This document shows positions 1 to 64,000 of a DNA stretch of 64,000 nt, piece by piece (the first letter of the stretch is position 1; each line of letters opens with the position of its first letter). The notes below the pieces were generated by a model. That model did not search any database and had not been told where the DNA came from. It worked only from the letters and a program-made list of their open reading frames with translations. This DNA comes from an uncultured Mycoplasmatota bacterium. GTDB taxonomy: Bacteria; Bacillota_I; Bacilli_A; RF39; UBA660. The DNA lies in assembly GCA_900547775.1 (NCBI GenBank), contig URHW01000003.1, forward strand, positions 3,874 through 67,873. Direction: 5' to 3'. Both the position numbers and the translations under genes were made by a program.

Positions 1-1614
1 ATTATTAATTATCTTTGTTGCTATCATAATTGCTGCACTTACGCCTGTAGCATATTTAAATAGGTAGAATGGGTAAAAATAGTGTTCTCTTCTAATCCAA
101 GAATATTTACTTTTATCATCTAAGTTTACTACGTCTTTATAGTATTTACTTCTGATGTCATATATAGTGCTTGATAAATATTCTGCATCAATTGTTTCAC
201 CATTATCAATTAAAGTATATGCTTTATTTTCAAGTTCTCCTTCTAAGCAAGCATCAAATAAGTTATTTTGAATTAGATTAATTAGGTTATATAGTGCAAT
301 AAGTTTTAGATTTTTGTTGCGACTATGCTCTATAACATAATTGCTTAAGATAATCTCATTTGTTAGAGATGCTACTTCAGCTACAAAGATGTCATTGTTA
401 TAGTCATGTTTATTGTTTGCTTGCTGACTTAAATAGAAGTTTACGGCATGGCCTAATTCATGAGCTACTGCTGATACATCGCCAAACTTGCCAAAGAAGT
501 TTGTTAATACTACTGGATGAGCACCGTAGCAAGATGTGCAGTATGCACCACTAGCTTTACCTTTATATGAGCAGTAATCAACCCATTTTTCATCAAAGGC
601 TTTTTCAATTATGTCATGATATTCTTCACCATATATTTTAGTAGCTTCTCCAATTAAATACTGGGCATCTTCGATACTAAAACTCATCTCGTCAGTAAGA
701 ATCTGAGCATTTAGATCGTAGTAAGCAAGTTCTTTAAGTCCTAAACTATTCTTAATTAATTTTAAATATTTTTGATAAACATTTAGATTCTTATTAATTA
801 CTTTATAAAGTGAATCTACAACGCTCTTTGGAATATTTGAACTAAATAGTAAAGAGTCTAATGTGCTTGGAAATTTACGTATTTCAGCCATACTACTAGT
901 ATTTTTCATGTTACTTACTAAGTTTTCTGCAAAGATATTTTTAAATTCAGCAATTTTACTAGTTAGCTTTTCATACGCATCACGTCTTATATTACGATCA
1001 GTACTTTCCATAATAATATGGTAATTACTATTGGTAATCTTACGTGTTTCTTTTTCTGATTTAACTTCGCCATAATCTAGAGTACTGTTTAAAAGAGTCA
1101 TATTAACGTTTTTAAATGTATGATTAGTACTAGTTAGTTTAGCAATTAATTTTTCTTCACTACTAGATAGCATATGCTCTTTTTCTCTTAAAATATTTGT
1201 TACATAAAACTTATATTTATTAAGTTTTTTAGTTTCTAAAAGTTTTTCTACTTTACTTGTTTCTTCTTTAATAATTTCTGGCTCGATAAAGCTTGCTGCT
1301 GCACAAAAGTCATTATATGTTTTATAAATTTTATTATAAAGCATGCTTGCATCAGCATCTTCTAGAGCTTCATCATGTCTTAAAGATGCATAGACAAATA
1401 ACTTGGTAAGTCTTGATTCATACGCAAAGTATTCTTCTAAAGTTTGATAAAGCATGTTAGCACTTTTTGTAACTTTGCCTTCATAACTTTTAATATTTTC
1501 AAACTCTTTAATTATTTTAAGATAGTCTTTTTCCCACTCTTTGTCATCCTTATAATACGCAGTTAAATCCCATTTATAAGCTTTAGGTGTTTCTTTTCTA
1601 TTTTTATATTCCAC
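1..1614 (-). CDS. pepF: Oligoendopeptidase F (M3B metallopeptidase); C-terminal end runs off window start
   Basis: Reverse-strand ORF read manually; HEXXH zinc motif (HELGH) and PepF-like sequence throughout; GTG start at complement 1612-1614 preceded by GGAGG RBS (1621-1625). Confidence 0.8.
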   Translation of the reverse strand, partial: MEYKNRKETPKAYKWDLTAYYKDDKEWEKDYLKIIKEFENIKSYEGKVTKSANMLYQTLEEYFAYESRLTKLFVYASLRHDEALEDADASMLYNKIYKTYNDFCAAASFIEPEIIKEETSKVEKLLETKKLNKYKFYVTNILREKEHMLSSSEEKLIAKLTSTNHTFKNVNMTLLNSTLDYGEVKSEKETRKITNSNYHIIMESTDRNIRRDAYEKLTSKIAEFKNIFAENLVSNMKNTSSMAEIRKFPSTLDSLLFSSNIPKSVVDSLYKVINKNLNVYQKYLKLIKNSLGLKELAYYDLNAQILTDEMSFSIEDAQYLIGEATKIYGEEYHDIIEKAFDEKWVDYCSYKGKASGAYCTSCYGAHPVVLTNFFGKFGDVSAVAHELGHAVNFYLSQQANNKHDYNNDIFVAEVASLTNEIILSNYVIEHSRNKNLKLIALYNLINLIQNNLFDACLEGELENKAYTLIDNGETIDAEYLSSTIYDIRSKYYKDVVNLDDKSKYSWIRREHYFYPFYLFKYATGVSAAIMIATKIINN

Positions 1615-1653
1615 TCTTACCTCCAAGAAAAGTTCTAGTTTATTCTAGAACCT

Positions 1654-4004
<2,351 letters not shown>

Positions 4005-4008
4005 GTCC

Positions 4009-4998
4009 TCACCTTTCTATGTAGTTCTTTAAATAATTTAAAAGTGTTACAACTTTATCATATTCCATACGCTTAGGTCCTATTATAGCAATAGTTCCTT
4101 CTTCGCCATCAATGTTATAACTAGTTCTAATAACCGTTACATTTGGGTCAAACTTATTTTCTTCACCAATGAAGATATTAACATCTTTATCATCTGTTTC
4201 AATCTTCTTAATAAGATCCATATTCTCAAGTTTACCAATCATATTTTTAATCTTTTCTGGACTATCATACTCTGGTTGCTTTAAAATATTTGTCTTACCT
4301 TGGAAGAAAATATCACTATTTTTAACATTGAAATCGTTAAATGCATCGTAAAAGAAATCCATGACTCTTTCGTAGGCTTTAATTTGACTAGCAATAATTG
4401 GTTTAATTTCATATTCAAGTTTACTATTAATATCACTAAGTTTAGTTCCTACTAGTTTTCTATTAATAAGTTCACAAGCTTTAATCATTTCATCCATACT
4501 AATTGTTTCTGGTATATTACTTTGTTTATTTTCAACATGTCCCGTATTAGTAACTACTACTGCTACTATTTTCTTATCATCTATTGGGACGATACTAACT
4601 TGTTTTAAAGTATTATTATCACTATCTTTACCTAAGACAATACTTGTATAATTTGTGATGTCACTTATTATTTCCATACATTTTACTATTGCATCACTTA
4701 TAACTAAATCTTTATTATTAAGAATTGTCTGTAACTTTAAAACTTCATCACCAGTAAGTTCTTTAGGTTTCATTAAATTATCTACATAATATTTATAACC
4801 TGCTTCACTAGGAACTCTACCACTTGAGATATGAGTCTTTTCTAAATAACCTAAACTTTCTAGGTAAGCCATATCATTACGAATTGTTGCACTAGAGCAT
4901 TTTAACTTCTTAACTAAACTCTTAGACCCAACAGGCTTAACCGTCTTAATGTAAGTTTCTACAATAAGTCTTAATAGTTCATTTTGTCTATTATTCAA
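4009..4998 (-). CDS. hrcA: Heat-inducible transcription repressor HrcA
   Basis: HrcA-like sequence, first gene of hrcA-grpE-dnaK, CIRCE operators upstream; likely TTG start at complement 4996-4998 seven nt after AAAGGAGG (track ORF extends to GTG at 5019 which would overlap the RBS). Confidence 0.85.
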   Translation of the reverse strand: MNNRQNELLRLIVETYIKTVKPVGSKSLVKKLKCSSATIRNDMAYLESLGYLEKTHISSGRVPSEAGYKYYVDNLMKPKELTGDEVLKLQTILNNKDLVISDAIVKCMEIISDITNYTSIVLGKDSDNNTLKQVSIVPIDDKKIVAVVVTNTGHVENKQSNIPETISMDEMIKACELINRKLVGTKLSDINSKLEYEIKPIIASQIKAYERVMDFFYDAFNDFNVKNSDIFFQGKTNILKQPEYDSPEKIKNMIGKLENMDLIKKIETDDKDVNIFIGEENKFDPNVTVIRTSYNIDGEEGTIAIIGPKRMEYDKVVTLLNYLKNYIER

Positions 4999-5012
4999 AT
5001 TATAGCCTCCTT

Positions 5013-5039
5013 TTAGCACTCTTTTCTTTCAAATGCTAA
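5013..5039 (-). promoter_or_regulatory. CIRCE operator 1 (HrcA binding site)
   Basis: Minus-strand reading TTAGCATTT-N9-GAGTGCTAA versus consensus TTAGCACTC-N9-GAGTGCTAA (right half perfect). Confidence 0.8.
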
Positions 5040-5059
5040 TACTATTATAATATTATGCG

Positions 5060-5086
5060 TAGCACTTGTCAATATATGAGTGCTAA
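5060..5086 (-). promoter_or_regulatory. CIRCE operator 2 (HrcA binding site)
   Basis: Minus-strand reading TTAGCACTC-ATATATTGA-CAAGTGCTA; left half perfect, 9-nt spacer; TATAAT-like -10 lies between the two CIRCE copies. Confidence 0.75.
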
Positions 5087-5134
5087 TTTTTAAAAGTTTT
5101 TGTCAAAAGAAAATAAGACCTATAAAAGATCTTA

Positions 5135-6760
5135 TTAATTTACTATGTATGGGTCTTCTGATGTTCCTGTGCCACCTGAAATTGTGGCAGATGAAACGAT
5201 AGAAATTGAAGGACGGACCCCACTAGAGTCGTCCACGCTGTAGTTGACGAAGCTGCCATCGCTGCCGTCAACGCCCCAAACGACAGCCTTGCTGCCATCG
5301 AAGGAGCTAGGAGCCAAAGACCACCAATAAGTATCTGTAGCATTTTCTTGTAAATATGTTGTAGTATTTTCTAACATATAAGCATATCCTGCTAATGCTA
5401 ATTCATCTGCTGTTATTAAGCCTACTTTTGAATTTATTTTATTTAATTCTCCATTGCATTTTAAACTAGGACCAGTGCCTCCAGCACTATTATTTTTATT
5501 TACTAATCTTTGCGTAGCACCATAATATGTTATATTTGTACCATATCCTAAACCATTTGGATTCCAGCCATATGGATCATATGTTGTATCTGTTACATTT
5601 GTTTTATCATTGCACCATACAGTATCAGCTATTACTTTTTCATAATCTTTAAGATTATTCTTATCATACCAAGCCTCTAAATTAGTTAATATTGTACTTT
5701 TATTTGTATTTGCATGTGCGCTTGCATAATCACTTGTACCAACAGTACCATACTTAAATCCTACATAAGCATTATCATTATAGTTTGTATTAAATGCACT
5801 TTTATATGTTTCACCAGAATATCTTGCAAATGCTGCACTAGCACTATTATTTGCAGCATCACAAGGATTAGCTGCTCCAGTTGGATTATCATTATGTAAG
5901 ATAAGTTTTACTGAACCATCTCCTCCAACTCTTACTATTCTCCAGCACTTATTAGCAAATTCTACATAGTTGTTTTTTACAGCTCCTCTGAAATAATAGC
6001 TTGTTCCATAATCATCTACTGCAGATGCAAGTAATGCGTCATCAGCAGTAGATATAGCAGTTCCTGGTATGGTTATAGGTTCAGAGATTTCTATGCTATT
6101 TCTTAATGATGCAAGTAGAGTACCATTTCCAACCTCATACCATCCATTAGGTGCTGGCGCTGGTTCTTCTGCTGCATTACTTACTACTACTATTTTACCA
6201 GACCAGTTTTTGTTTAGGCCTTGTTCTGTTGTTACTGCACTATCCATCCAAATTCTTAGATCATAACTTTTTTCTTCGTTAGCTTTAAGTCCGGTATTAA
6301 TAATAATATAACCTTTTTTGTTGTTTTCTAAGTCTGTTAATGTTTGACTTCCTAATATAACGGATTTACTAGTGGTTGTACCTTTAGGTGATATATTTAC
6401 TTTCATATAGTTATCTTTTAAGTAAGATGTATTAGTACTTTCTCTATAAGTACTATCTATTGTAATATATACTTTATCATAACTATTACAGTTGTTTTTT
6501 ATTGTAAAAGTAAATGGGGGTTGTTTAAGACCATCTTCATCAGTTATTGGAAAAGCATCTGTTAAAGATATTTTAGATGTGTCTTCAGTAAGAGTTGTAT
6601 TAAAGCATGTTCTTGATGCTATAGTGTTATTTTCAGTTTGACTTAAGTAAAGTCTAAACCAAGCAAAAGAGACTCCAATTATGCACAGGACTGTTATTAA
6701 TAGTCCATAATATAATTTAAGTCTCTTCTTTTTATTATCTATATTTAATTCATGGTTCAT
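5135..6760 (-). CDS. Family A surface/secreted protein A1: TasA/camelysin-like N-terminus with SipW-type signal peptide, plus conserved Cys-containing C-terminal domain with hypervariable block
   Basis: N-terminal TM followed by SFAWF (A/Y-F-x-T/S-like SipW-cognate signal class); FTFTIKNNCNSY resembles TasA/CalY core; C-terminal ~300 aa about 90% nucleotide identical to 13366-15243 and 60421-62229; 4 conserved Cys. Confidence 0.7.
   Translation of the reverse strand: MNHELNIDNKKKRLKLYYGLLITVLCIIGVSFAWFRLYLSQTENNTIASRTCFNTTLTEDTSKISLTDAFPITDEDGLKQPPFTFTIKNNCNSYDKVYITIDSTYRESTNTSYLKDNYMKVNISPKGTTTSKSVILGSQTLTDLENNKKGYIIINTGLKANEEKSYDLRIWMDSAVTTEQGLNKNWSGKIVVVSNAAEEPAPAPNGWYEVGNGTLLASLRNSIEISEPITIPGTAISTADDALLASAVDDYGTSYYFRGAVKNNYVEFANKCWRIVRVGGDGSVKLILHNDNPTGAANPCDAANNSASAAFARYSGETYKSAFNTNYNDNAYVGFKYGTVGTSDYASAHANTNKSTILTNLEAWYDKNNLKDYEKVIADTVWCNDKTNVTDTTYDPYGWNPNGLGYGTNITYYGATQRLVNKNNSAGGTGPSLKCNGELNKINSKVGLITADELALAGYAYMLENTTTYLQENATDTYWWSLAPSSFDGSKAVVWGVDGSDGSFVNYSVDDSSGVRPSISIVSSATISGGTGTSEDPYIVN
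5219..5308 (-). other. Putative DGR variable region (VR) of A1
   Basis: 30-codon block aligning gaplessly with the equivalent blocks of A2 and A3; differences confined to codon positions 1-2 with position 3 fixed (C/T); GC3-rich codons atypical for this genome; conserved 3' flank GTCCGTCCTTCAATTTCT. Confidence 0.6.
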
Positions 6761-6785
6761 ATATACTCACTATCTTTCTATAGAA

Positions 6786-6813
6786 AGTATATAACAACCC
6801 CCCCCCGTGTCAA
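6786..6813 (-). promoter_or_regulatory. Promoter of A1: TTGACA -35, 16-nt spacer containing G9 tract, TATACT -10
   Basis: Minus-strand reading TTGACA-CGGGGGGGGGTTGTTA-TATACT about 20 nt upstream of the ATG; homologous A3 promoter is TGGACA-17-TATAAT. Confidence 0.65.
6798..6806 (-). repeat. Homopolymeric G9 (C9 on plus strand) tract in promoter spacer, candidate slipped-strand phase-variation switch
   Basis: Nine consecutive C on plus strand; the only long G/C homopolymer noticed in an AT-rich window; placed between -35 and -10. Confidence 0.8.
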
Positions 6814-6842
6814 GTTAATTTTTCACTAAAAATATTCTATAT

Positions 6843-7187
6843 TTAATTTTTCATGAACAAGATAGTAATTGCAAGACCTACTCCTGCAATTATAACTGCA
6901 CTTATTATGGTGATTACTTTGACATATCCATTTGGGTTATTTAATTTTAAAACACGTACTTCGCCATTTTCTTTCATTTCAGCTTCTTTAGTAAGTGTTT
7001 CTTCTCTTGTTTTATTTACTTTGCCTTGATATGTACTTACAAAAGCAATATCTTCTGGATTAGTACTATTTTTAATTTCTTCTACGTATGCATCTAAAAC
7101 ATCTTGTTCTTCTCTTATAATTGTTCCATTAAGATATAATTCTAAGTAATGTTTCATTATTTGCTTAGTTTCTTCACTAAAGCTCAT
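6843..7187 (-). CDS. Hypothetical tail-anchored membrane protein (C-terminal TM helix)
   Basis: 114-aa ORF; acidic N-terminal domain and single C-terminal hydrophobic helix. Confidence 0.4.
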   Translation of the reverse strand: MSFSEETKQIMKHYLELYLNGTIIREEQDVLDAYVEEIKNSTNPEDIAFVSTYQGKVNKTREETLTKEAEMKENGEVRVLKLNNPNGYVKVITIISAVIIAGVGLAITILFMKN

Positions 7188-7196
7188 TTAAACCAC

Positions 7197-7733
7197 CTAC
7201 ACACTCATTAATTCAGTTTCTTTTTCTTTAACCTTTTCATCTACTAACTTATTATATTTAGTAATAAGTTCTTGAATTTCTTCGTTGTACATGTCTTCTT
7301 CGTCTTCTGGAAGTTCTGCTTTTTTAACTTGATTTCTTGCATCTTCTCTAGCATTTCTAAGTGCTACTTTAGCATCTTCTCCCATACCTTTAACTTGTTT
7401 AACGTAGTCTTTTCTTCTTTCTTCATTAAGTTCAGGTATAGTTAAAATAACCATTTCACCATTATTTGTTGGAGTTATTCCTAAGTTAGCTTCATGGATT
7501 GCTTTTTCAATCTCTTTAACTAAGCTTTTATCAAATGGTTTAATAAATAGTTGTCTTGCTTCAGGAACTGTGATGTTTGCGACTGTATTTAAAGGAGTGC
7601 TTGCTCCATAATACATTACATTTATTCCATTAAGCATGGCTGGGTTTGCCCTACCTGCTCTTACGTTTGTAAATCTTGCTTCCATATTTTCTATGGCTTT
7701 TTTCATTTTTGTTTCTGCTTCTTCAATATACAT
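7197..7733 (-). CDS. frr: Ribosome recycling factor
   Basis: Aligns along full length with RRF (…NVRAGRANPAMLNGI…YYG…ERRKD…). Confidence 0.9.
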   Translation of the reverse strand: MYIEEAETKMKKAIENMEARFTNVRAGRANPAMLNGINVMYYGASTPLNTVANITVPEARQLFIKPFDKSLVKEIEKAIHEANLGITPTNNGEMVILTIPELNEERRKDYVKQVKGMGEDAKVALRNAREDARNQVKKAELPEDEEDMYNEEIQELITKYNKLVDEKVKEKETELMSV

Positions 7734-7765
7734 AAAATCTCTCCTTAAATATTATTATTACAAAA

Positions 7766-8374
7766 TTACTTAGCAATTGCAAGAACTCCAAGTAAAATTC
7801 CAACTAAAATTGTTACTTCAATTAAGGTAATTGCTATTATTCGGCCGTTAGTATTGATTGGTTTTATTCTAAGGGGTTTCTTTCCAGGATTTTTTTCTAG
7901 CATTCTACTTTTATTTATTTTTATAATATCATTATATCTTTTAAATAAGTTTTCTTCACTTTTGGTCTTTAATTTATTTGCTAGGTAGTCATTCATATAT
8001 AAATCTAAGGCATTTTGTTCATCAAAAGATATTTGCTCTTTTTCAAGTAATTTTAAGCACTTAGCAATATATCTTTGAATGCTTGCTTCTTCTTCCTTTG
8101 TTTGGGTTTTCTCTAATAGTTTTTTGTAAAGGTCAGCAAATTCATAGTACCCGATTAATGGTGGAACTTTTAAAGTTTTTAGCCTTTCTTTTAAGGCACT
8201 TTTTAAGGTGTTTATGTCATCTTGAGATACAGCATCAGGATAATCGCTTACATAACTTTCTATTTCATCTATATAGTCTGTTAAGTAATCAGCATCAGTG
8301 CATTTTTTTAATGATACTAAGATATCATTAAGATTTAATATTCTTCCATTTCTAATACTAGGTTCTAAATTCAT
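7766..8374 (-). CDS. Hypothetical tail-anchored membrane protein
   Basis: 202-aa ORF with C-terminal TM helix; N-terminal region weakly similar to the 6843-7187 product. Confidence 0.4.
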   Translation of the reverse strand: MNLEPSIRNGRILNLNDILVSLKKCTDADYLTDYIDEIESYVSDYPDAVSQDDINTLKSALKERLKTLKVPPLIGYYEFADLYKKLLEKTQTKEEEASIQRYIAKCLKLLEKEQISFDEQNALDLYMNDYLANKLKTKSEENLFKRYNDIIKINKSRMLEKNPGKKPLRIKPINTNGRIIAITLIEVTILVGILLGVLAIAK

Positions 8375-8650
8375 AGGTACCTCCTTTATTATCTTAATTA
8401 TAAACTATTTTTCTAAAATTTAAAAGAAAAAACGGTGTTTTACCGCTCATTCACATGTAATTTGATCTTTCATAAAATATATTAGGTGATGCGTATGTGT
8501 CCAAACAATAATGGTTTTAATAATTTTTTTAAGGGTTTTTGGTCTTTTATTTGGTTTTTAATTTTATGTACATTAATTTTTTATCAGTTAATTATTACTT
8601 TTTTCTTTCCATTAAGATGGAATATTTGCATTTTGTTAATTGAGATCTTT

Positions 8651-9523
8651 TTACTCTTCTTTGTTCTCTACCGAATAATATGGCCTTATTAGTTTTTCAG
8701 TTTCGTTTATATAGTCAAATACTTTACTAGCATTTATTGTGTTTTCCATTTCATTTTTACCAAGTTTAAGTTCTAATGGGAAGGATAACATTAAAAATAG
8801 TAAGTGTTTTTCTTCTTCAAGTAAGTCAAATGATTTTAAGTATTTACTTAGAAAGTTGCTATAGTTATATTTGCCAAAGTCATTGTGATAGAGATTTATT
8901 AAATCAAGTATGGGTGTATCAACCGTGTAATGGTCCCAACTTATAAATTTGTTATCAATGAAGTGGTCTATGCTTAAATTGTTATGACAATAAACCACTC
9001 TTTCTTTTGTTTTTGTTGATGCTAAGTTATACCAATTTTCTGCTTCGTTTGTTAGAAACTCAGTTAATGATTTTATTTTACTCCGGCCTTCTAGAATAAC
9101 TTGCTCAGATGGAAGTAGAACTTCTTTAATTTCTAAATTATTAAATAATGTTTCATAATATCCTTCTAAGTAGGTTATGTTACTTACGATGTTTTCATAT
9201 ATTTCTTTTATTTTATCAGCACTAATGTCTTTAAAATAGACAGTTTTTGTGTGGAGACTAGAAAGAACTTTAGCCATATCTAATGATTTTTGTTCGATGG
9301 GAATTTCTGGTTCACTTACGACTTTATAAACGTATTCGTCATCAAGTTCATCTACTAGTTCTGGGTAGGATGTAAACGATCTGGAATTTAGATAATCATA
9401 TAGGGATTTAATATCCTTGCTTTTTTTCTTGATAACAAATCTGCCTTCGTCAGTATCTACTATTTTGCTTTTACCACTTATAGTGATTTTTTTAGGATTA
9501 AAGACCTCACTAATTTTCTTCAT
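8651..9523 (-). CDS. CotS/aminoglycoside-phosphotransferase-fold kinase-like protein
   Basis: HNNLSIDHF (Brenner-like HxDxxxxN) and DxD-like motif region; 290 aa. Confidence 0.45.
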   Translation of the reverse strand: MKKISEVFNPKKITISGKSKIVDTDEGRFVIKKKSKDIKSLYDYLNSRSFTSYPELVDELDDEYVYKVVSEPEIPIEQKSLDMAKVLSSLHTKTVYFKDISADKIKEIYENIVSNITYLEGYYETLFNNLEIKEVLLPSEQVILEGRSKIKSLTEFLTNEAENWYNLASTKTKERVVYCHNNLSIDHFIDNKFISWDHYTVDTPILDLINLYHNDFGKYNYSNFLSKYLKSFDLLEEEKHLLFLMLSFPLELKLGKNEMENTINASKVFDYINETEKLIRPYYSVENKEE

Positions 9524-10232
9524 TTTCCGGAATAACTAGTTTCATGTTAACTTCTAGGGCTTCAAATGTATTATATTTTTTTAAGTCAGTTAAAGTTATT
9601 TTATATTTATCTAATATTCCTTCTAAGGTATCATTTTGCATTACTGTATGAACGTGATATTTAACATATGTTTCATCAGCATTAATACTACCAATAATAT
9701 TGTTTGTGCTTATTTCTGATTGTTTTTCTTCTTTAATTTCTTTTTTTGATTCTTCTTTTTCTTCTTTTTTAGAATCTTCTGCTGGTATATTTAAAATTTC
9801 TTCTTTGCTTACTTCTTTAAATCTTGGTTCATCTTCAGTTAAATCTACTACTTCAGCATCTGTTTTATTTAAAAATTCATTTAAATCTTTTTCATCAGCA
9901 AACTCGATCAAACTTTGTTCACCACTAACAATGTACTCTATGTGAACATGTAATTCATCATTGTTATTTAGCTCGTATGTAAAATCAGTTATTTCTAGGT
10001 TTACGGTGTCTAAATTAACATTACTTCTTATTTCATGAGTAAATGGTAACTTAAAACTGAAGTCTTCTTTATTAATACTTATTTCATGTAAACGATAATC
10101 TCCTGATATTATAAAGTCTCCTTCTAAGTTAGAACCATTAATATCCTCATCGTGTTCAACAGAGATACTTGTTATTTCAAATATACTATCTTTAAAGAGA
10201 AAATCTCTTTCTACTACAAAAGCCTCACTCAT
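9510..10232 (-). CDS. Acidic protein with C-terminal LysM domain
   Basis: C-terminal YHVHTVMQNDTLEGILDKYKITLTDLKKYN matches LysM pattern; overlaps upstream gene by 14 nt (translational coupling). Confidence 0.5.
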   Translation of the reverse strand: MSEAFVVERDFLFKDSIFEITSISVEHDEDINGSNLEGDFIISGDYRLHEISINKEDFSFKLPFTHEIRSNVNLDTVNLEITDFTYELNNNDELHVHIEYIVSGEQSLIEFADEKDLNEFLNKTDAEVVDLTEDEPRFKEVSKEEILNIPAEDSKKEEKEESKKEIKEEKQSEISTNNIIGSINADETYVKYHVHTVMQNDTLEGILDKYKITLTDLKKYNTFEALEVNMKLVIPENEEN

Positions 10233-10296
10233 ATAATCAATCCTTTCAACTAATTATATGAGGTCATAAAAAAAGTAGACTAAATAAGTCTATTTT

Positions 10297-10950
10297 TTAA
10301 GATTTGCAGCCAGCAACACAGTAGTACAGATTGTTTGTTTGGGTTTTGGTGTAATTATTATCTTTAAATTCGTAGATGTATTCGTATACGGTTATTTGAT
10401 CGTTATATTCATATAAGTGATTGTCTTTTACAATGAAAGTATTTATGGTTTTAACATCGCTATCTGTGTAATTATTAAGTTTGTCATAGTTTACTATTCC
10501 GTATTGATAGTCATAGTCTAAATCTAATACAAGACTAAAGTATTTATCGCTTTTATCGCCTTTTATAATAAGTAATCTATCGTTTGGTAAGGTGTATAGG
10601 AAATAGTTATAATACTTATCTTCTGAGATAAATGTTCTTTTGAGATCGCCACTTAGTATTTCTTTACACATTTTTTCGTCAAAGTTTATTAGGTCAAGAA
10701 TTACTGATGTTAAATGTGTTCCGTTTGCTTCCATGATTAGTACGGAAGTTTTGCCAGTGTTATATATGGATAAGTTGTAGTTCGTTTCACCTATTTTTTT
10801 AGTTGTTTTACAGATGAGATTATCCTTTGTAGTTGGGTTATTGGTATTATTAATTTTACCAAAGTTAATCACGTCTGTTACACAGAGAATTGCGAATATA
10901 ACTCCGCAGATAGTTAAGGATACAATTCCACCAAATATACTATTTTTCAT
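10297..10950 (-). CDS. Hypothetical membrane-anchored protein
   Basis: N-terminal TM helix; no recognisable motif. Confidence 0.35.
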   Translation of the reverse strand: MKNSIFGGIVSLTICGVIFAILCVTDVINFGKINNTNNPTTKDNLICKTTKKIGETNYNLSIYNTGKTSVLIMEANGTHLTSVILDLINFDEKMCKEILSGDLKRTFISEDKYYNYFLYTLPNDRLLIIKGDKSDKYFSLVLDLDYDYQYGIVNYDKLNNYTDSDVKTINTFIVKDNHLYEYNDQITVYEYIYEFKDNNYTKTQTNNLYYCVAGCKS

Positions 10951-10996
10951 AAGTCACCTCTATTATGAATATAGCAAAAAAAGCAGTTTCTTTCAA

Positions 10997-13261
10997 CTAC
11001 TTCTTCTTAAATAGGTATTTTTTTATTTCACTATAGTTGCTAGTATGAATTAAAGCCATTTCTTTTAGGATAAATAGGGGTAAGTCTTTTTCATCTTCGA
11101 TATTGCCTTGTGGAAGATAGATGGTTCTTATTCCAGCATTGTAAGCAGTGATTATTTTTTCTTTTAGTTTGCTTACTTTAAGGATGTTACCATAGAGATC
11201 GATGTTACCAATTAAAGCAATATCACTTGAAATTTCTTTATCATTGATTAGGCTTAGGATGCTTGTAACTATGCCGGCTGATCCACTTGCACCATCTATT
11301 GTAAGGTTTGAACCACTGAAGTTTAGGTATAGCCCTTTTTTCTTTAGGTCTAATAGTCCTTCACTGTCTAGGTATGCTAGGCAAAGGTTTACAGCATCTT
11401 TTAGTTTATCACCAACATTGCCAGTTATGTTTAATGAGTTATAGTTATTATAAGCGGCTTGGACTTTTAACATGGTACCACCAAATGGGGTTACACCGAT
11501 GATATTAACTTCACCTACTTTATTTGTTTTACTGTCATTTGTATAAAGTTTATTTCCTAAAATAATCTCTAAATCACTTGGAGTTATTTCTTTTATTTTA
11601 TTTATTACTAGGTATCTTACTACTTTATCTAGTAATCTGTTTAGTTCACGAACGCCAGATTCCACGGTGTAGTATTTAATGATATCGAGGATAACATCTT
11701 CATTTATTTCTAGTTTAGTATTGTATTTAGAGCAGATGGTATTAAGGAGGTACATTGATGCGATGTCTTTTTTATCATAGATGGTATAACTAGGTAAGTA
11801 GATAAGTTCTAGTCGGTCTCTTAAGATACTTGGTATTTCTTTGGCATCATTAGCAGTTAGAATAAATAAACATTTTGATAGGTCAAAGGCTTCTTCAATG
11901 TAGTTGTCGGTAAAGTCTTTGTTTTGCTTACTATCTAATATGTCTAAAAGAACGCTTGCAGGATCTCCTTTATAATCTTTAACTAATTTGTCTACTTCAT
12001 CAAGTAAGATGACTGGATTGTTAGTTTCACATTTGATAAGCGAAGAGATTATTTTTCCAGGAGCAGATCCTAAATATGTACGGCGGTGCCCAATAAGTTC
12101 AGAAGAATCATTAAGACCGCCTAAACTTATTTTAGTAAATTTTCTTTTTAGAGCAGTAGCAATGGTTCTTGCAATACTAGTTTTACCAATACCAGGAGCA
12201 CCAACTAAACAGATAATGGGATTTTCTAAATCAGGGTTGTTCTTTTTTAAAACAGCGTACTCAATAATTCTAGTTTTTACTTCTTCTAGGCCATAATGGG
12301 TCTTATCAAGTTCTTTTCTAATCTTATCCTTACTAGTTTCTTCTGTGCTACTTTGATTATATGGAAGTGATAAAAGAGTATCAATGTAAGTTCTAATCAT
12401 TGATATTTCAGGACTACTTGCTGGAGTGTATTCATATCTTTGTAATTCATTAGATAGTTTTCTTTTGACTTCTTCAGGACAATTAAAGTTATCAATTTTA
12501 TCTTTTAAGTCATTAAGTTCAGTTTCTTTGGAAGAGGATACTCCTAGTTCTTCATTGAGTTTACGAATGCGCTCTTTAATAACAAACTCTTTTTGTTCTT
12601 TAGCAAAACTTTCTTTGATTTCTTTTTCAATTTTACCATCAAGTTTAAATATCTCAAGTTCGATATTAATCTCTTTAATAAGTGCCTTTGCTCTTAAGAT
12701 ATCATCAAACTCATTCATATAATATATTTTTTTATCTTTGGGTAATCTTAAAAATGTTACAACAATATCAGTAATATCTCCTAGAGAAGCACTGTTATTT
12801 ATTTTAGTTATAATACTATTATCTATTTCTGGATTAATTTTAATATAGGTATTAACTAACGATACTAATCTTTTTCTTAAAGCTGTCTCTTCTAAGGTTT
12901 CACCTTTATCAATGTAAAGCATCTTGGCATTTCCAATAAGAATACTTTTATCATTAGGATAACTTTGGTAATTATTTATTTTAACTCTATTAAGACCTTT
13001 AAGGACAACACGATAATTATTATTTGGTAAAACAATCTTTGAATTAATTAGAGTAAGAACTCCACTTTTAGGTAAATCTGTTATTGTTGGTGACTCCTCT
13101 AAAGTATTAGACGGTAAAACAATTAATACTTTATTGGAAAACTCTATAGTACTTAAATCAATAACTTTTTTAGATAACTCATTATTAAGTTCAATACGGA
13201 CTTCTTGGGAAGGCAATATAGTAAGTTTCTTAAGTAGTAAAACAGGAATATTTTCTTTCAT
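10997..13261 (-). CDS. lon: ATP-dependent Lon protease (LonA-type)
   Basis: N-terminal LON domain, Walker A GAPGIGKTS, AAA+ region, C-terminal protease domain; start taken at MKENIP (GGGGGAAG RBS) rather than track MFGGRY. Confidence 0.85.
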   Translation of the reverse strand: MKENIPVLLLKKLTILPSQEVRIELNNELSKKVIDLSTIEFSNKVLIVLPSNTLEESPTITDLPKSGVLTLINSKIVLPNNNYRVVLKGLNRVKINNYQSYPNDKSILIGNAKMLYIDKGETLEETALRKRLVSLVNTYIKINPEIDNSIITKINNSASLGDITDIVVTFLRLPKDKKIYYMNEFDDILRAKALIKEINIELEIFKLDGKIEKEIKESFAKEQKEFVIKERIRKLNEELGVSSSKETELNDLKDKIDNFNCPEEVKRKLSNELQRYEYTPASSPEISMIRTYIDTLLSLPYNQSSTEETSKDKIRKELDKTHYGLEEVKTRIIEYAVLKKNNPDLENPIICLVGAPGIGKTSIARTIATALKRKFTKISLGGLNDSSELIGHRRTYLGSAPGKIISSLIKCETNNPVILLDEVDKLVKDYKGDPASVLLDILDSKQNKDFTDNYIEEAFDLSKCLFILTANDAKEIPSILRDRLELIYLPSYTIYDKKDIASMYLLNTICSKYNTKLEINEDVILDIIKYYTVESGVRELNRLLDKVVRYLVINKIKEITPSDLEIILGNKLYTNDSKTNKVGEVNIIGVTPFGGTMLKVQAAYNNYNSLNITGNVGDKLKDAVNLCLAYLDSEGLLDLKKKGLYLNFSGSNLTIDGASGSAGIVTSILSLINDKEISSDIALIGNIDLYGNILKVSKLKEKIITAYNAGIRTIYLPQGNIEDEKDLPLFILKEMALIHTSNYSEIKKYLFKKK

Positions 13262-13329
13262 ATATCTTCCCCCAAACATTGTTCTTATTATATATTTTTA
13301 AAACTTATTTGTAAACCCATAATAAGAAA

Positions 13330-13358
13330 AAAGTCATAAATAATGAATATCTATGACT
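13330..13358 (-). terminator. Rho-independent terminator after A2
   Basis: AAGTCATA-13 nt loop-TATGACTT hairpin followed by TTTTTTCTTATT on the minus strand. Confidence 0.55.
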
Positions 13359-13365
13359 TTAAAAA

Positions 13366-15243
13366 TTATTTTACGATGTATGGATTTTCACTGGTACCAT
13401 TTCCGGTTACGTTGGTAGAGGGCTTAAGAGAAATTGAAGGACGAACTGCGCAAATGTTGTTCACGCTGTTGTTGAAGATGCTGCTAATGCCGCCGGAAAC
13501 GAACCAAGCGATAGCGAAGTCACCATTGAAGCCGATAGGAGACAAGGACCACCAATTATCACCAGTAGCATTTTCTTGTAAATATGTAGTTGTATTTTGT
13601 AATCCCAATGCATATCCTGCATATGCTAGTTCATCTGCTGTTATTAAGCCTACTTTTGAATTTATTTTATTTAGTTCTCCATTACATTTTAAACTAGGGC
13701 CCGTGCCACCAGCACCACCACTTGTACTTATTAATCTTTGTGTAGCACCATAATATGTTATATTTTTTGCATATCCTGAACCAGTAACATTCCTCCAACC
13801 CAAAGGATTATAAGTTTTATCTGTTACATTTGTTTTATCATTACACCATATTGTATCAGCTATTTTATCAGCATAATCTTTTAAATTATTTGTATACCAA
13901 GTTTCTAAATTAGTTAGTATTGTACTATTATTTGTATTTGCATGTGCACTTGGATATTCACTAGCACCAGCAGTACCATACTTAAATCCTACATATGCAT
14001 TATCATTATAGTTTGCATTAAATACACTTTTGTATGTTGTACCAGAGTATCTTGCAAATGCTGCACTAGCACTATTATTTGCAGAATCACAAGGATTAGC
14101 AACTCCTGCTGCATTATCATTATGTAAGATAAGTTTTATTGAACCATCTTCACTAATTCTTACTATTCTCCAGCATTTATTAGCAAATTGTACGTAATTA
14201 TTTTTTACTGCTCCTCTAAAATAATAACTTGTTCCATAATCATCTTCTGTACTCGCTAATAAGGCTTCGGTTTTATTTTTATTGGTACATAAGGGTTTAT
14301 ATGTGAAACTACTTGATGTAGCGCTTACTACATAATATACGCAATTTAAATTAGTTGTAGTCATCATTGTTCCAGCAGTACTTGAACCAAAACTGTATTG
14401 TTCTCCATGAGTTAAATATTTACCTACTAAGTCAGAATATGAATTAGCATATGTATCACTTGTTACTGCTATTCCTGTTAAATTAAATTTTGTACCATTT
14501 GCTTCCCAGCCTGTTCCATAGGTTATATAATATGCTTGATATTTTGATGATACACTTGTAGTTCGACTTTCGGCATCATCTAAAGTATGTGCACTCACTT
14601 CCTTTCCAGGTGTAGTTATTGGTGCATTTACTTCATTTTTTGCTAGTATAGTTTCTGAAAAAGTAGATGTAGTAGGTGCTTTATCACTTGTTATCTCTAC
14701 ATGAGCACTAAATGCTGCTCCTTGATTTGCGTTTTGGCTAGTTGCTTTCTTAGGATAATATATCTTTAATAGATATGTATGTTTTGCATTATTTGCTTTT
14801 ACAAAGTGTCCCTTACCTAATTCAATAGATGTACCCGTAATATCAGTTTTTGATATTGTTGGTATAACTTCTCCATTTGTACTTGTATTAGTACTTACTA
14901 GTTCATATTGTAATGGATCATCTGTTTTAAATGTGTTTGAGTCTACTACTAAAGTTAACTTATAGTACATTTCAGCATCTGTTGTATTATTACCAGTTAC
15001 TGTTATAGTTTTTGTAGCCCATACATCATCTTTAGGATATATTCCAGCTAGATCAATATTTGCTCCTCCATCATAAGTTATTTTCATTGTTCCGGCATCA
15101 GCTCTTACTGTAGTACTATTTTCAGAACTCATTCCAGCAGTAAAGAATGCATATGTTGCTCCAATAAAGATTATTGCAACAAGGATTCCAATATATAAAT
15201 ATATTTTTTTAAATTGTTTATCCATTTTACTATCTCCTATCAT
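13366..15243 (-). CDS. Family A protein A2: camelysin/TasA-like N-module (type II) plus conserved C-terminal domain with hypervariable block
   Basis: N-terminus YAFFTAGMSS…AGTMKITY resembles SipW-cognate signal and TasA/CalY start; first 185 aa homologous to ORF 46350-46907; C-terminal 300 aa paralogous to A1/A3. Confidence 0.7.
   Translation of the reverse strand: MIGDSKMDKQFKKIYLYIGILVAIIFIGATYAFFTAGMSSENSTTVRADAGTMKITYDGGANIDLAGIYPKDDVWATKTITVTGNNTTDAEMYYKLTLVVDSNTFKTDDPLQYELVSTNTSTNGEVIPTISKTDITGTSIELGKGHFVKANNAKHTYLLKIYYPKKATSQNANQGAAFSAHVEITSDKAPTTSTFSETILAKNEVNAPITTPGKEVSAHTLDDAESRTTSVSSKYQAYYITYGTGWEANGTKFNLTGIAVTSDTYANSYSDLVGKYLTHGEQYSFGSSTAGTMMTTTNLNCVYYVVSATSSSFTYKPLCTNKNKTEALLASTEDDYGTSYYFRGAVKNNYVQFANKCWRIVRISEDGSIKLILHNDNAAGVANPCDSANNSASAAFARYSGTTYKSVFNANYNDNAYVGFKYGTAGASEYPSAHANTNNSTILTNLETWYTNNLKDYADKIADTIWCNDKTNVTDKTYNPLGWRNVTGSGYAKNITYYGATQRLISTSGGAGGTGPSLKCNGELNKINSKVGLITADELAYAGYALGLQNTTTYLQENATGDNWWSLSPIGFNGDFAIAWFVSGGISSIFNNSVNNICAVRPSISLKPSTNVTGNGTSENPYIVK
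13447..13536 (-). other. Putative DGR variable region (VR) of A2
   Basis: Same 30-codon block as in A1/A3; contains AAC AAC AGC GTG AAC AAC; variation versus paralogs at codon positions 1-2 only. Confidence 0.6.
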
Positions 15244-15293
15244 AATTAAAAGTATAAAGCATTATAGTTATTTTTGCAAACAAAAAATAGAGC

Positions 15294-15854
15294 TTATGCT
15301 CTACTTGAATATTTACCATCTTTAGTAGTAATTAAAATCTTTTCTCCTACTCCAATAAACATAGGAACTTTTACTACATAACCAGTTTCAATTGTTGCAT
15401 CTTTCATGGCATTGTTTGTTGTGTTTCCTTTAACAGCATCAGTTGTTTCAATTACTTCATAATCCACTTTTTCTGGTAAAGTAATTCCTAAGATTTCACC
15501 ATCATACATAGATACTTCAATTTCTAAGTTTTCTTTTAAAAAGTTAACATCATCACCAAGTACACTTGCAGGAATTTCTAACTGACTGTAATCTTCATTA
15601 TTCATAAATACATAGTTAGTTCCATCATTATATAAATATTGCATGTGTAATTTATCTACGTGTGCTTTTTCTAATTTTAAGTTTGTATTAAATGTTTGTT
15701 CAACAATAGAACCAGTCTTAAGATTCTTATATTTAATTCTTACGAAAGCAGGACCTTTTCCTGGTTTAACATGTTGGAACTCAACAATCATACATAGGTT
15801 TCCATCAAGAATAACAGTCATACCATTCTTGATATCATTTATATTTATATTCAT
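15294..15854 (-). CDS. efp: Elongation factor P
   Basis: EF-P sequence with KPGKG loop (…QHVKPGKGPAFVR…). Confidence 0.9.
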   Translation of the reverse strand: MNININDIKNGMTVILDGNLCMIVEFQHVKPGKGPAFVRIKYKNLKTGSIVEQTFNTNLKLEKAHVDKLHMQYLYNDGTNYVFMNNEDYSQLEIPASVLGDDVNFLKENLEIEVSMYDGEILGITLPEKVDYEVIETTDAVKGNTTNNAMKDATIETGYVVKVPMFIGVGEKILITTKDGKYSSRA

Positions 15855-15873
15855 ACTATTTTACTCCTTACAA

Positions 15874-16041
15874 TTATTTCTTTTCTTTAAATACTTGAGT
15901 TTTGCCACATGTCTTACAGAATTTCTTAATTTCTAGCTTATCTGGAGTATTAGCTTTATTCTTTTCTGTAGGGCGAATAAAATTACCACAAACAGTACAT
16001 TTTAACTCAACAGGATTACGGTTTTCATTTTTCTTTGCCAT
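15874..16041 (-). CDS. rpmG: 50S ribosomal protein L33
   Basis: Manual minus-strand translation MAKKNENRNPVELKCTVCGNFIRPTEKNKANTPDKLEIKKFCKTCGKTQVFKEKK; Cys4 L33 pattern; AGGAGG RBS; not in ORF track. Confidence 0.8.
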   Translation of the reverse strand: MAKKNENRNPVELKCTVCGNFIRPTEKNKANTPDKLEIKKFCKTCGKTQVFKEKK

Positions 16042-16329
16042 TTTAATTTTGCCTCCTTTTTTAACTCGTTAGTATTATAACATATCTCTTAAAGTTTAAG
16101 CAAGTATTTACAGATTAATTTGTAATATTTATAACAGAAGATACGGGTATAATATAATTTTTATTGTCTAATTTCATTAAAGTATTATATATATTTCTAG
16201 ATAAAAAAACTCCTCTAACTCTTATAAGTAAAAGCTTCAGGAATCTTTTATTTCTTGCAAATTTAAGACTACTTTAAATTAGTCATAGTATGTGCTTTAA
16301 ATTAGTCATTATAATCTGTTTCTTATCTC

Positions 16330-16524
16330 TTAATATAGATGCCAAACATATCTAACTTTTTCAATTGCATTATAATCTTTACAATATACATGAGTTTCTG
16401 CGCTTGTTTTATCGAAGTTATGGCATACTTTTTCTTCTGGCATATTTTCTATTTTATATAGAGTTAGGCCTCCTAATAGTGCTAGTAATATTATTATTGT
16501 ACAAGGTATAATTGATTTTTCCAT
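16330..16524 (-). CDS. Small hypothetical membrane protein
   Basis: 64 aa, N-terminal TM, three Cys. Confidence 0.3.
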   Translation of the reverse strand: MEKSIIPCTIIILLALLGGLTLYKIENMPEEKVCHNFDKTSAETHVYCKDYNAIEKVRYVWHLY

Positions 16525-16553
16525 ATCTATCCTCCAAGGATATTATAGTATTT

Positions 16554-18485
16554 TTAGAGATACTTTTCAATGATCTCTTTACTAACCTTGCTTATTACTT
16601 TACGATTTATTGGGTATTTATATTCGCTATTTTTGTTTGAGTATTTGATATTAGGACTTACTATGACAATGCTTATTTTGGGGTTATCGTAAGGAAAATA
16701 TGTTCCATAGGTAGTACTTACTGTTTTTAGGTCTACTATGCCATCGTTATTAGTGTCTATGAATGATTCACTGGTACCAGTTTTACCTGCACTTTTTACT
16801 TTATTCGAGACATATCCATAACCGGTACCACTATAGTTTACTAATCTAAAGCCTTCTCTTATTTCGTTTAGGTCTGTTTCATTTATTGGTGGAGTGCTTA
16901 GGACTTCATTTTTATTTTTTGAATACACAGAACCATCTTTGTTTAAAACCATATTAAGAAGTGATAATTTGTTTCTTTTAGATGTTGCGATGGTGTTAAT
17001 ATAACTTGTAAGGGATATTGGGGTATAAGTGTCATACTGACCTATGGCCATGTTAAGAAGTTGATCGTCAGTTATACTAGTTCCTTTATAACCAGTTCCT
17101 TCATTCATTAAATCAATGCCACTCAAAGTACCTAATCCATAGTCTTTTAAGATGTTTCTATATATTTCAAAGTGTTCTTTAGTAGCTCCTATATTCATAC
17201 CTCTTGTATATTTTTTACCAGTTAGTTTGATTGCTAAGAGATACTGATAGTAGTTACTACTCATTCTTAAAGCTTCTTTGGCGTCCATATAACCTAGACT
17301 TTTCCATGAACATTTATCTTTAGTAGTTCTTAGTTTAACACATCCATCTAAAATCTTCTTTTGAGGAATTAAATCATATTTGTAACCAACTGAAATGGTT
17401 GCTCCTTTAACTATACTACCTGCGACGTATGAATTAAAAATATTTTCATAACTATAATCAACAAACTCCCCATTATTGGTAAGTTTTCTGCCAGCCATTG
17501 TAAGGATACTTCCATCATTTGGGTTACTTATAATAACAAAGGAAGTATCAAAGTATTTACTATTTGGGTGTTTCTTTGCTAATTTTATTTCTTCTTCTAG
17601 AACGCTTTCAGTATATTTTTGCAAGTCAATATCAATATTTAAAACGATATCTTTACCCATTTCTTCTTTTTCAATTAGTTTAAGGTGATTATCATTTATT
17701 TCGTATTTGGCTTTTTCACCTTTTAAATATTCATCATAAATATATTCTAGATTACTAATGCCTACCCTGTCACTTAGGTTATAACCCATTTTTAGATATT
17801 TGTCTTTGTATTCTTTTGGAATCCCCTGTTTATAGGTTGATACAGAACCAAAGACTTCCCTTAAGGTGTTTCCGTATGGATAGAATCTCTCCCACGTTAT
17901 ATCAGTTCTAATGCCTTTTAAATTCGCGGCATTTATTTTTTCATATTCGTCATCTGTAAGATTTTTTTTGATAATTTTGTCTTCATAACTATAACCATTA
18001 TTCATTTGATTAAAAAGAGCACATATATTATCGTTTACGCTTTCGATTTCTTCATCTGTAATAAGACTATATTTATAGTTGTTGAATTCTTTTTTATTTA
18101 TACGTCTTTCTTTATATTTTGTTTTTATTTCTTCTCCTATACGGTTATTTATAAGAGTATCATTTTCAATATAGAAACAGTATCTCTTTGCCTCTTTATT
18201 GGATGTTAAATTTAATATTATGATGTCATTTAGATTACGGGCAATATCCATGGTTTCTTTGGTACTTATTGATAGTTTGTTAAAGACTAGGCTTTTAACA
18301 CCAATGTTATTTACTAAGATTTTACCATTACGATCTAGGATTCTTCCACGAGGGGCAGTAAGTCCATAAATATACCCTTTTTGATAAGTGTGTTTATCTT
18401 TTAAACTTAGTAGTCTGTATGAGGAAATGGTTATAAAGATTAGAAGAATTATCAATATTTTTTTCATATAATTATTATGGCTCAT
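16554..18485 (-). CDS. Penicillin-binding protein, class B transpeptidase
   Basis: N-terminal anchor; transpeptidase motifs SxxK (SIVK), SSN, KTGT. Confidence 0.8.
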   Translation of the reverse strand: MSHNNYMKKILIILLIFITISSYRLLSLKDKHTYQKGYIYGLTAPRGRILDRNGKILVNNIGVKSLVFNKLSISTKETMDIARNLNDIIILNLTSNKEAKRYCFYIENDTLINNRIGEEIKTKYKERRINKKEFNNYKYSLITDEEIESVNDNICALFNQMNNGYSYEDKIIKKNLTDDEYEKINAANLKGIRTDITWERFYPYGNTLREVFGSVSTYKQGIPKEYKDKYLKMGYNLSDRVGISNLEYIYDEYLKGEKAKYEINDNHLKLIEKEEMGKDIVLNIDIDLQKYTESVLEEEIKLAKKHPNSKYFDTSFVIISNPNDGSILTMAGRKLTNNGEFVDYSYENIFNSYVAGSIVKGATISVGYKYDLIPQKKILDGCVKLRTTKDKCSWKSLGYMDAKEALRMSSNYYQYLLAIKLTGKKYTRGMNIGATKEHFEIYRNILKDYGLGTLSGIDLMNEGTGYKGTSITDDQLLNMAIGQYDTYTPISLTSYINTIATSKRNKLSLLNMVLNKDGSVYSKNKNEVLSTPPINETDLNEIREGFRLVNYSGTGYGYVSNKVKSAGKTGTSESFIDTNNDGIVDLKTVSTTYGTYFPYDNPKISIVIVSPNIKYSNKNSEYKYPINRKVISKVSKEIIEKYL

Positions 18486-18521
18486 TTTTAAAAATTTAAC
18501 ATATAATATAATGGTGAAAAT

Positions 18522-18773
18522 ATGAATAATCTAATAAGAAGTTACATTAAAAATTTAAGTGAAGAGGATGTGCGCTCTTGGAGTGCTAGAAAAGGAATTC
18601 TTTTAACTGATGATGAGGCTGAGTATGCTTTTAAGTATATTAAAAATAATTATGATAATATACTAAATAATCCAGCTAGTTTTAAAATTGAAGATCATGA
18701 AAAAAAGTTTTCTGAAGAAAACTATCAAAAGTTAAAAGAATTAGTTAAAGAATATATAAAATATTTAAAATAG
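18522..18773 (+). CDS. Small hypothetical protein
   Basis: 83-aa ORF, one of very few plus-strand genes; no motif recognised. Confidence 0.3.
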   Translation: MNNLIRSYIKNLSEEDVRSWSARKGILLTDDEAEYAFKYIKNNYDNILNNPASFKIEDHEKKFSEENYQKLKELVKEYIKYLK

Positions 18774-19628
18774 TTCTTTTAAGTTAGGATTAAATTTATT
18801 ATTTCTTAACTCTTCTATTTCTTCTTTATAAGGAGCCTTTCCATTAATATAAGGTGTTTCTAGAATTTTAGGAACATCTTTTAAGCGTTCTATATTGCAT
18901 ACTTTAGATATGGCATCAAAACCGATTGTACCAAAGCCGATATTTTCATGTCTATCTTTTCTAGCACCTAATGGATTTTTACTATCGTTTATATGGATAC
19001 AGTGAACTTTATCTAGGCCAATTTCTCTGTCAAAGATGTTTAAATATATTTCAAAGTTATTGATATCTACGCCTGAATCATTTAAGTGGCAAGTGTCTAA
19101 ACATACGCCTAGTTTATCATTATTAACACTTTTAATTATATATTTAAGTTCATCAATATTAATGCCAAGTTCTGTTCCTTTGCCCGCCATGGTTTCTAAT
19201 AGAATGGTTATGTCTTCATCGCCTTCTAAAACTTGTTTTAGGGCATTTACAATGTTGTCTAGTGCAGTTAATCTATCTATTCCTACGCTACTTCCTGGAT
19301 GAAGAACGATATATTTAACACCTAGTTCATGACATCTAGTTATTTCTCCTTTTAAGAAATTTTTACTAAATTCGTATTTACTTTCATCTTTATTATTAGC
19401 AAGGTTTATTATATAAGGAGCATGGCAGATGACATTTTTTATATCTATATTATGTTCTTTCATTACTTCTAAGGCTTGCGCTGTGTATTCTGCATTTATT
19501 TTACTTCGAACTGTATTTTGAGGTGCTCCTGTATAGAACATAAATGCGTTTGCATTATAACTTATTGCTTCTAAAGCACTACTTAATAATTGTTTACCTG
19601 AAAAGGAAACATGACTACCAATTATCAT
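18765..19628 (-). CDS. nfo: Endonuclease IV (AP endonuclease family 2)
   Basis: Full-length similarity to Nfo (…HGSYLINLA-like, metal-binding His/Asp/Glu pattern). Confidence 0.85.
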   Translation of the reverse strand: MIIGSHVSFSGKQLLSSALEAISYNANAFMFYTGAPQNTVRSKINAEYTAQALEVMKEHNIDIKNVICHAPYIINLANNKDESKYEFSKNFLKGEITRCHELGVKYIVLHPGSSVGIDRLTALDNIVNALKQVLEGDEDITILLETMAGKGTELGINIDELKYIIKSVNNDKLGVCLDTCHLNDSGVDINNFEIYLNIFDREIGLDKVHCIHINDSKNPLGARKDRHENIGFGTIGFDAISKVCNIERLKDVPKILETPYINGKAPYKEEIEELRNNKFNPNLKELF

Positions 19629-19706
19629 TTAAATCACCAAGTAAATTATAAAATAAAACCTTTAAAAGGGCAAGAAAAAAACGTTACATGAAGTAACGCT
19701 TAATAA

Positions 19707-20222
19707 CTAACTACCTGCTTGTTCATTTGTAGATGGTGTTGATGTACTGCATGTTGCACTTGCACAAGAACTAGTAATACCACCGCTTCCATTAGCAATA
19801 TTACTACTAGTATTTAGATCAGTGTATGTTGAACCTTTAGTACTGTAACTATTATCTGTTAATGTAACACGATAAGTAGCTTCTCTTTTATCGTCCAAAG
19901 AAACCGTAACATAGCCTTTAAAATTTCCAGATGAAGTAAGGCCTATACCGGCAAGTGTATAGCAATAACAATTATCGTTTATTTTTTTTCTGTTGTCATC
20001 ACTAGTATTTGTTGGTAATGTTCCAAGTAAGTCTTCTGATTGGAATGTACTTTCTGCATTACCTAAGGCTCTTTGAGCATAGATTTTAAATGAACCTTTT
20101 TTAGCGTTATTCATACTTTCTACTACGGCTGGAATTGCAATGATCATAATGATTGCTAAAACTACGATAACCGCTAGTAACTCAACTAATGTAAATCCTT
20201 TTTTATTACCTTTTATTTTCAT
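19707..20222 (-). CDS. Type IV pilin / pseudopilin-like protein (ComGC-like N-terminus)
   Basis: Prepilin class III signal KGFTLVELLAVIVVLAII with Gly-1, Phe+1, Glu+5; Cys/Ser/Thr-rich C-terminal tail. Confidence 0.7.
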   Translation of the reverse strand: MKIKGNKKGFTLVELLAVIVVLAIIMIIAIPAVVESMNNAKKGSFKIYAQRALGNAESTFQSEDLLGTLPTNTSDDNRKKINDNCYCYTLAGIGLTSSGNFKGYVTVSLDDKREATYRVTLTDNSYSTKGSTYTDLNTSSNIANGSGGITSSCASATCSTSTPSTNEQAGS

Positions 20223-20303
20223 TTTTAAGTTCCCTACTTTCTATTAATATTATAAATTAATAGATTTTTATTGTCAATGTCTTTTTCTTACTTTTAAAAT
20301 ATA

Positions 20304-20525
20304 CTATTTCATGATTTTTAGGATAGATGATGCTGTATCTAAAGTATCTAGTACACTTTCGGTTTTACTCATTTTTTTGTTTCTTTCTTCGCTTTTAAAG
20401 GCTTTGGTAAATTCTTTATAGTATTCTGGATTTCTATTTAGATATCTATAGAAGTAAGAATTTCTTTTTAGGAACTCATATTCTTTGGGGTTCTTTTTTA
20501 TTTTTTCGATTAGGCCAAATTCCAT
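20304..20525 (-). CDS. Small hypothetical protein
   Basis: 73-aa basic ORF. Confidence 0.3.
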   Translation of the reverse strand: MEFGLIEKIKKNPKEYEFLKRNSYFYRYLNRNPEYYKEFTKAFKSEERNKKMSKTESVLDTLDTASSILKIMK

Positions 20526-20870
20526 TTAATCACCAAAGAATTTGTCCATTGCACGTGGAGTTTTAGGGGTTACTATATTAGTATTTGTAGTAGGTTTATT
20601 GGTAAGTTCTTGAATGACATTAATGGCTTTTTGAGCATTGTTAATGTATTTTTGAACGTTATCCATATTAATGTTTTTAACAAGACTTGCTAGTTCACTT
20701 AAAGGTGCTGCCCGATCTTCATCTTTAAACTTATTCCAGGCATTTTCATCTTCTCCATAAAGGTCGTATATTTCATATAAATCTTGCCAAGATGTTTCTT
20801 TATTTTTCACTTTAGTAACTAAGTATGGTTTGCTCCTTATAAATTCTCTGAAAGCATCTTTTTTATCCAT
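20526..20870 (-). CDS. Small hypothetical protein (possible YlbF/YmcA-like)
   Basis: 114 aa, size and helical character; weak. Confidence 0.3.
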   Translation of the reverse strand: MDKKDAFREFIRSKPYLVTKVKNKETSWQDLYEIYDLYGEDENAWNKFKDEDRAAPLSELASLVKNINMDNVQKYINNAQKAINVIQELTNKPTTNTNIVTPKTPRAMDKFFGD

Positions 20871-20915
20871 ATAAAAACCACCTAGTAAAATATATTCATT
20901 AAGTGGTTTTTTATG

Positions 20916-23423
20916 TTATAGTTTAAAGTCGTTTAAGAAGTCATCGATTGTGAGTTCTTGAATTTTTTCTTCTTCTTTTTTGATTTTAGGAAGTTCTATA
21001 TCTTCGTCTTTAATTATATCTAATTCTTGGGAAATGAAGACATCACTGATTGTTTGTTTTAAGATTACTGAACCAGTTGATTCTTTGTCCATGATTGGAA
21101 TATCACTATTTTTAACTAGATAAATGTCATCTTTAGATTTAATACCAATAATGTCTTTTGCGCTTGTACTAAAGGCTTTGATTATCTCATAGTTAGTTGA
21201 TTTAACTTTCTTTATTAGTGTTGTTCCTCTTTTAGCTCTGGATAACATATTTAACTCACTTAGTTTAACTCTTTTAGCAGTTTTTTGGTTAGTAAATATG
21301 TCGATGTATTCGTCTTTTTCACTATAACAGATACCACTTATAACATTATCATCTTTTAAGTTAATTCCTTTAACACCAGCGGCTTTAGGTCCACTTAATG
21401 GAATTTCGCTTGCCATATAGTTTAGATAGTAACCTGTTTTAGTAACGATAAGAACGTTAGGTTTAGTAATACAAACATTTACTACTTCATCAGTGTCTTT
21501 TAGTTTCATTGCTGTATAGGCTTTAGAGTATCTACTTACAATAAAATCATTAAGGTTTGTTCTTTTTACCATACCCTCACGAGTAAACATGGTAACTTCT
21601 GGATTAGTGACATTTTCACTTATGATGAAGGCATTAACTGCTTTATCATCTGGACTTATTGTTACAAAGTTACTAATATGCTTACCTAGGTCTTTCCATT
21701 TACATGATGGGATTTCATGAATTGGTAAGTATAGGTAGTTGCCACGTGATGTAAAGATACATAATTTATTTAAGGTGTTTGTTTGTTTGTAACAAATTAC
21801 ATAATCTCCTGGTTTTAAAGCGGTTTCACCATCTGCAGAGTTATGTGATTTAATAGGTACTCTCTTTAAATATCCGTCATTAGTTAGAACGATGATGACG
21901 TCTTCTTTTGTTATAAGATCTGTTTGATCTATTTTAATTTCTTTTATTGTTTCACTGATTTCTGTTTTTCTTGGAACACCATACTCTTTTTTCATCCTTC
22001 TAAGTTCATCTTTGATAACGCCTTTAAGTTTGGATTCGTCATTTAGAATACCAGTAAGTTCTTCAATTATTTTTCTTAAGTTTTCAAGTTTTTCATTTAG
22101 AACAGTGATATCTGTATTAGTTAGTCTATATAGTTGTAACATAACAATTGCTGTAGCTTGTTCTGTTGTAAAATCAAACTTTTTAACTAAATTCTCAATA
22201 GCATCTGGTTTATTTTTGCTTGCTCTAATAACGGCGATTACTTCGTCTAGTATGCTGATTGCTTTAACTAAACCTTCTGTAATATGCATTTCTTTTCTAG
22301 CAAATGCTAAATCAAAATTGGTTCTTTTTAAAATAACATCTTTTTGATGATCGATATAAGCATCAATAATCGGAATGATGCCAAGTAATCTTGGTCTTCT
22401 TTTATCAATACATACCATGTTGTAGTTATATGTTGTTTGAAGTTCAGTGTTTTTAAGTAAGTAATTTAAGACAAGTTCTTTATCAGCACCAGGCTTTAAA
22501 TCAATAACTATTCTAATATTAGAATCTTTATCTGATTCGTCACGAACTTCAGCAATACCATCTAGTTTCTTTTCAAAGCGTATGTCATCTATTTTTTTAA
22601 CAAGTAGCGCTTTATTTACTTCAAAGGGAATCTCTGAAATAACAATTTGATCTTTACCTTTATTCTTTTGAAATTCACTTTTGCTAGTTACAATAAGTTT
22701 TCCACGACCTGTTTTAAAAGCACTTTTAATACCATCTAATCCTTCAACAATACCACCAGTTGGAAAATCTGGGCCTTTAATTATTTCATAGATAGAGTCT
22801 TCATGACAATTAGGACTATCTATTCTCTTAATAACCGCATCACATACCTCAATTAAATTATGAGGTGGGATGTTTGTTGCATATCCGGCAGAAATTCCGT
22901 TAGTACCATTAACTAGTAGGTTAGGAAATTTTGCTGGCAATACTGTTGGCTCTAGTAAGGTATCTGAATAGTTAGGTGCCATCATAACGGTATCTTTATC
23001 AATATCTTTAAGTAATTCTTCACTTATTTTAGATAGTCTGCACTCTGTATAACGATATGCAGCAGGACCATCACCATCAATTGAACCATTGTTACCATCT
23101 ACTTCAACTAAGATATGGTTTTGTTTCCAACTTTGACTCATACGAATTAAAGCATCGTATACACTTGAGTCGCCATGTGGGTGGTATTTACCTAGTACAT
23201 TACCTACAGCGTTCGCACATTTTTTAAACTGTTTATCATAGGTGTTTTTATCTCTATACATTGCATAAATAATTCTTCTTTGAACTGGTTTAAGTCCGTC
23301 TCTTACATCTGGTATGGCTCTATCTTGAATAATATATTTAGAATAACGAGCAAATCTTTCACCCATTATTTCTTCTAAACTATAATCGTGAATTCTCTTT
23401 AATACTTCTTCCACTCTTATCAC
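20916..23423 (-). CDS. parC: Type IIA topoisomerase subunit A (ParC/GyrA family; ParC favoured)
   Basis: N-terminal RFARYSKYIIQDRAIPDVRDGLKPVQRRIIYAM; active-site region; no GyrA-box seen; no B subunit adjacent. Confidence 0.75.
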   Translation of the reverse strand: MIRVEEVLKRIHDYSLEEIMGERFARYSKYIIQDRAIPDVRDGLKPVQRRIIYAMYRDKNTYDKQFKKCANAVGNVLGKYHPHGDSSVYDALIRMSQSWKQNHILVEVDGNNGSIDGDGPAAYRYTECRLSKISEELLKDIDKDTVMMAPNYSDTLLEPTVLPAKFPNLLVNGTNGISAGYATNIPPHNLIEVCDAVIKRIDSPNCHEDSIYEIIKGPDFPTGGIVEGLDGIKSAFKTGRGKLIVTSKSEFQKNKGKDQIVISEIPFEVNKALLVKKIDDIRFEKKLDGIAEVRDESDKDSNIRIVIDLKPGADKELVLNYLLKNTELQTTYNYNMVCIDKRRPRLLGIIPIIDAYIDHQKDVILKRTNFDLAFARKEMHITEGLVKAISILDEVIAVIRASKNKPDAIENLVKKFDFTTEQATAIVMLQLYRLTNTDITVLNEKLENLRKIIEELTGILNDESKLKGVIKDELRRMKKEYGVPRKTEISETIKEIKIDQTDLITKEDVIIVLTNDGYLKRVPIKSHNSADGETALKPGDYVICYKQTNTLNKLCIFTSRGNYLYLPIHEIPSCKWKDLGKHISNFVTISPDDKAVNAFIISENVTNPEVTMFTREGMVKRTNLNDFIVSRYSKAYTAMKLKDTDEVVNVCITKPNVLIVTKTGYYLNYMASEIPLSGPKAAGVKGINLKDDNVISGICYSEKDEYIDIFTNQKTAKRVKLSELNMLSRAKRGTTLIKKVKSTNYEIIKAFSTSAKDIIGIKSKDDIYLVKNSDIPIMDKESTGSVILKQTISDVFISQELDIIKDEDIELPKIKKEEEKIQELTIDDFLNDFKL

Positions 23424-23485
23424 CTTTAAGAATTATAACATAGAAAGCCCATCTTTTCCAAGACAAAAGCCAAAAAAAGAAGAAA

Positions 23486-26400
23486 CTAATTGAATTTCTT
23501 CTTTAAAATAGCTAGTAATATAAGTCCTAAAGCGCTAGTGCCCATTAGACTATATTCTAATAGATAACTATCACCTTCAATTCCAGTGTATGGAATATCT
23601 GGTTCTCCGTTAGTATCATCTCCACCTTCACCCATAACGAATTGGTATACATAGGTTACAACGATATCTTCTTTAGTATATTTACCTTTTACTTCGCCAA
23701 TAGTATTGATTAGTTCATAATCAGTGATAGTAGCTGGACTAGTTTGATAATCTGTACCAACTTGTCCATTAGTAGTAGTTTCTTCTAAAAGTACTTTACC
23801 ATCTTCATCAACATATTTAGTAATAACTTTACCCATATCTTTCTTGTAGTAGTAAATTACTTCAGTTACTTCATCAGTAAACATTCCACTAGCATTTTCT
23901 GGAGTACTTACTAAAATGTATCCATAAACATCTGCTTCTTTAGTAGTATAGTCTTTACTTACTTTACCATTAATAGTTTCATCTTCAGCAATTTTAATTG
24001 TAGTACCTTCTTCATAATGGTGAACAATTACTTTAGCATCCTTTAGAGAATAGATAAATGTAATTGTATTATCACTACTTTTTAATTTAATAGTTTGCTC
24101 TGTAGCACTTTCTAAATTATAGTTAGCAAATACTTTATTATCAGTTTCATCTTTAGCATAAGCAGTATAATTATCATTAATTCTACCAGTATCTTTAACT
24201 GGGTTAATTAAATCTATTACATTACCATCTTTGATTGTTACATATCTTACAGTAACATCAGTCTTCTTTAATTGATAGTAGAAAGTTGCTTCTTGCTTTT
24301 CACTTGTTAAAGTTCCACTTGTTGTACCTTTACTTTCTACATATTCATAGTCACCTAATTCTTCTGTTTTAGGACTAAATGAGAAAGATGTACCAATTTT
24401 ACCATTAACAACGTCATCTTTGAATAATTCTGTTGTTGTTTTATTACCATTATTATCAATGATATAGTGATGAGCTACGGCTCCAGCACTTTCAGCCTTT
24501 TCATAGTAGAAAGTATATTCTTTAGTAGTTAAATCAAATGTTGCGTTTTGAGTCTTGCTACCAACTACAACATAGTCTTTAATATCTTTAGCATTAATTA
24601 CTTTTGTTTCAGTTACTTTACCATCAAAAGTATCATCATCTACTAATTTTGTATTAGTATCTTTTTCTACATAATGAACAATAATCTTAGAATCTTTAAG
24701 TTCATAATAGAAATTGATAACATTTCCTTCTTTAGCAAGGGTAATAGTTTCTTGATTATTACTTACTAAATTATAATTATTTAAAGTTAAAGCGTATTCT
24801 GTAACCTTATCCCCAATATATAAGTCTCCATTATTAGCGTTCTTAGAAATTGTTTTACTATCAGCTACTTTTTTATTAGAGCCTTTTTCTAAGTAGTTAA
24901 CAGTGTATTCTGCTGTAACACCCTTTACTGTGATAGTAACAGTTGAAACTTCTGACTTTGCATAAGTTTTATTTCCTTCTTTATCTGTGATTGTAGTTTT
25001 AATATAATATGTGAAATTATCATCACCACGGAAATTGTTATTTGGATTATATTTAAGTGATCCATCTTGATTAAGTTCTAGTGAACCATATTTTGTATTG
25101 TTAACGATTACAATTTCATCTAGTACACTTTTAGCTTCAGCTTCTTGTTTTCCTTTGTAATCATTAGATTTAATACCATCATTAGCATCTACTACTAATT
25201 CTTCATTAGTATTTGTTTCATAATTATCGTCCATAGTTCTTGGTGCAATAGGTGCAACAGGGTTGATTAGGTTTTCATTAATCTTACCATCAACATTTTC
25301 ATAGAACTTATTACCATCAGCAGCGGTACCAGTAACAGTAGCACCATTATTAGTGTACATACTACCATAATAATTTTCATTTGCTGTTACAGTAAATTCT
25401 AATTCTTCTGGTTTTTTAGAAGATAATTCATTAAATTTATAGATAATTATTGTTTGATCTTTTTCTTCAACAATTTCTACGGCATCGTCATATTTTTCTT
25501 TTAAAGCAACTTTATCAACAGTGAATGTACTTGGAACAACGTCTCTAATAGTTAAGTCTTTAGCAACAACTTCTATATCTTTTGATACAGCAGCAAATGC
25601 TTCGTTTAATTTAGCACTATCATTTGCATCAAAGTATCTGCCACCATTTTTAACAATTGATTGTAAAAATTTTTCAGCATCACTATCAGCACCTACTCCA
25701 AAGCCAATTGAGTATATTTTACCAGTAAATGATTCTGCTTCTTCTTTTGCAGCCTCACTAGGTTTTTTCATGTAACCAGCATCACATGCTCCTACAATTT
25801 CATATCCTTCATACCAGTCAAGATATTTAGAATAATATCCTCTCGCCTCACATTTATAAGTTGTGCCATCAACTCTATCTTCATATGTGGCATATCCATC
25901 CCTAACATAATTTCCATTTAGTTCATATCTGTCTGATGTTGATGTAAAACCTATAGTACTTAGACTCTCATGTTCATCTGTTTTTCCTGTACCATGAGTA
26001 TGTTGCACTCCATCTTTAACTGTTGTAAAGAACGTTGGAAGTCCATCTGAAAGAACAATTAAGTCTTTTTCATTCTTTTTGTCAGTAAACAATTTCTTTG
26101 CTTCTCTGATACCTTCTTGAACGTTAGTTCCACCATCTGCTGCTTCTTCACTGTTTAAGCAAGCATCTAACTTTGCAGCATCATCTGAAAGTGCACATGT
26201 TTTAGTTACGTTAGTATCATACCAAACTACGCCAATCTTGATTTTTCCCTTATTTTCTTCTACTAGTAGGCTATCGATGAAGGCATCAGTAGCATCTTTT
26301 AGTGTGTCTAGTTTAGATTTACTAGCATTTACTAAATAATCTTTCATACTTCCTGATGAGTCTAGAACAAGTACTATTTCTCTATCGCTTTGTTCTGTTA

Positions 26401-26605
26401 TGGTGTATGGATTACCACTTACAGTTATTTTAACTTTAGCACTTCTACTAGTTTCATCACCGATACGTTCTGCAGTTTTAGTAGCAGTAACTTTACCAGC
26501 GTTTGGATTAGTATCAGCAAATACAACAAAAGTATTACCAAATACAGAAGTAATTGTTATAACTAATGCCATAAGTAACTGACCTAAATTTTTCAATTTT
26601 TTCAT
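23486..26605 (-). CDS. Cell-wall anchored adhesin: signal peptide, vWA domain, about five MucBP-like repeats, C-terminal sorting signal IPYTG
   Basis: MIDAS motif VLVLDSSGSM; repeated V-x-V-x-Y-V-x-x-D-G…TFYY modules; C-terminus IPYTG plus hydrophobic stretch plus KKKFN. Confidence 0.75.
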   Translation of the reverse strand: MKKLKNLGQLLMALVITITSVFGNTFVVFADTNPNAGKVTATKTAERIGDETSRSAKVKITVSGNPYTITEQSDREIVLVLDSSGSMKDYLVNASKSKLDTLKDATDAFIDSLLVEENKGKIKIGVVWYDTNVTKTCALSDDAAKLDACLNSEEAADGGTNVQEGIREAKKLFTDKKNEKDLIVLSDGLPTFFTTVKDGVQHTHGTGKTDEHESLSTIGFTSTSDRYELNGNYVRDGYATYEDRVDGTTYKCEARGYYSKYLDWYEGYEIVGACDAGYMKKPSEAAKEEAESFTGKIYSIGFGVGADSDAEKFLQSIVKNGGRYFDANDSAKLNEAFAAVSKDIEVVAKDLTIRDVVPSTFTVDKVALKEKYDDAVEIVEEKDQTIIIYKFNELSSKKPEELEFTVTANENYYGSMYTNNGATVTGTAADGNKFYENVDGKINENLINPVAPIAPRTMDDNYETNTNEELVVDANDGIKSNDYKGKQEAEAKSVLDEIVIVNNTKYGSLELNQDGSLKYNPNNNFRGDDNFTYYIKTTITDKEGNKTYAKSEVSTVTITVKGVTAEYTVNYLEKGSNKKVADSKTISKNANNGDLYIGDKVTEYALTLNNYNLVSNNQETITLAKEGNVINFYYELKDSKIIVHYVEKDTNTKLVDDDTFDGKVTETKVINAKDIKDYVVVGSKTQNATFDLTTKEYTFYYEKAESAGAVAHHYIIDNNGNKTTTELFKDDVVNGKIGTSFSFSPKTEELGDYEYVESKGTTSGTLTSEKQEATFYYQLKKTDVTVRYVTIKDGNVIDLINPVKDTGRINDNYTAYAKDETDNKVFANYNLESATEQTIKLKSSDNTITFIYSLKDAKVIVHHYEEGTTIKIAEDETINGKVSKDYTTKEADVYGYILVSTPENASGMFTDEVTEVIYYYKKDMGKVITKYVDEDGKVLLEETTTNGQVGTDYQTSPATITDYELINTIGEVKGKYTKEDIVVTYVYQFVMGEGGDDTNGEPDIPYTGIEGDSYLLEYSLMGTSALGLILLAILKKKFN

Positions 26606-26640
26606 AACCTTTTCCCTCCTAAATCTATATTAAACAATCT

Positions 26641-27348
26641 TTAAAGATTGATTAATTTCCTACTACTAACAATAAGATAATCTCTTGTTCCATCAAGCAA
26701 ACACGTTTGAAGGATTAAAATATCATCAGATTCGGTAACCTTAACATCTGAATTATATAAAGCATTTTCTCTAATTTTATTTATGTGACCTAAAAAGTCA
26801 TTTGTCTTAAGGGTCATATGTTCATCATCTTTTGTTCTTTTGACGGAAAAGATTTGATAAGTACTAACACCATTTTCATTTTCCAAATAAATTAAGTCAT
26901 TATTTTTTGTAAAATCAGGGTCTAAATACATTCTAAGATTTTTAAAAGCGACATCATACTTATTTGAGTTATGACCATATATGTTTATTTGTTTGTCTTC
27001 AAAAGTATTTCGGTAATCCATGAATACGGCACCAATTCGGCTTTTTTCTTTTTTTAGTGTGTGGTTTAGATAATAAGTGTTATTAGTTGTTTTAACAAAT
27101 AACGTATTAATATCGGCACCCGGCACGCTTATAGAGCCAGCAATATCCTCATTACCATATTCTTGTTTGAAATTGTAATACTTTTCCTTTAAATTTGTTT
27201 CTTTGTCTTCTTTATCTTCCTTGATAACGCCTTCAAGAGCGACAATTTTTAATTTTTCATCATTGTGATGACGAATAATTATAAGACCTAAAGAGGACAT
27301 AAAAACAATTAGACAAAGGCTAAATAAAACATAATACCATTTTTTCAT
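26641..27348 (-). CDS. Sortase (class B-like)
   Basis: N-terminal TM, IYGHN His region, ILQTC catalytic Cys (TLxTC), downstream Arg; 235 aa. Confidence 0.75.
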   Translation of the reverse strand: MKKWYYVLFSLCLIVFMSSLGLIIIRHHNDEKLKIVALEGVIKEDKEDKETNLKEKYYNFKQEYGNEDIAGSISVPGADINTLFVKTTNNTYYLNHTLKKEKSRIGAVFMDYRNTFEDKQINIYGHNSNKYDVAFKNLRMYLDPDFTKNNDLIYLENENGVSTYQIFSVKRTKDDEHMTLKTNDFLGHINKIRENALYNSDVKVTESDDILILQTCLLDGTRDYLIVSSRKLINL

Positions 27349-27542
27349 ATTTACCCCCTAAAATAATATATGAATAAATAACCCAATTAGTATAATCTTA
27401 CCTTTTTAAGGCAAAATCTCCCAAAATTGTTTTACAAGTACTATATACTAAAGGAGAAAATAGATTCTGTCAATATTTAAAATTGCAAATTTTAAAATTT
27501 TGGATAAAAAAAGAGGAACTAGTAAAAAAGTTCTCTTTGAGT

Positions 27543-27568
27543 AAAAAAAAGACTGATAATAATCAGCC
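27543..27568 (-). terminator. Rho-independent terminator after thioredoxin-like gene
   Basis: Short GC-containing hairpin (CTGAT/ATCAG) immediately after stop followed by T8 on minus strand. Confidence 0.45.
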
Positions 27569-28261
27569 TTATTTTAGTTTTGCATAATAATCCTTAAAGA
27601 TATTAGATAATTCTTCTTTTTCAGAATCATTCATCTCTAAGTAAGGATTACCATCTACTCTTTTACTATAAGATTCTAAAGTTTCTTCTAAACCTAGAAC
27701 TTTACCATCTTTAACAAAAATTACTGTAGGTAAATAGATTCTCTTAATAGAGTCATCTTTAAGACCATCATAAACAGGCAAGTAATCTTTTAAAATATCT
27801 ACTAATTTTAAGTAATCTTCAGTGCCTTTCTTTTCAGTCTTAATTTTACCCTTTTTAGTTAGTGATAGTGTATTACGATCACCTGAAATATTTAAATAAT
27901 ATATTGGACTAACTTTTTCTTCTAAAGCAGAGTCAACAAGTACTGGTACTAAATTACGGCACCATGGGCACTCTGGAAAACCTAAATAGATTACTCCAGT
28001 ACCTTTATCTAAAATATCAAAGATTTCCTCATAATTAGAATAACTAATTGGATTATAACTCTTAATATCAATGCTTAGATAATTTTTACCATTACCATTA
28101 TCTTTACCATTTAAGCTTTCATACTCTTCTTTAAATTTTAAAGAATCGTTAGTTATTGTGTAACTCGGTCCATCATCCTTCTTAGAGAACATAAAATATC
28201 CCATAATAACAAGAATAATAACAACAATTACGCCTGTAATTACTTTAGCCTTTTTGTTCAT
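27569..28261 (-). CDS. Membrane-anchored thioredoxin-fold thiol-disulfide oxidoreductase
   Basis: N-terminal TM; CPWC active-site motif in thioredoxin-like context. Confidence 0.6.
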   Translation of the reverse strand: MNKKAKVITGVIVVIILVIMGYFMFSKKDDGPSYTITNDSLKFKEEYESLNGKDNGNGKNYLSIDIKSYNPISYSNYEEIFDILDKGTGVIYLGFPECPWCRNLVPVLVDSALEEKVSPIYYLNISGDRNTLSLTKKGKIKTEKKGTEDYLKLVDILKDYLPVYDGLKDDSIKRIYLPTVIFVKDGKVLGLEETLESYSKRVDGNPYLEMNDSEKEELSNIFKDYYAKLK

Positions 28262-28273
28262 AGAAACCTCAGG

Positions 28274-29143
28274 TTATTTAATTTGATTCATAACTTCTTC
28301 AGCAAAGTTGTCGCTTCTATGTTCCATACCTTCGCCTACTTCATAACGAACCATTTTTAAAACTTCTCCACCATTATTTTTAACGTAAGTTTTAACATCA
28401 ATGTCACCATCTTTAATGAATGGTTCATCTAATAAACAAATTTCTTTGAAGAATTTTTTAAGTCTACCTTCAACCATTTTAGCAGCGATATCAGCAGGCT
28501 TTCCTTCATTAATAGCTTGTTCAGTAAATACTTTTCTTTCTCTTTCAATACGCTCTGCATCAATATCTTCTTCTTTTAAGTATTCTGGTCTCATTGCAGC
28601 AGCTTGCATAGCAACGTCTTTAGCAACATCACTATTTGCTCCCTCTAATAGTGTTAATACAGCAATCTTACCGCCCATATGTAAGTAAGCGCCAAAATTT
28701 TGAGTATCAGTTTTTTCAACAACTTCTAATCTTCTTAAAGATAACTTTTCACCAATTTTACTTGTTTTAGCAACGATTAAATCAGCAATAGTTCCTTCAC
28801 TTGATGGAAGAAGTAGAGTTTCTTCTAGAGTCTTAGCATCTGATTTTAAAACTGCTTCACCAATTTCTTTAATCATATCAGTAAATTCAGCATTCTTACT
28901 AACAAAGTCAGTTTCAGAGTTAACCTCTAAAATTACAGCCTTATTATCTGATGTAAAGATATTAGCTAGACCTTCAGCAGCAATTCTGCTTTCTTTTTTA
29001 GCAGCTTTAGCAATACCTTTTTCTCTTAAGTAATCAATAGCTTTTTCTAAATCACCATTAGACTCAGTTAAAGCCTTTTTGCAGTCCATCATACCTGCAC
29101 CAGTTTTGCTTCTTAATTCAGCAACGCTTTTAGCATCAATCAT
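28274..29143 (-). CDS. tsf: Elongation factor Ts
   Basis: EF-Ts N-terminal UBA-like motif ELRSKTGAGMMDCKKAL; length 289. Confidence 0.9.
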   Translation of the reverse strand: MIDAKSVAELRSKTGAGMMDCKKALTESNGDLEKAIDYLREKGIAKAAKKESRIAAEGLANIFTSDNKAVILEVNSETDFVSKNAEFTDMIKEIGEAVLKSDAKTLEETLLLPSSEGTIADLIVAKTSKIGEKLSLRRLEVVEKTDTQNFGAYLHMGGKIAVLTLLEGANSDVAKDVAMQAAAMRPEYLKEEDIDAERIERERKVFTEQAINEGKPADIAAKMVEGRLKKFFKEICLLDEPFIKDGDIDVKTYVKNNGGEVLKMVRYEVGEGMEHRSDNFAEEVMNQIK

Positions 29144-29158
29144 ATTTATCCTCCTAAA

Positions 29159-30091
29159 CTATTTTAATGCTTGTAATAATTCTTCTTTTTTCATTGAAGA
29201 GTATCCTTTAACGCCTTTTTTCTTAGCAACTTGTTTAAGTTCAGCTAAAGTTTTTAGTGTTAAATCTTCATCTTCAGTAGTTTTTTCTTCCTTTATAGCT
29301 TCTTTAGTTTTTTCATCTTCTAAGCTTTCAACGAAAACTTCTTTTACAGTTTTAGTTTGTTTTTCACTTTTTTTAGATTTGTCATCTTCTGTAACGTAGT
29401 CAACCATTTCTAATCCACGTGCTTCACAAATAGCATTGTTAAGTACACCTAAAACGACTTTAACACTTCTTACAGCATCGTCATTACCTGGAATTACGAA
29501 ATCAACATCATCTGGATCACAGTTAGTATCAACTAAACCGAATACAGGAATGTTTAATTTACGTGCTTCATGAATAGCGTTAATTTCCTTCTTAGGATCA
29601 ACGATAATTAAAGCATCTGGTAATTTTTCCATGTTACGAATACCACATAAAACTTTATTTAGTTTATCATATTCTTTCTTTAATCCGATAACTTCTTTTT
29701 TAGGTAAAACTTCGAATAATCCGTCTGCTTCCATCTTTTCGATTTCTTCTAAACGTTTAATTCTCTTTCTGATAGTTCTGAAGTTAGTTAATGTTCCACC
29801 TAACCATCTTTCGATTACATAGTAAGAATTACTTCTTAAAGCTTCTTCTTTAGCAGCTTCATTTGCTTGCTTTTTAGTTCCAACAAATAAGAAATTTCCT
29901 CCGTTTTCTGCAATCTTTTTAATTTCTGCGTAAGCACTTTCAATGCATGATGCAGTCTTTTCAAGGTCGATAATATAAATATCATCTCTTGATGTAAAGA
30001 TGTATTCCTTCATTTTAGGATTCCATCTTTTTGTTTGATGTCCGAAATGAACACCTGCTTCTAATAAATAACTCATAGAAACAACAGCCAT
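29159..30091 (-). CDS. rpsB: 30S ribosomal protein S2 with about 65-aa C-terminal extension
   Basis: [27 protein letters not shown] nearly identical to B. subtilis S2 N-terminus; extension ends with Rho_N-like motif [33 protein letters not shown]. Confidence 0.9.
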
Positions 30092-30250
30092 ATAAAATCA
30101 CTTTCCTTTCGTTAATTACCCATAAACGTCTTCTTAAACTACCAACCTTTGGCCACTAGGCGATTTAATCAGTTTATGTACATAATGGTATTAAAACCAA
30201 GAATATATTATCAAAAAATATGCTTCTATGCAAGCGTTTATGCTGAAAAA

Positions 30251-30832
30251 CTAGAAGATGATGTTGTTATTTTCATCAAATCTTATTTCTAAAAATTTAC
30301 GGCTTGCTAAATAGTCACACATGTGAACGAAACTTTGGTATTTAGTTTTAGGTGTTTCTAGGATTTCATCTTCATTATAATCTCTTGTATATGGGCCCAT
30401 GTGAGTTCTAATTACTTCACTGATAAATAAAGCATCTTCTTCGTTTAGCCCAGCTTCTTTTTGATGCTCTAAAACAAAGTTTGCCATTAAAATAGGATGA
30501 TCAAAACGGGTATATTTTTCTTCTGTTAATCCTCTTTTTAACCCGTCATGGATAAGCAAACCAAAGAGCATCATATCTTTTTGATGATCTGTGTATTTAT
30601 TACCTATTAAAGGATTATCTAGTAGTTCTTTACCAATTCTTACTGATGCTTTTAAATGTCTTAAAAGACCACCATCACCTGTAGCATAGTCTGGATGATA
30701 CTTACCTGTACTAGATGCTCCCTCATGCAAGATATATTCTGGAATATTATTAATATAATAAACTAGTGCTTTTTTTAAATTTTCATCGTTAATATAATTT
30801 ATTTCTCTTTTAAAAATTTCTTCTCTATTCAT
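30251..30832 (-). CDS. HD-domain phosphohydrolase
   Basis: H…HD…D metal-binding pattern (LLIHDG). Confidence 0.55.
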   Translation of the reverse strand: MNREEIFKREINYINDENLKKALVYYINNIPEYILHEGASSTGKYHPDYATGDGGLLRHLKASVRIGKELLDNPLIGNKYTDHQKDMMLFGLLIHDGLKRGLTEEKYTRFDHPILMANFVLEHQKEAGLNEEDALFISEVIRTHMGPYTRDYNEDEILETPKTKYQSFVHMCDYLASRKFLEIRFDENNNIIF

Positions 30833-30892
30833 AATTACCTCACAAAATATTCTAGCATTAACATATACTTATGGCAAGAAAAAAAAGAGGCC

Positions 30893-32014
30893 CTACTTAT
30901 TAGGTTTGCCTCTTTTACCGCCGATGTCATCAGGACTAATTCCTTTAACTTTGCGGTAGTATGCGATAAGTTGAGATATGGTTACACTAGCAAGCATTCT
31001 AAATAGATTTCCTAATGTTTGATAATCTCTATCATTTATACATTTTAAATAAATACTTTTCATTGATGATGTAATGATTACGGGTGCTAAATGATTATGT
31101 AGTAAATGGGCGTTTGTAATTATTCTGCCAGTTCTTCCATTACCATCTTCGAATGGGTGAATTCTTTCAAATTCGATATGGAATTTGGCTTCTCTTTCAT
31201 AGAAAGCTCTTAGGTATGCTTCTTTTGCATTTTCTTTTTCTTCTGCAGTATTAAAGTCCATATCAAAGTCAAATGCAGGTATGTCTAGGGCCCATTCAGT
31301 GTTATATTTATGAACTAATTCTTGCATTTTGATTGGAACTAGTTCTTTTGAACATGGCTTAAATTCAGCACCGAAGATACAGTTATCGACTTTTTTATAG
31401 CCTTCACTAATTCCTTCATTATAATTAACCATACTATCTATTCTAATAATATCTTTTACTGTAATGTCATCAAGAACTAATGCATAATCGAATGCTGCTA
31501 AAAAGCCTTTTTTAGTTGATTTTGCTTTCATGTCAGCAGTACTCATGTTGGTTACTAATTGACATAATTCTCGGGTTTTATCAATTAAAGTTTCTTCTTC
31601 GTATGGCATGCCGACAAGTTTTCCTTCACTTCTTGCTTTTTCTAGTTCGACATTGTTTCTAAATGGTCTTACTGCTCCTTTAATGAAGGTTGTATAATCA
31701 TTGATACATGGTGAATAGAGATTTAAGGTTTCATCAATTAGAAAACCTTTTTCAGGAACACCTAGGTATTTTAAATAGTCTAAAACGTTTTTTACTCTTT
31801 CTGCGTATAAACCAGGAGAAGTCTTAGCTAAAAAACTAGCGTAATAAACATTTTCTGGTGAAATGAATTTTTTAAGTTCGAATTCAGCATCGTTTTTGGC
31901 TTTAAAGGCTTCTTCTAAGGCTGAACTAGTATAGGCAAATGCTTCACCAAAGAGAGTTTTCATATATGTATTAAAAAAATTATCATTAAACTCAAAGTCC
32001 TCTATTTTTTTCAT
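30893..32014 (-). CDS. Fic/DOC family protein
   Basis: Fic motif HPFEDGNGRTGR; start placed at MKKIEDFEF (GAAGGGG RBS) rather than track start at 32077. Confidence 0.75.
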   Translation of the reverse strand: MKKIEDFEFNDNFFNTYMKTLFGEAFAYTSSALEEAFKAKNDAEFELKKFISPENVYYASFLAKTSPGLYAERVKNVLDYLKYLGVPEKGFLIDETLNLYSPCINDYTTFIKGAVRPFRNNVELEKARSEGKLVGMPYEEETLIDKTRELCQLVTNMSTADMKAKSTKKGFLAAFDYALVLDDITVKDIIRIDSMVNYNEGISEGYKKVDNCIFGAEFKPCSKELVPIKMQELVHKYNTEWALDIPAFDFDMDFNTAEEKENAKEAYLRAFYEREAKFHIEFERIHPFEDGNGRTGRIITNAHLLHNHLAPVIITSSMKSIYLKCINDRDYQTLGNLFRMLASVTISQLIAYYRKVKGISPDDIGGKRGKPNK

Positions 32015-32094
32015 AAATATCCCCTTCTTTTGACTGATTATCTTAGCAGAAAAACATATGTTTGTCAAGAAAGGCAAAATAAAAAGCCCGAAGG

Positions 32095-32646
32095 CTATTT
32101 ATCTAGTAGTTTTGCTATCTCATTGATATTCTTCTTAAACATAATAGTATCTATAATATTAGATACACTATAGACAGTAATAAGAATACCTAGATATGTA
32201 GTAAGTGCTACTGTTCCAATACTTGGATAGAAAATAATTATTAGACCACAGGCAATAGATATAACTGCACATATTGCAAGACCAAGCCAGTTGCTGTAAC
32301 CATTTTTATTAAGTAAGAATGAGAATCTTAAATCAATTGCACTTTTACTAATCATGATGATACCAGTTACTATTGGGAATAATGTTTTAACAATATCAGG
32401 GTTTAAAAACATCACTACTCCTAATAAGATTTCAACTACTCCAAAAGTAATAAAACCTGTAAAGAAAATACTAGTTTCTTTCTCAAATAAGAAATAAATA
32501 CCATTTATAATAAGAACAATTGCTAAGATATATGTAATGGTGTTAAATGATGCTTCTGGTTCAATAATAAAGATAATACCTATTACAAACATTAATATTG
32601 ACAAAGCAATTGAAGAATATAAAAATTTATTTATTTTACTTAACAT
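32095..32646 (-). CDS. Polytopic membrane protein (DUF308/HdeD-like)
   Basis: About 6 predicted TM helices, 183 aa. Confidence 0.4.
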   Translation of the reverse strand: MLSKINKFLYSSIALSILMFVIGIIFIIEPEASFNTITYILAIVLIINGIYFLFEKETSIFFTGFITFGVVEILLGVVMFLNPDIVKTLFPIVTGIIMISKSAIDLRFSFLLNKNGYSNWLGLAICAVISIACGLIIIFYPSIGTVALTTYLGILITVYSVSNIIDTIMFKKNINEIAKLLDK

Positions 32647-33017
32647 AAGACTGCTCCTTTCTACTTTAATTTTAAGTTATATTAAGTATAAAGTAAATAT
32701 ACAAAATTGTTAAATCTGTCTAAATACTTTTACTATTAACATATAATTTGTAAACATTTAAATCAATATTACTATTGGTAGTATTCACATTATCTAAAGA
32801 AGTTATGTATGTATCTCCAATTTATTTATCATAATTTAACTTATATATAATCATGTTTCTGGTGTCTAGATGCATGGTATCTATTTCAAATAAATTGGCT
32901 TTTACATTTACTTTTTACATAACTCTTACATATTATTTTTATTTTGATTTGCGATCTACATTTTTAAAAAATGTTTAATATGTGTTTGGTTAAGGTACTA
33001 CTGGGTAATAAATTTAT

Positions 33018-33773
33018 TTAGTCTAATGATGTTATGATAAAGAAGTTTTCATTATCTGTTTCATTTATGTTTTCTTCTGGAAGTGTTCCATTATATGCTA
33101 CCCAGTATCTAGCACTATTATGAAACCATACACTGATTTTTTCATAAGACTGATACTTAATAGTTCTATCTTCTTTTGAAGAGTATTTATCTCTTGTATT
33201 ATCTGTTACAATATGAATTTTATCGTTTTTAGAATCATATAAAACATCTGTTATTATGATATCTCCTTCTGTTGTAGTTTGTACTACTCTAACAAAAGCA
33301 TCTCTTTTCTTATTATATTTACTAGTGAAACCAGAAAATAGTTTATCATTTATAGGTGATCCAGTAACATAACAATTATCCTTCCTAGCATCAGAAATAG
33401 TATAATTTTTGCTTAGGTCTCTAATATCGTTATATTGAGTTAAAGGGGTTTTATAGAAGTCATCTATATTATTTATTGAATCGGTTAGTTCATATTTCAT
33501 AAACCAACTCCCCATTTTAGTACCTCTATTATTTTTATATGGCTCATTAGGTGATACGCTTATGTATCTAACTATTTTATAACCTAGGCCAAAGTATGTA
33601 ACTTTTCTTCCATCTTTACTAGTTATTTTTATTGTGTATTTTGGTTCATGACCTGTGCTTACTCTTCCACCATCAATATAACTTGTGATTAAACCAACAA
33701 GTATAATTATAACTAGGATGCTTGTGATAATGATTAATTTCTTCTTTTTCATAAGAGCTCCTTTATTAAACAT
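33018..33773 (-). CDS. Hypothetical membrane-anchored extracytoplasmic protein
   Basis: N-terminal TM, 251 aa. Confidence 0.35.
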   Translation of the reverse strand: MFNKGALMKKKKLIIITSILVIIILVGLITSYIDGGRVSTGHEPKYTIKITSKDGRKVTYFGLGYKIVRYISVSPNEPYKNNRGTKMGSWFMKYELTDSINNIDDFYKTPLTQYNDIRDLSKNYTISDARKDNCYVTGSPINDKLFSGFTSKYNKKRDAFVRVVQTTTEGDIIITDVLYDSKNDKIHIVTDNTRDKYSSKEDRTIKYQSYEKISVWFHNSARYWVAYNGTLPEENINETDNENFFIITSLD

Positions 33774-33822
33774 ATTATATCATGTATATTTTTAGGTGTA
33801 AATTTATAAAAAAGATAAAGTT

Positions 33823-34224
33823 TCAAACTTTAGGAGTAAAAGCTTCATCCCAGTCAACATATCCTTCATCTTCATAGTCTTTGCAACTTAGTTTTATATC
33901 CCATGACCATATATGATTTTCATTACATTCTGGAATAATATAGGCTTTACAATATGATTTGTTATCTGTGTCTAGAAATTTTTCTTTGTCCATGCCACCA
34001 TTATATACTAAATCTTTATGGGTTATTAAAGGCGTGCCTTCATCGGTGTTACATTTTGGTGCGATAACATACATGTATCTTTCTAGTTCGGTATTTATGT
34101 CTTCTTTTATTTCAGTATATCTTTTTTGTTTTGATTCTTTGATATATGCATTTACTAGAAATATAGCACCTATAATTATGACAATTATAAATAATATTAT
34201 TAATACTTTTTTTATATACTTCAT
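33823..34224 (-). CDS. Hypothetical membrane-anchored protein
   Basis: N-terminal TM, 4 Cys, 133 aa. Confidence 0.35.
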   Translation of the reverse strand: MKYIKKVLIILFIIVIIIGAIFLVNAYIKESKQKRYTEIKEDINTELERYMYVIAPKCNTDEGTPLITHKDLVYNGGMDKEKFLDTDNKSYCKAYIIPECNENHIWSWDIKLSCKDYEDEGYVDWDEAFTPKV

Positions 34225-34228
34225 ATAT

Positions 34229-34813
34229 CTATTTTACTGAAAAACCTTTCTTTAGTTCGTTTATAATATTTTCTTTTAAGGTAATACTTAGTGTGATAAG
34301 TAAGAATAAAGCAACTACCCCCATTACAGTTAGAGGCCAGCTATCTTTTTCATGATAAAATGATAGACCTATGATAGAACTAAAAATAGATAATAATATT
34401 AAGAATAAGAAGGGAAAAATGTTTTGTTTTTGTCTTTCTATATCAGTAAAAAATAATACTGATGTTACTATAAGACCACTAAAGATTAAAATTGGTACTG
34501 CCTCTAAAGCCCAACCTGGTGCTAAGAAAACATCTATGGTTATAAGAAGTAAACTGGTTAAAGTAATAAGTTTAACAAACTGACTTATTCTGTTATATTC
34601 AACTAAGTCTCTAGATATAACTAAATCCCATAACATATAAATTGACATTAAGACAACTAAACTCCAAGCTTTACCGCCAATAATTAGATTAATAATTGGA
34701 CAAATTACTACTGCAATAAGTAGTGGCCACTTCATAAAATTTATTAATCTTTGATGTTTGATTATTTTAGGAGATACTTTAGGATATGTTATTTTAATTT
34801 TCATATAAACCAC
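34229..34813 (-). CDS. Hypothetical polytopic membrane protein
   Basis: Multiple TM helices, 194 aa. Confidence 0.35.
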   Translation of the reverse strand: MVYMKIKITYPKVSPKIIKHQRLINFMKWPLLIAVVICPIINLIIGGKAWSLVVLMSIYMLWDLVISRDLVEYNRISQFVKLITLTSLLLITIDVFLAPGWALEAVPILIFSGLIVTSVLFFTDIERQKQNIFPFLFLILLSIFSSIIGLSFYHEKDSWPLTVMGVVALFLLITLSITLKENIINELKKGFSVK

Positions 34814-36275
34814 TTCCTTCTACAGTTACATTTATATTATTATTTTCTAATAATTCGTAAAGTTTTTCTTCAAAGGTAGGATCAACTGTCATTTTACTAA
34901 TTGAAAATGTTGTTATGTTATTTACAGTTACTACTGAGCAGCCAGCTCTATTAGTAATGCCTATTCCTAAAATAAAGTCCATACTTTCAATTTTACTTGA
35001 AAGTTCTTCTGGTAGTTTTATTACGCCTAAATTAGATAATGTATTAGAAAATATCTTGTCGCCAAGAAAACCATAAACTATTTTAGCTATAGGGGCTTTA
35101 ATTAATAGAGGTATATATTTAAGCATACTAGTCATTTTCTTTGTTGATGTAACCATTTTAGTCATCTCTTCTTTTGATGCTTTCACATCTAATTGTTTAG
35201 TTATTTTGTCAATTATATCTTCTATATTTGTTATTTTATCTATTTCTAATCTAATACCACAATACATTGAGAAGTTACGAAGAGTTTTTGTTGGATAGTA
35301 TTTACGCATATTTACTGGAACTTGGATACTTATATCACCATTTAGTTTATCAGTTGCACTTTTTTCAGCAATAAACATTAGAGCAAGTAAGTATGAGGTT
35401 ATTGTTGTATTATATTTTTGGGAGGCTTCTTTTAATTTATTAGTATCCATTTTAAAATGAATTATTTTACATGGTCTAACTTTAGATAGTTTGCCATCCA
35501 TCTGCACAGCCATTTTATCTATGAAGCCTGAGGTGCTAAGAGCGTTTGGTACGTTTTTAAAAGCATTTTCATATTCTTCTTTTGAAGGCTCATCATTTAT
35601 ATTAAGTACTAGGTCACTTTTAGGTATACTCTCTCCAAGAAGTTTTAGGTATTCTGCTGTTAGTGATGTTAAGAATGCTATGCCTCCAGTTCCATCAGTA
35701 AGAACATGAAAGAACTCAATACTAATTCTATTTTGATAGTATTTTACTCTAAAGGATTGAGATCCACTTACTGATACTTTAATTGGCTGAGATGGAATAT
35801 CGCACTCTTCTTCTACTTTAAATCTTCTTTTGGTGGTATCTAAATAATGCCAGAAGAAACCCTTTTTTAAAGTAGTTGCAAATGTAGGAAATCTTTTAAT
35901 AGTAAAGTTTAGGGCCATTTGTAAGATTTCTGGTACTATATTTTCTTTTAAATAAACGGATAATCTAAAGATAGCCATTCTATCATGAGCCATTGATAAT
36001 GGATATATTTTAGCAGCATCATCTAAAGGGAACCACAATACAGGAGGTCTTGCGTAAAAGCCACCTAAGTTTTTTGTATCTAAATAAGATAACGTCTTTT
36101 TTAAATCGGTATCTTTTTTATGGTAATAAATAATTGCTTTTTCAAAGTCATCTCTAAGTTTTTCTTTATTCTTTTTATTTAATAAACAGTGCTCATCAAA
36201 TGAAGTAAAAAAATCTTTTAATAGTGTTTGTTCTTCTTTGGTAAGTGTTTTTATATATTCATTAAATTCTTCCAT
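34794..36275 (-). CDS. HxxxDG-motif acyltransferase (condensation/WS-DGAT/PapA5-like superfamily)
   Basis: FHVLTDGTGG matches HHxxxDG catalytic motif; 493 aa; overlaps downstream membrane gene by 20 nt. Confidence 0.5.
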   Translation of the reverse strand: MEEFNEYIKTLTKEEQTLLKDFFTSFDEHCLLNKKNKEKLRDDFEKAIIYYHKKDTDLKKTLSYLDTKNLGGFYARPPVLWFPLDDAAKIYPLSMAHDRMAIFRLSVYLKENIVPEILQMALNFTIKRFPTFATTLKKGFFWHYLDTTKRRFKVEEECDIPSQPIKVSVSGSQSFRVKYYQNRISIEFFHVLTDGTGGIAFLTSLTAEYLKLLGESIPKSDLVLNINDEPSKEEYENAFKNVPNALSTSGFIDKMAVQMDGKLSKVRPCKIIHFKMDTNKLKEASQKYNTTITSYLLALMFIAEKSATDKLNGDISIQVPVNMRKYYPTKTLRNFSMYCGIRLEIDKITNIEDIIDKITKQLDVKASKEEMTKMVTSTKKMTSMLKYIPLLIKAPIAKIVYGFLGDKIFSNTLSNLGVIKLPEELSSKIESMDFILGIGITNRAGCSVVTVNNITTFSISKMTVDPTFEEKLYELLENNNINVTVEGSGLYEN

Positions 36276-36315
36276 GATATCACCACTTGTTATATTCTAT
36301 CATATTTTATTTTAT

Positions 36316-36687
36316 TTAGTTTGTCATTTCTCTTTGAATCCAAAGCATTAATACATCAATAATATAATTAATTTCTTCATTTGTAAGTTTGTGTCCTTTT
36401 TTTATATTATGAATCTTTTCTAGGCATCCTCTGCAGCAACAACCAGTAGCGTGCTGTGCAATAAAAACAGGATGGACTTGTTTCATTGGGGTTTGCTTTC
36501 CATCGTTAATGGGGTTTTCTTGGGCAAGTCTTTTTGTTATTAAATCTCTTGCGTCTGATTTTATTTTATCAAGTCCTTTTTCTCTAACATAATCTTTCAT
36601 TTTTTTGTTTAAGTGAAATGAGCCTCTAAATTTACTTTTAGATAAAGAGTTAAGCAAATTATTAATATTATTATTCAATATTATCAT
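36316..36687 (-). CDS. Hypothetical Cys-rich protein
   Basis: CCCRGC cluster; 123 aa. Confidence 0.3.
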   Translation of the reverse strand: MIILNNNINNLLNSLSKSKFRGSFHLNKKMKDYVREKGLDKIKSDARDLITKRLAQENPINDGKQTPMKQVHPVFIAQHATGCCCRGCLEKIHNIKKGHKLTNEEINYIIDVLMLWIQREMTN

Positions 36688-37162
36688 CCTTTACTATATT
36701 AGCAAATTTGCAATTTATAATTTTTTCTAAATTTGTTAGTTCTACTTCTACTTGATAGCCAATTTTACCAGCACTAAATATTATTTCAGTAAAGTTTTTA
36801 GCAGAGGAATCTATTATTACTTTAAATGGTTTTTTTAAGCCAATTGGTGAGCAACCACCATGGACATAACCAGTCAGTTGTAATAGTTCTTTTTGAGGGA
36901 TCATTTCAATACTTTTCTCATTAACACTTTGAGCACATTTTTTTAAGTCTAATTCTTTATGAACAGGCACCATAAATACATAATTTTGTTTAGACTTTGA
37001 TACAGTTACTAATGTTTTAAATACTTTGTTTGGATCTTCATTTAAAACTCTAGCAACATCTACTCCACTTATCGCATCTGTGTCTCCATAAAAATATTCG
37101 TTGTACTTTATTTTCTTTTGCTCTAGTATTCTCATAACATTTGTTTTTTCCATAGTCATCAC
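36671..37162 (-). CDS. ybaK: Cys-tRNA(Pro)/Cys-tRNA(Cys) deacylase YbaK
   Basis: YbaK/ProX deacylase-like sequence with GGCSPIG; 163 aa. Confidence 0.65.
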   Translation of the reverse strand: MMTMEKTNVMRILEQKKIKYNEYFYGDTDAISGVDVARVLNEDPNKVFKTLVTVSKSKQNYVFMVPVHKELDLKKCAQSVNEKSIEMIPQKELLQLTGYVHGGCSPIGLKKPFKVIIDSSAKNFTEIIFSAGKIGYQVEVELTNLEKIINCKFANIVKDDNIE

Positions 37163-37307
37163 CTTTATTGTTTAGTTCTTTTTATTTTTATCTAATTTTT
37201 TAAAACTCTGTTATTATCTTTCCATAAAGTATAAAATTATTATCTAAAAATTTACCAACCTCATTTATTATTTTATTAAATATATTTTTTTACTTATTTC
37301 ACACTGC

Positions 37308-37607
37308 CTACTTTAAATTTATATAATACATAATTTCTTTTTTTAAACTGTTTGCATACTCTATTTCCAACTTTGTACTTTCTCCAATATAATTATTTAT
37401 ATTTACTACTAATATGGCATCGGATAATTCTATCTTCTTAAAATGGCTTTTCTTTAATTTAATTATTTCTTCTTCAGTTCTTTCAGTGCCACTTATTGTA
37501 GGGTAAATAGGTGTAAGAATGCAATAACCTTCTAAGGTCATCATTTCTGCTAATTTCATCATCTCTTTTTGATATTTAAGACTTCCACATAATGTTACTA
37601 TTTTCAT
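37308..37607 (-). CDS. Hypothetical protein (Rossmann-like, possible nucleoside deoxyribosyltransferase-like)
   Basis: MKIVTLCGSLKY start typical of NDT-like proteins; weak. Confidence 0.3.
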   Translation of the reverse strand: MKIVTLCGSLKYQKEMMKLAEMMTLEGYCILTPIYPTISGTERTEEEIIKLKKSHFKKIELSDAILVVNINNYIGESTKLEIEYANSLKKEIMYYINLK

Positions 37608-37650
37608 GAGTTCTCCTTCTATTACATCTTACGGTTTATCTTAGTATAAT

Positions 37651-38232
37651 TTATTTGTTTTTTCTAATTTCTGACATAAAATAATAGCTTATATCTTTAC
37701 CTTCATAATCAGCATTTATTTTAAAAATATACATTCCATTTACTTTAGGGGTAATAATATAATCATTTGAATATTTTATGGTCATATCTATGTATTTTTT
37801 TGTTTGATAATCAAATAATTCAACTGATTTAATCATGCCATCTAAATTTTCTATAGATAGTTTGTTTTCATAATACGAAGAAATGATATCATAATTAAAA
37901 TCTTGAAAATCTATTTTATCTACACACTCACCGCTTTTATAGCAAAAACTTCCTGTTTCTGCTTTAATTATTTTATCATTACTTCTAATATTAATAACGT
38001 GTTCTGCTGTAAGATATGTATTTATGTTGTCATAGATTGTTATTCCTAAGATTTTTATTTTAAAACCATCGTCATAGCCTTTTATAGAGTCTTGATTTAT
38101 AATATGATATTTTGTAACACTATAAAGTAATGCCTTATATTCAGTTGAAGTACCATCTTTTAATTTTGTTGGAATCGGTATTAACATTAGTATTATTATA
38201 ATTAGAATTAGAATTATTTTTTTCTTTTTCAT
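37651..38232 (-). CDS. Hypothetical secreted/membrane-anchored protein
   Basis: N-terminal hydrophobic segment; 193 aa. Confidence 0.35.
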   Translation of the reverse strand: MKKKKIILILIIIILMLIPIPTKLKDGTSTEYKALLYSVTKYHIINQDSIKGYDDGFKIKILGITIYDNINTYLTAEHVINIRSNDKIIKAETGSFCYKSGECVDKIDFQDFNYDIISSYYENKLSIENLDGMIKSVELFDYQTKKYIDMTIKYSNDYIITPKVNGMYIFKINADYEGKDISYYFMSEIRKNK

Positions 38233-38354
38233 TTTTACCTCATAATAAAACGTGCACGAATTACTTCTTGTATGGTAATTATATCATGATTTTTACTGAT
38301 TTTAAAGTTTATCTTACTGATTATTTTGCCAGTTATTCCATAAAAAAAGAAGCA

Positions 38355-39512
38355 TTAAGCTCCTATTAATATTTTATTTAAATTTCTTTTGTATAAGTCC
38401 CAGATATTTGCTTTCTTAATACTTTCCATAACAGTTATTGGTAGGCTTTCTTTTTCTATTCCACCTTCTAATATTTGCATTTGACCAACTATATCTCCCA
38501 CTTTAACTGGAGCTTTTATTGGTTTTACTAATATGTTAAAACTATATTTTTTATCATCATTAATTTCCTCTAAGCTAGTAGCATCACTAATTAGTTTTAA
38601 ATTAGCGTATTCTTTTTTACCATTTAATACTTTAACCTCACCTAGATTTTTGTCTTTTTCCATAATTACTTTTATTTTATAATTAGCAAAGCCATGATTC
38701 ATAAGTTTGATAGTATCATTGCTTCTATCTTCGGTTGTCGCTTCATTCATAACTACGCTTATTAAGCGCATACCATTTCTTTTTGCAGTTGCGGTAAGAC
38801 AGTAACCGGCTTTTTTAGTAAAACCTGTTTTTAGACCATCAAGACCATTATAATATTTAATTAGTTTGTTGGTGTTTACCATCCAGGTTCTAGTTCCGTC
38901 TGGCTTATTTAGAAATTCTTCATAGATGCTTGTGTAGTTAAGAATTTTTTCATGTTTTAGTAGTTCTCTAGCCATAATGCTCATATCTCTTGCAGTTGTA
39001 AGATGGTTATCATCATCTAGGCCATGAACATTTACAAAGTTAGTGTTTTTGCATCCTAGTTCTTTGGCTTTTTCATTCATCATTTTAATAAAGCCTTCAG
39101 TGCTTCCACCAATATGCTCAGCCATAGCAACAGCAGCATCATTTGCACTAGCAATTGCAATACTTTTTAAAAGTTCTTTTACACTTAACTGACTACCCGC
39201 TTCTAAGAATACTTGACTACCACCCATTGATGCAGCATTATTACTAATATTTACTTTTTCTTCTAAATTAATCTTTCCTGATTCTAGGGCCTCCATAATT
39301 AGTAACATTGTCATAACTTTAGTCATAGACGCTGGATGTAGTTTTTCATCAGCATTTGTTTCATTTAATACTTTGCCAGTTGATGCCTCGATTAAAATGC
39401 TTGACTTAGCACTTAGTTCTAGGTCTTCCGCACTTACCATAAGTGGCATCATTATTAGACAAATAAATAGAAATAACTTCTTCACATAATCACCTATTAA
39501 AAAGTATTCCAA
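38355..39512 (-). CDS. dacA: D-alanyl-D-alanine carboxypeptidase (PBP5/DacA family)
   Basis: SMTK (SxxK), SAND (SxN), KTGF (KTG) motifs; signal peptide. Confidence 0.85.
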   Translation of the reverse strand: MEYFLIGDYVKKLFLFICLIMMPLMVSAEDLELSAKSSILIEASTGKVLNETNADEKLHPASMTKVMTMLLIMEALESGKINLEEKVNISNNAASMGGSQVFLEAGSQLSVKELLKSIAIASANDAAVAMAEHIGGSTEGFIKMMNEKAKELGCKNTNFVNVHGLDDDNHLTTARDMSIMARELLKHEKILNYTSIYEEFLNKPDGTRTWMVNTNKLIKYYNGLDGLKTGFTKKAGYCLTATAKRNGMRLISVVMNEATTEDRSNDTIKLMNHGFANYKIKVIMEKDKNLGEVKVLNGKKEYANLKLISDATSLEEINDDKKYSFNILVKPIKAPVKVGDIVGQMQILEGGIEKESLPITVMESIKKANIWDLYKRNLNKILIGA

Positions 39513-39536
39513 AAAATAAAAAAAAGACTTAAAGTC

Positions 39537-40391
39537 TTAATTATTATTATAGTTATCTAAAAATGAGTGATATTCTCCATCTTTGGTGGAACCTAAAATA
39601 CAGTTTAAGTTAACATTATCCATTGCTTTAAAGATATTATAATCAATATCTGGATTTAATTTCTTTAAGTCTTTAATTAGTCTTTTGATTTCGGCTCTTT
39701 TGCTTACACTTTCTTTAGAATCTTTTTCAGTAAATGAACATGCACAGTTTAAGAATGTCAAATCATTACTACGTTTCCAAGCAAGAACTGCGTCTTCTCG
39801 TACTAGGAATAATGGTCTAATAAGTTCTAGGCCTTCATAGTTGTCACTTTTAAGTTTAGGCATCATTGTTTTGATTTCTGAACCATAAAACATAGATAGA
39901 AGTGTAGTTTCAATAACATCATCAAAATGATGACCTAAGGCGATTTTATTACAGCCAAGCTCCTTAGCTTTACTATATAAATGTCCTCTTCTCATTCTAG
40001 CACAAAAGTAGCACGGGCTTTTTTTAAAGACTCCACTATCTACAACTTCAAAGATATTACTATTAAATATTTGTAAATCAACATTTAGTATTTTAGCATT
40101 TTCCTTAATCATATCTAGGTTTTTAGGACTATAACCTGGATTCATACAAACATATTCAGCATCGAATTTAGTTTCGCCATGTTTTTTTAGTTCTTCAATA
40201 CATTTAGCAAGTAGGAATGAATCTTTGCCACCACTAATACAAACCATTACTTTGTCCCCATCTTTAATAAGTTCATACTCTTTTACGGCTTTTACAAATC
40301 TACTCCATATTTCTTTACGATATTTTTTTATTATTGAGCGCTCTATTTCTTTATATTTTTCCATATTATACCTCGTAGTGGTAGTCTTCAA
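39537..40391 (-). CDS. ttcA: tRNA 2-thiocytidine biosynthesis protein TtcA-like PP-loop ATPase
   Basis: PP-loop CISGGKDS; ALGHHFDDVIETTLLSMF; CxxC motifs CYFCARMRRG and NCAC. Confidence 0.7.
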   Translation of the reverse strand: MKTTTTRYNMEKYKEIERSIIKKYRKEIWSRFVKAVKEYELIKDGDKVMVCISGGKDSFLLAKCIEELKKHGETKFDAEYVCMNPGYSPKNLDMIKENAKILNVDLQIFNSNIFEVVDSGVFKKSPCYFCARMRRGHLYSKAKELGCNKIALGHHFDDVIETTLLSMFYGSEIKTMMPKLKSDNYEGLELIRPLFLVREDAVLAWKRSNDLTFLNCACSFTEKDSKESVSKRAEIKRLIKDLKKLNPDIDYNIFKAMDNVNLNCILGSTKDGEYHSFLDNYNNN

Positions 40392-40791
40392 TTTCTTCTA
40401 TTGTATAGTCGTTTGGGGTAAAGTCTAGTGTATCTAAATCAAAGTAACCTAAAACGAAGGCACTTGGAACAAATGATGCATCTTTGTCATCTTCGAAAAT
40501 GTCGGTAGATCCTTTACTTAATGGGGTTATAAAGTCATATCCCATACTTTTAGGTACTCTGATTAAGACCATTTCATCTCTTTCCATTGCACCAAAACCT
40601 TTTTCATCAGTTAAAAACTTTTCAGGGTCTGTTATCATGTCAGGTGTAATTTCAACCATAGTTGTATAGTATTCTTTTTCAGCCATAAGCAGGCCATTTT
40701 CTATTATACTTTCACCTACTCCGTGGCCAGTAATATGATAAAAATATCTATAATCATTAAAATCAAATAATTTATTAAATAAATCTTGCAT
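40366..40791 (-). CDS. Hypothetical acidic protein
   Basis: 141 aa; overlaps ttcA start by 26 nt. Confidence 0.35.
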   Translation of the reverse strand: MQDLFNKLFDFNDYRYFYHITGHGVGESIIENGLLMAEKEYYTTMVEITPDMITDPEKFLTDEKGFGAMERDEMVLIRVPKSMGYDFITPLSKGSTDIFEDDKDASFVPSAFVLGYFDLDTLDFTPNDYTIEEIEDYHYEV

Positions 40792-40839
40792 AAAATCACC
40801 AATAAAATAATATCATAGTTTGAGCTTAAAAAAAAGAAC

Positions 40840-41376
40840 TTAGTGTACGTAAGTTCCGTGTAATTTAGCTAGTTCATCATCTGTTAAAGGATCGATTGTC
40901 CATTTGTTATCTGTCTTTGTTAAAGTAAAGTCAATTGTGTAAGTTACTCTATCTTTAGTGTTGTTATACGCTTTTATTTTGTACTCTAAACCTTTAGAAA
41001 CACTATAGACTCCATTATCGTTAAATTCGCCAGGATTGCTTGCTATATAACTTGTAGCATCTGCTTCTGTTTTATAATAATCGTATACTTCTATTTCTGC
41101 GGTAACTGTTGCTTTATCTCCATCTATTTTTTCATCTTTAATTTTATATTTTAAATCTTTATACTGTCTTTCATAAACTTTGCGATATTCATTTTTATAG
41201 TCATCTGCTGCATTAATACTATCTAGAAAATCGTCTAATTCTGTTTTTAAGTCAGTGCTGTTTGTTTGATACTTCATAAGAAGTGCTTCGACTTTACTTT
41301 TTGGACTATTTCCTAAACTACAACCTGTTACAACAAATAAAATTAATAAAACTAGTAAACCTTTAAATTTTTTCAT
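40840..41376 (-). CDS. Lipoprotein
   Basis: Signal peptide with lipobox VTGCS. Confidence 0.55.
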   Translation of the reverse strand: MKKFKGLLVLLILFVVTGCSLGNSPKSKVEALLMKYQTNSTDLKTELDDFLDSINAADDYKNEYRKVYERQYKDLKYKIKDEKIDGDKATVTAEIEVYDYYKTEADATSYIASNPGEFNDNGVYSVSKGLEYKIKAYNNTKDRVTYTIDFTLTKTDNKWTIDPLTDDELAKLHGTYVH

Positions 41377-41449
41377 ACCTTCCTCTTTCTAGTGTTATTA
41401 TGTAAAATAATCTTGAAATTATACATGTTTGTGATAAAATTATTTCAAG

Positions 41450-42448
41450 GTGAAAGAAATGAAGAAATTATTATCAGGTATTAAACCTACTGGAGAACTT
41501 ACTCTAGGAAATTATATTGGAGCAATTAAGCAATTTGTTAAGATGCAAGAAGATTATGAAAGTTATATTTTTGTAGCAGATCTTCATGCTTTAACTGTTT
41601 ATAATGATCCAGAAACTTTAAGAAGAAGAACAAGAGATATTATTGCAGTATATCTTGCATGTGGACTTAATCCAGAGCATACAACATTATTTATGCAATC
41701 AGAAAATCTATATCATCCCCTTTTAGGATGGATTATGGAATGTAACAGTTACATGGGTGAAATGAGTAGAATGACTCAGTATAAGGAAAAAAGTAAAAAT
41801 AAGAATGAAAGTGCTATTTCTTGTGGGTTATTTACTTATCCAGATTTAATGGCTGCGGATATTTTAATGTATGATGCTGATGTAGTCCCTGTTGGGGTTG
41901 ATCAAAAACAACATGTAGAACTTGCTCGTAATATTGCTGAAAGATTTAATAATAAGTATGGTGATACTTTTGTAGTACCAGAACCAATTATTACTAAGGA
42001 AGGTGCTAAGATATATGATTTACAAGTACCTACTAAGAAAATGAGTAAAACGGCAGATAATGATAAAGGATGCATTTTACTATTAGATGATGTAGATAAA
42101 GCAAGAAAAAAAATAATGAGTGCCGTAACTGATTCAGAAATTATTGTTAAATATGACCCAGAAAATAAACCAGGTATTTCAAACTTAATGACTATATATG
42201 GTAGTTTAACTAATAAGACTTACGAAGAAATTGAAAAAGAATTTGACGGAGCAAATTATGGTACGTTTAAGAAAGCAGTTGCAGATGAGGTATGTAACTT
42301 ACTTACTACTATTCAAACTAAATATAATGAAATAATTAATAGTAATTTAATTAATGAAGTCTTAGATAAGGGACTTGCTAAAACAAATGAAGTTGCATCT
42401 AAAAAATTAAAACAAGTTTTAGATAAGATTGGAATTGGAAGAATGTAA
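41450..42448 (+). CDS. trpS: Tryptophan-tRNA ligase
   Basis: Class I aaRS TrpRS: GIKPTGELTLGNYIG and KMSKT motifs. Confidence 0.9.
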   Translation: MKEMKKLLSGIKPTGELTLGNYIGAIKQFVKMQEDYESYIFVADLHALTVYNDPETLRRRTRDIIAVYLACGLNPEHTTLFMQSENLYHPLLGWIMECNSYMGEMSRMTQYKEKSKNKNESAISCGLFTYPDLMAADILMYDADVVPVGVDQKQHVELARNIAERFNNKYGDTFVVPEPIITKEGAKIYDLQVPTKKMSKTADNDKGCILLLDDVDKARKKIMSAVTDSEIIVKYDPENKPGISNLMTIYGSLTNKTYEEIEKEFDGANYGTFKKAVADEVCNLLTTIQTKYNEIINSNLINEVLDKGLAKTNEVASKKLKQVLDKIGIGRM

Positions 42449-42482
42449 TGTTCTTCTTTTTTTATGACAAGAAAAAACTACA

Positions 42483-43682
42483 TTAATATGTAGTTTCAAT
42501 TTCTTCATTATCGATATTGCCCATAATTGGTTCTAATATTGGATATAGTTTAGAATAAATTTCTTCTAGTTCGTTATCAGTTATTTCATCAAAACTCTTT
42601 GCTGTACTTAAATCAATGTTCGGAATACTAGCACTCTTGTCATACTTAACATTAGTATTAATCGTAACATCGATAGTGCTTCCTCCACTTGTTAATTTAA
42701 TTGTAGTTTTATAGTCGCCACTTATTTTATCTTCTTTAATATTTTGACGTTCTATGCTAAGTTCGGCATTAATCATATCAGTGCTTATTTTTAAGTTTAA
42801 ATTATCTTTACTATATGTTCCACTAATAATAGTAGTTCCAGCACTAATTAAAGTAATATCACCAGAATCTTCACCTGTAATAGTAAGTACCATATCTTCA
42901 ATAGTAAGTTCTTGTTTTACTAACTTATTTTTATTTAGATAGATATCATAAGAGATAACTACTTCATCACTATAACTATCCATTTCTTCTTTAAGATTAT
43001 CAATATCTTCTTTTAAACCAGATTTAACTTCATCTAGACTAGTATCATCATCAGTAAATAAACCTAAAATTTTATCATTATTTTTAATCTCTTCATAGAA
43101 CTTTAACACTAGAGTAGCACCATCTTTACCAGTTAAAGAAATACTAATCTTATCATTATTACTATCTTTAGTTAAAGTAAACTTATCATCAGTAAAGTAT
43201 TCATTTACAACTTTAACTATACTTTTCTTAAGTTCTTTAAAAGCATCTACATAATCAGTACTATCTGATTCCATATTCATATAATAGTACTTATCAAATA
43301 CATCATTTAGTTTAACATAGGCTTTATTATCTTTAAGATATATATTACCTTTTAGGAAATCACTTCCATCTCCTAAAGATATTTCAGTATACTGCTCATT
43401 ATCTTTATGAATATTATTAATATTTAGTTTACCACTAATAACCTCTTCATTATCAGCACTTATCTTAAAATCATTAGTAGTGTTTACTGAATAACCACCA
43501 TCAAATAACTCTTCTAAATCTTCTATATTATTCTTCTCTAAATAATTACTCATCACCTTAACAAATTTAGCTTTAGGTGTAATACTCTTCTTACCATATA
43601 TAAAACCTAAAACCCCAACACCAATAGCAAGCAATACAATTATAACAATTATTAATACATTATTTTTCTTTTTACTTTCCAT
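42483..43682 (-). CDS. Hypothetical membrane-anchored extracytoplasmic protein
   Basis: N-terminal TM; 399 aa. Confidence 0.35.
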   Translation of the reverse strand: MESKKKNNVLIIVIIVLLAIGVGVLGFIYGKKSITPKAKFVKVMSNYLEKNNIEDLEELFDGGYSVNTTNDFKISADNEEVISGKLNINNIHKDNEQYTEISLGDGSDFLKGNIYLKDNKAYVKLNDVFDKYYYMNMESDSTDYVDAFKELKKSIVKVVNEYFTDDKFTLTKDSNNDKISISLTGKDGATLVLKFYEEIKNNDKILGLFTDDDTSLDEVKSGLKEDIDNLKEEMDSYSDEVVISYDIYLNKNKLVKQELTIEDMVLTITGEDSGDITLISAGTTIISGTYSKDNLNLKISTDMINAELSIERQNIKEDKISGDYKTTIKLTSGGSTIDVTINTNVKYDKSASIPNIDLSTAKSFDEITDNELEEIYSKLYPILEPIMGNIDNEEIETTY

Positions 43683-43722
43683 AAATACTCCTTAATTTAT
43701 ATATTTAGCTGTCAAACCATTT

Positions 43723-44523
43723 TTATAGGTCTTTAATACTATCTATTTGTTTTAATAGTTTAAGTATTTTATTTCTAAATTTAATATCTTTTATTTTACT
43801 ATATTCATCTAATAAGAATAGATTATAGTAATAGATTAAAGCATCTATATTATAATTAGATATACTTTTATAGCCGTTTAAGAAGGCTTCAATATCTAGT
43901 AAGTTATCCATAAATAGCATTTTAGGTTTTAGTGCTAGAGCAAAGGCAATATCTTTTTCTTTGATACCAATACCTGCATACTCAAAATCAATTATTCCGG
44001 ATACTCTTTTGCCTTGCCATAAGACATTACCAAAGTGATAGTCACCATGAACAAATGATATAGTACCTTTTACTTCTTCTTTTTTGAAGTTGTTTATTTT
44101 GGAGTCGTCAATTATATTTATATTTCTTTCTTTTGCTTCTAGCATATTGGATATTGGTATGTTATGAATAAGGGCTAAGCTTTTACCATATTCGAATAAA
44201 TAGTTATATCTATAGTAAAAATTTTTTCTTATGATGTAATTTAAGTTATCCCCTTTTATTTTTTCACACACATAATAATTTTTATTGTTGATTTTACCTA
44301 CTTCGTATATTTTAGGTACTTTAAATGGTAAGTCCATTTCATTTAATTTGGTTAGAATATCTATTTCTTTAGTGATATCATTTTTATTAAATCTTTGAAC
44401 TTTGATGATTACAGGTACTTTTTTATTTTCATAAAGAGCACTTGCTTCGATTGTTTCACTTTTAGAAAAGTAATATTTATTAACCTTTAATAGTTCTATG
44501 TTTTTAAAATGTATCTTTCTCAT
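43723..44523 (-). CDS. Aminoglycoside/choline-kinase-fold phosphotransferase
   Basis: HGDYHFGNVLW (Brenner motif) and IIDFEYAGIG. Confidence 0.6.
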   Translation of the reverse strand: MRKIHFKNIELLKVNKYYFSKSETIEASALYENKKVPVIIKVQRFNKNDITKEIDILTKLNEMDLPFKVPKIYEVGKINNKNYYVCEKIKGDNLNYIIRKNFYYRYNYLFEYGKSLALIHNIPISNMLEAKERNINIIDDSKINNFKKEEVKGTISFVHGDYHFGNVLWQGKRVSGIIDFEYAGIGIKEKDIAFALALKPKMLFMDNLLDIEAFLNGYKSISNYNIDALIYYYNLFLLDEYSKIKDIKFRNKILKLLKQIDSIKDL

Positions 44524-44541
44524 AATAATACTATAACATTA

Positions 44542-45273
44542 TTATAAGGTTTTTGAAAGAGTATTAATGCCTTCATTTATTAATTTTGTTGGTTCTTTTT
44601 CTAGTTTCTTTTTAAGGTCAGATACAAAGTTGCTGCTTTGACATGTTTTTTTGATCCAGTTATTTAGGGCTTTTAGTTTTTCTTTATTTGCGCCTTCTTC
44701 TAATATTTGATAGTAGATTACTTTTGCAATTATGAAGTTTAACATGTTGCGGTTTAATTCATTTGGTCTTTTAACGCCAATTTGGTATTTGTCAATATCA
44801 CACATTTTTAAAAATTCTAAATCGTATAAGAAACTGCCTCGGTTTATTTCACGAGCAACTACGCCGGCTTTATTTAGTTCTTCAAAGTCTTGTTCTAAAT
44901 CAAGGATGGCATCTAAAAAGTCTCCATAATAGAAGTCTCCTGGTGAGATGTTAAGTGCTCCAGTTTCTTTGCAGTAATCATGAACAAAAGGCATTGTGTA
45001 TGCGGCAAATTCATCATCTTCGGTGTAAAATGCATCCTCTGGCATAATGATTCTTTTAGTTTTAACATCTTTTAATGTTTCGAATTTTTCTAGAGTCATT
45101 AATCCTTTTTCTTCTCTAATTTTAGGAGTGTATTTTAAGTATTTGATTGCTTTACCATTAAAATGAAAAACATACCCATCATGACCTGCTCCAATACTTG
45201 GTAAGTCAAATATATTGGGTATTGTTAACATTTTAGATGGCTCACTTATTATTCCTACTTTAATATAAGCCAT
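44542..45273 (-). CDS. Hypothetical protein with kinase-like Gly-rich loop
   Basis: IGAGHDGYVFHFNGKAIKY resembles GxGxxG plus VAIK of protein kinases; weak. Confidence 0.3.
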   Translation of the reverse strand: MAYIKVGIISEPSKMLTIPNIFDLPSIGAGHDGYVFHFNGKAIKYLKYTPKIREEKGLMTLEKFETLKDVKTKRIIMPEDAFYTEDDEFAAYTMPFVHDYCKETGALNISPGDFYYGDFLDAILDLEQDFEELNKAGVVAREINRGSFLYDLEFLKMCDIDKYQIGVKRPNELNRNMLNFIIAKVIYYQILEEGANKEKLKALNNWIKKTCQSSNFVSDLKKKLEKEPTKLINEGINTLSKTL

Positions 45274-45303
45274 ATTTATCCCCCACTTATGTGGGTTATT
45301 TTA

Positions 45304-46038
45304 TCATATTTGGGCTTGTTTATCAATGTTCTTTTCTTTTAGTTTGATGTGTTTTACCATAAACTCTAAGATTTCTTCGCTTGTACAGTAGTCTTTCATT
45401 GAACTATAAGAACTAATTATGAATTTACGATATTTTTTGATTAGTTCTTTTCTTAACTTAAAGTCCATTGTTTGATATTCTTCGATTATGTAATAACAAA
45501 TAACGTCTAAAACTATCTTGTCATAGTCGATTTTGGTTTCTACACCATAATATCTTAAATCTAAGTTATAAAAAGGAAGATTTAAGGGATTATCTTTTGC
45601 ATAATCAACTGCTGGGCTAATTACTCCTTCCCCATAGTTTGCTACCATGAGAGCTTTAAAATTAAGCCCACCTTTAATATAGAAACTTTTTCCTTTGAAG
45701 TGTATTGGTAAATATAGTTTTTTAGTTTTTGTCCAGTCTATATCTGTAATAAGGTCCATTTCATCTGCTGTAAATGATAGGTCTTCACTAGATATTAATC
45801 TTATATAGCCTTCATCTCTACCCATTATATTATCATCTTCGATTAGTTCGATTGGACTTAGAAATGTACCTAGAAATTTAAAACTTTCACCTAATTTAAA
45901 GTCACTACTTAAAAAGTTATGCCAAATTCTATTTACGATTAGTCTAATATTTTCTTCGGTTAAGTTATCGAAATTTGCTAGTTCTTCACTTGTTAATTCA
46001 TGCATGTAATAATTTAAAATATCTGTTTTTATATTCAT
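45304..46038 (-). CDS. Hypothetical protein
   Basis: 244-aa ORF, no motif. Confidence 0.35.
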   Translation of the reverse strand: MNIKTDILNYYMHELTSEELANFDNLTEENIRLIVNRIWHNFLSSDFKLGESFKFLGTFLSPIELIEDDNIMGRDEGYIRLISSEDLSFTADEMDLITDIDWTKTKKLYLPIHFKGKSFYIKGGLNFKALMVANYGEGVISPAVDYAKDNPLNLPFYNLDLRYYGVETKIDYDKIVLDVICYYIIEEYQTMDFKLRKELIKKYRKFIISSYSSMKDYCTSEEILEFMVKHIKLKEKNIDKQAQI

Positions 46039-46074
46039 TATATCAACCCTTACTATAAATATAGTTTATCATTT

Positions 46075-46320
46075 TTAGAACATATTATCTAGTGTTTTTG
46101 GTACCTTATCTTCTTTTACTGCATTTATTATTTTGTTTTCTAGATTTTTATCTACTTTTTTACCAGTCATTATACTTAACTCACTTATAACATGTCTTAG
46201 AGTTTTTTCGTCTTTTAGACCATTATCGTTAACCATTTGAGCTAGTGAAATAATATCACTTTTTTTTACTTTAGTTTTCTTTTCAACTTTTTTGAATAAT
46301 TCATCATTCACATAAATCAC
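46075..46320 (-). CDS. Small hypothetical protein
   Basis: 81-aa ORF. Confidence 0.3.
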   Translation of the reverse strand: MIYVNDELFKKVEKKTKVKKSDIISLAQMVNDNGLKDEKTLRHVISELSIMTGKKVDKNLENKIINAVKEDKVPKTLDNMF

Positions 46321-46349
46321 CTAGTATAATTTATGCAAGAAAAAAGAAG

Positions 46350-46907
46350 TTACGCACCTTTTGTTCCAGTAACTTCTATATGAACTTTGATGTTTGCTCC
46401 CATATCTGCTGATTGATCGGTATTTGTATCTTTATAAAATAGTTTTAATGTATAAGTATGAACTTTACTACTAGCATTTTTAAATGAACCAGTACCTAGA
46501 GTAACAGATGAACCGGTTATGTCTGTTTCTGGGATATCACTAATAATGGTTCCATTACTTCCAGTGTTTTCACCAGCTAATGTATAACTTATTGGGCTTT
46601 TAAATGTATTATTATCTACAACTAGTTTAACTTCATATGGCATGTTAATTTCTTTTGTCGTGTTAGTTCCGGTTACTGTAAATACTTTAGTAGCAAATGC
46701 TTCATCATTTGGAAGAAGTTTATTGGCAGTTATTTTGCTACCACCATCATAGACTATTTTCATAACTCCAGCATTACTTGTAATACTTGTATTATCTTCT
46801 CCAGCACTCATACCGCTTGTAAAGAAGGCATATGATATTGTTATTCCAATAATTGCTATAATAAGGACGCAAATTATATAAAATAATGTTTTATTACGTT
46901 TATTCAT
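46350..46907 (-). CDS. Stand-alone camelysin/TasA-like protein (family A short member, N-module type II only)
   Basis: SipW-type signal ISYAFFTSGMSAG; colinear with first about 185 aa of A2; lacks conserved C-domain and VR. Confidence 0.65.
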   Translation of the reverse strand: MNKRNKTLFYIICVLIIAIIGITISYAFFTSGMSAGEDNTSITSNAGVMKIVYDGGSKITANKLLPNDEAFATKVFTVTGTNTTKEINMPYEVKLVVDNNTFKSPISYTLAGENTGSNGTIISDIPETDITGSSVTLGTGSFKNASSKVHTYTLKLFYKDTNTDQSADMGANIKVHIEVTGTKGA

Positions 46908-47052
46908 ACTCTCACCTACTATAATAATACAAAATAATTATTTAAAAAGCAAGGCATTATTTTTTACATATGGATATCCAATTGTATTCTATATTTAAAA
47001 AGTTTGCAAATGATTGCAAACTTTTTATAATTTTAGTGTTTTCTTGCAGTTG

Positions 47053-47625
47053 CTATTTGCTCATATCACTGATATCTAGTTTTGTCTCTAGTTTTACTTC
47101 ATCACCTTTTTTAGGAGTAAACTCAATAATAAAGTATAAACCATCTTTAAGAGCATTTATGTTTTCTTTAGAAAAATAATGTTCATTAGATACTGATTCG
47201 ATTACGTTAAATGATGTTCCACCTTCTAGTAGTTTTGTTAAAGATAAAGCTTCCTCATCTTCACCACTTATTACAGATATTGGTGAAAGTTTTCCATCCA
47301 CTTTGACATAATAACCAATTTTATATTTTGTTACCATGATATCTTTTTCGTAGATGAAATCAACATCACTACCTTCAAATATTGCTAGAGAATCGTTTAT
47401 GACTGTTACACCATTTAAGATTCTTACATAATCATTTGTTCCATTAAACATATATGTTTTTGTAGCGTGCATTAGATGATTAATAAACATAAGCAAACCT
47501 ACAATTACTAAGATTAATACTATTAGTAGTGGTTGCCATGAGTTAAAGAAATTCTTTAAAAATTTCAAAAATTTGTTTTCTTGTTTAGTTTCTTGTTCTT
47601 TATTATCCTGCTTTTTCTTTGCCAT
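47053..47625 (-). CDS. Hypothetical membrane-anchored protein
   Basis: N-terminal basic region plus TM; overlaps pbp2B end by 23 nt. Confidence 0.35.
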   Translation of the reverse strand: MAKKKQDNKEQETKQENKFLKFLKNFFNSWQPLLIVLILVIVGLLMFINHLMHATKTYMFNGTNDYVRILNGVTVINDSLAIFEGSDVDFIYEKDIMVTKYKIGYYVKVDGKLSPISVISGEDEEALSLTKLLEGGTSFNVIESVSNEHYFSKENINALKDGLYFIIEFTPKKGDEVKLETKLDISDMSK

Positions 47626-49744
47626 ATAAACCTCCTAAAGTTACTTCTAACATACTAGCACTATCTAATATGGTGCCTTCGGGTATGCTTTGAGCAGTGA
47701 CTTTTCCATAGTCATTCATAGTATAAGATAAATTTATTAAATTTGCAAATGTTCTAACATCACTACTATTCCATCCTATAATGTTTGGCATGACGATTTC
47801 GCTGTAATCGGTTACTAAGAAAATTTTATTTCCGCTTAAAATATTTTCACCTTTTTTAGGATACTGGTTAACTATTTTTTCACCATTTCCAATAACTACT
47901 ACGTTAAGTCCTAAATTAGTTAGTTGATCTTTACTAGCAGTTACATCTTTATTTATATAACTAGTTAGATTAATAATTTTTGATAGGTCCTTATCTGTGT
48001 CTCTAGTATCTAAATTTTTGTATTTAGCAATTGATTCAACAACGGATTTAACCATACTTGCAAAACCACTAGCGCCGCCCATATATTTTTTGGCACTTAC
48101 ATAAATAACATACTCTGGATTATCTTTAGGAAACATTCCTGCAAAAGAACGAATGTTGTTGTAGTTACCACTAGAGTATTTACCATTTGCTAGGGCATAT
48201 TGGGCAGTACCAGTTTTACCAATTAGTCTTACAGAGTCAGTTGCATATCTTTTACCTGTTGCTATTGGGTCATTGGTATTAACCGTTATGTCCATAAGCT
48301 CAATCATTTTGTTTACTGTGCTTGAACTTACTGCTCTACCTATGTCAGTTCTTTTACCTTCATAAGTTGTTTTACCGGTGTTGGTATCAACTATCTTTTC
48401 TATAATATATGGTTTTAGAACTACTCCACCATTTGCAAGACTTGTTAGGGCCTGAATGTTTTGGATTGGTGTTGTTGTCATACCTTGACCATAAGAGATA
48501 CTTGCAAGTTCAGATTCATATATAGCTTCTACTTGACCATTATATTCGTTTGGTAGTTCAATTCCAGTTTTTGTGCCAAAGCCAAACTTTTCATAATAAT
48601 TTAATAGTTTTTCTTTACCTAAAGCTTGCGCTAGATTAACTGCAGCAACATTTGATGAGTATGTAAAACCTGTATCATATGTTATTTTGCCCCATCCAGT
48701 AGTATTCCAGTCACTGATTTTATAGTCATCAACGATAATATTACCAGAGGTGTATTCTTCATCACCTTTATAAATACCTTCTTCTATAGCAGCCATAAAT
48801 GAGTATATTTTCATGGTACTTCCTGGTTCATAAGTATAACTTGTAAGCTGACTATTATAGTTTGTAATATTTAAGGTGTTTGGATTAAATGACGGGATAG
48901 TTGCTGAACCGACAATAGCACCTGTTTTAGCATCGGCGACAGTGATTGAAGCCCACTCTGCTCCGTCTTTTTCTACGGTTGCCATGGCATTTTCTAAATA
49001 CATTTGAATGTTACTATCAAGTGTTAGATAAATATCCACTCCTGATTCAGCCTTTTCTTCATATGTTGGCGTGTTTGCAATTCGATAACCATAAGCATCT
49101 TTTTGATAGGTTATTTTACCATTAGTTCCTTTTAGACTGCTGTTATACTTACCTTCAATTCCCATCTCACCTTCAATTTCATCATTATCATTTTTTTTAG
49201 CATAGCCAATAATATAGGAAGCAAAGTCTCCATATGGATAGTCTCTTTTACTACTTTTTATGAAGTCAATTCCTGGTAAGTCTAAGGCTTCAATTTCTTG
49301 TTTAACTAGTTCAGTGATACCTCTTCCGCCAGGACCTAGTTCAACTTGATAAGCATCTCTGTTTAGTAATGCTAAGATGGATTCTTTAGTCATGTTGATG
49401 AGAGGACTTAGAAGTTCTGCGGTTTTTTCTTTATCTACTACGTGATATGGTTTATCTGGGTCGGTTGTTCTACTTGAAGATAAGTAAGCAATAACTGTGT
49501 AACTTCTAACGTCTTGTGCTAGAACTTCGCCCATATTATCATAGATAGTTCCACGGTTTGCGGTTATTGTTTTGGTAGCAGTTGTTCTTGATAATGCGAA
49601 TTTTTTTAGGTTTACACCATCAACTGTTGGACTTACTGCCACATAAAAAAGTTTGCCTATTATTAAAGCAAATAAAAGGATAACCACAATTAAAGAACAT
49701 GTTTGAAACAATCTATTATATTTTCCTTTAACCATGATTACCAC
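47603..49744 (-). CDS. Penicillin-binding protein 2B (FtsI-like) with two C-terminal PASTA domains
   Basis: Class B PBP motifs (STMK, SSN, KTGT) plus PASTA repeats; dcw cluster position after ftsL. Confidence 0.85.
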   Translation of the reverse strand: MVIMVKGKYNRLFQTCSLIVVILLFALIIGKLFYVAVSPTVDGVNLKKFALSRTTATKTITANRGTIYDNMGEVLAQDVRSYTVIAYLSSSRTTDPDKPYHVVDKEKTAELLSPLINMTKESILALLNRDAYQVELGPGGRGITELVKQEIEALDLPGIDFIKSSKRDYPYGDFASYIIGYAKKNDNDEIEGEMGIEGKYNSSLKGTNGKITYQKDAYGYRIANTPTYEEKAESGVDIYLTLDSNIQMYLENAMATVEKDGAEWASITVADAKTGAIVGSATIPSFNPNTLNITNYNSQLTSYTYEPGSTMKIYSFMAAIEEGIYKGDEEYTSGNIIVDDYKISDWNTTGWGKITYDTGFTYSSNVAAVNLAQALGKEKLLNYYEKFGFGTKTGIELPNEYNGQVEAIYESELASISYGQGMTTTPIQNIQALTSLANGGVVLKPYIIEKIVDTNTGKTTYEGKRTDIGRAVSSSTVNKMIELMDITVNTNDPIATGKRYATDSVRLIGKTGTAQYALANGKYSSGNYNNIRSFAGMFPKDNPEYVIYVSAKKYMGGASGFASMVKSVVESIAKYKNLDTRDTDKDLSKIINLTSYINKDVTASKDQLTNLGLNVVVIGNGEKIVNQYPKKGENILSGNKIFLVTDYSEIVMPNIIGWNSSDVRTFANLINLSYTMNDYGKVTAQSIPEGTILDSASMLEVTLGGLYGKEKAG

Positions 49745-49747
49745 AAC

Positions 49748-50038
49748 CTATTTAACTACAATTATATTATCATTATTATAATCTAATCCATGTTCTTTTG
49801 CAACGTCTTGAATATTAGAAAGACTAGCAAGTTCGTTTATCTTCATTGCAACACTTTCATTAATGCTTTCTTGTTTTTCAACTTTTCTTTTGATGCGCTC
49901 AAGTTCAATGTTACTTTCTGATAAAGTACTTTTAGAATAAACAACTAAAACTGGGGTGAATACAATTAGTAATGCAATTACCATTATCATTAGTCTATCG
50001 ACGCCACATAATTTTACCCTTTTTCTTGTCTTTTTCAT
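49748..50038 (-). CDS. ftsL: Cell division protein FtsL
   Basis: 96 aa, TM plus coiled coil, between rsmH and pbp2B. Confidence 0.7.
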   Translation of the reverse strand: MKKTRKRVKLCGVDRLMIMVIALLIVFTPVLVVYSKSTLSESNIELERIKRKVEKQESINESVAMKINELASLSNIQDVAKEHGLDYNNDNIIVVK

Positions 50039-50961
50039 TATAACCTCTCTATTATTCTTAATTTAGCACTTCTTGATCTGCTATTTTCTGCAAGTTCTTC
50101 TTTGCTCGGAAGAATTGGCTTTTTATTTATTAATTTAATAAGTGGTTTATACTCTTCTGGAATGACTGGTAGTCCTTTAACCAGTGGTGATATTTCACTT
50201 AAACTTTTAAATGTTTGTTTAACAATTCTATCTTCTAATGAGTGGAATGTTATTACGCATATGCGACCACCTTTGTTTAAAAGGTTTACTGCATCTTTTA
50301 GGCTAGACTCTAGAATGTTAAGTTCATCATTTACTTCTATCCTAATTGCTTGAAAGATTTGTCTTTCTGGATGTTTTGTTACGAAGTATTTTTTTGGCAC
50401 GCTTTCTTCGATAATTTTAACTAGTTCCATTGTTGTCTCTATTGGTTTATTTTCTCTAGAACTTACAATGTTTTTAGCAATTGGTCTAGAAAAATCTTCT
50501 TCGCCATATTCCCTAAAAATGCGTGTCAATTCATCTAAGGAGTAGTTATTTACAACATCTTTAGCGGTAAGTTTCCCATTTTTATCCATACGCATATCTA
50601 ATGCTGCGTCACTCATGAATGAGAAACCACGTTCTTTTTCATCAATCTGCGGACTAGATAATCCTAAATCAAAGACAAAGCCGTCTACTCCGTTTATGTT
50701 TTCACTTAATAAATGTTCTTTCAAGTCTTTAAAATTACTATAAAATATTTTAAAATTATCCCCAATTTGTGATAGTTCTTTGGTGCTGTAACTTATTGCA
50801 TCAGTATCTTGATCAAAGGCGAAAAGAAAGCCCCTTTTTATTCTTTTTAAGATTTCTTTAGAATCGCCAGCATAACCAAGAGTAGCATCAACATAGATTC
50901 CATCAGGCTTAATGTTTAATCCTTCAATAAGTTCGTTTTTAAGTACACTATAATGTTTCAT
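50038..50961 (-). CDS. rsmH: 16S rRNA (cytosine1402-N4)-methyltransferase RsmH
   Basis: [32 protein letters not shown] matches RsmH N-terminus; start moved to MKHY. Confidence 0.85.
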
Positions 50962-51391
50962 AACCATCCGCCTTAAATAGATTTTCTGCCATGTCTGCAA
51001 CAGCTACTTCATTGTCAGTGAAAAACTTCTCCCAGGATTCACTAGACCATATTTCTAATCGGTCATTAGCGCCGATTATAACGCATTCTTTAGTTAAACC
51101 GGCGTAACGAACGAGTGGGGAGGTAATGTTTATTCGGCCCTGACGGTCGAACTCGCATTCTACAGCACCAGATAAGAAGAAACGTGTAAAGTTACGGGCA
51201 TCTTTATTAGTAAATGGTAAGGTCTTTAATTTATATACTATCTTTGACCACTCTTCTAAAGAGTAGACAAATAAGCAGTTTTCAAGACCACGAGTTACAA
51301 CAAATTTTTCACCTAATTCATAGCGAAACTTACTTGGAATAATAAGTCTGCCTTTGTCATCAATGTTGTGATGAAACTCTCCCATTAGCAT
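50948..51391 (-). CDS. mraZ: Transcriptional regulator MraZ
   Basis: [19 protein letters not shown] aligns with B. subtilis MraZ MFMGEYQHTIDAKGRMIVP; start moved to MLMGEF. Confidence 0.85.
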
Positions 51392-51519
51392 ATAAAGTCC
51401 CCCACTTTCTTCCACATCATGCCACTGTCTACCATAATATTACAATAATACTATAAAACTTGCAATAGCAAAATTTTAAGAAAATAAAAAAATGCGTTTG
51501 TTTACACATTTTTCGTAAA

Positions 51520-52230
51520 TTATTCTTTGCTTAATGTTTTGCCACCTTCAAGAGATTTTAATTTTGCTCTCATGCTAATTATTAGTTCTCCTAAAGTTTC
51601 GCCTTCGGCTCCACCCTCTATTAGAATTTCTTTGACAAGATCAAGTATTTCTGGATCCCCACCTTCAAGTTCATATCCACGTAATAGATAATCTGTAAGA
51701 GTTAAAGCGGCATCAAATTTAGCATTTTTTTCTTCATCCTGGTCAAGTTCTTCCTTGACTTCTAAACTCTTTTTAATTTTTATGTTAATTGTATTTTGGT
51801 AGTTTTCGATTCTCCTAACTAGTTTTGTACCTCTACTTGATATTGCTAGAACGTAATCGTTGGTTTCTTGGTGCGCATAATCAGCACCGATTAGTAATCT
51901 GTACTCGATTAGTTCTAAAAAGATTGCAAAAAATGGACTACCTAAAAGAAATAAGATAATGTTTAGCACGGTGCCTATTTTAAATCCAAGTTTAAAGGTT
52001 TTGTAAGTTTGATTTCCTGTTTTAGACATGTATTCAACAGTATCAGCGACTTCATTTATTCCTTCACAAGTATCATTTAACTTGCAATTCATGCTTAATA
52101 ATTCTTCTTTTGTAAAAGTTTTTCCGGCATATAAATTTTCACTTACTGAATCTATTTCTTTTTCTATTTCATCGCAACTTCTGTCTAAAATGTGTAGCAT
52201 ATTTTTTTTACTTATAAATATTTTTTTCAT
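51520..52230 (-). CDS. Family B paralog B1: coiled-coil N-terminus, 2-TM hairpin, C-terminal domain (divergent)
   Basis: Architecture shared with next three genes; own consensus promoter. Confidence 0.5.
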   Translation of the reverse strand: MKKIFISKKNMLHILDRSCDEIEKEIDSVSENLYAGKTFTKEELLSMNCKLNDTCEGINEVADTVEYMSKTGNQTYKTFKLGFKIGTVLNIILFLLGSPFFAIFLELIEYRLLIGADYAHQETNDYVLAISSRGTKLVRRIENYQNTINIKIKKSLEVKEELDQDEEKNAKFDAALTLTDYLLRGYELEGGDPEILDLVKEILIEGGAEGETLGELIISMRAKLKSLEGGKTLSKE

Positions 52231-52255
52231 AATATCCCCATAAAATTGTTCGTAT

Positions 52256-52284
52256 ATTATAACTCGTAAGTGTATTTATGTCAA
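52256..52284 (-). promoter_or_regulatory. Consensus sigma-A-type promoter for B1 (TTGACA-17-TATAAT)
   Basis: Minus-strand TTGACA, 17-nt spacer, TATAAT, about 25 nt upstream of B1 ATG with GGGGA RBS. Confidence 0.6.
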
Positions 52285-52289
52285 ATAAA

Positions 52290-52310
52290 AAGTCAGCAAT
52301 ACATTGACTT
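52290..52310 (-). terminator. Rho-independent terminator between B2 and B1
   Basis: AAGTCA-9 nt-TGACTT hairpin followed by TTTTATTT on minus strand. Confidence 0.5.
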
Positions 52311-52549
52311 AAAACAGTATTATATTCTTTACACTTTTCTTCTAATAGTTTAAAATATCAGCATCTATTTATGACATTTTGCGGTAGTAATCATTTTATA
52401 TATTTTTCATATAATGTATTTGATTTTAAATAAATATTAGTTTTATTGGAATTTAACCATCTTAACTGATGATTCTAGTTCTTTGAGCGAGATTTATAAT
52501 GATTGTTCTTATCAATTGTTCCTGTTTTCATGATAATGGGTTAATTAAC

Positions 52550-53233
52550 TTAGTTTAAATGTTTTTCTAAGGCTACGTACTTATTCATTTTACTTCTTTT
52601 TAGTTCGACTAGTTCTTCAATACTTGCATTAGGATAGTTTTCATCTTTTAAAAGCTCCTTAACAATACTTTTTACTAGGGTATTCTCAATATTAATACTG
52701 CTGCCATCAAGTAAAAGTCTAACACATTCTAATGCTTTTTCGTAAGCATCATTAAAATTTATTCCAAATACTTCACTGTCATCAATTTCTTTGCTTCTCA
52801 TTTTCATTCTATTTGAAGCATTTTTTTGGTATCTATGGATGCGATAGTTTTGAAGTCCAGTACTATCCTTGATTGCTTCTAAATCAGTTATGGTTGTGTT
52901 TCCTATGCTTTTTATTATTATACCAAGTTCAGCGGATAATAATATAATTGCTAAGCCAAAATTTATAAAACTACTACCTAACACTAATAAGGTAAGTACT
53001 GCGTATGCAAGGTATGATTTATGAGATTGTTTTATGGTCTTAGTTATATCATTGTTAAGGTTTTCTTTTAAGTGTTCATTTTCTCTAAGAAGTTCATTTA
53101 GATTATTACTTATACTAGTAAGTTCACTATTTTGTACATCTAAACTATATAATTTTTTATAAATCTCTTCTAAGTTTGAATCGATTTTCTTAAGTTTTTT
53201 TTCATGTGTCTTTGCAATATTTTCCTTCTTCAT
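52550..53233 (-). CDS. Family B paralog B2
   Basis: Coiled-coil plus 2 TM plus C-terminal motif ELLKDENYPNASIEELVEL. Confidence 0.5.
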   Translation of the reverse strand: MKKENIAKTHEKKLKKIDSNLEEIYKKLYSLDVQNSELTSISNNLNELLRENEHLKENLNNDITKTIKQSHKSYLAYAVLTLLVLGSSFINFGLAIILLSAELGIIIKSIGNTTITDLEAIKDSTGLQNYRIHRYQKNASNRMKMRSKEIDDSEVFGINFNDAYEKALECVRLLLDGSSINIENTLVKSIVKELLKDENYPNASIEELVELKRSKMNKYVALEKHLN

Positions 53234-53253
53234 AATTCATCTCCTTTTGTTTA

Positions 53254-53934
53254 TTATTCTGTAAATGCCTTTTTAAGTACCATTTCTTTGCTTCGTTTTT
53301 CTTTTGCCAGTTCTAATAGTTCGGTAATACTTGCGTTTGGATGGTCTTCATCTTTTAAAAGTTCTTTTACAATCATTTCAATATATGGCGATTCAAGATC
53401 TGGTTCAGCACCTTCAAGTAACATTTCAACATATCTAACTGATAAGTCAAAAAGCATTTCAAGTTCTTCGCCCACCCACACATCATTATTTATATTTTTA
53501 CTGGTACTTTTTACTTTTTCAATGATTCCATTTTTGTAACTAGTTATTCTGCTTTTCTGTCCATAAAGTTCTAAAAGTAGTTCATTAAGTTCTTCTACTT
53601 CGGTGCATCCTTTATATTTATATACAGAGACAACACTTAATGCAGTAAGTACTAGTCCAATTGGCAAATTGATAAAACATATTCCAATACTTATTAATGA
53701 TAGTATTGTACGGATTAAAATATTTCGTGATGCTCCTTTATTATAACTTTCAATCATGTTTATAACTTCATATAATAAGTTTTCGTTATCTTTCATCTTT
53801 TCATTTAAAGATAGGCTTAACTTTCCAAGTTCCTTTAAAGATAGGTTCTTACCATATAGTTCATAACTTATATCATTTAATTTTCTTTCACTTTCTTCAT
53901 AACTCTTTGTTAGTGACTTATATTCTTTTTTCAT
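53254..53934 (-). CDS. Family B paralog B3
   Basis: C-terminal motif ELLKDEDHPNASITELLEL; same architecture. Confidence 0.5.
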   Translation of the reverse strand: MKKEYKSLTKSYEESERKLNDISYELYGKNLSLKELGKLSLSLNEKMKDNENLLYEVINMIESYNKGASRNILIRTILSLISIGICFINLPIGLVLTALSVVSVYKYKGCTEVEELNELLLELYGQKSRITSYKNGIIEKVKSTSKNINNDVWVGEELEMLFDLSVRYVEMLLEGAEPDLESPYIEMIVKELLKDEDHPNASITELLELAKEKRSKEMVLKKAFTE

Positions 53935-53947
53935 AATTTTCTTCCTT

Positions 53948-54628
53948 TTAATTAGTTTTAAATTTTTTTAGTAATGGTGGGGTGTCTAATTGTTGGCGTC
54001 TAATATTAACCAGCTCTGGGATGGTCGCATTTGGGTAATTATCATCTTTAAGTAGTTCTAAGACTACCGCTTTTAATAGAGGAGACTCAATCTTAATATC
54101 TTTGCCACTTAGAAGCCCTTCAACACAGTTTACTGCATTATCAAAAATAGCTTCTAGTTCTCTACCAGACCATTCTTTTTCGTCTATTACTTTTTTGCTA
54201 TGAAAAGTTTTTGTTTCAATTTCTTTTTTTAATCTAGTAATTTTTATCTTTTGTTCATATTCTTGCGTTTTCATCTTTTGCAAACTCTTATAATCTACGT
54301 CAAATAAATTCTTGCCTAATATTCCTGCATTAATTAGTAAAAATAATACTGCTAGTGGCCTATTTATAAGACACATTATAAAGATTATGAGTCCAATAAT
54401 ATTTCCAGCAATAAATCTTTTAACAGTTTCTTTTTCATTTTTATCTAGTTCTTCATCAATTTTGTCATTAATTCTTTGATTTTCACTAATAGCTTTGTTT
54501 AATTCCATTTTTAAACTTCCAAGTTCATTTAGAGGAATATTATTTTCGGAAAGTTTTAAGCCAACATTATTTACTAATTTTTTATTATCGTCTAGTTCTG
54601 CACTTAATTTTTTTATAGTTTTTTTCAT
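53948..54628 (-). CDS. Family B paralog B4
   Basis: C-terminal motif ELLKDDNYPNATIPELVNI; start placed at MKKTIKK to match paralogs. Confidence 0.5.
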   Translation of the reverse strand: MKKTIKKLSAELDDNKKLVNNVGLKLSENNIPLNELGSLKMELNKAISENQRINDKIDEELDKNEKETVKRFIAGNIIGLIIFIMCLINRPLAVLFLLINAGILGKNLFDVDYKSLQKMKTQEYEQKIKITRLKKEIETKTFHSKKVIDEKEWSGRELEAIFDNAVNCVEGLLSGKDIKIESPLLKAVVLELLKDDNYPNATIPELVNIRRQQLDTPPLLKKFKTN

Positions 54629-54754
54629 TATAAACCTCCCTTTTTTACCAAGCAAAAATTATTCTAACACACGCCTTTTTTTCAGTCAAACGAATGAATG
54701 GTAATGAACTTAAAATGTGTCAAATAAGTATCAAAAAAAGGACTAATTTGTCCT

Positions 54755-56545
54755 TTATTCAGTAATATCACTAAATTGTGAATTATATAGATCTGCATAG
54801 AAACCATTTTCTTTTAGTAATTCATTGTGATTTCCTTGTTCAATAATATTACCATCTTTCATAACTAGTATAAGATCGGCGTTTTTAATTGTCGATAATC
54901 TATGAGCAATAATAAATGAAGTTCTTCCTTTAGTAAGTTTATCCATTGCTTTTTGAACTAGTTCTTCTGTTCTTGTATCAACGTTACTAGTTGCTTCATC
55001 AAGTATTAAGAATGGTGCATCTTTAATCATACCTCTAGCAATTGTAAGAAGTTGTCTTTGACCAGCAGAGATATTTTCACTATCTCCTACTTCATAATCT
55101 AAGCCTTTTGGAAGACTTTTAACGTAGTGCTCTGCACCTACAACTTTTAGAGCATTCCAGATCTCTTCATCACTAGCTTTATTATTGTATTTGATATTAT
55201 CACGAATACTTCCATTAAATAACCATGTATCTTGCAAGATCATAATAAATAAGTCATGGATATTTTCTCTTTTTAAGTCCTTAATGCTTACTCCATCGAT
55301 TGTGATGTCGCCGTCATTTATTTCGTAGAACTTTTCAAGTAAATTAACCATTGTCGTTTTACCAGCACCAGTTGGGCCAACAATTGCTATTTTTTCTCCT
55401 GGCTTAACTTTAGCACTAAAGTCTTTGATAATAAGTTTGTCTTTATCGTAGCCAAACTTAACGTGTTTAAACTCAATATTTCCTTTAACTTTTTTAGGAT
55501 TAAGTTTTCCTTTAAGTTTAGATTCGTCAGTCATTTCTTTTTCTTCTAGGAACTCAAATACTCTTTCACTAGCTGCAGTTACTGATTGCATACTATTTAA
55601 ACTTTGTGCTATTTGACTAAGTGGGTTTGCAAATAGTCTTACGTACATAATAAATGCTACTATAACGCCAAAAGATATTGTGCCTTTCATAGTAAGAAGA
55701 GCTCCAACAACGCATACTGCTACGTAACCAAAGTTACCAATAAATCCCATTATTGATGGCATCATACCACCTAAAAATTCACTTTTTAAGTTGCATGTGT
55801 AAACGTTTTCGTTAAGTTTTGCAAATTTATCCCAAGCATTCTTTTCGCCATTATATGCTTTTACTAATGTTTGTGATGAATAGATTTCTTCTATATGACC
55901 ATTAAGCTTACCTAACTCTTCTTGTCTCATTACAAAGTATTTTTGAGCTTTACTAAGAATTATCATCATTAAGACTAATCCAATAATAGATGAGAAAATA
56001 CTTGTTAAAGCCATAATCCAGTTCGTTTTAAACATCATAATTAAACAACCAACTAAAAGGGTAATTGCACTTACAAACGTGCCTAAACTGTTATTTAAGT
56101 TTTGACTTACTGTGTCTATATCATTAGTAACTCTTGATAGAATGTCACCACTAGTATGAGTATCAAAATATTTAAGAGGCAATTTATTAATCTTATGACT
56201 TATTTTTTCTCTAAGTTCTTTAGCAAACTTGTTAGTAGCATCTACCATTAAATACTTTTCTAGATAATCAAATATTGCACTAAGAACGTATATAATAATG
56301 AGAGCAAACATGATCTCTTTAACTTTATCTATATCTATTCCAGTAATAATTCCAGCAATAATTGTATTGATTAACTTTTCTAATCTTTTAGGGCTTATGA
56401 TAGCTAAGACACTACTGAATGCACTAAAGATTAGAGCAAATATTATTCTGAATTTGTATTTGTTTAAGTAATGCATTAATTTTTTTACTGCAAGATTAAA
56501 ATTGTTGGGTTTATCATTAGGATTTTCTCCACCATGTTTAGGCAT
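54755..56545 (-). CDS. ABC exporter, fused permease/ATPase (half of heterodimer)
   Basis: 6-TM N-terminal domain, Walker A GPTGAGKTT, signature SAGQRQ, Walker B ILDEATS. Confidence 0.85.
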   Translation of the reverse strand: MPKHGGENPNDKPNNFNLAVKKLMHYLNKYKFRIIFALIFSAFSSVLAIISPKRLEKLINTIIAGIITGIDIDKVKEIMFALIIIYVLSAIFDYLEKYLMVDATNKFAKELREKISHKINKLPLKYFDTHTSGDILSRVTNDIDTVSQNLNNSLGTFVSAITLLVGCLIMMFKTNWIMALTSIFSSIIGLVLMMIILSKAQKYFVMRQEELGKLNGHIEEIYSSQTLVKAYNGEKNAWDKFAKLNENVYTCNLKSEFLGGMMPSIMGFIGNFGYVAVCVVGALLTMKGTISFGVIVAFIMYVRLFANPLSQIAQSLNSMQSVTAASERVFEFLEEKEMTDESKLKGKLNPKKVKGNIEFKHVKFGYDKDKLIIKDFSAKVKPGEKIAIVGPTGAGKTTMVNLLEKFYEINDGDITIDGVSIKDLKRENIHDLFIMILQDTWLFNGSIRDNIKYNNKASDEEIWNALKVVGAEHYVKSLPKGLDYEVGDSENISAGQRQLLTIARGMIKDAPFLILDEATSNVDTRTEELVQKAMDKLTKGRTSFIIAHRLSTIKNADLILVMKDGNIIEQGNHNELLKENGFYADLYNSQFSDITE

Positions 56546-58295
56546 TTTCTAACTCCTCCTTTGATAACTGAGAATAAGCAATTTCTTTGTAGACTTCACA
56601 ACTCTTTAATAGTTCTTTATGAGTACCCATTCCCACACATTTACCATTATCTAAGACTACTATTAAATCAGCATCTTTAATGGTACCTATTCTTTGAGCA
56701 ACTATTAAACTAGTAACATCACTGGTATTTTCTTTTAAAGCTTTTCTTAAAATATAATCTGTCTTATAGTCAAGTGCACTAAATGAATCGTCAAATATAT
56801 AAAATTCTGGTTTTCTAGCTATTGCCCTTGCAATGGATATTCTTTGTTTTTGACCACCTGATACGTTAGTTCCACCACTAGCAATATGTGAGTTGTATTC
56901 TTTTTCCATCTTTGTGATAAAGTCATCAGCTTGAGCTATTTTAGATGCTTCAATTCCCATTTCTTTAGTAAGTTTTTTACCTGCATCACCATATAAAATA
57001 TTATTCATGATGCTATCGTTAAAAATAACCGCCTTTTGAGGAACGTAACCTATCTTTTCATGAAGTGTTTTAAGGTTATAATCCTTAACGTTAATATCGT
57101 CAATTAGGATTTCACCACTAGTAACATCATAAAATCTAGGTACTAAATTAATAAGAGTAGATTTACCACTACCAGTTGATCCAATGAATGCTACTGTATC
57201 ACCTTTTTTGGCTTTAAAGCTAATATCTTCTAGCATATATTCTTCACTATCAGGATATTTAAATGATACATGTTTAAATTCAATTTTGCCCTTAACATCA
57301 TTGTGCTTAGTAACGTTTCCATCTAAGATGGAGCTATCAGTATCTAATACTTCATTAATTCTATTTGCTGATACCTCTGCTCTAGGGTACAAAATAAAGA
57401 TAAAGGCTAACATTAAGAATGATGAAATAACCTGCATTGCATAACTAGAAAATACTACCATGTTACTAAAGACAGTCATTTTATCCATCATACTTGCTTC
57501 GTTAATTAGATAAGCACCAATTATATAAATTGATAATGATACTCCTTGCATAATAAGGTAGATTCCTGGGTTTAATATTCCCATCATTTTTTGGTTAAAC
57601 ATTTGAAGTTTAGTTAAATCATTATTGCCTTTAGCAAACTTATTTTCACTATAAGTTTCTGCATTAAATGCACGAATTACACGAATACCTTTAAGTTGTT
57701 CTCTAGTAAGTTCGTTAATATTATCAATAAGTTTTTGAACTTTTTTAAAGTTAGGAAATACTAGTATTAATAATAAACCAATTATTAGAAGTAGAATAAC
57801 TACACCAATACCTGTAGCAATACTCCACTCTTTACCTTTATTTAATATTTTAAAGATTGCCCATACTGCAGTAATTGGAGCTTTAATAAGCATTTGAAGG
57901 CCAACACCTAAAAACATCTCAACATTGGTAATGTCATTTGTAGTTCTTGTAATTAAACTACTAGCTTTAAATTTTTTCATTTCATTTAAACTAAAATCAA
58001 GTGTCTTATTAAATAATTTACCACGAACATTTTTAGAAAATGAAGATGAAACATATGCAGCAAAGTAACCTACTATAATTGCTGCAATAAGTGAGAGACC
58101 GGCACAAAGAAGCATATAACCACCTTGTGTTAAAATCTCACTCATCTTGCTTCCTTCAGTTTGAACTAATCTGGTAATTGCTGACATATAATCAGGAATT
58201 TTTAAATCAAGCCAAACCTGGAACACAATAAAAAGTACACATAAAAATATACAAAAAATATCTTTTTTATTTAGATTTTTAAATAACTTAAACAT
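56538..58295 (-). CDS. ABC exporter, fused permease/ATPase (second half of heterodimer)
   Basis: Walker A GSTGSGKST, signature SGGQKQR, Walker B IFDDSFS; overlaps partner by 8 nt. Confidence 0.85.
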   Translation of the reverse strand: MFKLFKNLNKKDIFCIFLCVLFIVFQVWLDLKIPDYMSAITRLVQTEGSKMSEILTQGGYMLLCAGLSLIAAIIVGYFAAYVSSSFSKNVRGKLFNKTLDFSLNEMKKFKASSLITRTTNDITNVEMFLGVGLQMLIKAPITAVWAIFKILNKGKEWSIATGIGVVILLLIIGLLLILVFPNFKKVQKLIDNINELTREQLKGIRVIRAFNAETYSENKFAKGNNDLTKLQMFNQKMMGILNPGIYLIMQGVSLSIYIIGAYLINEASMMDKMTVFSNMVVFSSYAMQVISSFLMLAFIFILYPRAEVSANRINEVLDTDSSILDGNVTKHNDVKGKIEFKHVSFKYPDSEEYMLEDISFKAKKGDTVAFIGSTGSGKSTLINLVPRFYDVTSGEILIDDINVKDYNLKTLHEKIGYVPQKAVIFNDSIMNNILYGDAGKKLTKEMGIEASKIAQADDFITKMEKEYNSHIASGGTNVSGGQKQRISIARAIARKPEFYIFDDSFSALDYKTDYILRKALKENTSDVTSLIVAQRIGTIKDADLIVVLDNGKCVGMGTHKELLKSCEVYKEIAYSQLSKEELENA

Positions 58296-58296
58296 A

Positions 58297-58749
58297 TTAA
58301 TCCTTTCTATTTATATTATCTCGCATCTTTAAGATAACTTTATAAAATGTTTCTAATTCTTCTTTAGAAATATCTTTTTTAAGAACAGTTTCTAGTTTTT
58401 TAAATAAGGTTTCTTTCTCTTTAAAGAACTTCTTAGCATCATCACTTAATATAACAATTTTACCTCTAGCATCGTTAGGGTCACACACTCTTATTATAAC
58501 ATTATTTTTTTCCATAGTCTTTAAAATACCAGAGATTGTTGCTCGGCGTAAGTTAAATACTTCTTCTAAGTCTCTTTGATAAATAGTCTTTCCATCATGT
58601 TTTAGAATATACTTAATGATTTGCATTTGAGCGATACTTGGCTTACTAAACATTTCATCATGCGAAGTCTCACTCATTATCTTACGCACAATCCCCTTTT
58701 CAAGTTCTTTAATAGAATTAAAAATATTCTTATCATCCATAAATATCAC
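58297..58749 (-). CDS. MarR-family transcriptional regulator
   Basis: 150 aa with winged-helix region (…RRATISGILKTMEKNNVIIR…); directly upstream of ABC pair. Confidence 0.7.
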   Translation of the reverse strand: MIFMDDKNIFNSIKELEKGIVRKIMSETSHDEMFSKPSIAQMQIIKYILKHDGKTIYQRDLEEVFNLRRATISGILKTMEKNNVIIRVCDPNDARGKIVILSDDAKKFFKEKETLFKKLETVLKKDISKEELETFYKVILKMRDNINRKD

Positions 58750-58818
58750 CTTAAGATACTAGTAAATTTTATCACAACATTTTAATTTGTCAATAGCCTT
58801 ACAAAATATATTTAAAAA

Positions 58819-58849
58819 CTCGGGTAGCCGTATGCAAGAACTACCCGAG
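58819..58849. other. GC-rich perfect hairpin CTCGGGTAG-13 nt-CTACCCGAG
   Basis: 9-bp perfect inverted repeat, unusually GC-rich for the window; T-rich on both sides. Confidence 0.5.
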
Positions 58850-59016
58850 GATAATATTTTTAAAACTAATTTGCAACCTTACTTCCGGACACTTTTTTAA
58901 ATATAATAAAACAACACTTTTTATCGTCTGTACTCTTTCACCTTTCTAAATTGATAAAACAACTTCTTTTTGATATTATTAATTTACCATAAAAAACTAG
59001 CAAAGGAAGTCGTTCT

Positions 59017-60136
59017 ATGAATAAATTATATAATAAAGAAATGGATATTGCAATCGGTTTGAATGATTTTTTCAGTCAAATCGATTTTAAATTTTCAAAA
59101 CCTCAATTAAAGGTTTTACCGCATTTAATTATGGCTGCTATTAATGCCGAAAATATTACAAATTTAGATTTAGCAAAGAATTATATTGACGATTCTCTTT
59201 TAACAAATCATTCTTCTATTGAAAAGAAAATATGGAGGTTTCTCAATAATCACAAATTTGATGGTATCAAATTCTTTAAAGCTGTAGTTAAGAAAATTAT
59301 CAAAAAAATTGGGGCTTTAAAGCACAATAAACTAGTTGTTATTTTAGATCACATGTATACTAATGACGACTTTGTTACTTTAATGTTTACTTTGAAAATC
59401 GGTAAACAATCTATCCCTATCCACTTTATTAATGATAAAGATAAAAGAAGCGGTCATTATGACATTAATGATGATGATAGAAAATTTTTATTTTCTTAAA
59501 AAGTTATCATTGAAGCAATCGATTATGTTATTGTTCTTTTATCATGTATCAATGCACCTATCACTTTTCTTGATGATAGGTGGTTTTGTAATTTTGCCCT
59601 TATGCGTCATATTCATAAAAAATGTCATTTTTTCTGTATCAGAGCTAAAGTTAATTCTGATTTAAAGAGTTCTAATCTATGATAAAAAAGAAAAACATTA
59701 CATTTACAAAAAACTTTCAAAATTAACTGTCCAAAAATATCATGCTTTATATTATAAAAATATTTCAGTTGGCAAACATCATTTTAAATGCAATTTATCA
59801 ATTGGCAGAGGTAATCAAATCGATGATCCATGGTTTATTTTATCTAATATTGAACCTAATCAAGCAATCCGTGAATATTCACATCGTTTTGGTGGTATTG
59901 AAATGTTTTTTAAATCTCAAAAATCCAATGGTTTCAATTTAAAAAAACTAGAACTAGAAACCTTCATACTTTTGAAAATTTATACAGCATTATTTGTTTT
60001 GCTGGGCTTTGACTTAGTATTCTTGCAATTGACTATACTAAAAATTATGCTCATGTTAAAAATTATCTTAATATTAGATATATTAAAAATAACAAAAATG
60101 GTAAGCCTATTCGCATATTATCTATATTTAATTTAG
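59017..60136 (+). mobile_element. Degenerate IS4/IS1634-family transposase (pseudogene fragments)
   Basis: N-terminal fragment 59017-59499; C-terminal in-frame fragment 59666-60136 containing YSHRFGGIEMFFKSQKS (YxxRWxIExxFKxxK-type motif); central DDE core missing or frameshifted. Confidence 0.55.
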
Positions 60137-60274
60137 GTCTTACTATCTTTCGAAGATGTTTCAATTCTTATATAAACTATAAAATCAAGACGAACATGCA
60201 GCTCTACCTATGACTTATACAAAATTTTAGTTTTACTTTTTATGTTAAATTATCATTTAACACTTTTTGTCATG

Positions 60275-60322
60275 AAAAAAACTGCAATAAAATTTCATTT
60301 TTGAAAAATATTGCAGTTTTTT
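60275..60322. terminator. Bidirectional rho-independent terminator between IS remnant and A3
   Basis: 13-bp stem AAAACTGCAATAT/ATATTGCAGTTTT with A-run upstream and T-run downstream. Confidence 0.6.
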
Positions 60323-60420
60323 ATATTCAAATTTATCAAAACCAGCCCAAATTAATATATCAATAAGTTATACGCTCACAAACCCTTTATTTATCTAGGC
60401 TTAATCAAAAATGTCCGGTA

Positions 60421-62229
60421 TTAAGTACTTATTATGAATGGGCTATCACTGGTACCATTTCCGGTTACGTTGGTCGTCGACTTAAGAGAAATTGAAGGAC
60501 GGACGCCGTAAGTGAGGAACACGTAGTTGCCGCCGAAGTAGCCATTGCTGCCGATAACGTACCAAACGCTAGCGCCGGCACCATAGAAGAAGTAAGGAGA
60601 CAAGGACCACCAATAAGTATCCGTAGCATTTTCTTGTAAATATGTTGTAGAATTTTGTAATCCATAAGCATATCCTGCTAATGCTAACTCATCTGCTGTT
60701 ATTAAGCCTACTTTTGAATTTATTTTACTTAATTCACCATTACATTTTAAACTTGGACCCGTACCACCAGCACTACCACTAGTACCTACTAATCTCTGTG
60801 TAGCACCATAATATGTTACATTTTTAGCATATCCTAAACCATTTACGTTACTGTAATTATAAGGGTTAAATGTTGTATCTGTTACATTTGTTTTATCATT
60901 ACACCATACAGTATCAGCTATTACTTTTTCATAATTTTTAAGATTATTCTTTTCATACCAAGCCTCTAAATTAGTTAGTATTGTACTTTTATTTGTATTT
61001 GCATGAGTAAGAGCATAGTCACCAGCACCAACAGTTCCATACTTAAATCCTACATATGCATTATCATTATAGTTTGTATTAAATGCACTTTTATATGTTT
61101 CACCAGAATATCTTGCAAATGCTGCAGTAGTACTATTATTTGCAGAATTACATGGATTAGCTGCTTTTGCAGTATTATCATTATGTAAGATAAGTTTAAC
61201 TGAACCATCTCCACCAACTCTTACTATTCTCCAGCACTTATTAGCAAATTCTACATAGTTATTTTTAACTGCTCCTCTAAAGTAGTATGATGTACCATAA
61301 TCATCAGGAGTACTTGCTAAAAGTGCTTCACTTGCAGTAGATACTTCTTTTCCTGGTGCAGTTATTGGAGTCTTTACTTCATTATTTGCTAGAATTGCTT
61401 CTGCTAAAGTTGGCTTTTTTGTTTCAAATGTAGCATTACACCTTACATTACCATCACTAATTGCAGTTGTAAGAATCCATTTTGTTCCATTCCAAGTTAT
61501 ACTTTCGTTAGCATCTATCTTTTTACCATTTCTAGTACACTCTACAGATGCTGTATATTTATCTGTTGTTGGAAATGTACTACTTTCAACTCCATCTATT
61601 AGAGCTGCAACATATAAATCATCTTTTGGTCTTGTCTTAACAGTTCCTACTACTGATATTTTTACTTGATAGTTTTTACCTTCAATATCTTCTTTAGTCC
61701 AGATATCTTTATTATTACTATCAAGCCACATTCTAAAGTTAAATGTTCTACTTTCATCTTTAGATATGCCATCTCCTCTTTTTAGGATATAGTTTTCAGT
61801 TATATTGTATTTAGATAGACTTTGCGGAGTAGATATAGATTCTAGAGTATTAATTACTGTACCATTTAAGTCATTGTCTCCTAGTAAAGATACTTTTACA
61901 TATTTAGAGTCTATTTTGTTAGTTGTACTAATTACGGATGCGATAACATAATACTCAATGTAGTTATCACATTTATTTTTTATAGTAAATGTGTATGGTG
62001 TTTGTTCTAAGGCTTCGCCTTCAGATATTGGGTAAGTATTAAGTAAATTAATTTCATTTTGTCCATTGAATTCTAAATCCATACATGATGCTGCTAGAGT
62101 GTTTGTATCAGTTTGACTTGAATAATTAGTAAATACCGCATAACTTACTCCAGTTATCATAAGTACTACTGCTAGCATTATACATAAAATTAACATTCTT
62201 TTTTTATATCTATAGAGACTATGGTTCAT
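60421..62229 (-). CDS. Family A protein A3: TasA/camelysin-like N-module (type I, as A1) plus conserved C-terminal domain with hypervariable block
   Basis: VSYAVFTNYSS signal class; YTFTIKNKCDNY; C-terminal 300 aa paralogous to A1/A2. Confidence 0.7.
   Translation of the reverse strand: MNHSLYRYKKRMLILCIMLAVVLMITGVSYAVFTNYSSQTDTNTLAASCMDLEFNGQNEINLLNTYPISEGEALEQTPYTFTIKNKCDNYIEYYVIASVISTTNKIDSKYVKVSLLGDNDLNGTVINTLESISTPQSLSKYNITENYILKRGDGISKDESRTFNFRMWLDSNNKDIWTKEDIEGKNYQVKISVVGTVKTRPKDDLYVAALIDGVESSTFPTTDKYTASVECTRNGKKIDANESITWNGTKWILTTAISDGNVRCNATFETKKPTLAEAILANNEVKTPITAPGKEVSTASEALLASTPDDYGTSYYFRGAVKNNYVEFANKCWRIVRVGGDGSVKLILHNDNTAKAANPCNSANNSTTAAFARYSGETYKSAFNTNYNDNAYVGFKYGTVGAGDYALTHANTNKSTILTNLEAWYEKNNLKNYEKVIADTVWCNDKTNVTDTTFNPYNYSNVNGLGYAKNVTYYGATQRLVGTSGSAGGTGPSLKCNGELSKINSKVGLITADELALAGYAYGLQNSTTYLQENATDTYWWSLSPYFFYGAGASVWYVIGSNGYFGGNYVFLTYGVRPSISLKSTTNVTGNGTSDSPFIIST
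60505..60594 (-). other. Putative DGR variable region (VR) of A3
   Basis: Same 30-codon block; NNC-type variation relative to A1/A2; conserved 3' flank GTCCGTCCTTCAATTTCT. Confidence 0.6.
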
Positions 62230-62254
62230 ATTTTAACCTCTACTTTCTATAGAT

Positions 62255-62283
62255 ATTATATAACAACCACCACCCAGTGTCCA
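62255..62283 (-). promoter_or_regulatory. Promoter of A3: TGGACA-17-TATAAT
   Basis: Minus-strand reading TGGACA CTGGGTGGTGGTTGTTA TATAAT; spacer is the interrupted counterpart of the A1 G9 tract. Confidence 0.65.
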
Positions 62284-62330
62284 GTTAATTTTTGCACTTT
62301 TTTCTTCTATCAACACATCTTTAAAATTTT

Positions 62331-62358
62331 TACAAAAAAAATCGCATTTTTGCGATTT
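62331..62358 (-). terminator. Rho-independent terminator downstream of proS/small ORF
   Basis: AAATCGCA-AAAA-TGCGATTT hairpin followed by T8 on minus strand. Confidence 0.65.
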
Positions 62359-62458
62359 ACATTACAGCTTGAAATAATAGAACTCCAAACCAGAAACCTG
62401 CTACTATAGTGATAGCACAGATTCCAATTGCTAGTAATGTTTTACTTTTCTTGTTCAT
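62357..62458 (-). CDS. Possible 33-aa small membrane protein
   Basis: Manual translation MNKKSKTLLAIGICAITIVAGFWFGVLLFQAVM; stop overlaps terminator stem; no strong RBS checked. Confidence 0.3.
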   Translation of the reverse strand: MNKKSKTLLAIGICAITIVAGFWFGVLLFQAVM

Positions 62459-62511
62459 TCTTTCTCACCTATTATAATGATATCATAATCAAAATATTTT
62501 TTAAAGATTTT

Positions 62512-64000
62512 TTAGATATTTTCTTTAATGTATTTTGTAATGTATTCTAAGACTTCGTCCTTTGGTAAGTCGATGCTTTCAGATTCTTTTCTTAGTTTAA
62601 ATTCAACTAAACCATCATTTAGTTTTTTACCTATAGTGATTCTTATTGGGATACCAATTAGATCCATATCATTAAATTTAATACCAGGACGCTCTTCTCT
62701 ATCGTCTAATATGGTATCGATTCCTGCTTTTTCTAAGTCATCATGTAATTTATTAGCATAGTTCATGCAATTTTCATCATTAGTGTTAAGTGCGCATATT
62801 GCTACTTTAAATGGTGCTATATTTAGTGGCCAGATAATACCTTTGTCATCGTTGTTCTGTTCTACGTATGAAGCTAGGATTCTTCCTGGGCCAATACCAT
62901 AGCATCCCATTACTACAGGATTAATTTTGTTGTTTTCATCTAGGTATGTTAAGTCAAATTTTTCAGAATATTTGGTTCCTAGTTTAAATGTATTACCTAC
63001 TTCAATACCTTTTTTAAAGTATAGTTTTCCACCACATACTGGGCATGTATCACCCTCTTCAACGTTTACGATATCTGCAGATATATCATAGGTAAAGTCA
63101 TTGATGTTAGCGTTCATATAGTGATAACCTTCTTTGTTAGCTCCTACAACGAAGTTAGTCATGTTTAGTACTTCTTCATCGATGATGATTTGTGCTCCAG
63201 TTAGGTTAATTGGACCAGTAAAGCCTGGACAAGCATTAGATGTACTAATAAGAGCATCGTCAGCAAAGTTAATTTCATTACATTTTAATAATTTAGTAAC
63301 TTTGGTTTCATTTAAAGTTCTATCTCCTCTTACGAAGAAAATAGTTAGTTTACCATCTATATTCATTAGAAGAGCTTTAACTGTTTTCTTGATATCAATA
63401 TTTAAGAACTTAGTTACTTCTTCAATTGTTTGCATGTGAGGAGTTTCGACTAATTCTTTTTCTTTTAGTTCTTCTTTAATTGGCTTGTCTGGAATATGTT
63501 TTGATACTTCTATATTTGATGAATAATTACATTTATTACATAGTACGACAGTGTCTTCACCAATGTCTGTTATTGCTTGGAATTCTTCTGATAATGATCC
63601 ACCCATTACGCCAGTATCTGCTTTAACAATTGCATAGTTTAAACCAATACGATCAAAAATCTTTTTGTAAGCATCAAACATTTTATGATAAGAAACATCT
63701 AATCCTTCTTCATCTTTATCAAATGAGTAAGCGTCTTTCATAGTAAACTCACGAACTCTGATAAGTCCATATCTTGGACGAGGTTCATCACGGTATTTTG
63801 GTGCTTGCTGATAGATTGTAAAAGGTAGGTCTTTATAACTTCTAACCATATTTTTAGCAGCTACTGTAAATAATTCTTCATGGGTAGGCCCTAAAACGTA
63901 AGGTTTAGAGTATCTATCTTTTAAGTGAAACATTGAACTGCCAAGAGATGCTACTCTACCACATACTTCGTAGTATTCTTCTGGAATTAAACTTGGCATT
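62512..64000 (-). CDS. proS: Proline-tRNA ligase (archaeal/eukaryote-like class II ProRS); N-terminus beyond window end
   Basis: Class II aaRS motifs and ProRS C-terminal zinc-binding domain (CPVCG); ORF open to window edge. Confidence 0.85.
   Translation of the reverse strand, partial: MPSLIPEEYYEVCGRVASLGSSMFHLKDRYSKPYVLGPTHEELFTVAAKNMVRSYKDLPFTIYQQAPKYRDEPRPRYGLIRVREFTMKDAYSFDKDEEGLDVSYHKMFDAYKKIFDRIGLNYAIVKADTGVMGGSLSEEFQAITDIGEDTVVLCNKCNYSSNIEVSKHIPDKPIKEELKEKELVETPHMQTIEEVTKFLNIDIKKTVKALLMNIDGKLTIFFVRGDRTLNETKVTKLLKCNEINFADDALISTSNACPGFTGPINLTGAQIIIDEEVLNMTNFVVGANKEGYHYMNANINDFTYDISADIVNVEEGDTCPVCGGKLYFKKGIEVGNTFKLGTKYSEKFDLTYLDENNKINPVVMGCYGIGPGRILASYVEQNNDDKGIIWPLNIAPFKVAICALNTNDENCMNYANKLHDDLEKAGIDTILDDREERPGIKFNDMDLIGIPIRITIGKKLNDGLVEFKLRKESESIDLPKDEVLEYITKYIKENI

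Follow-up and report, generated by a model that had tools for sequence, protein, structure and literature searches.

Variable regions of a dispersed DUF6273 protein family and a template repeat of a chromosomal diversity-generating retroelement in an uncultured human-gut member of the Bacilli

The C-terminal blocks of three paralogous genes, A1, A2 and A3, in a 64-kb stretch of DNA from an uncultured gut bacterium (the window) are, as judged by comparison of their sequences, variable regions (VRs) written by a diversity-generating retroelement (DGR). The explanation that accounts best for our data, and which we hold with high confidence, is a DGR located between serS and polC whose template repeat (TR), here called TR-B, serves A3 as a remote target, and an older or foreign TR as the source of the VRs of A1 and A2, which now look frozen. 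The coordinates of the three genes and of their VRs are given in Table 1.

Table 1. Target genes and variable regions in the window
Feature	Position	Strand	Description
A1 gene	5135..6760	-	541-aa paralog; predicted ORF
A1 VR	5201..5326	-	DGR footprint; mosaic relative to known TR variants; IMH-like flank shortened
A2 gene	13366..15243	-	625-aa ORF (619 aa as called in public assemblies); A3 paralog
A2 VR	13423..13554	-	DGR footprint plus non-adenine differences from every recovered TR
A3 gene	60421..62229	-	602-aa secreted or surface protein paralog; predicted ORF and translation
A3 VR	60481..60612	-	117-nt TR-homologous core (60496-60612) plus IMH-like 3' end

Results

The minus-strand blocks of A1, A2 and A3 align without gaps from TGG TGG to ATT TCT. 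The sequence-only reading of this DNA had already described a gapless alignment, but over 38 codons, and the length is in fact 42 codons (126 nt); the intervals that it had singled out (5219-5308, 13447-13536 and 60505-60594) correspond to codons 7-36 of the alignment. Within codons 7-37, 25 codons are variable and 20 of them vary solely at codon positions 1 and 2. The other five (codons 11, 13, 35, 36 and 37) vary at position 3 as well, so that an earlier count of 20 out of 21 had too few exceptions at this position. Across the three genes the variable sites at codon positions 1, 2 and 3 of this segment number 21, 18 and 5, as compared with 14, 15 and 22 in the 240 nt immediately upstream of the block, which were used as a control (Fisher p = 6e-4). 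The six invariant codons are TTC, GCT, TGG, GTT, GGC and GTG, as had been listed, none of them contains an adenine, and A2 does carry the run AAC AAC AGC GTG AAC AAC. The island of high GC described in the three genes was also found, since the VRs have 50-56% GC and the rest of each gene 31%; in addition, GC3 reaches 62-67% inside the VR blocks and 10-13% upstream or in the rest of each gene. In agreement with the same reading, tblastn revealed no reverse transcriptase (RT) in the 64 kb, nor a homologue of Avd or of the MutS-like protein (MSL) described below, and the best non-self match to the block covered only 38 of 80 invariant positions, so that neither a TR nor a fourth VR copy was found in the window.

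TR-B came to light when public genome and metagenome data were scanned for the pattern; it is a repeat of ~135 nt with AAC or AAT at the variable codons and bases matching the VRs at the scaffold codons. In conspecific contigs TR-B adjoins a DGR-type RT and is accompanied by an Avd-like gene, the arrangement for which the sequence-only reading had advised searching. The repeat is invariant across more than 10 contigs from gut metagenomes, in all cases 5' of the MSL, Avd-like and RT genes, and lies within a non-coding region of ~700 nt between the cis target and the MSL gene. The order of the cassette is serS, cis target, TR, MutS-like gene, Avd-like gene, RT, Mbeg1-like gene and polC, and this core-gene context holds in every conspecific contig spanning the cassette. 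The element had been expected elsewhere, on the chromosome, a prophage or a plasmid; it is indeed outside the window, and of these locations it is the chromosome that applies. In this regard, neither the VR pattern nor the TR pattern gave a match in scans of viral contigs, which also argues for a chromosomal element and not a catalogued phage. The RT (324/356 aa), located ~1.1 kb 3' of the TR, matches Pfam RVT_1, carries IGNMTSQ and YMDD motifs and conforms to the DGR-clade pattern, with the (I/L/V)GxxxSQ motif, YxDD and an adjacent TR. The 120-aa MutS-like protein counts as an MSL because its match to MutS_I (1e-6, 29.3 bits) is above the cutoff of 20.6, and the 117-aa Avd-like protein gave weak matches to bAvd (E = 0.005, 17.7 bits, cutoff 40) and NF033474 (6e-6, 26.5 bits, cutoff 80). 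The position and size of these two predicted proteins fit architecture D of a previous study, in which the MSL architecture and remote targets of DGRs were described (PMC5758913). No Rfam family was found in the non-coding region flanking the TR or anywhere in the window, and folding of the sequence 3' of the VR, where a hairpin was looked for, gave z-scores from -1.8 to +1.5 and no conserved structure. Related lineages contain further TR variants (TR-A, TR-C and TR-D) and a second DGR whose RT is 58% identical; its repeat, TR-E, was considered as a template behind A1 and A2 and rejected, being three codons shorter and having a different scaffold. When samples are compared, 17-24 of the 117 sites in the cis-target VR are different, and the adjacent 2.9 kb differ by 0.24-1.4%. 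All six sampled cis VRs are distinct and depart from the TR almost exclusively at adenines, with adenine/non-adenine mismatches of 18/0, 22/0 (own TR), 22/0, 18/1 and 19/0.

We compared the VR of A3 with TR-B, which comes from conspecific contigs outside the window, over 117 nt that include 34 TR adenines. All 20 mismatches fall at TR adenines (hypergeometric p = 8e-14) and the 83 non-adenine positions are identical. This result, together with the location of TR-B beside an RT, supports the DGR footprint read earlier in the blocks, which comprised an AAC/AAT-rich template, an A-free scaffold, an IMH-like 3' flank and an RT and TR located outside the window. The IMH-like 3' end of the A3 VR is TCAATTTCTCTTAAG (60481-60495) and its TR-B counterpart is TATTTTCTCTTAAA; the VR ends in ...GTCCGTCCTTCAATTTCTCTTAAG and the TR in ...GTCCGTCCTTATTTTCTCTTAAAT, where homology ends, a difference that fits a putative pair of IMH and IMH*. 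Furthermore, the A3 locus was found in 11 gut strains including that of the window, with four VR alleles, three of which deviate from TR-B only at adenines. The three alleles from the 10 other samples, in which the flanks of the locus diverge by 0-1.6% from the window, have 20/0, 23/0 and 12/4 adenine/non-adenine mismatches to TR-B. Flanks with no difference from the window occur on scaffold_1 of BAEC15-1_SAMEA2579954. Variation across strains at TR adenines, proposed as a check on the DGR interpretation, is thus seen at A3. The same A3 alleles are common to strains with flanks ~1% or more apart and therefore A3 seems to be rewritten only rarely. All these data suggest that A3 is very probably a remote DGR target that was rewritten several times as the species diversified; synteny would place it roughly 0.2-0.3 Mb from the cassette.

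The cassette can be linked to the species of the window through two contigs. The cassette-bearing contig_13135 is 99.41% identical over 13,575 nt to contig_7040, which carries an A3 locus syntenic with that of the window, with flanks 98.6% identical and an identical VR, and this comparison places the cassette in the same species as the window. P0216 had been considered as the cis target on contig_7040 and was rejected as another paralog locus (thiI), although it still gave the species link. We infer that the strain of the window carries the cassette as well, rather than observing it, because no contig or sample in the public assemblies scanned contained both the cassette and a window-type strain; for instance, the samples of the JGI RT variant P0131 differ from that of the window-type JGI contig. 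This missing linkage is accounted for by the many assemblies that break at the VR/TR repeat.

A clean TR match was found neither for A1 nor for A2, each having at least 6-8 non-adenine mismatches to the five TR variants. For A1 the adenine/non-adenine mismatches were 19/7 with TR-B, 19/6 with a GGG variant of TR-B and 18/7 with TR-C, and for A2 they were 17/8 with TR-B. Enrichment at adenine sites with respect to TR-B is still significant in both (p = 1e-7 for A1 and 5e-6 for A2), and they are therefore DGR-derived in appearance, though not clean current targets. Past ATTTCT the flank of A1 diverges from those of A2, A3 and the cis target, and its CTTAAG part is absent. Variation between strains was also looked for in these two VRs, and none was found among the related strains sampled that carry them: the A1 VR is unchanged in strains with 1% diverged flanks and the A2 VR is nucleotide-identical across four related strains. 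At least 10 contigs, assembled from different gut samples, encode the exact A1 protein. A2 has the same type of N-domain as the cis target of the cassette, and its 5' region and the cis target in L013 share 90.6% identity. Accordingly, the proposal that the DGR would serve at least three targets is upheld by A3 and by paralogs outside the window, but not by A1 and A2, given their non-adenine mismatches and invariant VRs. The latter two VRs are probably relics, or else the product of a TR variant that escaped sampling.

A1, A2 and A3 are most likely members of a secreted-protein family with at least seven dispersed genes, in which the VR corresponds to the last ~45 codons of a C-terminal DUF6273 (C-type-lectin-like) domain. 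In A3 a hydrophobic N-terminal anchor or signal is combined with a variable N-domain and a conserved C-domain of ~300 aa with a DUF6273-like end. The protein matches Pfam DUF6273 at 24.2 bits (cutoff 23.5), and 21 of 44 homologues also match this family. An exact look-up of the 602-aa A3 protein found none on record, a PDB sequence search gave nothing meaningful and NCBIfam had no match for A1-A3. The SipW-type signal-peptide model of NCBIfam, suggested by an N-terminal '...GVSYAxFT' motif, did not match either. Earlier studies present DUF6273 as a target domain of DGRs that has a C-lectin-like fold and whose VR is C-terminal (PMC10743442, PMC11792537); an AlphaFold2 model of the A3 C-domain, built from a 44-sequence alignment, had a pLDDT of 33 and was unusable, and the C-type-lectin fold of the target is a putative one. 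Gene conversion or mosaicism among paralogs is seen in the C-domain beside the VR. The targets are cellular proteins, encoded amid housekeeping genes (hrcA/dnaK, lon/efp and proS). The host, an uncultured human-gut member of the Bacilli, is represented to date only by contigs of about 1.0-1.2 Mb, among them the closed contigs ERZ28759208 contig_13135 and ERZ28637579 scaffold_1 at ~1.1-1.2 Mb.

Discussion

In the mechanism that we propose, the TR would be transcribed and copied into cDNA by the RT, with misincorporation opposite the 34 template adenines, and this cDNA would replace the homologous VR, the IMH-like 3' end setting the direction of the process. Since the TR adenines are at positions 1 and 2 of AAC and AAT, such changes would alter amino acids, keep the third-position C or T and never make stop codons. 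A1 and A2 would have been written likewise from an older or foreign TR variant and, with no rewriting by TR-B since, would have become frozen or relic VRs. Retrohoming and the current activity of the DGR are what we infer from these comparisons. The system is a multi-target, MSL-type chromosomal DGR with DUF6273 targets, of an already familiar kind.

A pattern of this type could in principle arise without a retroelement, by diversifying selection on a Gly/Ser/Asn/Tyr-rich loop combined with codon bias or with gene conversion between paralogs, the latter of which does occur next to the VR as mentioned above. However, third positions are fixed as C or T in a genome with a GC3 of about 12%, a DGR RT in the same species adjoins a non-coding repeat that is rich in AAC and has precisely the scaffold predicted, and all 20 A3 differences are concentrated on 34 adenines among 117 positions. 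The recovered TR, the cis VRs and the A3 VR together leave this explanation effectively refuted. It is also quite improbable that A1, A2 and A3 are all current targets of one DGR that is diversifying them now. In its favour, the scaffold codons are retained in the three genes, as is most of the IMH-like flank GT(C/T)CGTCCTTCAATTTCT, and adenine-site mismatches predominate in every one of them. Nevertheless, a homing event swaps the entire VR for TR-derived cDNA and therefore non-adenine differences should vanish, but 7 of them persist in A1 and 8 in A2, spread along the VR. Additionally, the VRs of A1 and A2 have remained constant between strains, even with divergence in the A1 flanks, whereas the cis VRs all differ, and A1 is devoid of the CTTAAG part of the flank.

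The persistent differences could be explained if A1 and A2 were served by a second, unsampled TR or DGR in the same genome. The TR variants and the second DGR found in relatives are in line with this idea, A1 mixes TR-C features (GGC AGC) with TR-B features (ACT, GGG GTC) as an unsampled variant would, and the A1-position VRs of other strains match TR-C with just 2 non-adenine mismatches. Even so, every recovered TR has 6 or more non-adenine mismatches to both A1 and A2, and both VRs are invariant among the strains that carry them, so we regard this option as unlikely. A comparably low probability is given to the DGR being absent or dead in the strain of the window, with all three VRs, including that of A3, frozen there. 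In its favour, the cassette was not seen alongside any window-type strain in the samples and contigs scanned, the A3 allele of the window is unchanged in a strain with 1.4% flank divergence, and the common 324-aa RT variant P0121 was found in 120 collection blocks as compared with 1171 for a window marker protein, although these counts are not strictly comparable. Against it, the A3 VR matches TR-B at every non-adenine position, the serS-polC context of the cassette is conserved in all spanning conspecific contigs, and the absent linkage is explained by assembly breaks at the repeat.

Beyond the favoured explanation of a serS-polC DGR with A3 as a remote target, a broader and more tentative possibility is that surface variation in this bacterium has two tiers, in which one or two chromosomal MSL-type DGRs would rewrite at least seven dispersed DUF6273 paralogs, and gene conversion and whole-gene swapping among these same paralogs may reshuffle their N-domains and C-domains. 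Rates may then range from a hypervariable cis target through remote targets such as A3, rarely changed, to others that are frozen. If this were true, frozen VRs such as those of A1 and A2 could archive past specificities for redeployment by recombination.

Since DGRs are known to abound in the gut and their mechanism is already firmly established, our finding leaves current understanding unchanged. A DGR target could be identified by nothing more than its own sequence, and public data then led to its template; a prevalent but uncultured human-gut member of the Bacilli thereby joins the few bacteria with one chromosomal DGR and many dispersed cellular targets. In addition, the VRs of this one family seem to grade from hypervariable to frozen, which offers a way to ask what makes a remote VR homing-competent, with IMH sequence, distance to the cassette and transcription as candidate determinants.

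The closest parallels are found in several known systems. The DGR of Treponema denticola (TvpA) is likewise chromosomal and non-phage, with one TR for a cis target and scattered paralogous targets, and in its surface proteins the VR occupies the C-terminus of a lectin-like domain (PMC5758913). Its cassette has an HRDC accessory gene (architecture C) in place of MSL and Avd (architecture D), and the DUF6273 target family and the low-GC gut Bacilli host are further differences. Legionella pneumophila and other architecture D DGRs (Wu et al. 2018) share with our cassette a small MutS-domain-I-like gene beside avd and RT (PMC5758913), but they belong to another host phylum and have other target proteins; moreover, the TR described here precedes MSL-avd-RT and is embedded in a conserved stretch of long non-coding sequence. 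Adenine-specific mutagenesis, an invariant TR with AAC codons, a C-terminal VR and an IMH distinct from IMH* at the 3' end are also features of the prototype, Bordetella phage BPP-1 (Mtd/Avd/TR/bRT). Unlike the present DGR, that of BPP-1 is phage-borne, has a single target and the order mtd-avd-TR-brt, and its targeting benefits from a hairpin located 3' of the IMH, whereas folding gave none of note here. Lastly, DUF6273 targets of gut Firmicutes phages (Faecalibacterium prophages and tentaclins) belong to the same Pfam family, have the VR at the C-terminal end of DUF6273 and are reported to adopt a C-type-lectin-like fold (PMC11792537, PMC10743442). Those phage targets are receptor-binding or decoration proteins in prophage DGR cassettes, in contrast to the cellular proteins found here.

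Variable C-terminal blocks of three paralogous genes

The window has a GC content of 29.5%, with nearly all coding on the minus strand, and it holds chromosomal Firmicute housekeeping genes (dnaK, grpE, hrcA, lon, efp, gyrA, proS and frr, for ribosome recycling factor) as well as two PBPs, a VWA/MucBP protein and ABC transporters. The three genes A1, A2 and A3 lie among these (see the table) and have a common layout: a hydrophobic segment at the N-terminus, an N-domain that diverges between them, and ~300 C-terminal aa with 74-78% identity between copies; targets of this type are probably secreted or surface proteins. Once reverse-complemented, their C-terminal blocks gave a gapless 42-codon alignment that runs from TGG TGG to ATT TCT, the intervals singled out in the sequence-only reading being codons 7-36. 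In codons 7-37, 21, 18 and 5 sites vary at codon positions 1, 2 and 3, compared with 14, 15 and 22 in the control, the 240 nt directly upstream (Fisher p = 6e-4), which confirms the inverted codon-position pattern. The earlier count of 20 of 21 variable columns with position 3 fixed was slightly generous, since 20 of 25 vary at positions 1 and 2 only and the other five also at position 3. The remaining description held: the six invariant codons (TTC, GCT, TGG, GTT, GGC, GTG) all lack adenine, the blocks form a GC island (50-56% GC and 62-67% GC3, against 10-13% GC3 in the upstream gene parts), and the window contains neither a template repeat (TR) or fourth copy nor a homologue of a reverse transcriptase (RT), Avd (accessory variability determinant) or MSL (MutS-like accessory gene).

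Coordinates and properties of the target genes, the cassette and its context (mismatches to TR-B as adenine-site/non-adenine-site differences)
Feature	Position or carriers	Strand	Size	Remarks	VR vs TR-B
A1	5135-6760	minus		paralogous ORF among housekeeping genes	
A2	13366-15243	minus		paralogous ORF among housekeeping genes	
A3	60421-62229	minus		paralogous ORF among housekeeping genes	
A3 allele 1	window, L022, L028				20/0
A3 allele 2	five samples				20/0
A3 allele 3	L027				12/4
A3 allele 4	L029				23/0
Paralog downstream of holA	L003-L007, ~19.6-21.5 kb		611 aa	VR decayed in most strains, very different in L007	
Paralog at thiI/sigma-70 locus			524 aa	VR with one extra codon, identical across three strains	
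Paralog upstream of spoIVA			521 aa		19/0
Paralog after rpsT			517 aa		18/1
Context, 5' side, in order				recA, dockerin protein, cadherin-like protein, ffh, small ORF, serS	
Cassette, in order				cis target 471-520 aa, TR-B, MSL 120 aa, Avd-like 117 aa, RT 324/356 aa	
Context, 3' side, in order				Mbeg1-like gene, polC, rluD, HTH protein, ZIP transporter, RNase J	

A template repeat matching A3

The positions invariant among the three variable regions (VRs), scanned as a pattern against one genome per species, retrieved two Hadza-gut MAG contigs. One of them (L001) carries another paralog with a VR, and the other (L002, 6 kb) a complete cassette of a diversity-generating retroelement (DGR), in the order target-gene 3' end with VR, AAC-rich non-coding repeat, MutS_I-like (120 aa), Avd-like (117 aa) and RT (328 aa) ORFs, whose own VR differs from its own TR at 16 sites, 16/16 at adenines. 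A TR-specific pattern demanding AAY at three hypervariable codons gave 11 loci in metagenome contigs, seven of them with the repeat TR-B (six identical, the seventh one base off), which reads TGG TGG TCC TTG TCT CCT AAC AAC TTC AAT GGT GAC AAC GCT AAC GTT TGG AAC GTT AAC GGC AGC AAT GGC AAC TTC GAC AAC AAC AAC GTG AAC AAC ACT AAC GGC GTC CGT CCT. Scans of viral contigs with both patterns were empty.

Over the 117 nt compared (34 TR adenines and 83 non-adenine positions), A3 has 20 mismatches to TR-B, all 20 at TR adenines, and non-adenine identity is 83/83 (hypergeometric p = 8e-14). This supports the reading of the blocks as DGR targets; A3 is a clean VR of TR-B, the only one demonstrably so among the three genes. 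Homology of TR and VR starts at TGGTGG and their 3' flanks differ, the VR ending in CCTTCAATTTCTCTTAAG and the TR in CCTTATTTTCTCTTAAAT; judged by sequence, this corresponds to the usual arrangement of IMH and IMH*. Counted over seven clean VRs, the TR-adenine sites have A 98, G 84, T 41 and C 15. Additionally, the TR lies inside ~700 nt of non-coding DNA (L031, ~8490-9190; likewise L002, L010, L014 and L056), and the strong conservation of the flanking ~330 nt 5' and ~238 nt 3', seen even across the two DGR lineages recovered, suggests a structured DGR RNA; the TR-flanking region gave no Rfam match.

According to the established DGR model, the TR RNA would be reverse-transcribed with misincorporation opposite adenines, and the mutagenised cDNA would replace the VR, guided by its IMH-like 3' end. 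Because the TR adenines lie in AAC/AAT codons, this process would keep the third position fixed, create no stop codons in the VR and leave a GC-rich island within an AT-rich genome. DUF6273, which has been described as lectin-like with the VR at its C-terminal end, is matched above the Pfam cutoff in A3 only of the three (24.2 bits vs 23.5) and in 21/44 family members. The function is likely the variation of a ligand-binding surface. The C-domain had no sequence relatives in the PDB, its AlphaFold2 model (pLDDT 33) was too low for use, and no hairpin of note was found 3' of the VRs.

Chromosomal place of the cassette and its link to the species of the window

The RT cluster comprises 613 member sequences, and the common RT variant has one fixed chromosomal context across its contigs. 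The RT shows the motifs IGNMTSQ and YMDD, MSL matches MutS_I, and the Avd-like protein has matches below threshold only. Wu et al. 2018 (PMC5758913) class the order MSL-avd-RT as 'architecture D', and they also document non-adjacent and remote DGR targets. The element is a multi-target chromosomal DGR of an uncultured member of the gut Bacilli, with a described architecture and a described target domain. Several contigs start or stop exactly at the VR or TR, as is typical where an assembly breaks at a hypervariable repeat.

The cassette is found on contig_13135 (1.145 Mb) at 32-53 kb (L031), and the same contig has the thiI/paralog/sigma-70/ackA locus at 3-21 kb (L055), which aligns gaplessly over 13,575 nt, at 99.41% identity, with that of contig_7040 (726 kb, L052). 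The A3 locus of contig_7040 (L028) has the gene order of the window, with flanks 98.6% identical to it and a VR identical at 135/135 nt. The near-identity of this locus on the two contigs, together with the window-syntenic A3 locus on contig_7040, places the TR-B DGR in the species of the window, and from synteny we infer that the cassette lies ~0.2-0.3 Mb from A3. None of the contigs or samples searched held the cassette and a window-type strain together.

A second DGR was observed upstream of spoIVA in L056 (ERZ28637579 VERV19-1 scaffold_1, 1.2 Mb; 2773-7098), with a 627-aa target, its template repeat TR-E, MSL, an Avd-like gene and an RT that shares only 58% identity with the first; a RhuM-like gene comes next. 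At this position contig_13135 has a paralog alone, without a cassette.

Variation between strains

The VRs of the cis targets, which adjoin the TR, were distinct in all six cases sampled; five differ at 17-24 of 117 sites, the sixth (L036) having a codon deletion and being compared out of register, and the adjoining 2.9 kb shows only 0.24-1.4% differences. The five in-register VRs scored 18/0, 22/0, 22/0, 18/1 and 19/0 against the TR. At the A3 locus, four VR alleles were found in 11 strains, the window counted in, and L024 has a different paralog there as a fifth state. The same A3 alleles are common to strains whose flanks are ~1% or more apart, which indicates that A3 has been rewritten repeatedly but rarely. 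Furthermore, L022 matches the window with 0 mismatches over ~7.5 kb (flanks and A3 N-domain), yet in the A3 C-domain (window ~60730-61030) ~59 nt differ. These are concentrated in ~300 nt immediately upstream of the VR, a pattern that resembles either gene conversion from a different paralog or a chimeric assembly.

The VRs of A1 and A2

The sequence-only reading had one DGR serving at least these three genes. This stands for A3, whereas A1 and A2 score 19/7 and 17/8 against TR-B, fit none of the other recovered TRs better, and look frozen or orphaned. A1 recurs as an identical protein in at least 10 samples, among them strains with flanks 1% diverged, the A2 VR is nucleotide-identical across four related strains, and the A1 scaffold mixes features like those of TR-B and of TR-C, another template repeat. 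On these scores, this invariance and the TR-C-like features, both VRs probably stem from a TR variant that was either older or foreign, with no rewriting from TR-B since. It is possible instead that an unsampled second TR serves both genes; the TR-E of the second DGR is ruled out as their template, since it lacks three codons by comparison and fits neither gene.

At the A1 and A2 positions, other strains carry different paralog types of 441-674 aa (L042-L051, L003/L004), some with VRs that have only 2 non-adenine mismatches to the TR-C lineage. The gene at the A2 position is missing in one strain, and in L008 an A2-type gene follows trmD-rplS, not efp. Taken as a whole, these differences in gene content and placement point to paralog-mediated swapping or rearrangement.

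Other window features and the paralog family

No tRNA genes and no Rfam families at gathering score were found anywhere in the 64-kb window. Aminoacyl-tRNA synthetase genes in Firmicutes often have T-box leaders; the window has several such genes, yet no Rfam match there. Three tandem paralogous ORFs of ~230 aa each, none with a Pfam match, lie at 52550-54655, with a repeat family at 52602/53309.

Outside the window there are at least four extra paralog loci (L003-L007; L052/L054/L055; L053), and two remote paralogs on contig_13135 score 19/0 and 18/1 against TR-B. Nearly all homologues of the A3 C-domain (3166 matches) stand as singletons after clustering at 90% identity, and up to six paralogs lie on one 1.2-Mb contig; this is how a hypervariable multigene family shows itself in a database. 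The genome may be small, as several contigs measure 1.0-1.2 Mb.

Follow-up and report, generated by a model that had tools for sequence, protein, structure and literature searches.

Diversity-generating retroelements (DGRs) are very common in the human gut. Little is understood of the cellular proteins on which they act in Bacillota, earlier accounts of which speak of phage-like binding modules that were co-opted. In the known DGR lectin-fold proteins (Bordetella phage Mtd, Treponema denticola TvpA, Legionella LdtA and the DUF6273 'tentaclins' of gut phages, PMC10743442), a lectin-like fold carries the variable region (VR) at its C-terminal end, NNC codons of the VR are templated by AAC or AAT, variation is adenine-specific, and a cassette of template repeat (TR), Avd and reverse transcriptase (RT) serves the target. 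The protein family analysed here, which has three VR-bearing members and one short member in a 64-kb stretch of DNA (the window), resembles them in each of these respects, the cassettes lying in this case beside paralogues. It differs in that a TasA/camelysin-like N-module, apparently with a SipW-type signal, precedes the lectin-like domain, in that many chromosomal copies are scattered among housekeeping genes and in that no cassette adjoins any of the three copies of the window.

Two further DGR systems invite comparison. The tip adhesins of Bacteroides type V pili are diversified by DGR (bioRxiv 10.1101/2024.11.15.621889), likewise an instance of cellular gut DGRs acting on a surface- or fibre-associated protein at the end where it binds its ligand. 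Those pili, however, are of the lipoprotein-type strand-exchange kind and belong to diderms, whereas the present family would use a TasA-like module in a monoderm, with fibre formation hypothetical. Remote DGR targets of Thiohalocapsa PB-PSB1 (PMC10907252) also lie far from any RT or TR, with several targets per genome; there the matching TR was identified, whereas none was found for the window VRs in the window or in the loci that we fetched.

The two ends of the proteins have separate counterparts. TasA, CalY and camelysin, together with SipW (PMC9674648, PMC10151520), have in common with the family an N-terminal signal, the A-x-F motif, an 'AGxMxI' first strand and a beta-sandwich fold; a SipW-type peptidase is present in a relative, and S, the module-only protein of the window, is comparable in size to the fibre subunit. 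In contrast to TasA, the window proteins score under the threshold of the family, the window lacks a tapA-sipW-tasA operon, and the N-module carries large putative C-terminal binding domains that TasA lacks. The N-terminal domain of the Thomasclavelia ramosa IgA peptidase (PDB 9qa6; PMC12237041, PMC12402451) is, like the C-module, a DUF6273-type domain of about 290-300 aa from gut Bacilli. It has no detectable sequence similarity to the C-module, possesses a zinc site and no disulfides where the C-module has four invariant Cys, and is not reported as a DGR target. The mechanism, DGR, is thus known; of the scaffold that carries the VR here, a TasA-like front and a lectin-like back, we found no published description.

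Two-module proteins encoded among housekeeping genes

The four family ORFs of the window, all on the minus strand, proved real at the positions originally proposed: A1 (5135-6760; 541 aa, in which a short linker joins a type I N-module to a C-module), A2 (13366-15243; 625 aa, with a type II N-module, a middle region of ~130 aa and a C-module), A3 (60421-62229; 602 aa, with a type I N-module, a middle region of ~100 aa and a C-module) and S (46350-46907; 185 aa, a type II N-module alone). They had been taken for the entire family, which in fact counts at least 527 relatives in species-representative genomes, with up to ~20 copies per genome. The A1 N-module (aa 1-200, 6161-6760, minus strand; HMM match aa 3-199) consists of a hydrophobic signal or anchor segment up to S-F-A/W-F and a beta-rich domain, and the A1 C-module (aa 243-541, 5138-6034, minus strand) is matched by HMM over its whole length. 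The corresponding HMM matches in A2 cover aa 6-189 and aa 328-625. A promoter-like site precedes A1 (6813-6786), and a hairpin followed by a T-run is found 3' of its stop codon. Family genes occur singly, next to hrcA/frr, efp/lon, proS/marR and pbp2b, at positions kept across species; S for instance has syntenic orthologues, 3' of pbp2b, at two loci of the collection (L055 and L059).

In the four window proteins the hydrophobic N-terminal segment ends in SFAWF, TYAFFT, SYAVFT and SYAFFT, as anticipated for a TM/signal start closing on AWF, AFFT or AVFT, and in a six-frame translation of the window the segment-end motif of the family is restricted to these four genes. Throughout the N-module family the [ST]-[YF]-A-x-F motif is strongly conserved exactly where the hydrophobic segment ends, the A-x-F part being accompanied by conserved small residues at -3 and -1. 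The proposed division into type I (A1 and A3) and type II (A2 and S) holds, with N-module identities of 32-36% for A1/A3 and 46-47% for A2/S against 20-28% between types. S had been described as the A2 N-module alone: it does contain only an N-module, as judged by HMM, but is a paralogue at 47% identity and not an equal copy. Among A1 alleles the N-module is highly conserved (column entropy ~0.1). Its partners vary, since 6,592 cluster representatives have it at the N-terminus, where the domains joined to it include DUF285, DUF6273, Flg_new, LRR_5 and RCC1, and in one locus (L047) an A1-type N-module is joined to a different C-module, in keeping with the domain shuffling initially suggested.

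Similarity of the N-module to TasA is remote. Peptidase_M73 gave no match at E <= 1 with the four window proteins; 13 of 100 family representatives match it at E <= 0.01, over the signal peptide and first strands, and in three N-only representatives examined it falls just under the gathering score of 22.5 bits, with profile positions 2-85 aligned. The cognate_SipW profile (TIGR04088) matches A2 at E = 0.024 (14.8 bits, below the cut-off of 19) and 2/100 representatives at E <= 0.01. All window proteins stay below the curated cut-offs of both profiles. An AF2 model of S (pLDDT 79) shows a helix at aa 3-31 and, after it, a beta-sandwich. The TasA fibre gave the longest structural alignment in a fold search with the N-module, and in Foldseek the match to TasA (prob 0.98) had the best TM-score listed (TMq 0.39), a score equalled by other beta-sandwiches; at the sequence level, neither single proteins nor profiles of the two modules retrieved anything from the PDB. 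Together, the sub-threshold Peptidase_M73 and cognate_SipW matches and the structural alignment uphold the suspected TasA/camelysin resemblance in a remote form, and the N-module is best described as a probable distant relative of these proteins with a conserved, cleavage-like [ST]-[YF]-A site. A motif search of the 64 kb found no sipW, as had been noted; the closely related genome JAUNFK encodes a SipW-type peptidase (TIGR02228; 85 bits, cut-off 52).

The C-module common to A1, A2 and A3 is ~300 aa long and, as the original prediction stated, has four conserved Cys, without exception in sets of 35 and of 89 homologues. Pfam DUF6273 (PF19789) matches A3 at aa 499-584 with 24.2 bits (gathering cut-off 23.5); A1 and A2 alone do not match, and 12 of 35 aligned family C-modules do, with a best E of 9e-7. 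[quoted passage not shown] AF2 modelling of the C-module was unsuccessful (pLDDT 45), so that assignment of this fold rests on the Pfam match, on the literature and on the low-Z matches obtained with that poor model, among which the T. ramosa IgA peptidase CTLD came first, followed almost only by CTLDs. Judged from sequence, then, the C-module appears to be a divergent DUF6273 domain with a C-type-lectin-like fold. A fold of this type 'as in DGR targets' had been proposed, and the genes moreover carry DGR-type VRs.

A DGR signature in three variable regions

The last ~60 codons of the C-module are hypervariable, with a local dN/dS well above 1, which had escaped the original prediction, as had the DGR signature described below. 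They form the C-terminal end of the DUF6273-related domain, where the VR of a DGR target is expected. Each VR spans 42 codons on the minus strand: aa 479-520 in A1 (5201-5326, WWSLAP...GVRPSIS), aa 564-605 in A2 (13429-13554) and aa 540-581 in A3 (60487-60612).

Base composition sets these segments apart. Their GC content is 0.57, 0.49 and 0.53 in A1, A2 and A3, respectively, against 0.33 gene-wide, and in the whole 64 kb they are the only 126-nt stretches with GC >= 0.48. C is found at the third codon base in 20/42 VR codons of A1 compared with 45/499 in the rest of the gene (p = 1.6e-9), in 21/42 compared with 38/583 for A2 (p = 1e-12) and in 23/42 compared with 41/560 for A3 (p = 8e-14); the A1 VR codons are of the NNC/NNT type. 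Forty of the 46 sites that vary among the three VRs are at codon positions 1 and 2. Adenine is rare at invariant sites: it occupies 4/80 in the VRs, whereas a control stretch immediately upstream has it at 43/103 (Fisher p = 5e-9), and in 15 VRs of the 42-codon type from five genomes A occupies a single one of 61 such sites. The three window VRs thus bear the signature of DGR mutagenesis. The same signature was observed in at least 14 VRs of CAKOOK, the nearest relative, and the VR is the most variable part among A1 alleles. Nevertheless, the A1 VR was identical on ~10 contigs and differed by a single substitution in a near-identical strain, which indicates that mutagenesis is rare or has stopped. 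Contigs as long as 555 kb encode A1 with an identical protein sequence; samples containing the organism include ERZ27239390 and ERZ28635071.

Cassettes in relatives and a possible relic in the window

Complete cassettes, composed of a TR, an ORF with a MutS_I domain, Avd and RT, adjoin paralogues of the same architecture in related genomes. In locus L028 the target (159-2297, VR 2118-2235) has the N- plus C-module organization of the window genes, its first 310 aa being 78% identical to A3. It is accompanied by a TR (2582-2699), after which come a MutS_I ORF, an Avd-like ORF (NF033474, E = 2e-5) and RT (RVT_1, E = 1e-13); 16 of 17 TR-VR mismatches fall on TR adenines. In L041 all mismatches do so (20/20). 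RT and Avd cassette genes lie beside the paralogues of both L041 and L052, the gene set of the latter being the same as in L028.

We found no cognate TR for the window VRs. Blastn against the window returned just the three VRs themselves, none was present in 115 fetched loci, and a metagenome scan with an RT profile yielded 36 loci, none with a TR matching the window VRs. A query with the inferred TR retrieved only the L028-type repeat from the collected loci, and a TR-pattern scan of viral contigs gave nothing. No intact RT or Avd gene was detected in the 64-kb window either. With TR, Avd and RT all absent from the window, A1-A3 would either be acted on in trans from a distance or have ceased to be targets. 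The TR of L041, the only one of equal length and therefore tested on the window VRs, mismatched them at 22-24 of 89 non-A sites, and the L028 cassette serves a VR of 40 codons rather than the 42-codon type of the window. Compared with other VRs of matching length (for the L041 TR, those of the window too), these two TRs each fit the adjacent target only; one cassette therefore does not serve all copies.

Downstream of A3, at 59765-59715, a minus-strand frame of 17 aa reads KYFYNIKHDIFGQLILK and matches the RT motif KKYFYNINHDIL; this remnant is ~50 nt long, with tblastn E of 0.1-0.4. The window sequence 58849-58778 matches that found just 3' of RT in L028 and in a further locus (L078), and no intact ORF occurs on the minus strand of 58778-60420. 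The stretch 58778-60420, 3' of A3 on the same strand, may possibly represent a decayed DGR cassette, an assignment to which we attach low to moderate confidence.

A proposed diversified binding tip and competing readings

Taken together, these results lead us to favour, with a probability of roughly three in four, the view that A1-A3 are exported surface proteins of uncultured low-GC gut Bacilli, with a TasA-like N-module and a lectin-like end in which the DGR VR acts as ligand-binding tip. A Sec-type hydrophobic signal with a conserved [ST]-[YF]-A site would be cleaved by an archaeal/SipW-type signal peptidase, exposing a beta-sandwich N-module of ~150 aa, remotely related to TasA and camelysin, through which the protein would be displayed at the surface or assembled into fibres. 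At the C-terminal end would stand an enlarged CTLD of DUF6273 type, with the 42 codons between WWSLSP and GVRPSIS, the DGR variable region, as its ligand-binding tip. There, an error-prone RT would copy a TR rich in AAC/AAT codons, misreading adenines, and the cDNA would take the place of the variable region; such activity may persist in the genome of the window. A bolder version has the family as a dispersed battery of surface proteins (three in the window, at least 14 in the nearest relative), with tips rewritten in trans by one or a few cassettes and borne on TasA-like, SipW-processed, fibre-forming modules of which S is a plain subunit; we think this full version unlikely.

Part of the same evidence can be read differently. 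The VRs might be frozen relics, written by a past DGR whose cassette was lost, the stretch 3' of A3 being its remnant and the tips now ordinary, slowly evolving sequence. The RT-motif remnant and the usual RT 3' flank, both 3' of A3 and on the same strand, agree with this, as do the lack of TR, Avd and intact RT in the window and the identity of the A1 VR in many samples; in CAKOJR an A3-type gene has a complete cassette downstream in the same orientation, a comparison of arrangement and not of established synteny. The remnant, however, is very short and its E value poor, the L028 cassette belongs to a VR of another length, our data cover just 64 kb of the genome, and the numerous CAKOOK VRs with the signature suggest a working cassette elsewhere in the lineage. 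Loss of the system is possible but less likely than not. A similar tentative standing is given to the idea that the signal is an uncleaved membrane anchor and the N-module a stalk, a spacer for the lectin-like domain that undergoes neither SipW processing nor polymerisation. The window proteins have no C-terminal anchor or sortase motif, which leaves the N-terminal segment as their sole hydrophobic stretch; the TasA and SipW profile matches all stay under curated cut-offs, the fold search returns generic beta-sandwiches and the window is devoid of sipW. A mere stalk accounts poorly for the [ST]-[YF]-A-x-F motif, with its small residues at -3/-1, at the exact end of the hydrophobic segment, for repeated Peptidase_M73 matches covering precisely the signal end and first strands, and for a SipW-type peptidase in a related genome, and it assigns no obvious role to the N-only gene S.

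The remaining readings concern how the C-modules came to look as they do. The original prediction invoked concerted evolution, gene conversion keeping the C-domains alike; the tip would then change by point mutation under diversifying selection. C-modules indeed have a dS of 0.30-0.37, compared with ~1 or more for N-modules, A1 alleles are mosaics with clustered differences, and a GENECONV-like run-length permutation test gave p = 0.04 for A1-A3 (0.58 and 0.39 for the other pairs; three comparisons, uncorrected). However, none of these tests is significant after correction, and when 96 C-modules are placed in a tree, the window copies fail to group by genome, each being 75.5-82% identical to copies in other genomes and 74-79% to its window paralogues. 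Nucleotide identity among the window C-modules, put earlier at ~90%, is 82-84% overall (61-97% in 90-nt windows). The residues replaced in mosaic A1 alleles match A2 or A3 only partly, and gene conversion among window copies finds no support in this or in the corrected permutation test. Nor does ordinary mutation explain the NNC codons, a GC content that reaches 0.5 where the genome has 30%, or the adenine-poor invariant sites. For the tip this model is largely refuted, and as a whole it is improbable. An origin as receptor-binding proteins of prophages, tail-fibre-type DGR targets of integrated phages, would fit DUF6273 as a known DGR target domain in gut phages. We rejected it on gene context: the genes stand singly at conserved housekeeping positions with no phage genes nearby. 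The signal segments and the empty scan of viral contigs also speak against it, and its probability is very small.

If the favoured reading of A1-A3 as displayed proteins with a DGR-diversified tip is correct, the family would give the DGR binding modules of Bacillota a concrete context, that of an exported protein with a TasA/camelysin-like front, present in many chromosomal copies at conserved housekeeping positions in an abundant uncultured gut lineage. It would also be a testable system for trans-acting, multi-target mutagenic retrohoming, for the display of diversified binding proteins by monoderms and for their ligands in the gut. Since the three VRs are the only GC-rich NNC-codon islands in 64 kb, such islands may serve as a simple, annotation-free means of finding DGR targets in AT-rich genomes. 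Should the fibre reading with rewriting in trans hold true, the organism, a monoderm, would possess a repertoire of fibre-borne adhesins that can be programmed.

Modular architecture and probable signal processing

The four genes of the original prediction, A1 (5135-6760, 541 aa), A2 (13366-15243, 625 aa), A3 (60421-62229, 602 aa) and the short gene S (46350-46907, 185 aa), are real ORFs, all on the minus strand. GC content of the window is ~30% and its remainder is housekeeping: grpE, hrcA, frr, lon, efp, the mraZ-rsmH-ftsL-pbp2b cluster and proS. A1-A3 combine an N-module and a C-module; S is an N-module alone. All four proteins start with a basic stretch followed by a ~20-residue hydrophobic segment ending in SFA-WF, TYA-FFT, SYA-VFT or SYA-FFT, a pattern confined to these genes within the window, as judged by a six-frame motif search.

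BLAST and codon-level comparison separated the two expected N-module types, with identities of 32-36% for A1/A3 and 46-47% for A2/S versus 20-28% between types. S had been equated with the A2 N-module; at 46-47% identity it is a paralogue and not a copy. Among the C-modules of A1-A3, protein identity is 74-79% and DNA identity 82-84%, the predicted figure of ~90% being too high, and their dS is 0.30-0.37 compared to ~1 or more for the N-modules. The four conserved cysteines noticed in the C-module proved invariant in sets of 35 and of 89 homologues. A middle region separates the modules in A2 and A3 and is missing from A1. That of A2 (aa ~190-325, window ~14270-14675) is unlike that of A3 (aa ~200-300, window ~61330-61630), and no Pfam family matched either in a whole-protein scan. 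The A2-type insert (…YYxTYGTGxxANGxKFNLTG…) is found again in many homologues.

The AF2 model of S (pLDDT 79) comprises a helix (residues 3-31), a disordered segment (27-37) and a ten-strand beta-sandwich. Foldseek returned no match to it at E <= 0.001; the best TM-score in the list was with TasA (0.39). Pfam Peptidase_M73 (camelysin/TasA) was matched by 13 of 100 N-module representatives (best E = 9e-6). In N-only members the match covers profile positions 2-85, i.e. the signal peptide and first strands, with a score just under the gathering score. The proposed TasA likeness stands as a remote one: the N-module is distantly related to the TasA/camelysin superfamily but falls outside the curated family, whose cut-off it misses. 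Across 1.84 billion cluster representatives, a profile search found the module in 6,592 proteins. Among the best 150 of these matches, proteins are 181-995 aa long and the module lies at or beside the N-terminus in nearly all, the sole exception beginning at residue 97. Partners C-terminal of it in the 100 representatives include DUF285/PARCEL repeats, DUF6273, Flg_new, BspA-type LRR, RCC1 and dockerin. Domain shuffling, as originally suggested, is well supported by this breadth of partners.

As read from the residues at its end, with small ones at -3 and -1, the signal segment probably carries a SipW-type cleavage site; A2 scored E = 0.024 against the SipW-cognate signal model, below cut-off. 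A motif search found no SipW motif in the 64-kb window, in agreement with the prediction that sipW is missing there. A peptidase of this type is, as shown by profile TIGR02228 (archaeal/SipW-type signal peptidase I, 85 bits versus a cut-off of 52), encoded in the related genome JAUNFK, which is close to the window (EF-P 97% and RRF 96% identical in protein). We have moderate confidence in SipW cleavage of the family signal segment. The 366-aa enzyme (JAUNFK010000003.1, locus L047, 18745-19842) has a ~230-aa N-terminal extension with hydrophobic segments at its start. It lies between two small signal-anchored ORFs of 176 and 204 aa (region 18150-20473), a layout reminiscent of tapA-sipW-tasA; no profile matched these flanking ORFs.

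Elsewhere in the window, a 171-aa protein (19707-20222, minus strand) carries near its N-terminus GFTLVELL, a methylation motif like that of type IV pilins (Pfam N_methyl, E = 6.5e-8), with other pilus genes not visibly adjacent. The region 23486-27348 (minus strand) encodes a 1,039-aa signal-bearing protein with many repeats, a C-terminal hydrophobic tail and, by eye, a D-x-S-G-S motif of the type seen in VWA domains. Just upstream on the same strand lies a 235-aa putative sortase, also assigned by eye (26641-27348), and the pair resembles a further surface-display system, of conventional type. At 51520-54655 (minus strand) lie four paralogous genes in tandem, each of ~226-236 aa; by eye, the N-terminal half of their products looks like a coiled coil and a hydrophobic segment lies in the centre, and three of the four share the C-terminal motif ELLKDENYPNASIxELV.

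Variable regions in the C-module

The suggestion of a C-type-lectin-like C-domain was supported by Pfam DUF6273, which matches A3 above gathering score and 12 of 35 family C-modules. DUF6273 has been described as C-type-lectin-like and as a target domain of diversity-generating retroelements (DGRs) in gut phages (PMC10743442); its solved structure is an enlarged CTLD of ~290 aa, placed N-terminally in the IgA peptidase of T. ramosa (PMC12237041).

Sliding dN/dS revealed a patch near the C-module end with omega well above 1, and among A1 alleles aa 481-540 are by far the most variable, the N-module being nearly invariant. This variable region (VR) spans 42 codons in A1 (5201-5326), A2 (13429-13554) and A3 (60487-60612), without indels across the three copies. 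Its GC content is 0.49-0.57 versus 0.32-0.33 gene-wide, and no other 126-nt stretch of the 64-kb window reaches 0.48; in AT-rich genomes, such a flag (GC >= 0.48 over 126 nt) could reveal DGR targets without annotation. C occupies the third base of 20-23 of the 42 codons, versus 7-9% in the remainder of each gene (p = 1e-9 to 1e-13). The codons that vary have the form NNC/NNT (AGC, TCC, GAC, GGC, TAC, TTC and others), and codon positions 1 and 2 account for 40 of the 46 sites at which the three copies differ. Adenine is found at 4/80 invariant sites, versus 43/103 in a control 60 nt upstream (p = 5e-9), and at 1/61 across 15 VRs of the window type from five genomes. Third-position C is bimodal across the family: the high class (0.40-0.57) is one clade, to which A1-A3 belong together with at least 14 copies in the nearest relative CAKOOK and several in the related genomes URUT, JAUNFS and CAKOJR; values in other members are 0-0.2.

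An RT-motif search of fetched relative loci located reverse transcriptase (RT) genes of ~290 aa adjoining family members in three related genomes. Repeat searches paired VRs with template repeats (TRs) in two loci: in L028, the VR (2118-2235, within the target gene) and TR (2582-2699) share 86% identity, with TR adenines at 16 of 17 mismatches; in L041 (VR 1019-1140, TR 1542-1663) this holds for all 20 of 20. Both TRs read WWSLSPNNFNGDNANVWNVN..., runs of AAC/AAT codons, and the relatives' VRs lie exactly between WWSLSP and (V/L)RPSIS, the hypervariable patch of A1-A3. The cassettes of the related genomes contain an ORF resembling the accessory protein Avd and, between it and the TR, a 138-143-aa ORF (L028:2886-3299, L041:1842-2267, L052:685-1113); of these only the L028 copy was scanned, and it matched domain I of MutS (Pfam MutS_I, E = 1.2e-7). 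In CAKOJR a complete cassette has an A3-type gene (78% identity over 310 aa) as its cognate target. We consider it very likely, at about 0.9, that A1-A3 carry DGR-written variable regions.

The 64-kb window yielded neither a TR nor an intact gene for RT or Avd. Known TRs fit just their adjacent targets, and neither an RT-profile metagenome scan nor a viral-contig scan found the cognate repeat of the window VRs. Downstream of A3, on its strand, 59765-59715 encodes 17 aa that match the DGR RT motif KKYFYNINHDIL, and 58849-58778 matches sequence 3' of RT in L028 and in a further relative locus, L078. The interval between A3 and marR (58778-60420) holds no intact minus-strand ORF; in CAKOOK (locus L006) marR directly follows the orthologous gene. 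This stretch may, on thin evidence, be a decayed DGR cassette. A 160-aa plus-strand ORF in the same interval (59017-59499) matches DUF559 weakly (E = 0.0015, below cut-off), and shorter plus-strand ORFs up to 60136 may be its frameshifted continuations. Since the A1 VR is identical on ~ten contigs and differs at 9/126 sites in a strain with ~1% flank divergence, its mutagenesis is at most occasional.

Spread and recombination in the family

A1 alone has >6,000 database relatives, and a profile search counted at least 527 C-module copies in species-representative genomes. All carriers found are uncultured gut MAGs labelled Bacilli, 'Tenericutes', Mollicutes or Erysipelotrichaceae, or otherwise-labelled bins, with 7 to ~20 family copies per genome. 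Among 113 family ORFs in fetched loci, 72 are N-plus-C, 31 showed the C-module alone (a contig end truncates some of these) and 10 are N-only like S. Gene positions are kept across species: relatives' genes adjoin hrcA or marR or lie between efp and lon, and S orthologues follow pbp2b.

Gene conversion leading to concerted evolution of the C-domain, also proposed originally, was not supported. The three window copies form no group of their own in a neighbour-joining tree of 96 C-modules; their identities to copies of other genomes (75.5-82%) are similar to those with each other (74-79%). Outside the VR a GENECONV-like permutation test gave p = 0.04 for A1-A3 and 0.58 and 0.39 for the other pairs. 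A1 alleles have a mosaic make-up, their differences lying in clusters, thus recombination does occur; the imported residues match A2 or A3 only partly. In CAKOOK, hrcA-grpE is 94-99% identical in DNA to the window, whereas the A1 orthologue beside it is only 75-90% identical, with its linker replaced, and the drop is sharp, at the gene boundary.

The mechanism is the same as in known DGRs with lectin-fold targets. Remote and multi-target systems have been described (PMC10907252), as have DGR-diversified fibre tips in Bacteroides and cellular Bacillota DGR targets resembling co-opted phage binding modules (bioRxiv 10.1101/2024.11.15.621889). No paper among the ten top-ranked full-text literature matches combined DGRs with TasA, camelysin or SipW. 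The family probably joins a DGR-type variable lectin-like domain to a TasA/camelysin-like, probably SipW-processed module, and it is an expanded, large and dispersed one in this uncultured gut lineage.

Follow-up and report, generated by a model that had tools for sequence, protein, structure and literature searches.

A candidate slipped-strand poly-G element in a conserved promoter cassette of a lectin-like gene family from uncultured gut Bacilli

The window, by which we mean the whole 64-kb stretch of DNA analysed here (29.5% GC), is a chromosomal segment of low-GC, Bacilli-type character in which nearly all genes lie on the minus strand. Three paralogous genes on that strand are referred to as A1 (5135–6760, 541 aa), A2 (13366–15243, with its true start probably at the ATG at 15225) and A3 (60421–62229, 602 aa); an interval at 1654–3474 that had been a candidate for the third paralog was rejected, as it is dnaK and the real A2 is the gene given above. 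Along the minus strand, A1 stands in the order frr, a gene for a 114-aa membrane protein, A1, and hrcA–grpE–dnaK, and family genes generally lie scattered between housekeeping genes (frr, hrcA, proS, efp). The window also encodes penicillin-binding proteins, a D-Ala-D-Ala carboxypeptidase and a VWA/MucBP adhesin; these indicate that the organism has a cell wall. Identical or near-identical contigs are found in human-gut metagenomes, and the closest species-representative MAGs, at ~80–90% nucleotide identity, are labelled ‘uncultured Bacilli bacterium’ and ‘uncultured Tenericutes bacterium UMGS1372’.

A1, A2 and A3 have a common architecture, with an N-terminal basic segment and hydrophobic helix (in A1 a signal or anchor helix), a variable, poorly conserved middle, and a 300-aa C-terminal domain that is 72–78% identical among the three, a value of 71% having also been obtained between A3 and A1. 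Family genes are numerous, with 15–20 in each of the related MAGs; searches with the C-terminal domain returned 6,253 representatives of 50%-identity clusters at E ≤ 1e-3, and the domain occurs in up to 25 tandem copies in giant proteins. At the level of profiles, A3 passes the Pfam gathering threshold for DUF6273 (PF19789; 24.2 bits against a cutoff of 23.5), whereas A1 and A2 gave no match to PF19789, and A1 none to any Pfam or NCBIfam model; the same profile matches 7 of 24 diverse relatives (best E = 1.2e-8), and some A1 orthologues have precomputed PF19789 matches. An AF2 model of the C-terminal domain built with diverse relatives reached a pLDDT of 93.2 and a pTM of 0.91, and Foldseek placed it closest to 9qa6 (E = 8.8e-4), the next matches being a Legionella adhesin domain, a Bacteroides fimbrial protein, the proteins TvpA, TaqVP and Mtd from diversity-generating retroelement (DGR) systems, and dozens of C-type lectins. 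[quoted passage not shown] A full-length model of A1 from 24 close homologues begins with an N-terminal helix and continues into beta domains, at a pLDDT (38.8) that makes it unusable. Taken together, the lectin-like model, the fold matches and the DUF6273 assignment mean that the family products are best read as predicted secreted or membrane-anchored binding proteins. Their N-termini carry no lipobox (A1 reads ...ITVLCIIGVSFAWF, and the A3 helix is without Cys), and lipoprotein processing of the kind known for vlp products was rejected on this ground; A2 has a weak, sub-threshold match to a SipW-type signal peptide model. Within the species, A1 stands out as a hotspot of diversity, as is typical of phase-variable loci: nucleotide diversity is 0.04–0.12 in the gene and 0.005–0.017 in its flanks, with alleles of 530 to 629 aa.

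Read directly from the minus strand, the region upstream of A1 contains TTGACA (6813–6808), a C (6807), nine consecutive G residues (6806–6798), TTGTTA (6797–6792) and TATACT (6791–6786). This corresponds to a −35 hexamer of perfect consensus (6808–6813), which is conserved in 47 distinct cassettes of the kind described below, a 16-nt spacer (6792–6807) of which the G9 run occupies 9 positions, and a −10 hexamer (6786–6791) within the cassette consensus of TATAAT or TATACT; a scan for consensus promoters scored the site at 11 of 12 with a spacer of 16. The ATG of A1, at 6760, follows 25 nt downstream of the −10. The layout given in the preliminary description (perfect −35, 16-nt spacer, G9 run, good −10) is therefore accurate to the base. 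So is its remark that the window holds no other long G/C homopolymer: the run, which appears as C9 on the plus strand, is the sole G/C homopolymer of six or more residues in the 64 kb, and from base composition 0.0056 runs of nine or more would be expected in a window of this kind. We regard the tract (6798–6806) as the putative hypermutable element of the A1 promoter.

Upstream of the −35 lies a further part of the cassette (6814–6840), consisting of an ATAGAATA box (6833–6840) and an A/T-rich AAAAATTAAC that abuts the −35, both part of the 47-cassette consensus; this is possibly an UP element or a regulator site. Downstream, the predicted transcription start region, its position inferred from the −10, and a short 5′UTR (6761–6785) include a conserved CTATAGAAAG box (6774–6783) and a Shine–Dalgarno-like GTGAG. 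An overlapping TGn-TATATA in the A1 promoter can also be read as an extended −10 which, if used, would be less dependent on the spacing to the −35. We found no convincing terminator between the upstream 114-aa ORF and A1, so that read-through from the frr operon could provide basal expression independent of the tract, and at the A1 locus specifically this may blur an OFF state; A3, unlike A1, is preceded by a clean terminator. An Rfam scan of the whole window identified no RNA family, so that neither a riboswitch nor a leader accounts for the region. An intramolecular G-quadruplex was likewise rejected, as one G run cannot form it.

The promoters of the two paralogs provide a comparison within the window. 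A3 is preceded by TGGACA (62283–62278), the spacer CTGGGTGGTGGTTGTTA and TATAAT (62260–62255); this promoter (62255–62283, minus strand) belongs to the same cassette as that of A1, with 80% identity between the two across 106 nt of promoter and 5′UTR, and its G-rich spacer is interrupted and 17 nt long. The locus was followed into other strains through the neighbouring gene for a 160-aa protein, an exact-protein look-up of A3 having returned no match, and there all 11 of the 11 strains compared have a spacer of exactly 17 nt, even though substitutions have changed its sequence (CCGGGTGGGTGGTGTTA versus CTGGGTGGTGGTTGTTA). The contrast originally drawn between A1 and a T-interrupted tract in a 17-nt spacer at A3 thus not only stands but is sharpened by the constancy of the spacing, and the A3 promoter is a length-stable, ‘locked’ version of the cassette. 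The A2 promoter (TTGCAA, 15279–15274; 17-nt spacer; TATACT, 15256–15251; minus strand) is tract-free and unrelated to the A1/A3 cassette.

The preliminary description treated the tract as peculiar to one paralog. It belongs instead to a family-wide promoter cassette found in multiple species. When metagenome contigs were scanned for a pattern built on the sequences flanking the tract, 27 further sites emerged, in at least five genomic contexts and upstream of different paralogs. From 47 distinct cassettes we derived the consensus ATAGAAtA-N11-AAAaATTAACTTGACA-[C/T]-Gn-TTGTTATATAcT-ttCTATAGAAa-RBS-ATGaAcc, which in short form is a sigma-A-type arrangement of ATAGAATA-N11-AAAAATTAACTTGACA-[C/T]-Gn-TTGTTATATA(C/A)T-...CTATAGAAAG-RBS-ATG; in all 47, as at A1, a homopolymer of about seven or more residues lies between the −35 and the −10. 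The association between long G runs and this position is nearly exclusive: in the 1.01 Mb of DNA retrieved, 81 of the 82 G runs of at least seven residues sit in the spacer of a cassette, and at 79 species-representative loci each of the 23 such runs separates the −35 (TTGACA-like) from the −10 (TATAAT-like) of a family gene. The cassette is conserved in at least eight species-level MAGs, with the identity of the downstream proteins falling to 33%; tract-bearing loci include genes that are 33–50% identical to A1 as well as a MAG of a ruminant Erysipelotrichaceae. Within single genomes the cassette is reused: two MAGs, CAKOOK01 and CAKOJR01, each have it upstream of no fewer than six or seven of their 15–20 family members. 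The tract is thus both over-represented and conserved, the pattern looked for as a sign of selection, and the maintenance across species of an uninterrupted G8–G11 run in a genome of 29.5% GC requires selection for the repeat itself. Conserved ATAGAA boxes, ~59 nt apart, flank the core promoter; their presence suggests an additional classical regulator, and changes in the tract would alter the phasing of these boxes too.

Tract length was compared between consensus metagenome assemblies. In 39 independent assemblies of the A1 locus the tract is G9 (n = 31), G8 (n = 7) or G6AGG (n = 1), so that the outcome named in the preliminary description as refuting phase variation, a tract invariant across strains, is not what was found. 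G8 occurs on at least five haplotype backgrounds, and in each case the nearest neighbour is a G9 contig. The flanks are otherwise near-identical, and contigs that differ in tract length can be only 1–8 SNPs apart in 5 kb; between contigs L128 (G8) and L132 (G6AGG), 5 kb of flank contain just one SNP. One identical protein (P0044) is encoded by contigs with G9 (seven) or G8 (two), another (P0027) by contigs with G8, G9 or G6AGG. By contrast, three A7 runs within 2.4 kb, which serve as a control, show no variation in 21–34 contigs, and no other indel is present among the compared contigs in the 2.4 kb upstream of the A1 locus; as far as consensus assemblies reveal, the tract therefore changes length between close genomes far more often than its flanks. 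At sister loci, where identical cassettes have different flanks, lengths extend from G8 to G11, with one context represented by five G10 and two G9 contigs, another by G9, G10 and G11, and a third by two G9 and one G8, and two contigs have an AG7 tract. That the same lengths turn up on several backgrounds would fit with reversible change. The preliminary description had proposed a toggle of ±1 nt between spacers of 16 and 17 nt; length change as such is borne out, but at A1 the alternative to G9 is G8 (15 nt) and never G10 (17 nt), which is found in 0 of 39 assemblies, so that the only slippage-type change observed at this locus is contraction. Undercalling, a contraction bias or a bet-hedging, ‘mostly low’ regime are possible reasons both for the missing G10 and for the 16-nt spacing of most poly-G promoters (see below), and selection is another for the former.

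The significance of these lengths depends on what spacing is normal for the family. Tract-free family promoters have a 17-nt spacer in 31 of 38 cases, whereas among 24 poly-G promoters counted at species level the spacer is 16 nt in 17, 17 nt in 5, and 15 and 14 nt in one each (Fisher p = 3e-6). Derivatives in which the tract is broken by substitutions (A3 of the window, L067, L079 and L090) also have 17 nt. Since tract-free and interrupted promoters agree on this norm, G10 corresponds to canonical spacing, G9 is one nucleotide short and G8 two; and the interrupted derivatives, by keeping exactly 17 nt, show that selection acts on spacing, from which the pure tracts depart. From spacer rules and by analogy with known systems, we infer that tract length influences the level of transcription. 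With the gradation reported for meningococcal porA (see below) as a guide, the G9 of the window would represent an intermediate or low expression state, one slip away from either full activity or near-silence. The modal 16-nt spacing is, however, usually still functional, so that the difference between G9 and G10 may be that of a modest rheostat rather than of an ON/OFF switch.

Together, these comparisons make it probable, in our judgement, that the G9 tract is a simple-sequence contingency element within a conserved promoter cassette, acting as a slipped-strand ‘volume control’ at multiple loci. Three other explanations have to be set against this. One holds that the tract is a stable promoter element, which tunes melting or supercoiling or forms a regulator site, and that its length differences are slow neutral polymorphism; a 16-nt spacer would then work nearly like one of 17 nt, with read-through or the extended −10 supplying expression. 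It can draw on 16 nt being the modal spacing (17 of the 24 promoters at species level, 31 of the 39 contigs of the A1 locus), on the conserved ATAGAA boxes on either side of the promoter, and on the missing terminator and possible TGnTATATA reading at A1. We nevertheless consider it unlikely, because the tract has changed length repeatedly, on many haplotypes and among contigs otherwise nearly identical, in flanks without other indels, because interrupted derivatives hold exactly 17 nt, and because a pure run of 8–11 G residues at this GC content would hardly persist across species without selection. Chance is a still poorer account: a homopolymer without function would explain one tract in one window and nothing further, at an expected frequency far below one per window, and the fact that 47 distinct cassettes, from several species, all have the tract at one and the same place in the spacer leaves this explanation with practically no weight.

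The remaining alternative is technical, namely that the length variation arises from sequencing or assembly and that the true tract is uniform at each locus. Homopolymers are indeed error-prone, several of the contigs with lengths other than G9 have only 2–7× coverage, the A1 locus shows contraction only, and L015 (G8) and L146 (in which the gene is split) resemble long-read assemblies; L015 is best discounted since L146, a similar assembly, has a probable frameshift error. On the other hand, G8 at A1 is present in at least six short-read assemblies from different studies, and lengths other than G9 are found at 12–32× coverage in MEGAHIT, SPAdes and scaffolded assemblies, with G8 at 11.8× in L128 (A1 locus) and at 31.6× in L025 (sister locus). 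G10 and G11 were assembled at other loci, including one at 28× (L037), which shows that long tracts are not systematically shortened, and the modal length differs by locus (G9 at A1, G10 in another context), which points to heritable structure rather than random error. Interrupted variants such as G6AGG and AG7, finally, cannot be miscalls caused by slippage. An artefact of this kind is thus improbable, more so than a stable element, and the contingency element remains the reading that we prefer.

If the tract is such an element, slipped-strand mispairing at replication would add or remove single G residues and thereby shift the distance between −35 and −10 in steps of 1 nt (G10, 17 nt; G9, 16 nt; G8, 15 nt). 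As this spacing sets the contact of RNA polymerase with both hexamers, the downstream gene would be switched stochastically and reversibly, with high expression at G10, reduced expression at G9 and very low expression at G8 or at G11 and above. Each cassette-bearing paralog would switch independently of the others, giving combinatorial variation of the cell surface; frequent length change within a clone, its reversibility and the surface exposure of the proteins are inferred rather than observed. The comparative evidence (recurrent length polymorphism, conservation of the cassette and the 17-nt norm) supports the tract as a candidate for slipped-strand phase variation, as first suggested. On balance, we also lean, with less assurance, towards a broader proposal: in a genome-reduced but walled clade of human-gut Bacilli, the cassette would be a portable poly-G module that constitutes a ‘phasome’, tuning at least six to seven dispersed genes of a lectin-like surface family with 15–20 members, most of them parked one slip below the optimum. 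A population with such a system would continuously sample combinations of binding or antigenic properties, and might in this way evade IgA or phage, or shift its niche. The phasome may also be coupled to an exchange of variable regions between paralogs, for which the cassette and the C-terminal domain would serve as homology arms.

Switches based on homopolymers in promoter spacers are textbook knowledge for Neisseria, Haemophilus and Mycoplasma, and the poly-C switches in the promoter spacers of N. meningitidis opc and fetA are among them. For the meningococcal porA promoter, van der Ende et al. reportedly established in 1995 that 11, 10 and 9 G residues correspond to spacings of 17, 16 and 15 nt. 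Expression of porA is full with 11G, 2-fold lower with 10G and 13-fold lower with 9G (PMC3639595). Like porA, the cassette has a G homopolymer between the −35 and −10 of a sigma-70-type promoter, and one-G steps in its length, from G10 through G9 to G8, correspond to the same 17-, 16- and 15-nt spacings as in porA; graded expression belongs to porA and is extended to the cassette by analogy. PorA is a surface protein under immune selection, and the cassette products are predicted surface proteins. The two systems differ in that porA is a single gene of a Gram-negative pathogen whereas the cassette is common to many paralogs of an uncultured, Gram-positive-type gut commensal, and in that the porA product is a porin whereas the cassette product is an unrelated, C-type-lectin-like protein.

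A second close parallel is the vlp system of Mycoplasma hyorhinis, in which, according to the passage of PMC10502178 that cites Citti and Wise 1995, every vlp promoter has a poly-A tract and insertions or deletions switch the genes independently. As in vlp, there is a multigene family in which each cassette-bearing gene has its own conserved homopolymer promoter, an arrangement seen in both CAKOOK01 and CAKOJR01, and the host lineage has the Mollicutes as phylogenetic neighbours, with ‘Tenericutes’ or ‘Mollicutes’ as the labels of related MAGs. Unlike the vlp genes, which are clustered, encode lipoproteins with C-terminal tandem repeats and have poly-A tracts, the genes described here are dispersed, have poly-G tracts and encode proteins with a globular C-type-lectin-like domain and no lipobox; for these reasons membership in the vlp system was rejected. 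The host differs too, having penicillin-binding proteins and a walled cell. Other known cases also place a simple repeat in the −35/−10 spacer, or overlapping it, and exert control through spacing: examples are Vmm of Mycoplasma mycoides, cited in PMC10502178, and the TA repeats of Haemophilus influenzae hifA/hifB, which figure among the references of PMC5084427. These, like opc and fetA, are single loci with other repeat units in other organisms, whereas the cassette is reused across a large family.

Parallels of a different sort concern the protein. DUF6273 has been described as C-lectin-like (PMC10743442). Kin of the family by DUF6273 or the C-type-lectin fold include the N-terminal domain of the T. 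ramosa IgA protease, phage tentaclins, and the DGR targets TvpA, Mtd and TaqVP. Those systems either owe their diversity to a retroelement or show none, whereas here promoter slippage, together with allelic or paralog exchange, would supply the variation; no DGR was seen here.

A promoter switch based on a simple sequence repeat (SSR) is in itself of a known kind, and its occurrence as a cassette in walled, low-GC gut Bacilli would be a new instance. Literature searches retrieved no paper that links RF39, a candidate placement of the lineage, with phase variation, nor a description of the cassette. A 2025 review noted that multi-locus phase-variable genomes seem to be restricted to pathogens, and asked whether this reflects bias in databases or sampling (PMC11868660). 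The system described here is a candidate counter-example, a multi-locus SSR system, conserved across species and visible directly in public metagenome assemblies, in a common human-gut commensal lineage, and if the phasome proposal holds, it would be a contingency system in the style of vlp and porA whose host is a prevalent commensal, not a pathogen. It also provides candidates for variable host- or phage-facing binding proteins in a clade without a cultured model. The case is concrete and easily tested, since gut metagenome reads in which tract lengths could be tallied already exist. Finally, there is a practical side to the observation, in that loci with the cassette break assemblies and will be mis-scored as errors.

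The gene A1 (5135-6760, minus strand), which encodes one of the window's three paralogs with a C-type-lectin-like (DUF6273) C-terminal domain, is a sharp diversity hotspot, while the neighbouring housekeeping genes are nearly invariant. Across the A1 loci compared (L001-L021, L027, L038 and L128-L137, from metagenome assemblies), π is 0.04-0.12 within A1 versus 0.005-0.017 in the flanks, and allele length spans 530-629 aa. The A1 locus in L038 holds another paralog type altogether (MNQRLKQYKK...), and in the family promoter cassette (-35 TTGACA, poly-G tract in the spacer, -10 TATACT) of L137, the 5' half has been replaced by that of another paralog. Read from the sequences, the diversity of A1 and these two loci suggest recombination or gene conversion between family members. 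The cassette's surroundings also vary: in L088 (2788-2861) a tRNA gene precedes it by 87 nt, and elsewhere it comes after unrelated sequences; with such differing sequences preceding it, the cassette travels with the gene, not with the locus.

Many metagenome contigs terminate at the cassette or within ~115 nt of it (L121, L125, L133, L137, L059, L069, L072, L083, L089, L093, L028, L036 and L042). L121 begins at TTGACAC and L125 within the G run itself, and the contig ends near the cassette often follow a common sequence, AACGGGAAGTTA(A/G)ATATAAATTTTACA. The repeated cassette appears to have broken the assemblies, with heterogeneity of the tract possibly a further cause.

The core promoter is flanked on both sides by conserved ATAGAA boxes on the minus strand, one (ATAGAATA, 6833-6840) ~21 nt 5' of the -35 and the other (CTATAGAAAG, 6774-6783) at the predicted transcription start; the pair is also present in nearly all cassettes among L022-L137. 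These boxes may be sites for a dedicated regulator. Because they lie on either side of the tract, ~59 nt apart when it is G9, their phasing would shift with tract length.

Several family promoters carry unusual tracts: just G4 in L094 (~2960-2995), giving an 11-nt spacer; TTGACA-G7 in L096 (2950-2976), with 14 nt; and CGAG6 in L112 (94-120) and AG7 in both L026 and L030, each with 15 nt. Such degenerate or odd tracts may represent locked-off promoters or decaying switches. A family promoter of different build, TTGCAA-17-TATACT, occurs in one MAG (L050, ~2900-2930) with a C6 run in its spacer, perhaps a second homopolymer site, if a weaker one; in the orthologous promoter of L082 this run is broken (CCATCT). 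The A2 promoter (within 15225-15281) has no tract and a 17-nt spacer. The mechanically listed A2 start, ATG 15243, lies just 8 nt past the -10 TATACT (15256-15251); judging from the AGGAGA 5' of it, ATG 15225 is probably the true start.

In L146, whose name looks like that of a long-read contig, the orthologue of A3 (5406-7210) is broken into ORFs of 435 and 168 aa, probably through a homopolymer indel error, and tract lengths from such assemblies, including that of the A1-locus G8 contig L015, therefore need caution. Between proS and the A3 terminator lies a conserved 33-aa hydrophobic ORF (MNKKSKTLLAIGICAITIVAGFWFGVLLFQAVM; 62355-62456, minus strand), gene-called in 10/10 related contigs (L138-L147).

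Clustered at 50% identity, the C-terminal lectin-like domain of the A family has >6,000 representatives, and it occurs elsewhere in up to 25 tandem copies in giant proteins (giant or multi-copy examples being P0121, of 4905 aa, P0129 and P0133), which makes the domain family very large; it is essentially unstudied. The window also encodes a 1039-aa protein (23486-26605, minus strand) whose domains are VWA, bacterial Ig and MucBP, the last in four copies; it is probably an adhesin that binds mucus, which would fit life at the gut mucosa.

Follow-up and report, generated by a model that had tools for sequence, protein, structure and literature searches.

The window, the 64-kb stretch of DNA that was analysed, carries on its minus strand three open reading frames, located exactly within the limits given by the first-pass annotation, 23486-28261. 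The gene order is rpsB-tsf-Trx-like followed by sortase-adhesin-parC, and the sortase gene therefore lies upstream of the adhesin gene, with a gap of 35 bp, and not directly downstream as had been stated. The thioredoxin-like (Trx-like) gene had been placed directly upstream of the adhesin, but precedes the sortase instead. It is separated from tsf by 12 bp and from the sortase by 220 bp, and this longer gap holds a terminator-like hairpin and a promoter-like site (Table 1). The hairpin would terminate the rpsB-tsf-Trx transcription unit. No Rfam element was found at the locus, c-di-GMP riboswitch included.

Table 1. Position of the genes, domains and residues discussed in the text, with the basis of each assignment.
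Feature	Position	Strand	Basis
Cell-wall-sorted fibrillar adhesin, 1039 aa	23486..26605	-	ORF, Pfam, jackhmmer, AF2, Foldseek
Sorting signal of the adhesin, IPYTG (1004-1008) + IEGDSYLLEYSLMGTSALGLILLAIL + KKKFN	23489..23596	-	same signal type beside clade sortases of relatives
Six tandem MucBP repeats (stalk), residues 567-988	23642..24907	-	Pfam MucBP, 131 bits
Big_9/cadherin-like Ig domain, residues 454-547	24965..25246	-	Pfam PF17963, 34.5 bits (cutoff 23.6)
VWA domain with β-rich insertion, about residues 77-345	25571..26377	-	Pfam VWA_2, 60.9 bits (cutoff 27), E=2.2e-16
Class B-type sortase, LQTC clade, 235 aa	26641..27348	-	sequence and predicted fold
Tyr224, first residue of β8, at the canonical catalytic Arg position	26677..26679	-	profile alignment, hmmalign, MAFFT L-INS-i, AF2
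Gln214-Thr215-Cys216, LQTC signature (Cys216, nucleophile; Thr215, conserved Thr before Cys)	26701..26709	-	codons checked
His177, β6/β7 loop, at the P4-contact Tyr position	26818..26820	-	aligns with Cd-SrtB Tyr167 and Ba-SrtB Tyr191
Catalytic His126 (YGHN)	26971..26973	-	codon checked; invariant in 91/91 locus sortases, 149/150 representatives
Promoter-like site TTGACA-17-TAGTAT, between the Trx-like gene and the sortase	27445..27473	-	10/12 matches, consensus match only
Terminator-like hairpin and T-run, directly after the Trx-like stop codon	27549..27570	-	9-bp stem, T8 tail
Membrane-anchored thioredoxin-fold protein (CPWC), PedC/BrcD-like, 230 aa	27569..28261	-	TIGR01295, 37.7 bits (below cutoff 120)

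The adhesin is composed of a signal peptide, N-terminal Ig-like strands, a VWA domain, a Big_9/cadherin-like domain, six MucBP repeats and a sorting signal. The MIDAS of the VWA domain, previously recognised from its DSSGS motif (residues 82-86), is complete, with D82, S84 and S86 joined by T160 and D189. Four Cys of this domain are positionally conserved in orthologs, as the pairs 137/149 and 252/274. Structure prediction of the region (AF2 pLDDT 82.6) confirmed the VWA fold, and its nearest neighbours in Foldseek are the pilus tip adhesins SpaC (9.4e-19), PitA (5.8e-16), GBS104 and RrgA, with Mfa5 also matched. A jackhmmer self-search separated six MucBP domains (residues 567-635, 640-702, 710-778, 783-853, 858-921 and 926-988; E 1e-20 to 3e-30), where about five had been counted before. 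MucBP wall adhesins (Lactobacillus mucus-binding proteins, Listeria InlJ, 7yl4) likewise have a stalk of tandem MucBP repeats and then a sorting signal, and the adhesin of the window matches NCBIfam internalin_J (partial) as well as 7yl4 and 2kt7. Those of Lactobacillus and Listeria carry LPXTG and are paired with a class A sortase, whereas this adhesin has a VWA head, IPYTG and a class B sortase of the LQTC type. Its C-terminus reads as first described, with IPYTG followed by a 31-residue hydrophobic segment that ends in KKKFN.

The best fold matches, SpaC, RrgA, GBS104 and PitA, share with the adhesin a MIDAS VWA head with a β-rich insertion and Ig-like strands. The partner sortase of PI-2 and FCT pili is likewise of class B type and recognises xPxTG-like signals. 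A pilus polymerised by the class B sortase with the VWA protein as its tip adhesin, as in these streptococcal pili, would also be in line with the pilus-type class B sortases 3psq and 4y4q found among the sortase fold matches, with the one or two extra 600-aa MucBP substrates located beside the sortase in some relatives (L001, L003, L009), and with the EVPTG-like signals of a few others (L050). Nonetheless, such a pilus is scarcely probable, given that a search of the 64 kb revealed no C-terminal sorting signal apart from that of the adhesin, and hence no shaft subunit. The analysis covered these 64 kb of the genome, and further sortases or substrates may lie outside them. In the relatives, the additional substrates match only MucBP in Pfam, not pilin-type CnaB domains, and the adhesin, unlike the VWA pilus tip adhesins, already has a seven-domain stalk, MucBP repeats included, in its own polypeptide. 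Furthermore, neither the window nor related loci showed a class C sortase, and no SipA/LepA-like gene was among the called genes around the pair. The earlier suggestion of a pilus-tip-like adhesin is thus upheld in its fold but not in the other components of a pilus, since neither a shaft pilin nor a second sorting-signal protein was found in the window.

The Trx-like protein has the N-terminal hydrophobic anchor and the CPWC motif attributed to it in the initial description, and its CPWC domain is predicted to be outside the cell. It resembles the PedC/BrcD oxidoreductases (TIGR01295, PF20207, 1zma) in its CxxC thioredoxin fold and N-terminal membrane anchor; its homologs carry PF20207 and the match to 1zma is weak. 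It differs from them in scoring far under the family cutoff, in the lack of bacteriocin genes near it, and in its conserved place directly after rpsB-tsf. A three-gene module, in which this protein is a dedicated foldase for the disulfides of the adhesin, would agree with the two pairs of conserved Cys in the VWA head, with the membrane anchoring and predicted orientation of the CPWC domain, and with the Trx-sortase-substrate order found in three sublineages (window/L001/L009, L007/L016/L037 and L092). However, rpsB-tsf-Trx is a conserved block that is present without any sortase in L089 and L090, while sortase-adhesin pairs without the Trx gene occur at other genomic sites (L003, L005), and orthologs with the same four-Cys VWA adjoin a sortase with the Trx gene absent in L003, L005, L011 and L012. 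A Trx homolog lies within 10 kb in only 3 of the 80 genome loci, and a four-Cys pseudopilin (19707-20222) could plausibly be a client as well. These observations, together with the hairpin and promoter-like site that part the gene from the sortase but not from tsf, make a dedicated foldase quite improbable, and the Trx-like gene was rejected as a module member. It is best read as an extracytoplasmic oxidoreductase of housekeeping type that belongs to the rpsB-tsf unit and neighbours the sortase module; it may oxidise both VWA Cys pairs without being dedicated to them. The proposal of a dedicated secretion, folding and anchoring module is supported for the pairing of sortase and adhesin, which is conserved in relatives, and not for the Trx-like gene.

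The sortase is of class B by sequence and predicted fold, which agrees with the class B-like assignment of the first-pass annotation. Its open reading frame contains the motif ILILQTC and a predicted N-terminal membrane helix (residues 3-37). It matches Pfam PF04203 with 43.7 bits, and its best NCBIfam match is TIGR03064 with 111.5 bits, below the equivalog cutoff of 153.75. All 15 sequence matches to solved structures are of the SrtB class, and the top 19 Foldseek matches of the AF2 model (pLDDT 91.1, pTM 0.83) are all class B. The gene is under purifying selection, with 13 synonymous and 0 non-synonymous differences from four strain variants and dN/dS of 0.07-0.25 against relatives. An identical protein sequence appears in 1846 blocks of the collection. 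The locus comes from a common uncultured gut bacterium, and in it the sortase adjoins its presumed adhesin substrate, a pairing that is in itself ordinary.

The active site is less so. The sortase belongs to a large clade with the signature LQTC, comprising at least 150 clusters at 50% identity and restricted to uncultured gut Bacilli (RF39-like MAGs). Among 150 representatives, one per cluster, Cys216 is kept in 148, Gln214 in 148 and Thr215 in 143. Gln214 stands where the canonical TLSTC has Ser, and is the only clade column conserved at 90% or more that differs from canonical SrtBs. By alignment and predicted structure, the clade lacks the catalytic Arg with which β8 begins in canonical enzymes. 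Arg217 of C. difficile SrtB (Cd-SrtB) and Arg243 of B. anthracis SrtB (Ba-SrtB) align to Tyr224 in the hmmsearch profile alignment to PDB chains, in hmmalign and in MAFFT L-INS-i. In the AF2 model, Cys216 is the last residue of β7 and Tyr224 the first of β8 (224-231), a spacing of 8 residues as in Cd-SrtB, where Arg217 is anchored at the β8 start (PMC5118464). The representatives have at this column Tyr (82), Phe (34), Leu (22), Lys (4) or other residues (8), and never Arg. The β8 Arg is retained in the pilus class B sortases Spy0129 and SrtG1. The usual Cys221/His126 active site has been described for Spy0129 (PMC11231552). Lys is found at position 223 in about 40 of the 150 representatives, and in one alignment a few members with GKLL place it in the Arg column. 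The absence of the Arg had been overlooked in the initial reading of the locus.

Arg222, two residues before Tyr224 in the β7/β8 loop, might come within reach of the active site, and if it did the work of the catalytic Arg the enzyme would be mechanistically ordinary. The window enzyme and every relative at least 65% identical have it, as G[TS]RDYLI, and the loop between Cys and Arg varies in canonical SrtBs, with spacings from 8 to 11. Such a shift is nevertheless rather unlikely, since β8 is predicted to start at 224, the canonical Arg falls on Tyr224 in three alignment methods, and position 222 is Asn, Gly, Asp or Lys across the wider clade, Arg occurring there in just 4 of 150. In the 12 residues that follow the Cys, an Arg is found in only 27 of 129 representatives, and the L007 enzyme (52% identical, KDGGNYLII) has none at position 222, yet adjoins KPYTG MucBP substrates.

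The replacement of the Arg is accompanied by changes at the site that in Ba-SrtB receives the P4 residue, where Tyr191, Ser231 and Arg243 bind the P4 Asn and every single mutant is inactive (PMC11987632). These three residues map to His177, Gln214 and Tyr224, so that every member is replaced; Cd-SrtB retains them as Tyr167, Ser207 and Arg217. Across the clade, the β6/β7 Tyr, whose role at P4 has been described (PMC5118464, PMC11987632), becomes His or Tyr, the Ser of TLSTC becomes Gln, and the β8 Arg becomes Tyr, Phe or Leu. Correspondingly, the clade substrates have Ile, Val, Phe, Lys, Ala or Pro at P4, not Asn. The P4 residue shows no clean covariation with position 224. The Cys, the His, the Thr before the Cys (Thr215) and the Leu in contact with the P3 Pro (Leu94; Leu106 in Ba-SrtB, PMC11987632) are kept, as they are in the SrtBs of B. 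anthracis and S. aureus. Canonical second sortases (TLSTC...RIV), which adjoin NPxTx substrates, coexist with LQTC-type sortases as separate enzymes in L034 and L027 and serve as internal controls.

SrtA and SrtB enzymes lose activity when the Arg is changed to Ala (PMC13257024, PMC11987632), PDB 6kyd, among the Foldseek matches, being the R217A mutant of Cd-SrtB. Such mutants are inactive in every sortase tested, and a 2026 paper considers the Arg indispensable for any sortase activity (PMC13257024). A sortase lacking it might therefore be slow or do something else. That the protein is only a slow hydrolase, a release protease or a pseudo-enzyme that binds the sorting signal is very improbable, given that the Cys, the His and the Thr before the Cys are near-invariant in at least 150 diverged clusters, that purifying selection on the gene is strong, that intact cognate signals lie beside the gene in dozens of species, and that recent mechanistic work credits this Thr together with backbone amides, rather than the Arg, with stabilising the oxyanion (PMC11987632). 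We infer from the sequence that the enzyme is catalytically active. Gln214 precedes Cys216 by two residues on the same strand, β7, and its side chain should therefore point the same way; going by this strand geometry, its carboxamide may supply the substrate-positioning hydrogen bonds that normally come from the Arg, and the conserved pocket Arg113 may assist it.

The pairing of a specialised sortase with a non-LPXTG, xPxTG adhesin, as first proposed, is kept in relatives down to about 35% identity. The pair and the xPxTG[I/V] signal are common to about 80 species of uncultured gut Bacilli, and 34 distinct sortase/signal pairs were found at genome loci, their members mostly less than 200 bp apart, with IPYTG in L001, L003 and L005 and KPYTG in L007. 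A class B sortase that adjoins a dedicated substrate is also found in the SrtB-IsdC pairs of B. anthracis and S. aureus (NPKTG and NPQTN), where the substrate is a NEAT haem-binding protein and not a large VWA-MucBP adhesin. The xPxTG signal is likewise not new for class B sortases, being known in C. difficile as [S/P]PxTG (PMC4155245, PMC5118464), in the substrates CD2831 and CD3246, instead of LPXTG or NPxTN. Cd-SrtB (4ux7, 5gyj), of the same fold, is in one of the two groups of solved relatives closest by sequence. The two systems differ in P4, which is Ser or Pro in C. difficile and Ile, Val, Phe or Lys here, in the strong preference for Ile or Val at P2' here, and in the riboswitch, absent from this locus.

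Sortase and adhesin probably constitute a surface-display module of two genes that has a promoter-like site to itself and is served by an LQTC-clade sortase without the canonical Arg. The adhesin would leave the cytoplasm through the Sec pathway and stay in the membrane by means of its hydrophobic segment and KKKFN tail, where the membrane-anchored sortase would cut IPYT|G using Cys216 and His126 and then attach it to peptidoglycan, probably to an m-DAP-type stem peptide. A cell wall is indicated by two class B PBPs and a DD-carboxypeptidase encoded in the window, and predictions for RF39 include both m-DAP-type peptidoglycan and srtA/B sortases (PMC10868615). Anchoring of adhesins to m-DAP, to which Cd-SrtB transfers its substrate, is known from C. 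difficile (PMC4371152, PMC5118464). The product would be a self-contained fibrillar adhesin, its stalk of one Ig-like and six MucBP domains carrying a metal-dependent (MIDAS) VWA head. For the sortase family, the LQTC clade has replaced an Arg that reviews call conserved in all sortases.

The three ORFs that the first-pass annotation placed at 23486-28261 are all present and all lie on the minus strand. In transcriptional order the genes are rpsB, tsf, thioredoxin (Trx)-like, sortase, adhesin and parC. This places the sortase upstream of the adhesin and not downstream of it, as had been described, with 35 bp between the two genes.

Genes of the sortase-adhesin locus, in the order of transcription
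Feature	Coordinates	Strand	Description
rpsB	29159-30091		in the rpsB-tsf-Trx-like-sortase-adhesin-parC series
tsf	28274-29143		in the same series
Trx-like protein	27569-28261	-	ORF, 230 aa, N-terminal hydrophobic anchor and CPWC
Sortase	26641-27348	-	ORF, 235 aa, ILILQTC
Adhesin	23486-26605	-	ORF, 1039 aa
parC	20916-23423		last of the series

The earlier assignment of the sortase as class B-like is well supported. The AF2 model of the protein (pLDDT 91.1, pTM 0.83) is, by AF2 and Foldseek, a β-barrel with the SrtB-specific N-terminal helix and a helix-bearing β6/β7 loop. The top 19 Foldseek matches belong without exception to class B, at E 1.4e-17 to 3.6e-13, and classes C and A follow at E of at least 6e-9, more than four orders of magnitude behind. 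All 15 sequence matches to solved structures are SrtB-class, the Pfam Sortase model is passed (43.7 versus a cutoff of 26.6), and the best NCBIfam model is TIGR03064, with 111.5 bits, which is under its equivalog cutoff of 153.75. An adjacent substrate with a non-LPXTG signal, which is a further mark of class B, is found in the IPYTG adhesin at the 35-bp distance. The enzyme has the fold, the Cys and the His of class B, and it does not have the Arg.

Across 14 aligned members of the family, neither His126 (YGHN) nor Cys216 (LQTC) varies, and no conserved Arg follows the Cys. Profile alignment to solved SrtBs places R217 of the C. difficile enzyme (Cd-SrtB) and R243 of the B. anthracis enzyme (Ba-SrtB) on Tyr224 of the window sortase, which is also where 6kyd, the R217A mutant chain of Cd-SrtB, has its Ala. 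Both hmmalign and MAFFT L-INS-i concur on this column for the canonical Arg, and the spacing from the Cys to this position is 8 in the window sortase and in Cd-SrtB alike. In the AF2 model, β7 ends at Cys216 and β8 begins at Tyr224, consistent with the published location of Arg217 in Cd-SrtB, "anchored at the beginning of β8" (PMC5118464).

The same absence is seen across the LQTC clade, i.e., the sortases of uncultured gut Bacilli that carry LQTC around the catalytic Cys. Among 91 sortase ORFs from the loci compared, the Arg column holds Tyr in 49, Leu in 30, Phe in 7, Val in 2, and Lys, Ile and Arg in one each. The single Arg comes from one of two canonical second sortases ("TLSTC…RIV") found in loci L034 and L027; the Ile is that of L027, which hmmalign places one residue off-register and for which MAFFT recovers the Arg. 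These two enzymes adjoin NPxTx-type substrates and so serve as built-in controls. They share TLSTC…RIV[I/V]QAK, lie within 10 kb of the LQTC sortase (L034, 13634-14455, minus strand; L027, 13293-14264, plus strand), and are each beside small proteins with NPxT[S/K/A]D-type ends, which suggests that these two genomes hold two separate sortase/signal systems each.

When 1.84 billion cluster representatives were searched exhaustively with an HMM, 16,523 sortase-like proteins were obtained, and the best 150 of these were surveyed, all with at least 169 bits, compared with 81-136 bits for the solved canonical SrtBs under the same profile. In these best 150 of 16,523, the Arg column holds Tyr in 82, Phe in 34, Leu in 22, Lys in 4, other residues in 8 and Arg in none, with His126 retained in 149 and Cys216 and Gln214 in 148 each. 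A neighbour-joining tree sets the LQTC clade apart from five canonical SrtBs. The window sortase does have an Arg222, two residues ahead of Tyr224, which is kept in relatives that are at least 65% identical; outside these the position is occupied by N, G, D or K, and Arg is found there in 4 of the 150 representatives. Lys occurs at position 223 in about 40 of the 150, and any Arg within 12 residues past the Cys in only 27 of 129. As judged from these alignments and the structural model, the sortases of the LQTC clade are without the canonical β8 Arg, and the nearby Arg222 is not conserved in the clade. Several representatives have N-terminal extensions of 80-180 aa (e.g., P0188, P0204, P0233, P0240 and P0301), and one clade member, P0297 (936 aa), is a fusion of two sortase-domain stretches with a Peptidase_M23 (peptidoglycan endopeptidase) domain.

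The loss of the Arg can be placed in a structural context. In Ba-SrtB, the Asn at P4 of NPKTG is bound by Tyr191 of the β6/β7 loop, by the TLSTC serine (Ser231) and by the guanidinium group of Arg243, and Leu106 touches the P3 Pro; activity is abolished by each of the replacements Y191A/F, S231A and R243A (PMC11987632). The authors of that work assign the Arg to substrate positioning, and the oxyanion hole to the Thr before the Cys together with backbone amides. The corresponding residues of the window sortase were located by counting along the 1rz2 sequence.

Substrate-site residues of Ba-SrtB and their counterparts in the window sortase and the LQTC clade
Ba-SrtB	Window sortase	LQTC clade
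Tyr191	His177	changed; His 110/150, Tyr 37/150
Ser231	Gln214	changed; Gln 148/150
Arg243	Tyr224	changed; Tyr/Phe/Leu
Leu106	Leu94	kept; 141/150, invariant in 14- and 44-sequence alignments
Thr232	Thr215	kept; 143/150

Gln214 is the sole column conserved throughout the clade (at least 90%) that is unlike canonical SrtBs. Given that the residues of the P4 triad are changed and that Leu94 and Thr215 are kept, the LQTC clade would appear to retain the chemistry and the Pro pocket and to have had its P4 site remodelled as a whole. In the substrates of the clade, the P3 Pro, P1 Thr and P1' Gly are kept, and P4 is I, V, F, K, A, P or T, never Asn.

In the mechanism proposed here, Gln214 would supply the hydrogen bonds formerly contributed by the Arg; it is located on β7, two residues ahead of Cys216, and is expected to point in the same direction. 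At position 224, the hydrophobic or aromatic side chain would line a pocket for a non-polar P4 residue, and Arg113 (the Arg of DYRN), whose Cd-SrtB counterpart Arg102 is listed in the binding pocket, may contribute. Cd-SrtB takes Ser or Pro at P4 yet keeps its Arg, and therefore a change at P4 does not by itself require the loss of this residue. In 34 distinct sortase/signal pairs, a sparse set confounded by phylogeny, P4 and position 224 show no clean covariation: Phe224 is found with P4 Ala twice, and Tyr and Leu are both found with Ile, Val or Phe. It is a serious possibility, though judged to have somewhat less than an even chance, that the LQTC sortases are natural, active and Arg-independent enzymes, with a Cys-His-Thr core plus the Gln in a His/Gln/aromatic P4 pocket, and with the specificity [I/V/F/K]-P-x-T-G-[I/V].

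The pairing of the sortase with an adhesin that carries a non-canonical signal, as proposed in the first-pass annotation, is kept in relatives. For sortases 83%, 71%, 65% and 52% identical to that of the window, the gene immediately downstream encodes in each case a VWA/MucBP or MucBP protein with IPYTG or KPYTG at its end. When a single genome per species was scanned, 80 loci were obtained; in nearly all cases the source is a MAG of uncultured gut "Bacilli/Tenericutes/Mollicutes", with CAG:1000, CAG:628, UMGS, Hadza, rabbit and ruminant bins among them. The xPxTG[I/V] signals of the neighbouring substrates comprise IPYTG, KPYTG, VPETG, VPNTG, FPKTG, PPKTG, IPDTG, APNTG and others, with a few that are without the Pro (xVQTGV, IINTGV, EVPTGA); nearly all have a GEGG or GTGGDD spacer ahead and end in KKKFN or RKRFN. 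A metagenome scan for DNA encoding IPYTGI[D/E] gave, among the 120 matches listed, three real sorting signals, all in orthologs of the window adhesin or of a 609-aa MucBP protein, and an LQTC sortase was found alongside two of these three. The use of an xPxTG signal with a class B sortase, seen here for the window enzyme, is already known from C. difficile.

Two of these substrate arrangements deserve description. In L001, the locus of the 83%-identical relative, the Trx-like gene and the sortase are separated by an insertion of two nearly identical MucBP proteins in tandem, of about 610 aa (4057-5898 and 6005-7834), with the same N- and C-termini and each ending in IPYTG; they do not occur in the window, and the pair has the look of a sortase substrate recently duplicated in tandem. 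In L014, L017 and L023, substrates of about 614 aa located 10-13 bp from the LQTC sortase have the Pro-less end H[A/T]VQTGV, which resembles the NVQTG of C. difficile CbpA, a signal that is not cleaved by Cd-SrtB in vitro (PMC4371152).

The sortase gene differs from four strain-level variants by 13 synonymous and no non-synonymous changes, and its dN/dS versus relatives is 0.07-0.25. An identical protein is recorded in 1,846 blocks of a public collection, the longest of the contigs exceeding 1 Mb. The window contains peptidoglycan synthesis genes (two class B PBPs and a DD-carboxypeptidase), and from this gene content the genome is predicted to make peptidoglycan; RF39-type Bacilli are predicted both to have an m-DAP wall and to have kept srtA/B sortases (PMC10868615). 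Because of the purifying selection, the 1,846 blocks, the intact cognate signals adjacent to the gene in dozens of species and the presence of peptidoglycan synthesis, the LQTC sortase is probably still a working sortase.

The adhesin has the organization of a wall-anchored fibrillar adhesin: a signal peptide at the N-terminus (MKKLKNLGQLLMALVITITSVFGNTFVVFA), a VWA/MIDAS head, MucBP repeats, and a sorting motif followed by a hydrophobic segment and a basic tail. Pfam matches are to VWA_2 (residues 77-188), Big_9/cadherin-like (454-547) and MucBP, and the MIDAS is complete (D82-S-S84-G-S86, T160 and D189). A jackhmmer self-search finds six MucBP repeats (residues 567-988), one more than the approximately five counted before. 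The C-terminus has IPYTG and then 31 residues ending in KKKFN; no second sorting signal was found within the 64 kb of the window. Structure prediction agrees with the VWA fold that had been proposed: the AF2 model of residues 32-453 (pLDDT 82.6) has a VWA fold carrying a long insertion rich in β-strands, and was built on a shallow alignment (15 sequences) because the homology search of the region gave few matches (at least 19). Cys 137/149 and 252/274 are kept in position in all VWA orthologs, which suggests that there are two disulfides in the VWA head. VWA heads and MucBP stalks are already familiar components of adhesins.

The best solved-structure matches to the model in Foldseek are VWA-bearing pilus tip adhesins (SpaC, 9.4e-19; Mfa5; PitA; GBS104; RrgA), and a VWA head among Ig-like domains, as in pilus loci, is indeed present. 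The pilus-tip role suggested in the first-pass annotation goes no further than this resemblance of fold. In the 64 kb, where a single ORF has a sorting signal, no shaft pilin bearing a separate signal of this kind and the pilin-motif Lys was found, and the extra substrates of relatives have Pfam matches to MucBP only.

The Trx-like protein, which had been regarded as part of a three-gene module, is not tied to the sortase. A homolog occurs within 10 kb of the sortase in only 3 of 80 genome loci; the rpsB-tsf-Trx block is conserved without any sortase in L089 and L090, where a gene for a ComGA-like T2SSE ATPase comes next; and in L003 and L005 the sortase-adhesin pair is found elsewhere in the genome, with no Trx gene. 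In the window, tsf and the Trx-like gene are 12 bp apart, a terminator-like hairpin with a T8 tail directly follows the Trx-like stop codon, and the 220-bp gap ahead of the sortase contains a promoter-like TTGACA-17-TAGTAT. For these reasons, the functional unit is concluded to be of two genes, sortase and adhesin. What stands of the first-pass cluster is the pair and the class of the sortase; the module and the pilus fall away, and the absence of the Arg had gone unnoticed.

The Trx-like protein of the window has an N-terminal hydrophobic segment, and CPWC is found in all seven Trx homologs from the loci. A Pfam search of this protein gave no match, and its homologs bear faint PF20207 matches; the match to solved structures is marginal (1zma, E=0.3), and TIGR01295 (PedC/BrcD) scores 37.7 bits, under its cutoff of 120. 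The bacteriocin-operon context of PedC/BrcD was not found, the upstream genes being rpsB-tsf in the window, L001, L007, L089, L090 and L092. The protein may oxidize the VWA cysteines without being dedicated to them. The window also encodes a type IV pilin/pseudopilin-like protein (19707-20222, minus strand, 171 aa) with an N_methyl motif and four Cys (…CYCY…, …SCASATCS…), and the ComGA-like T2SSE ATPase adjoins the rpsB-tsf-Trx block in L007, L089, L090 and L092. In B. subtilis, BdbDC serves ComGC, and by analogy the Trx-like oxidoreductase may serve this pseudopilin. In L090, a Mollicutes-labelled MAG without the sortase cassette, an IS605 OrfB/TnpB-like gene and a serine recombinase (9276-9950) lie just past rpsB-tsf-Trx, a region that may be a hotspot of insertion or loss.

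The G+C content of the window is about 30%. The minus strand carries 50 of the 52 ORFs of at least 150 aa in 1-64000, GC skew is uniformly negative, and cumulative GC skew drops monotonically; the entire window lies on a single replichore, with extreme gene-strand bias. An Rfam search of 23000-29500 gave no match at E<=1, including to a c-di-GMP riboswitch of the type that controls sortase substrates in C. difficile. Two genes upstream of rpsB there is a Fic/DOC-domain protein (30893-32077, minus strand); its position is conserved in L001 and L093-L096, and in L094 it is divided between two ORFs. A YlbD_coat homolog (20526-20870, minus strand, 69 bits) and a Coat_F gene in the relative L003 (16034-16357) are spore-coat-related, in a genome of about 1.1 Mb, and bear on whether the lineage sporulates. 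ORFs 5135-6760, 8651-9523, 13366-15243, 34794-36275 and 42483-43682 (all minus strand, 290-625 aa) have no significant Pfam match, and for ORF 60421-62229 the one match, to DUF6273, is marginal; a DUF6273 protein is also near the sortase in L005.

The locus as first described is a routine sortase and adhesin pair, and its interest lies in the enzyme. What appears to be new is the Arg-less sortase clade, the dedicated pair, the VWA/MucBP parts and xPxTG being already known. A literature search with little coverage of subscription journals found no earlier description of LQTC, Arg-less or RF39 sortases, which is suggestive only. A 2024 review describes a conserved His-Cys-Arg active site common to all sortase classes, and a 2026 paper repeats this and holds the Arg indispensable for any sortase activity (PMC13257024). 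A large and selectively maintained Arg-less clade, in gut bacteria that are very prevalent in humans and animals, contradicts this general statement. The clade also bears on the debate in recent work on whether the Arg stabilizes the oxyanion or only positions the substrate, and because the three P4-binding residues of Ba-SrtB are exactly those replaced, the question is directly testable with a few mutants. All these results are computational and the activity of the enzyme is predicted. If the LQTC sortases are Arg-independent, they would provide direct natural evidence on the role of the sortase Arg, and the enzyme and its signal may be a ready-made orthogonal pair for sortase-mediated protein ligation. 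The VWA/MucBP adhesins are candidate gut-colonization factors of the reduced-genome, not-yet-culturable RF39-like bacteria.
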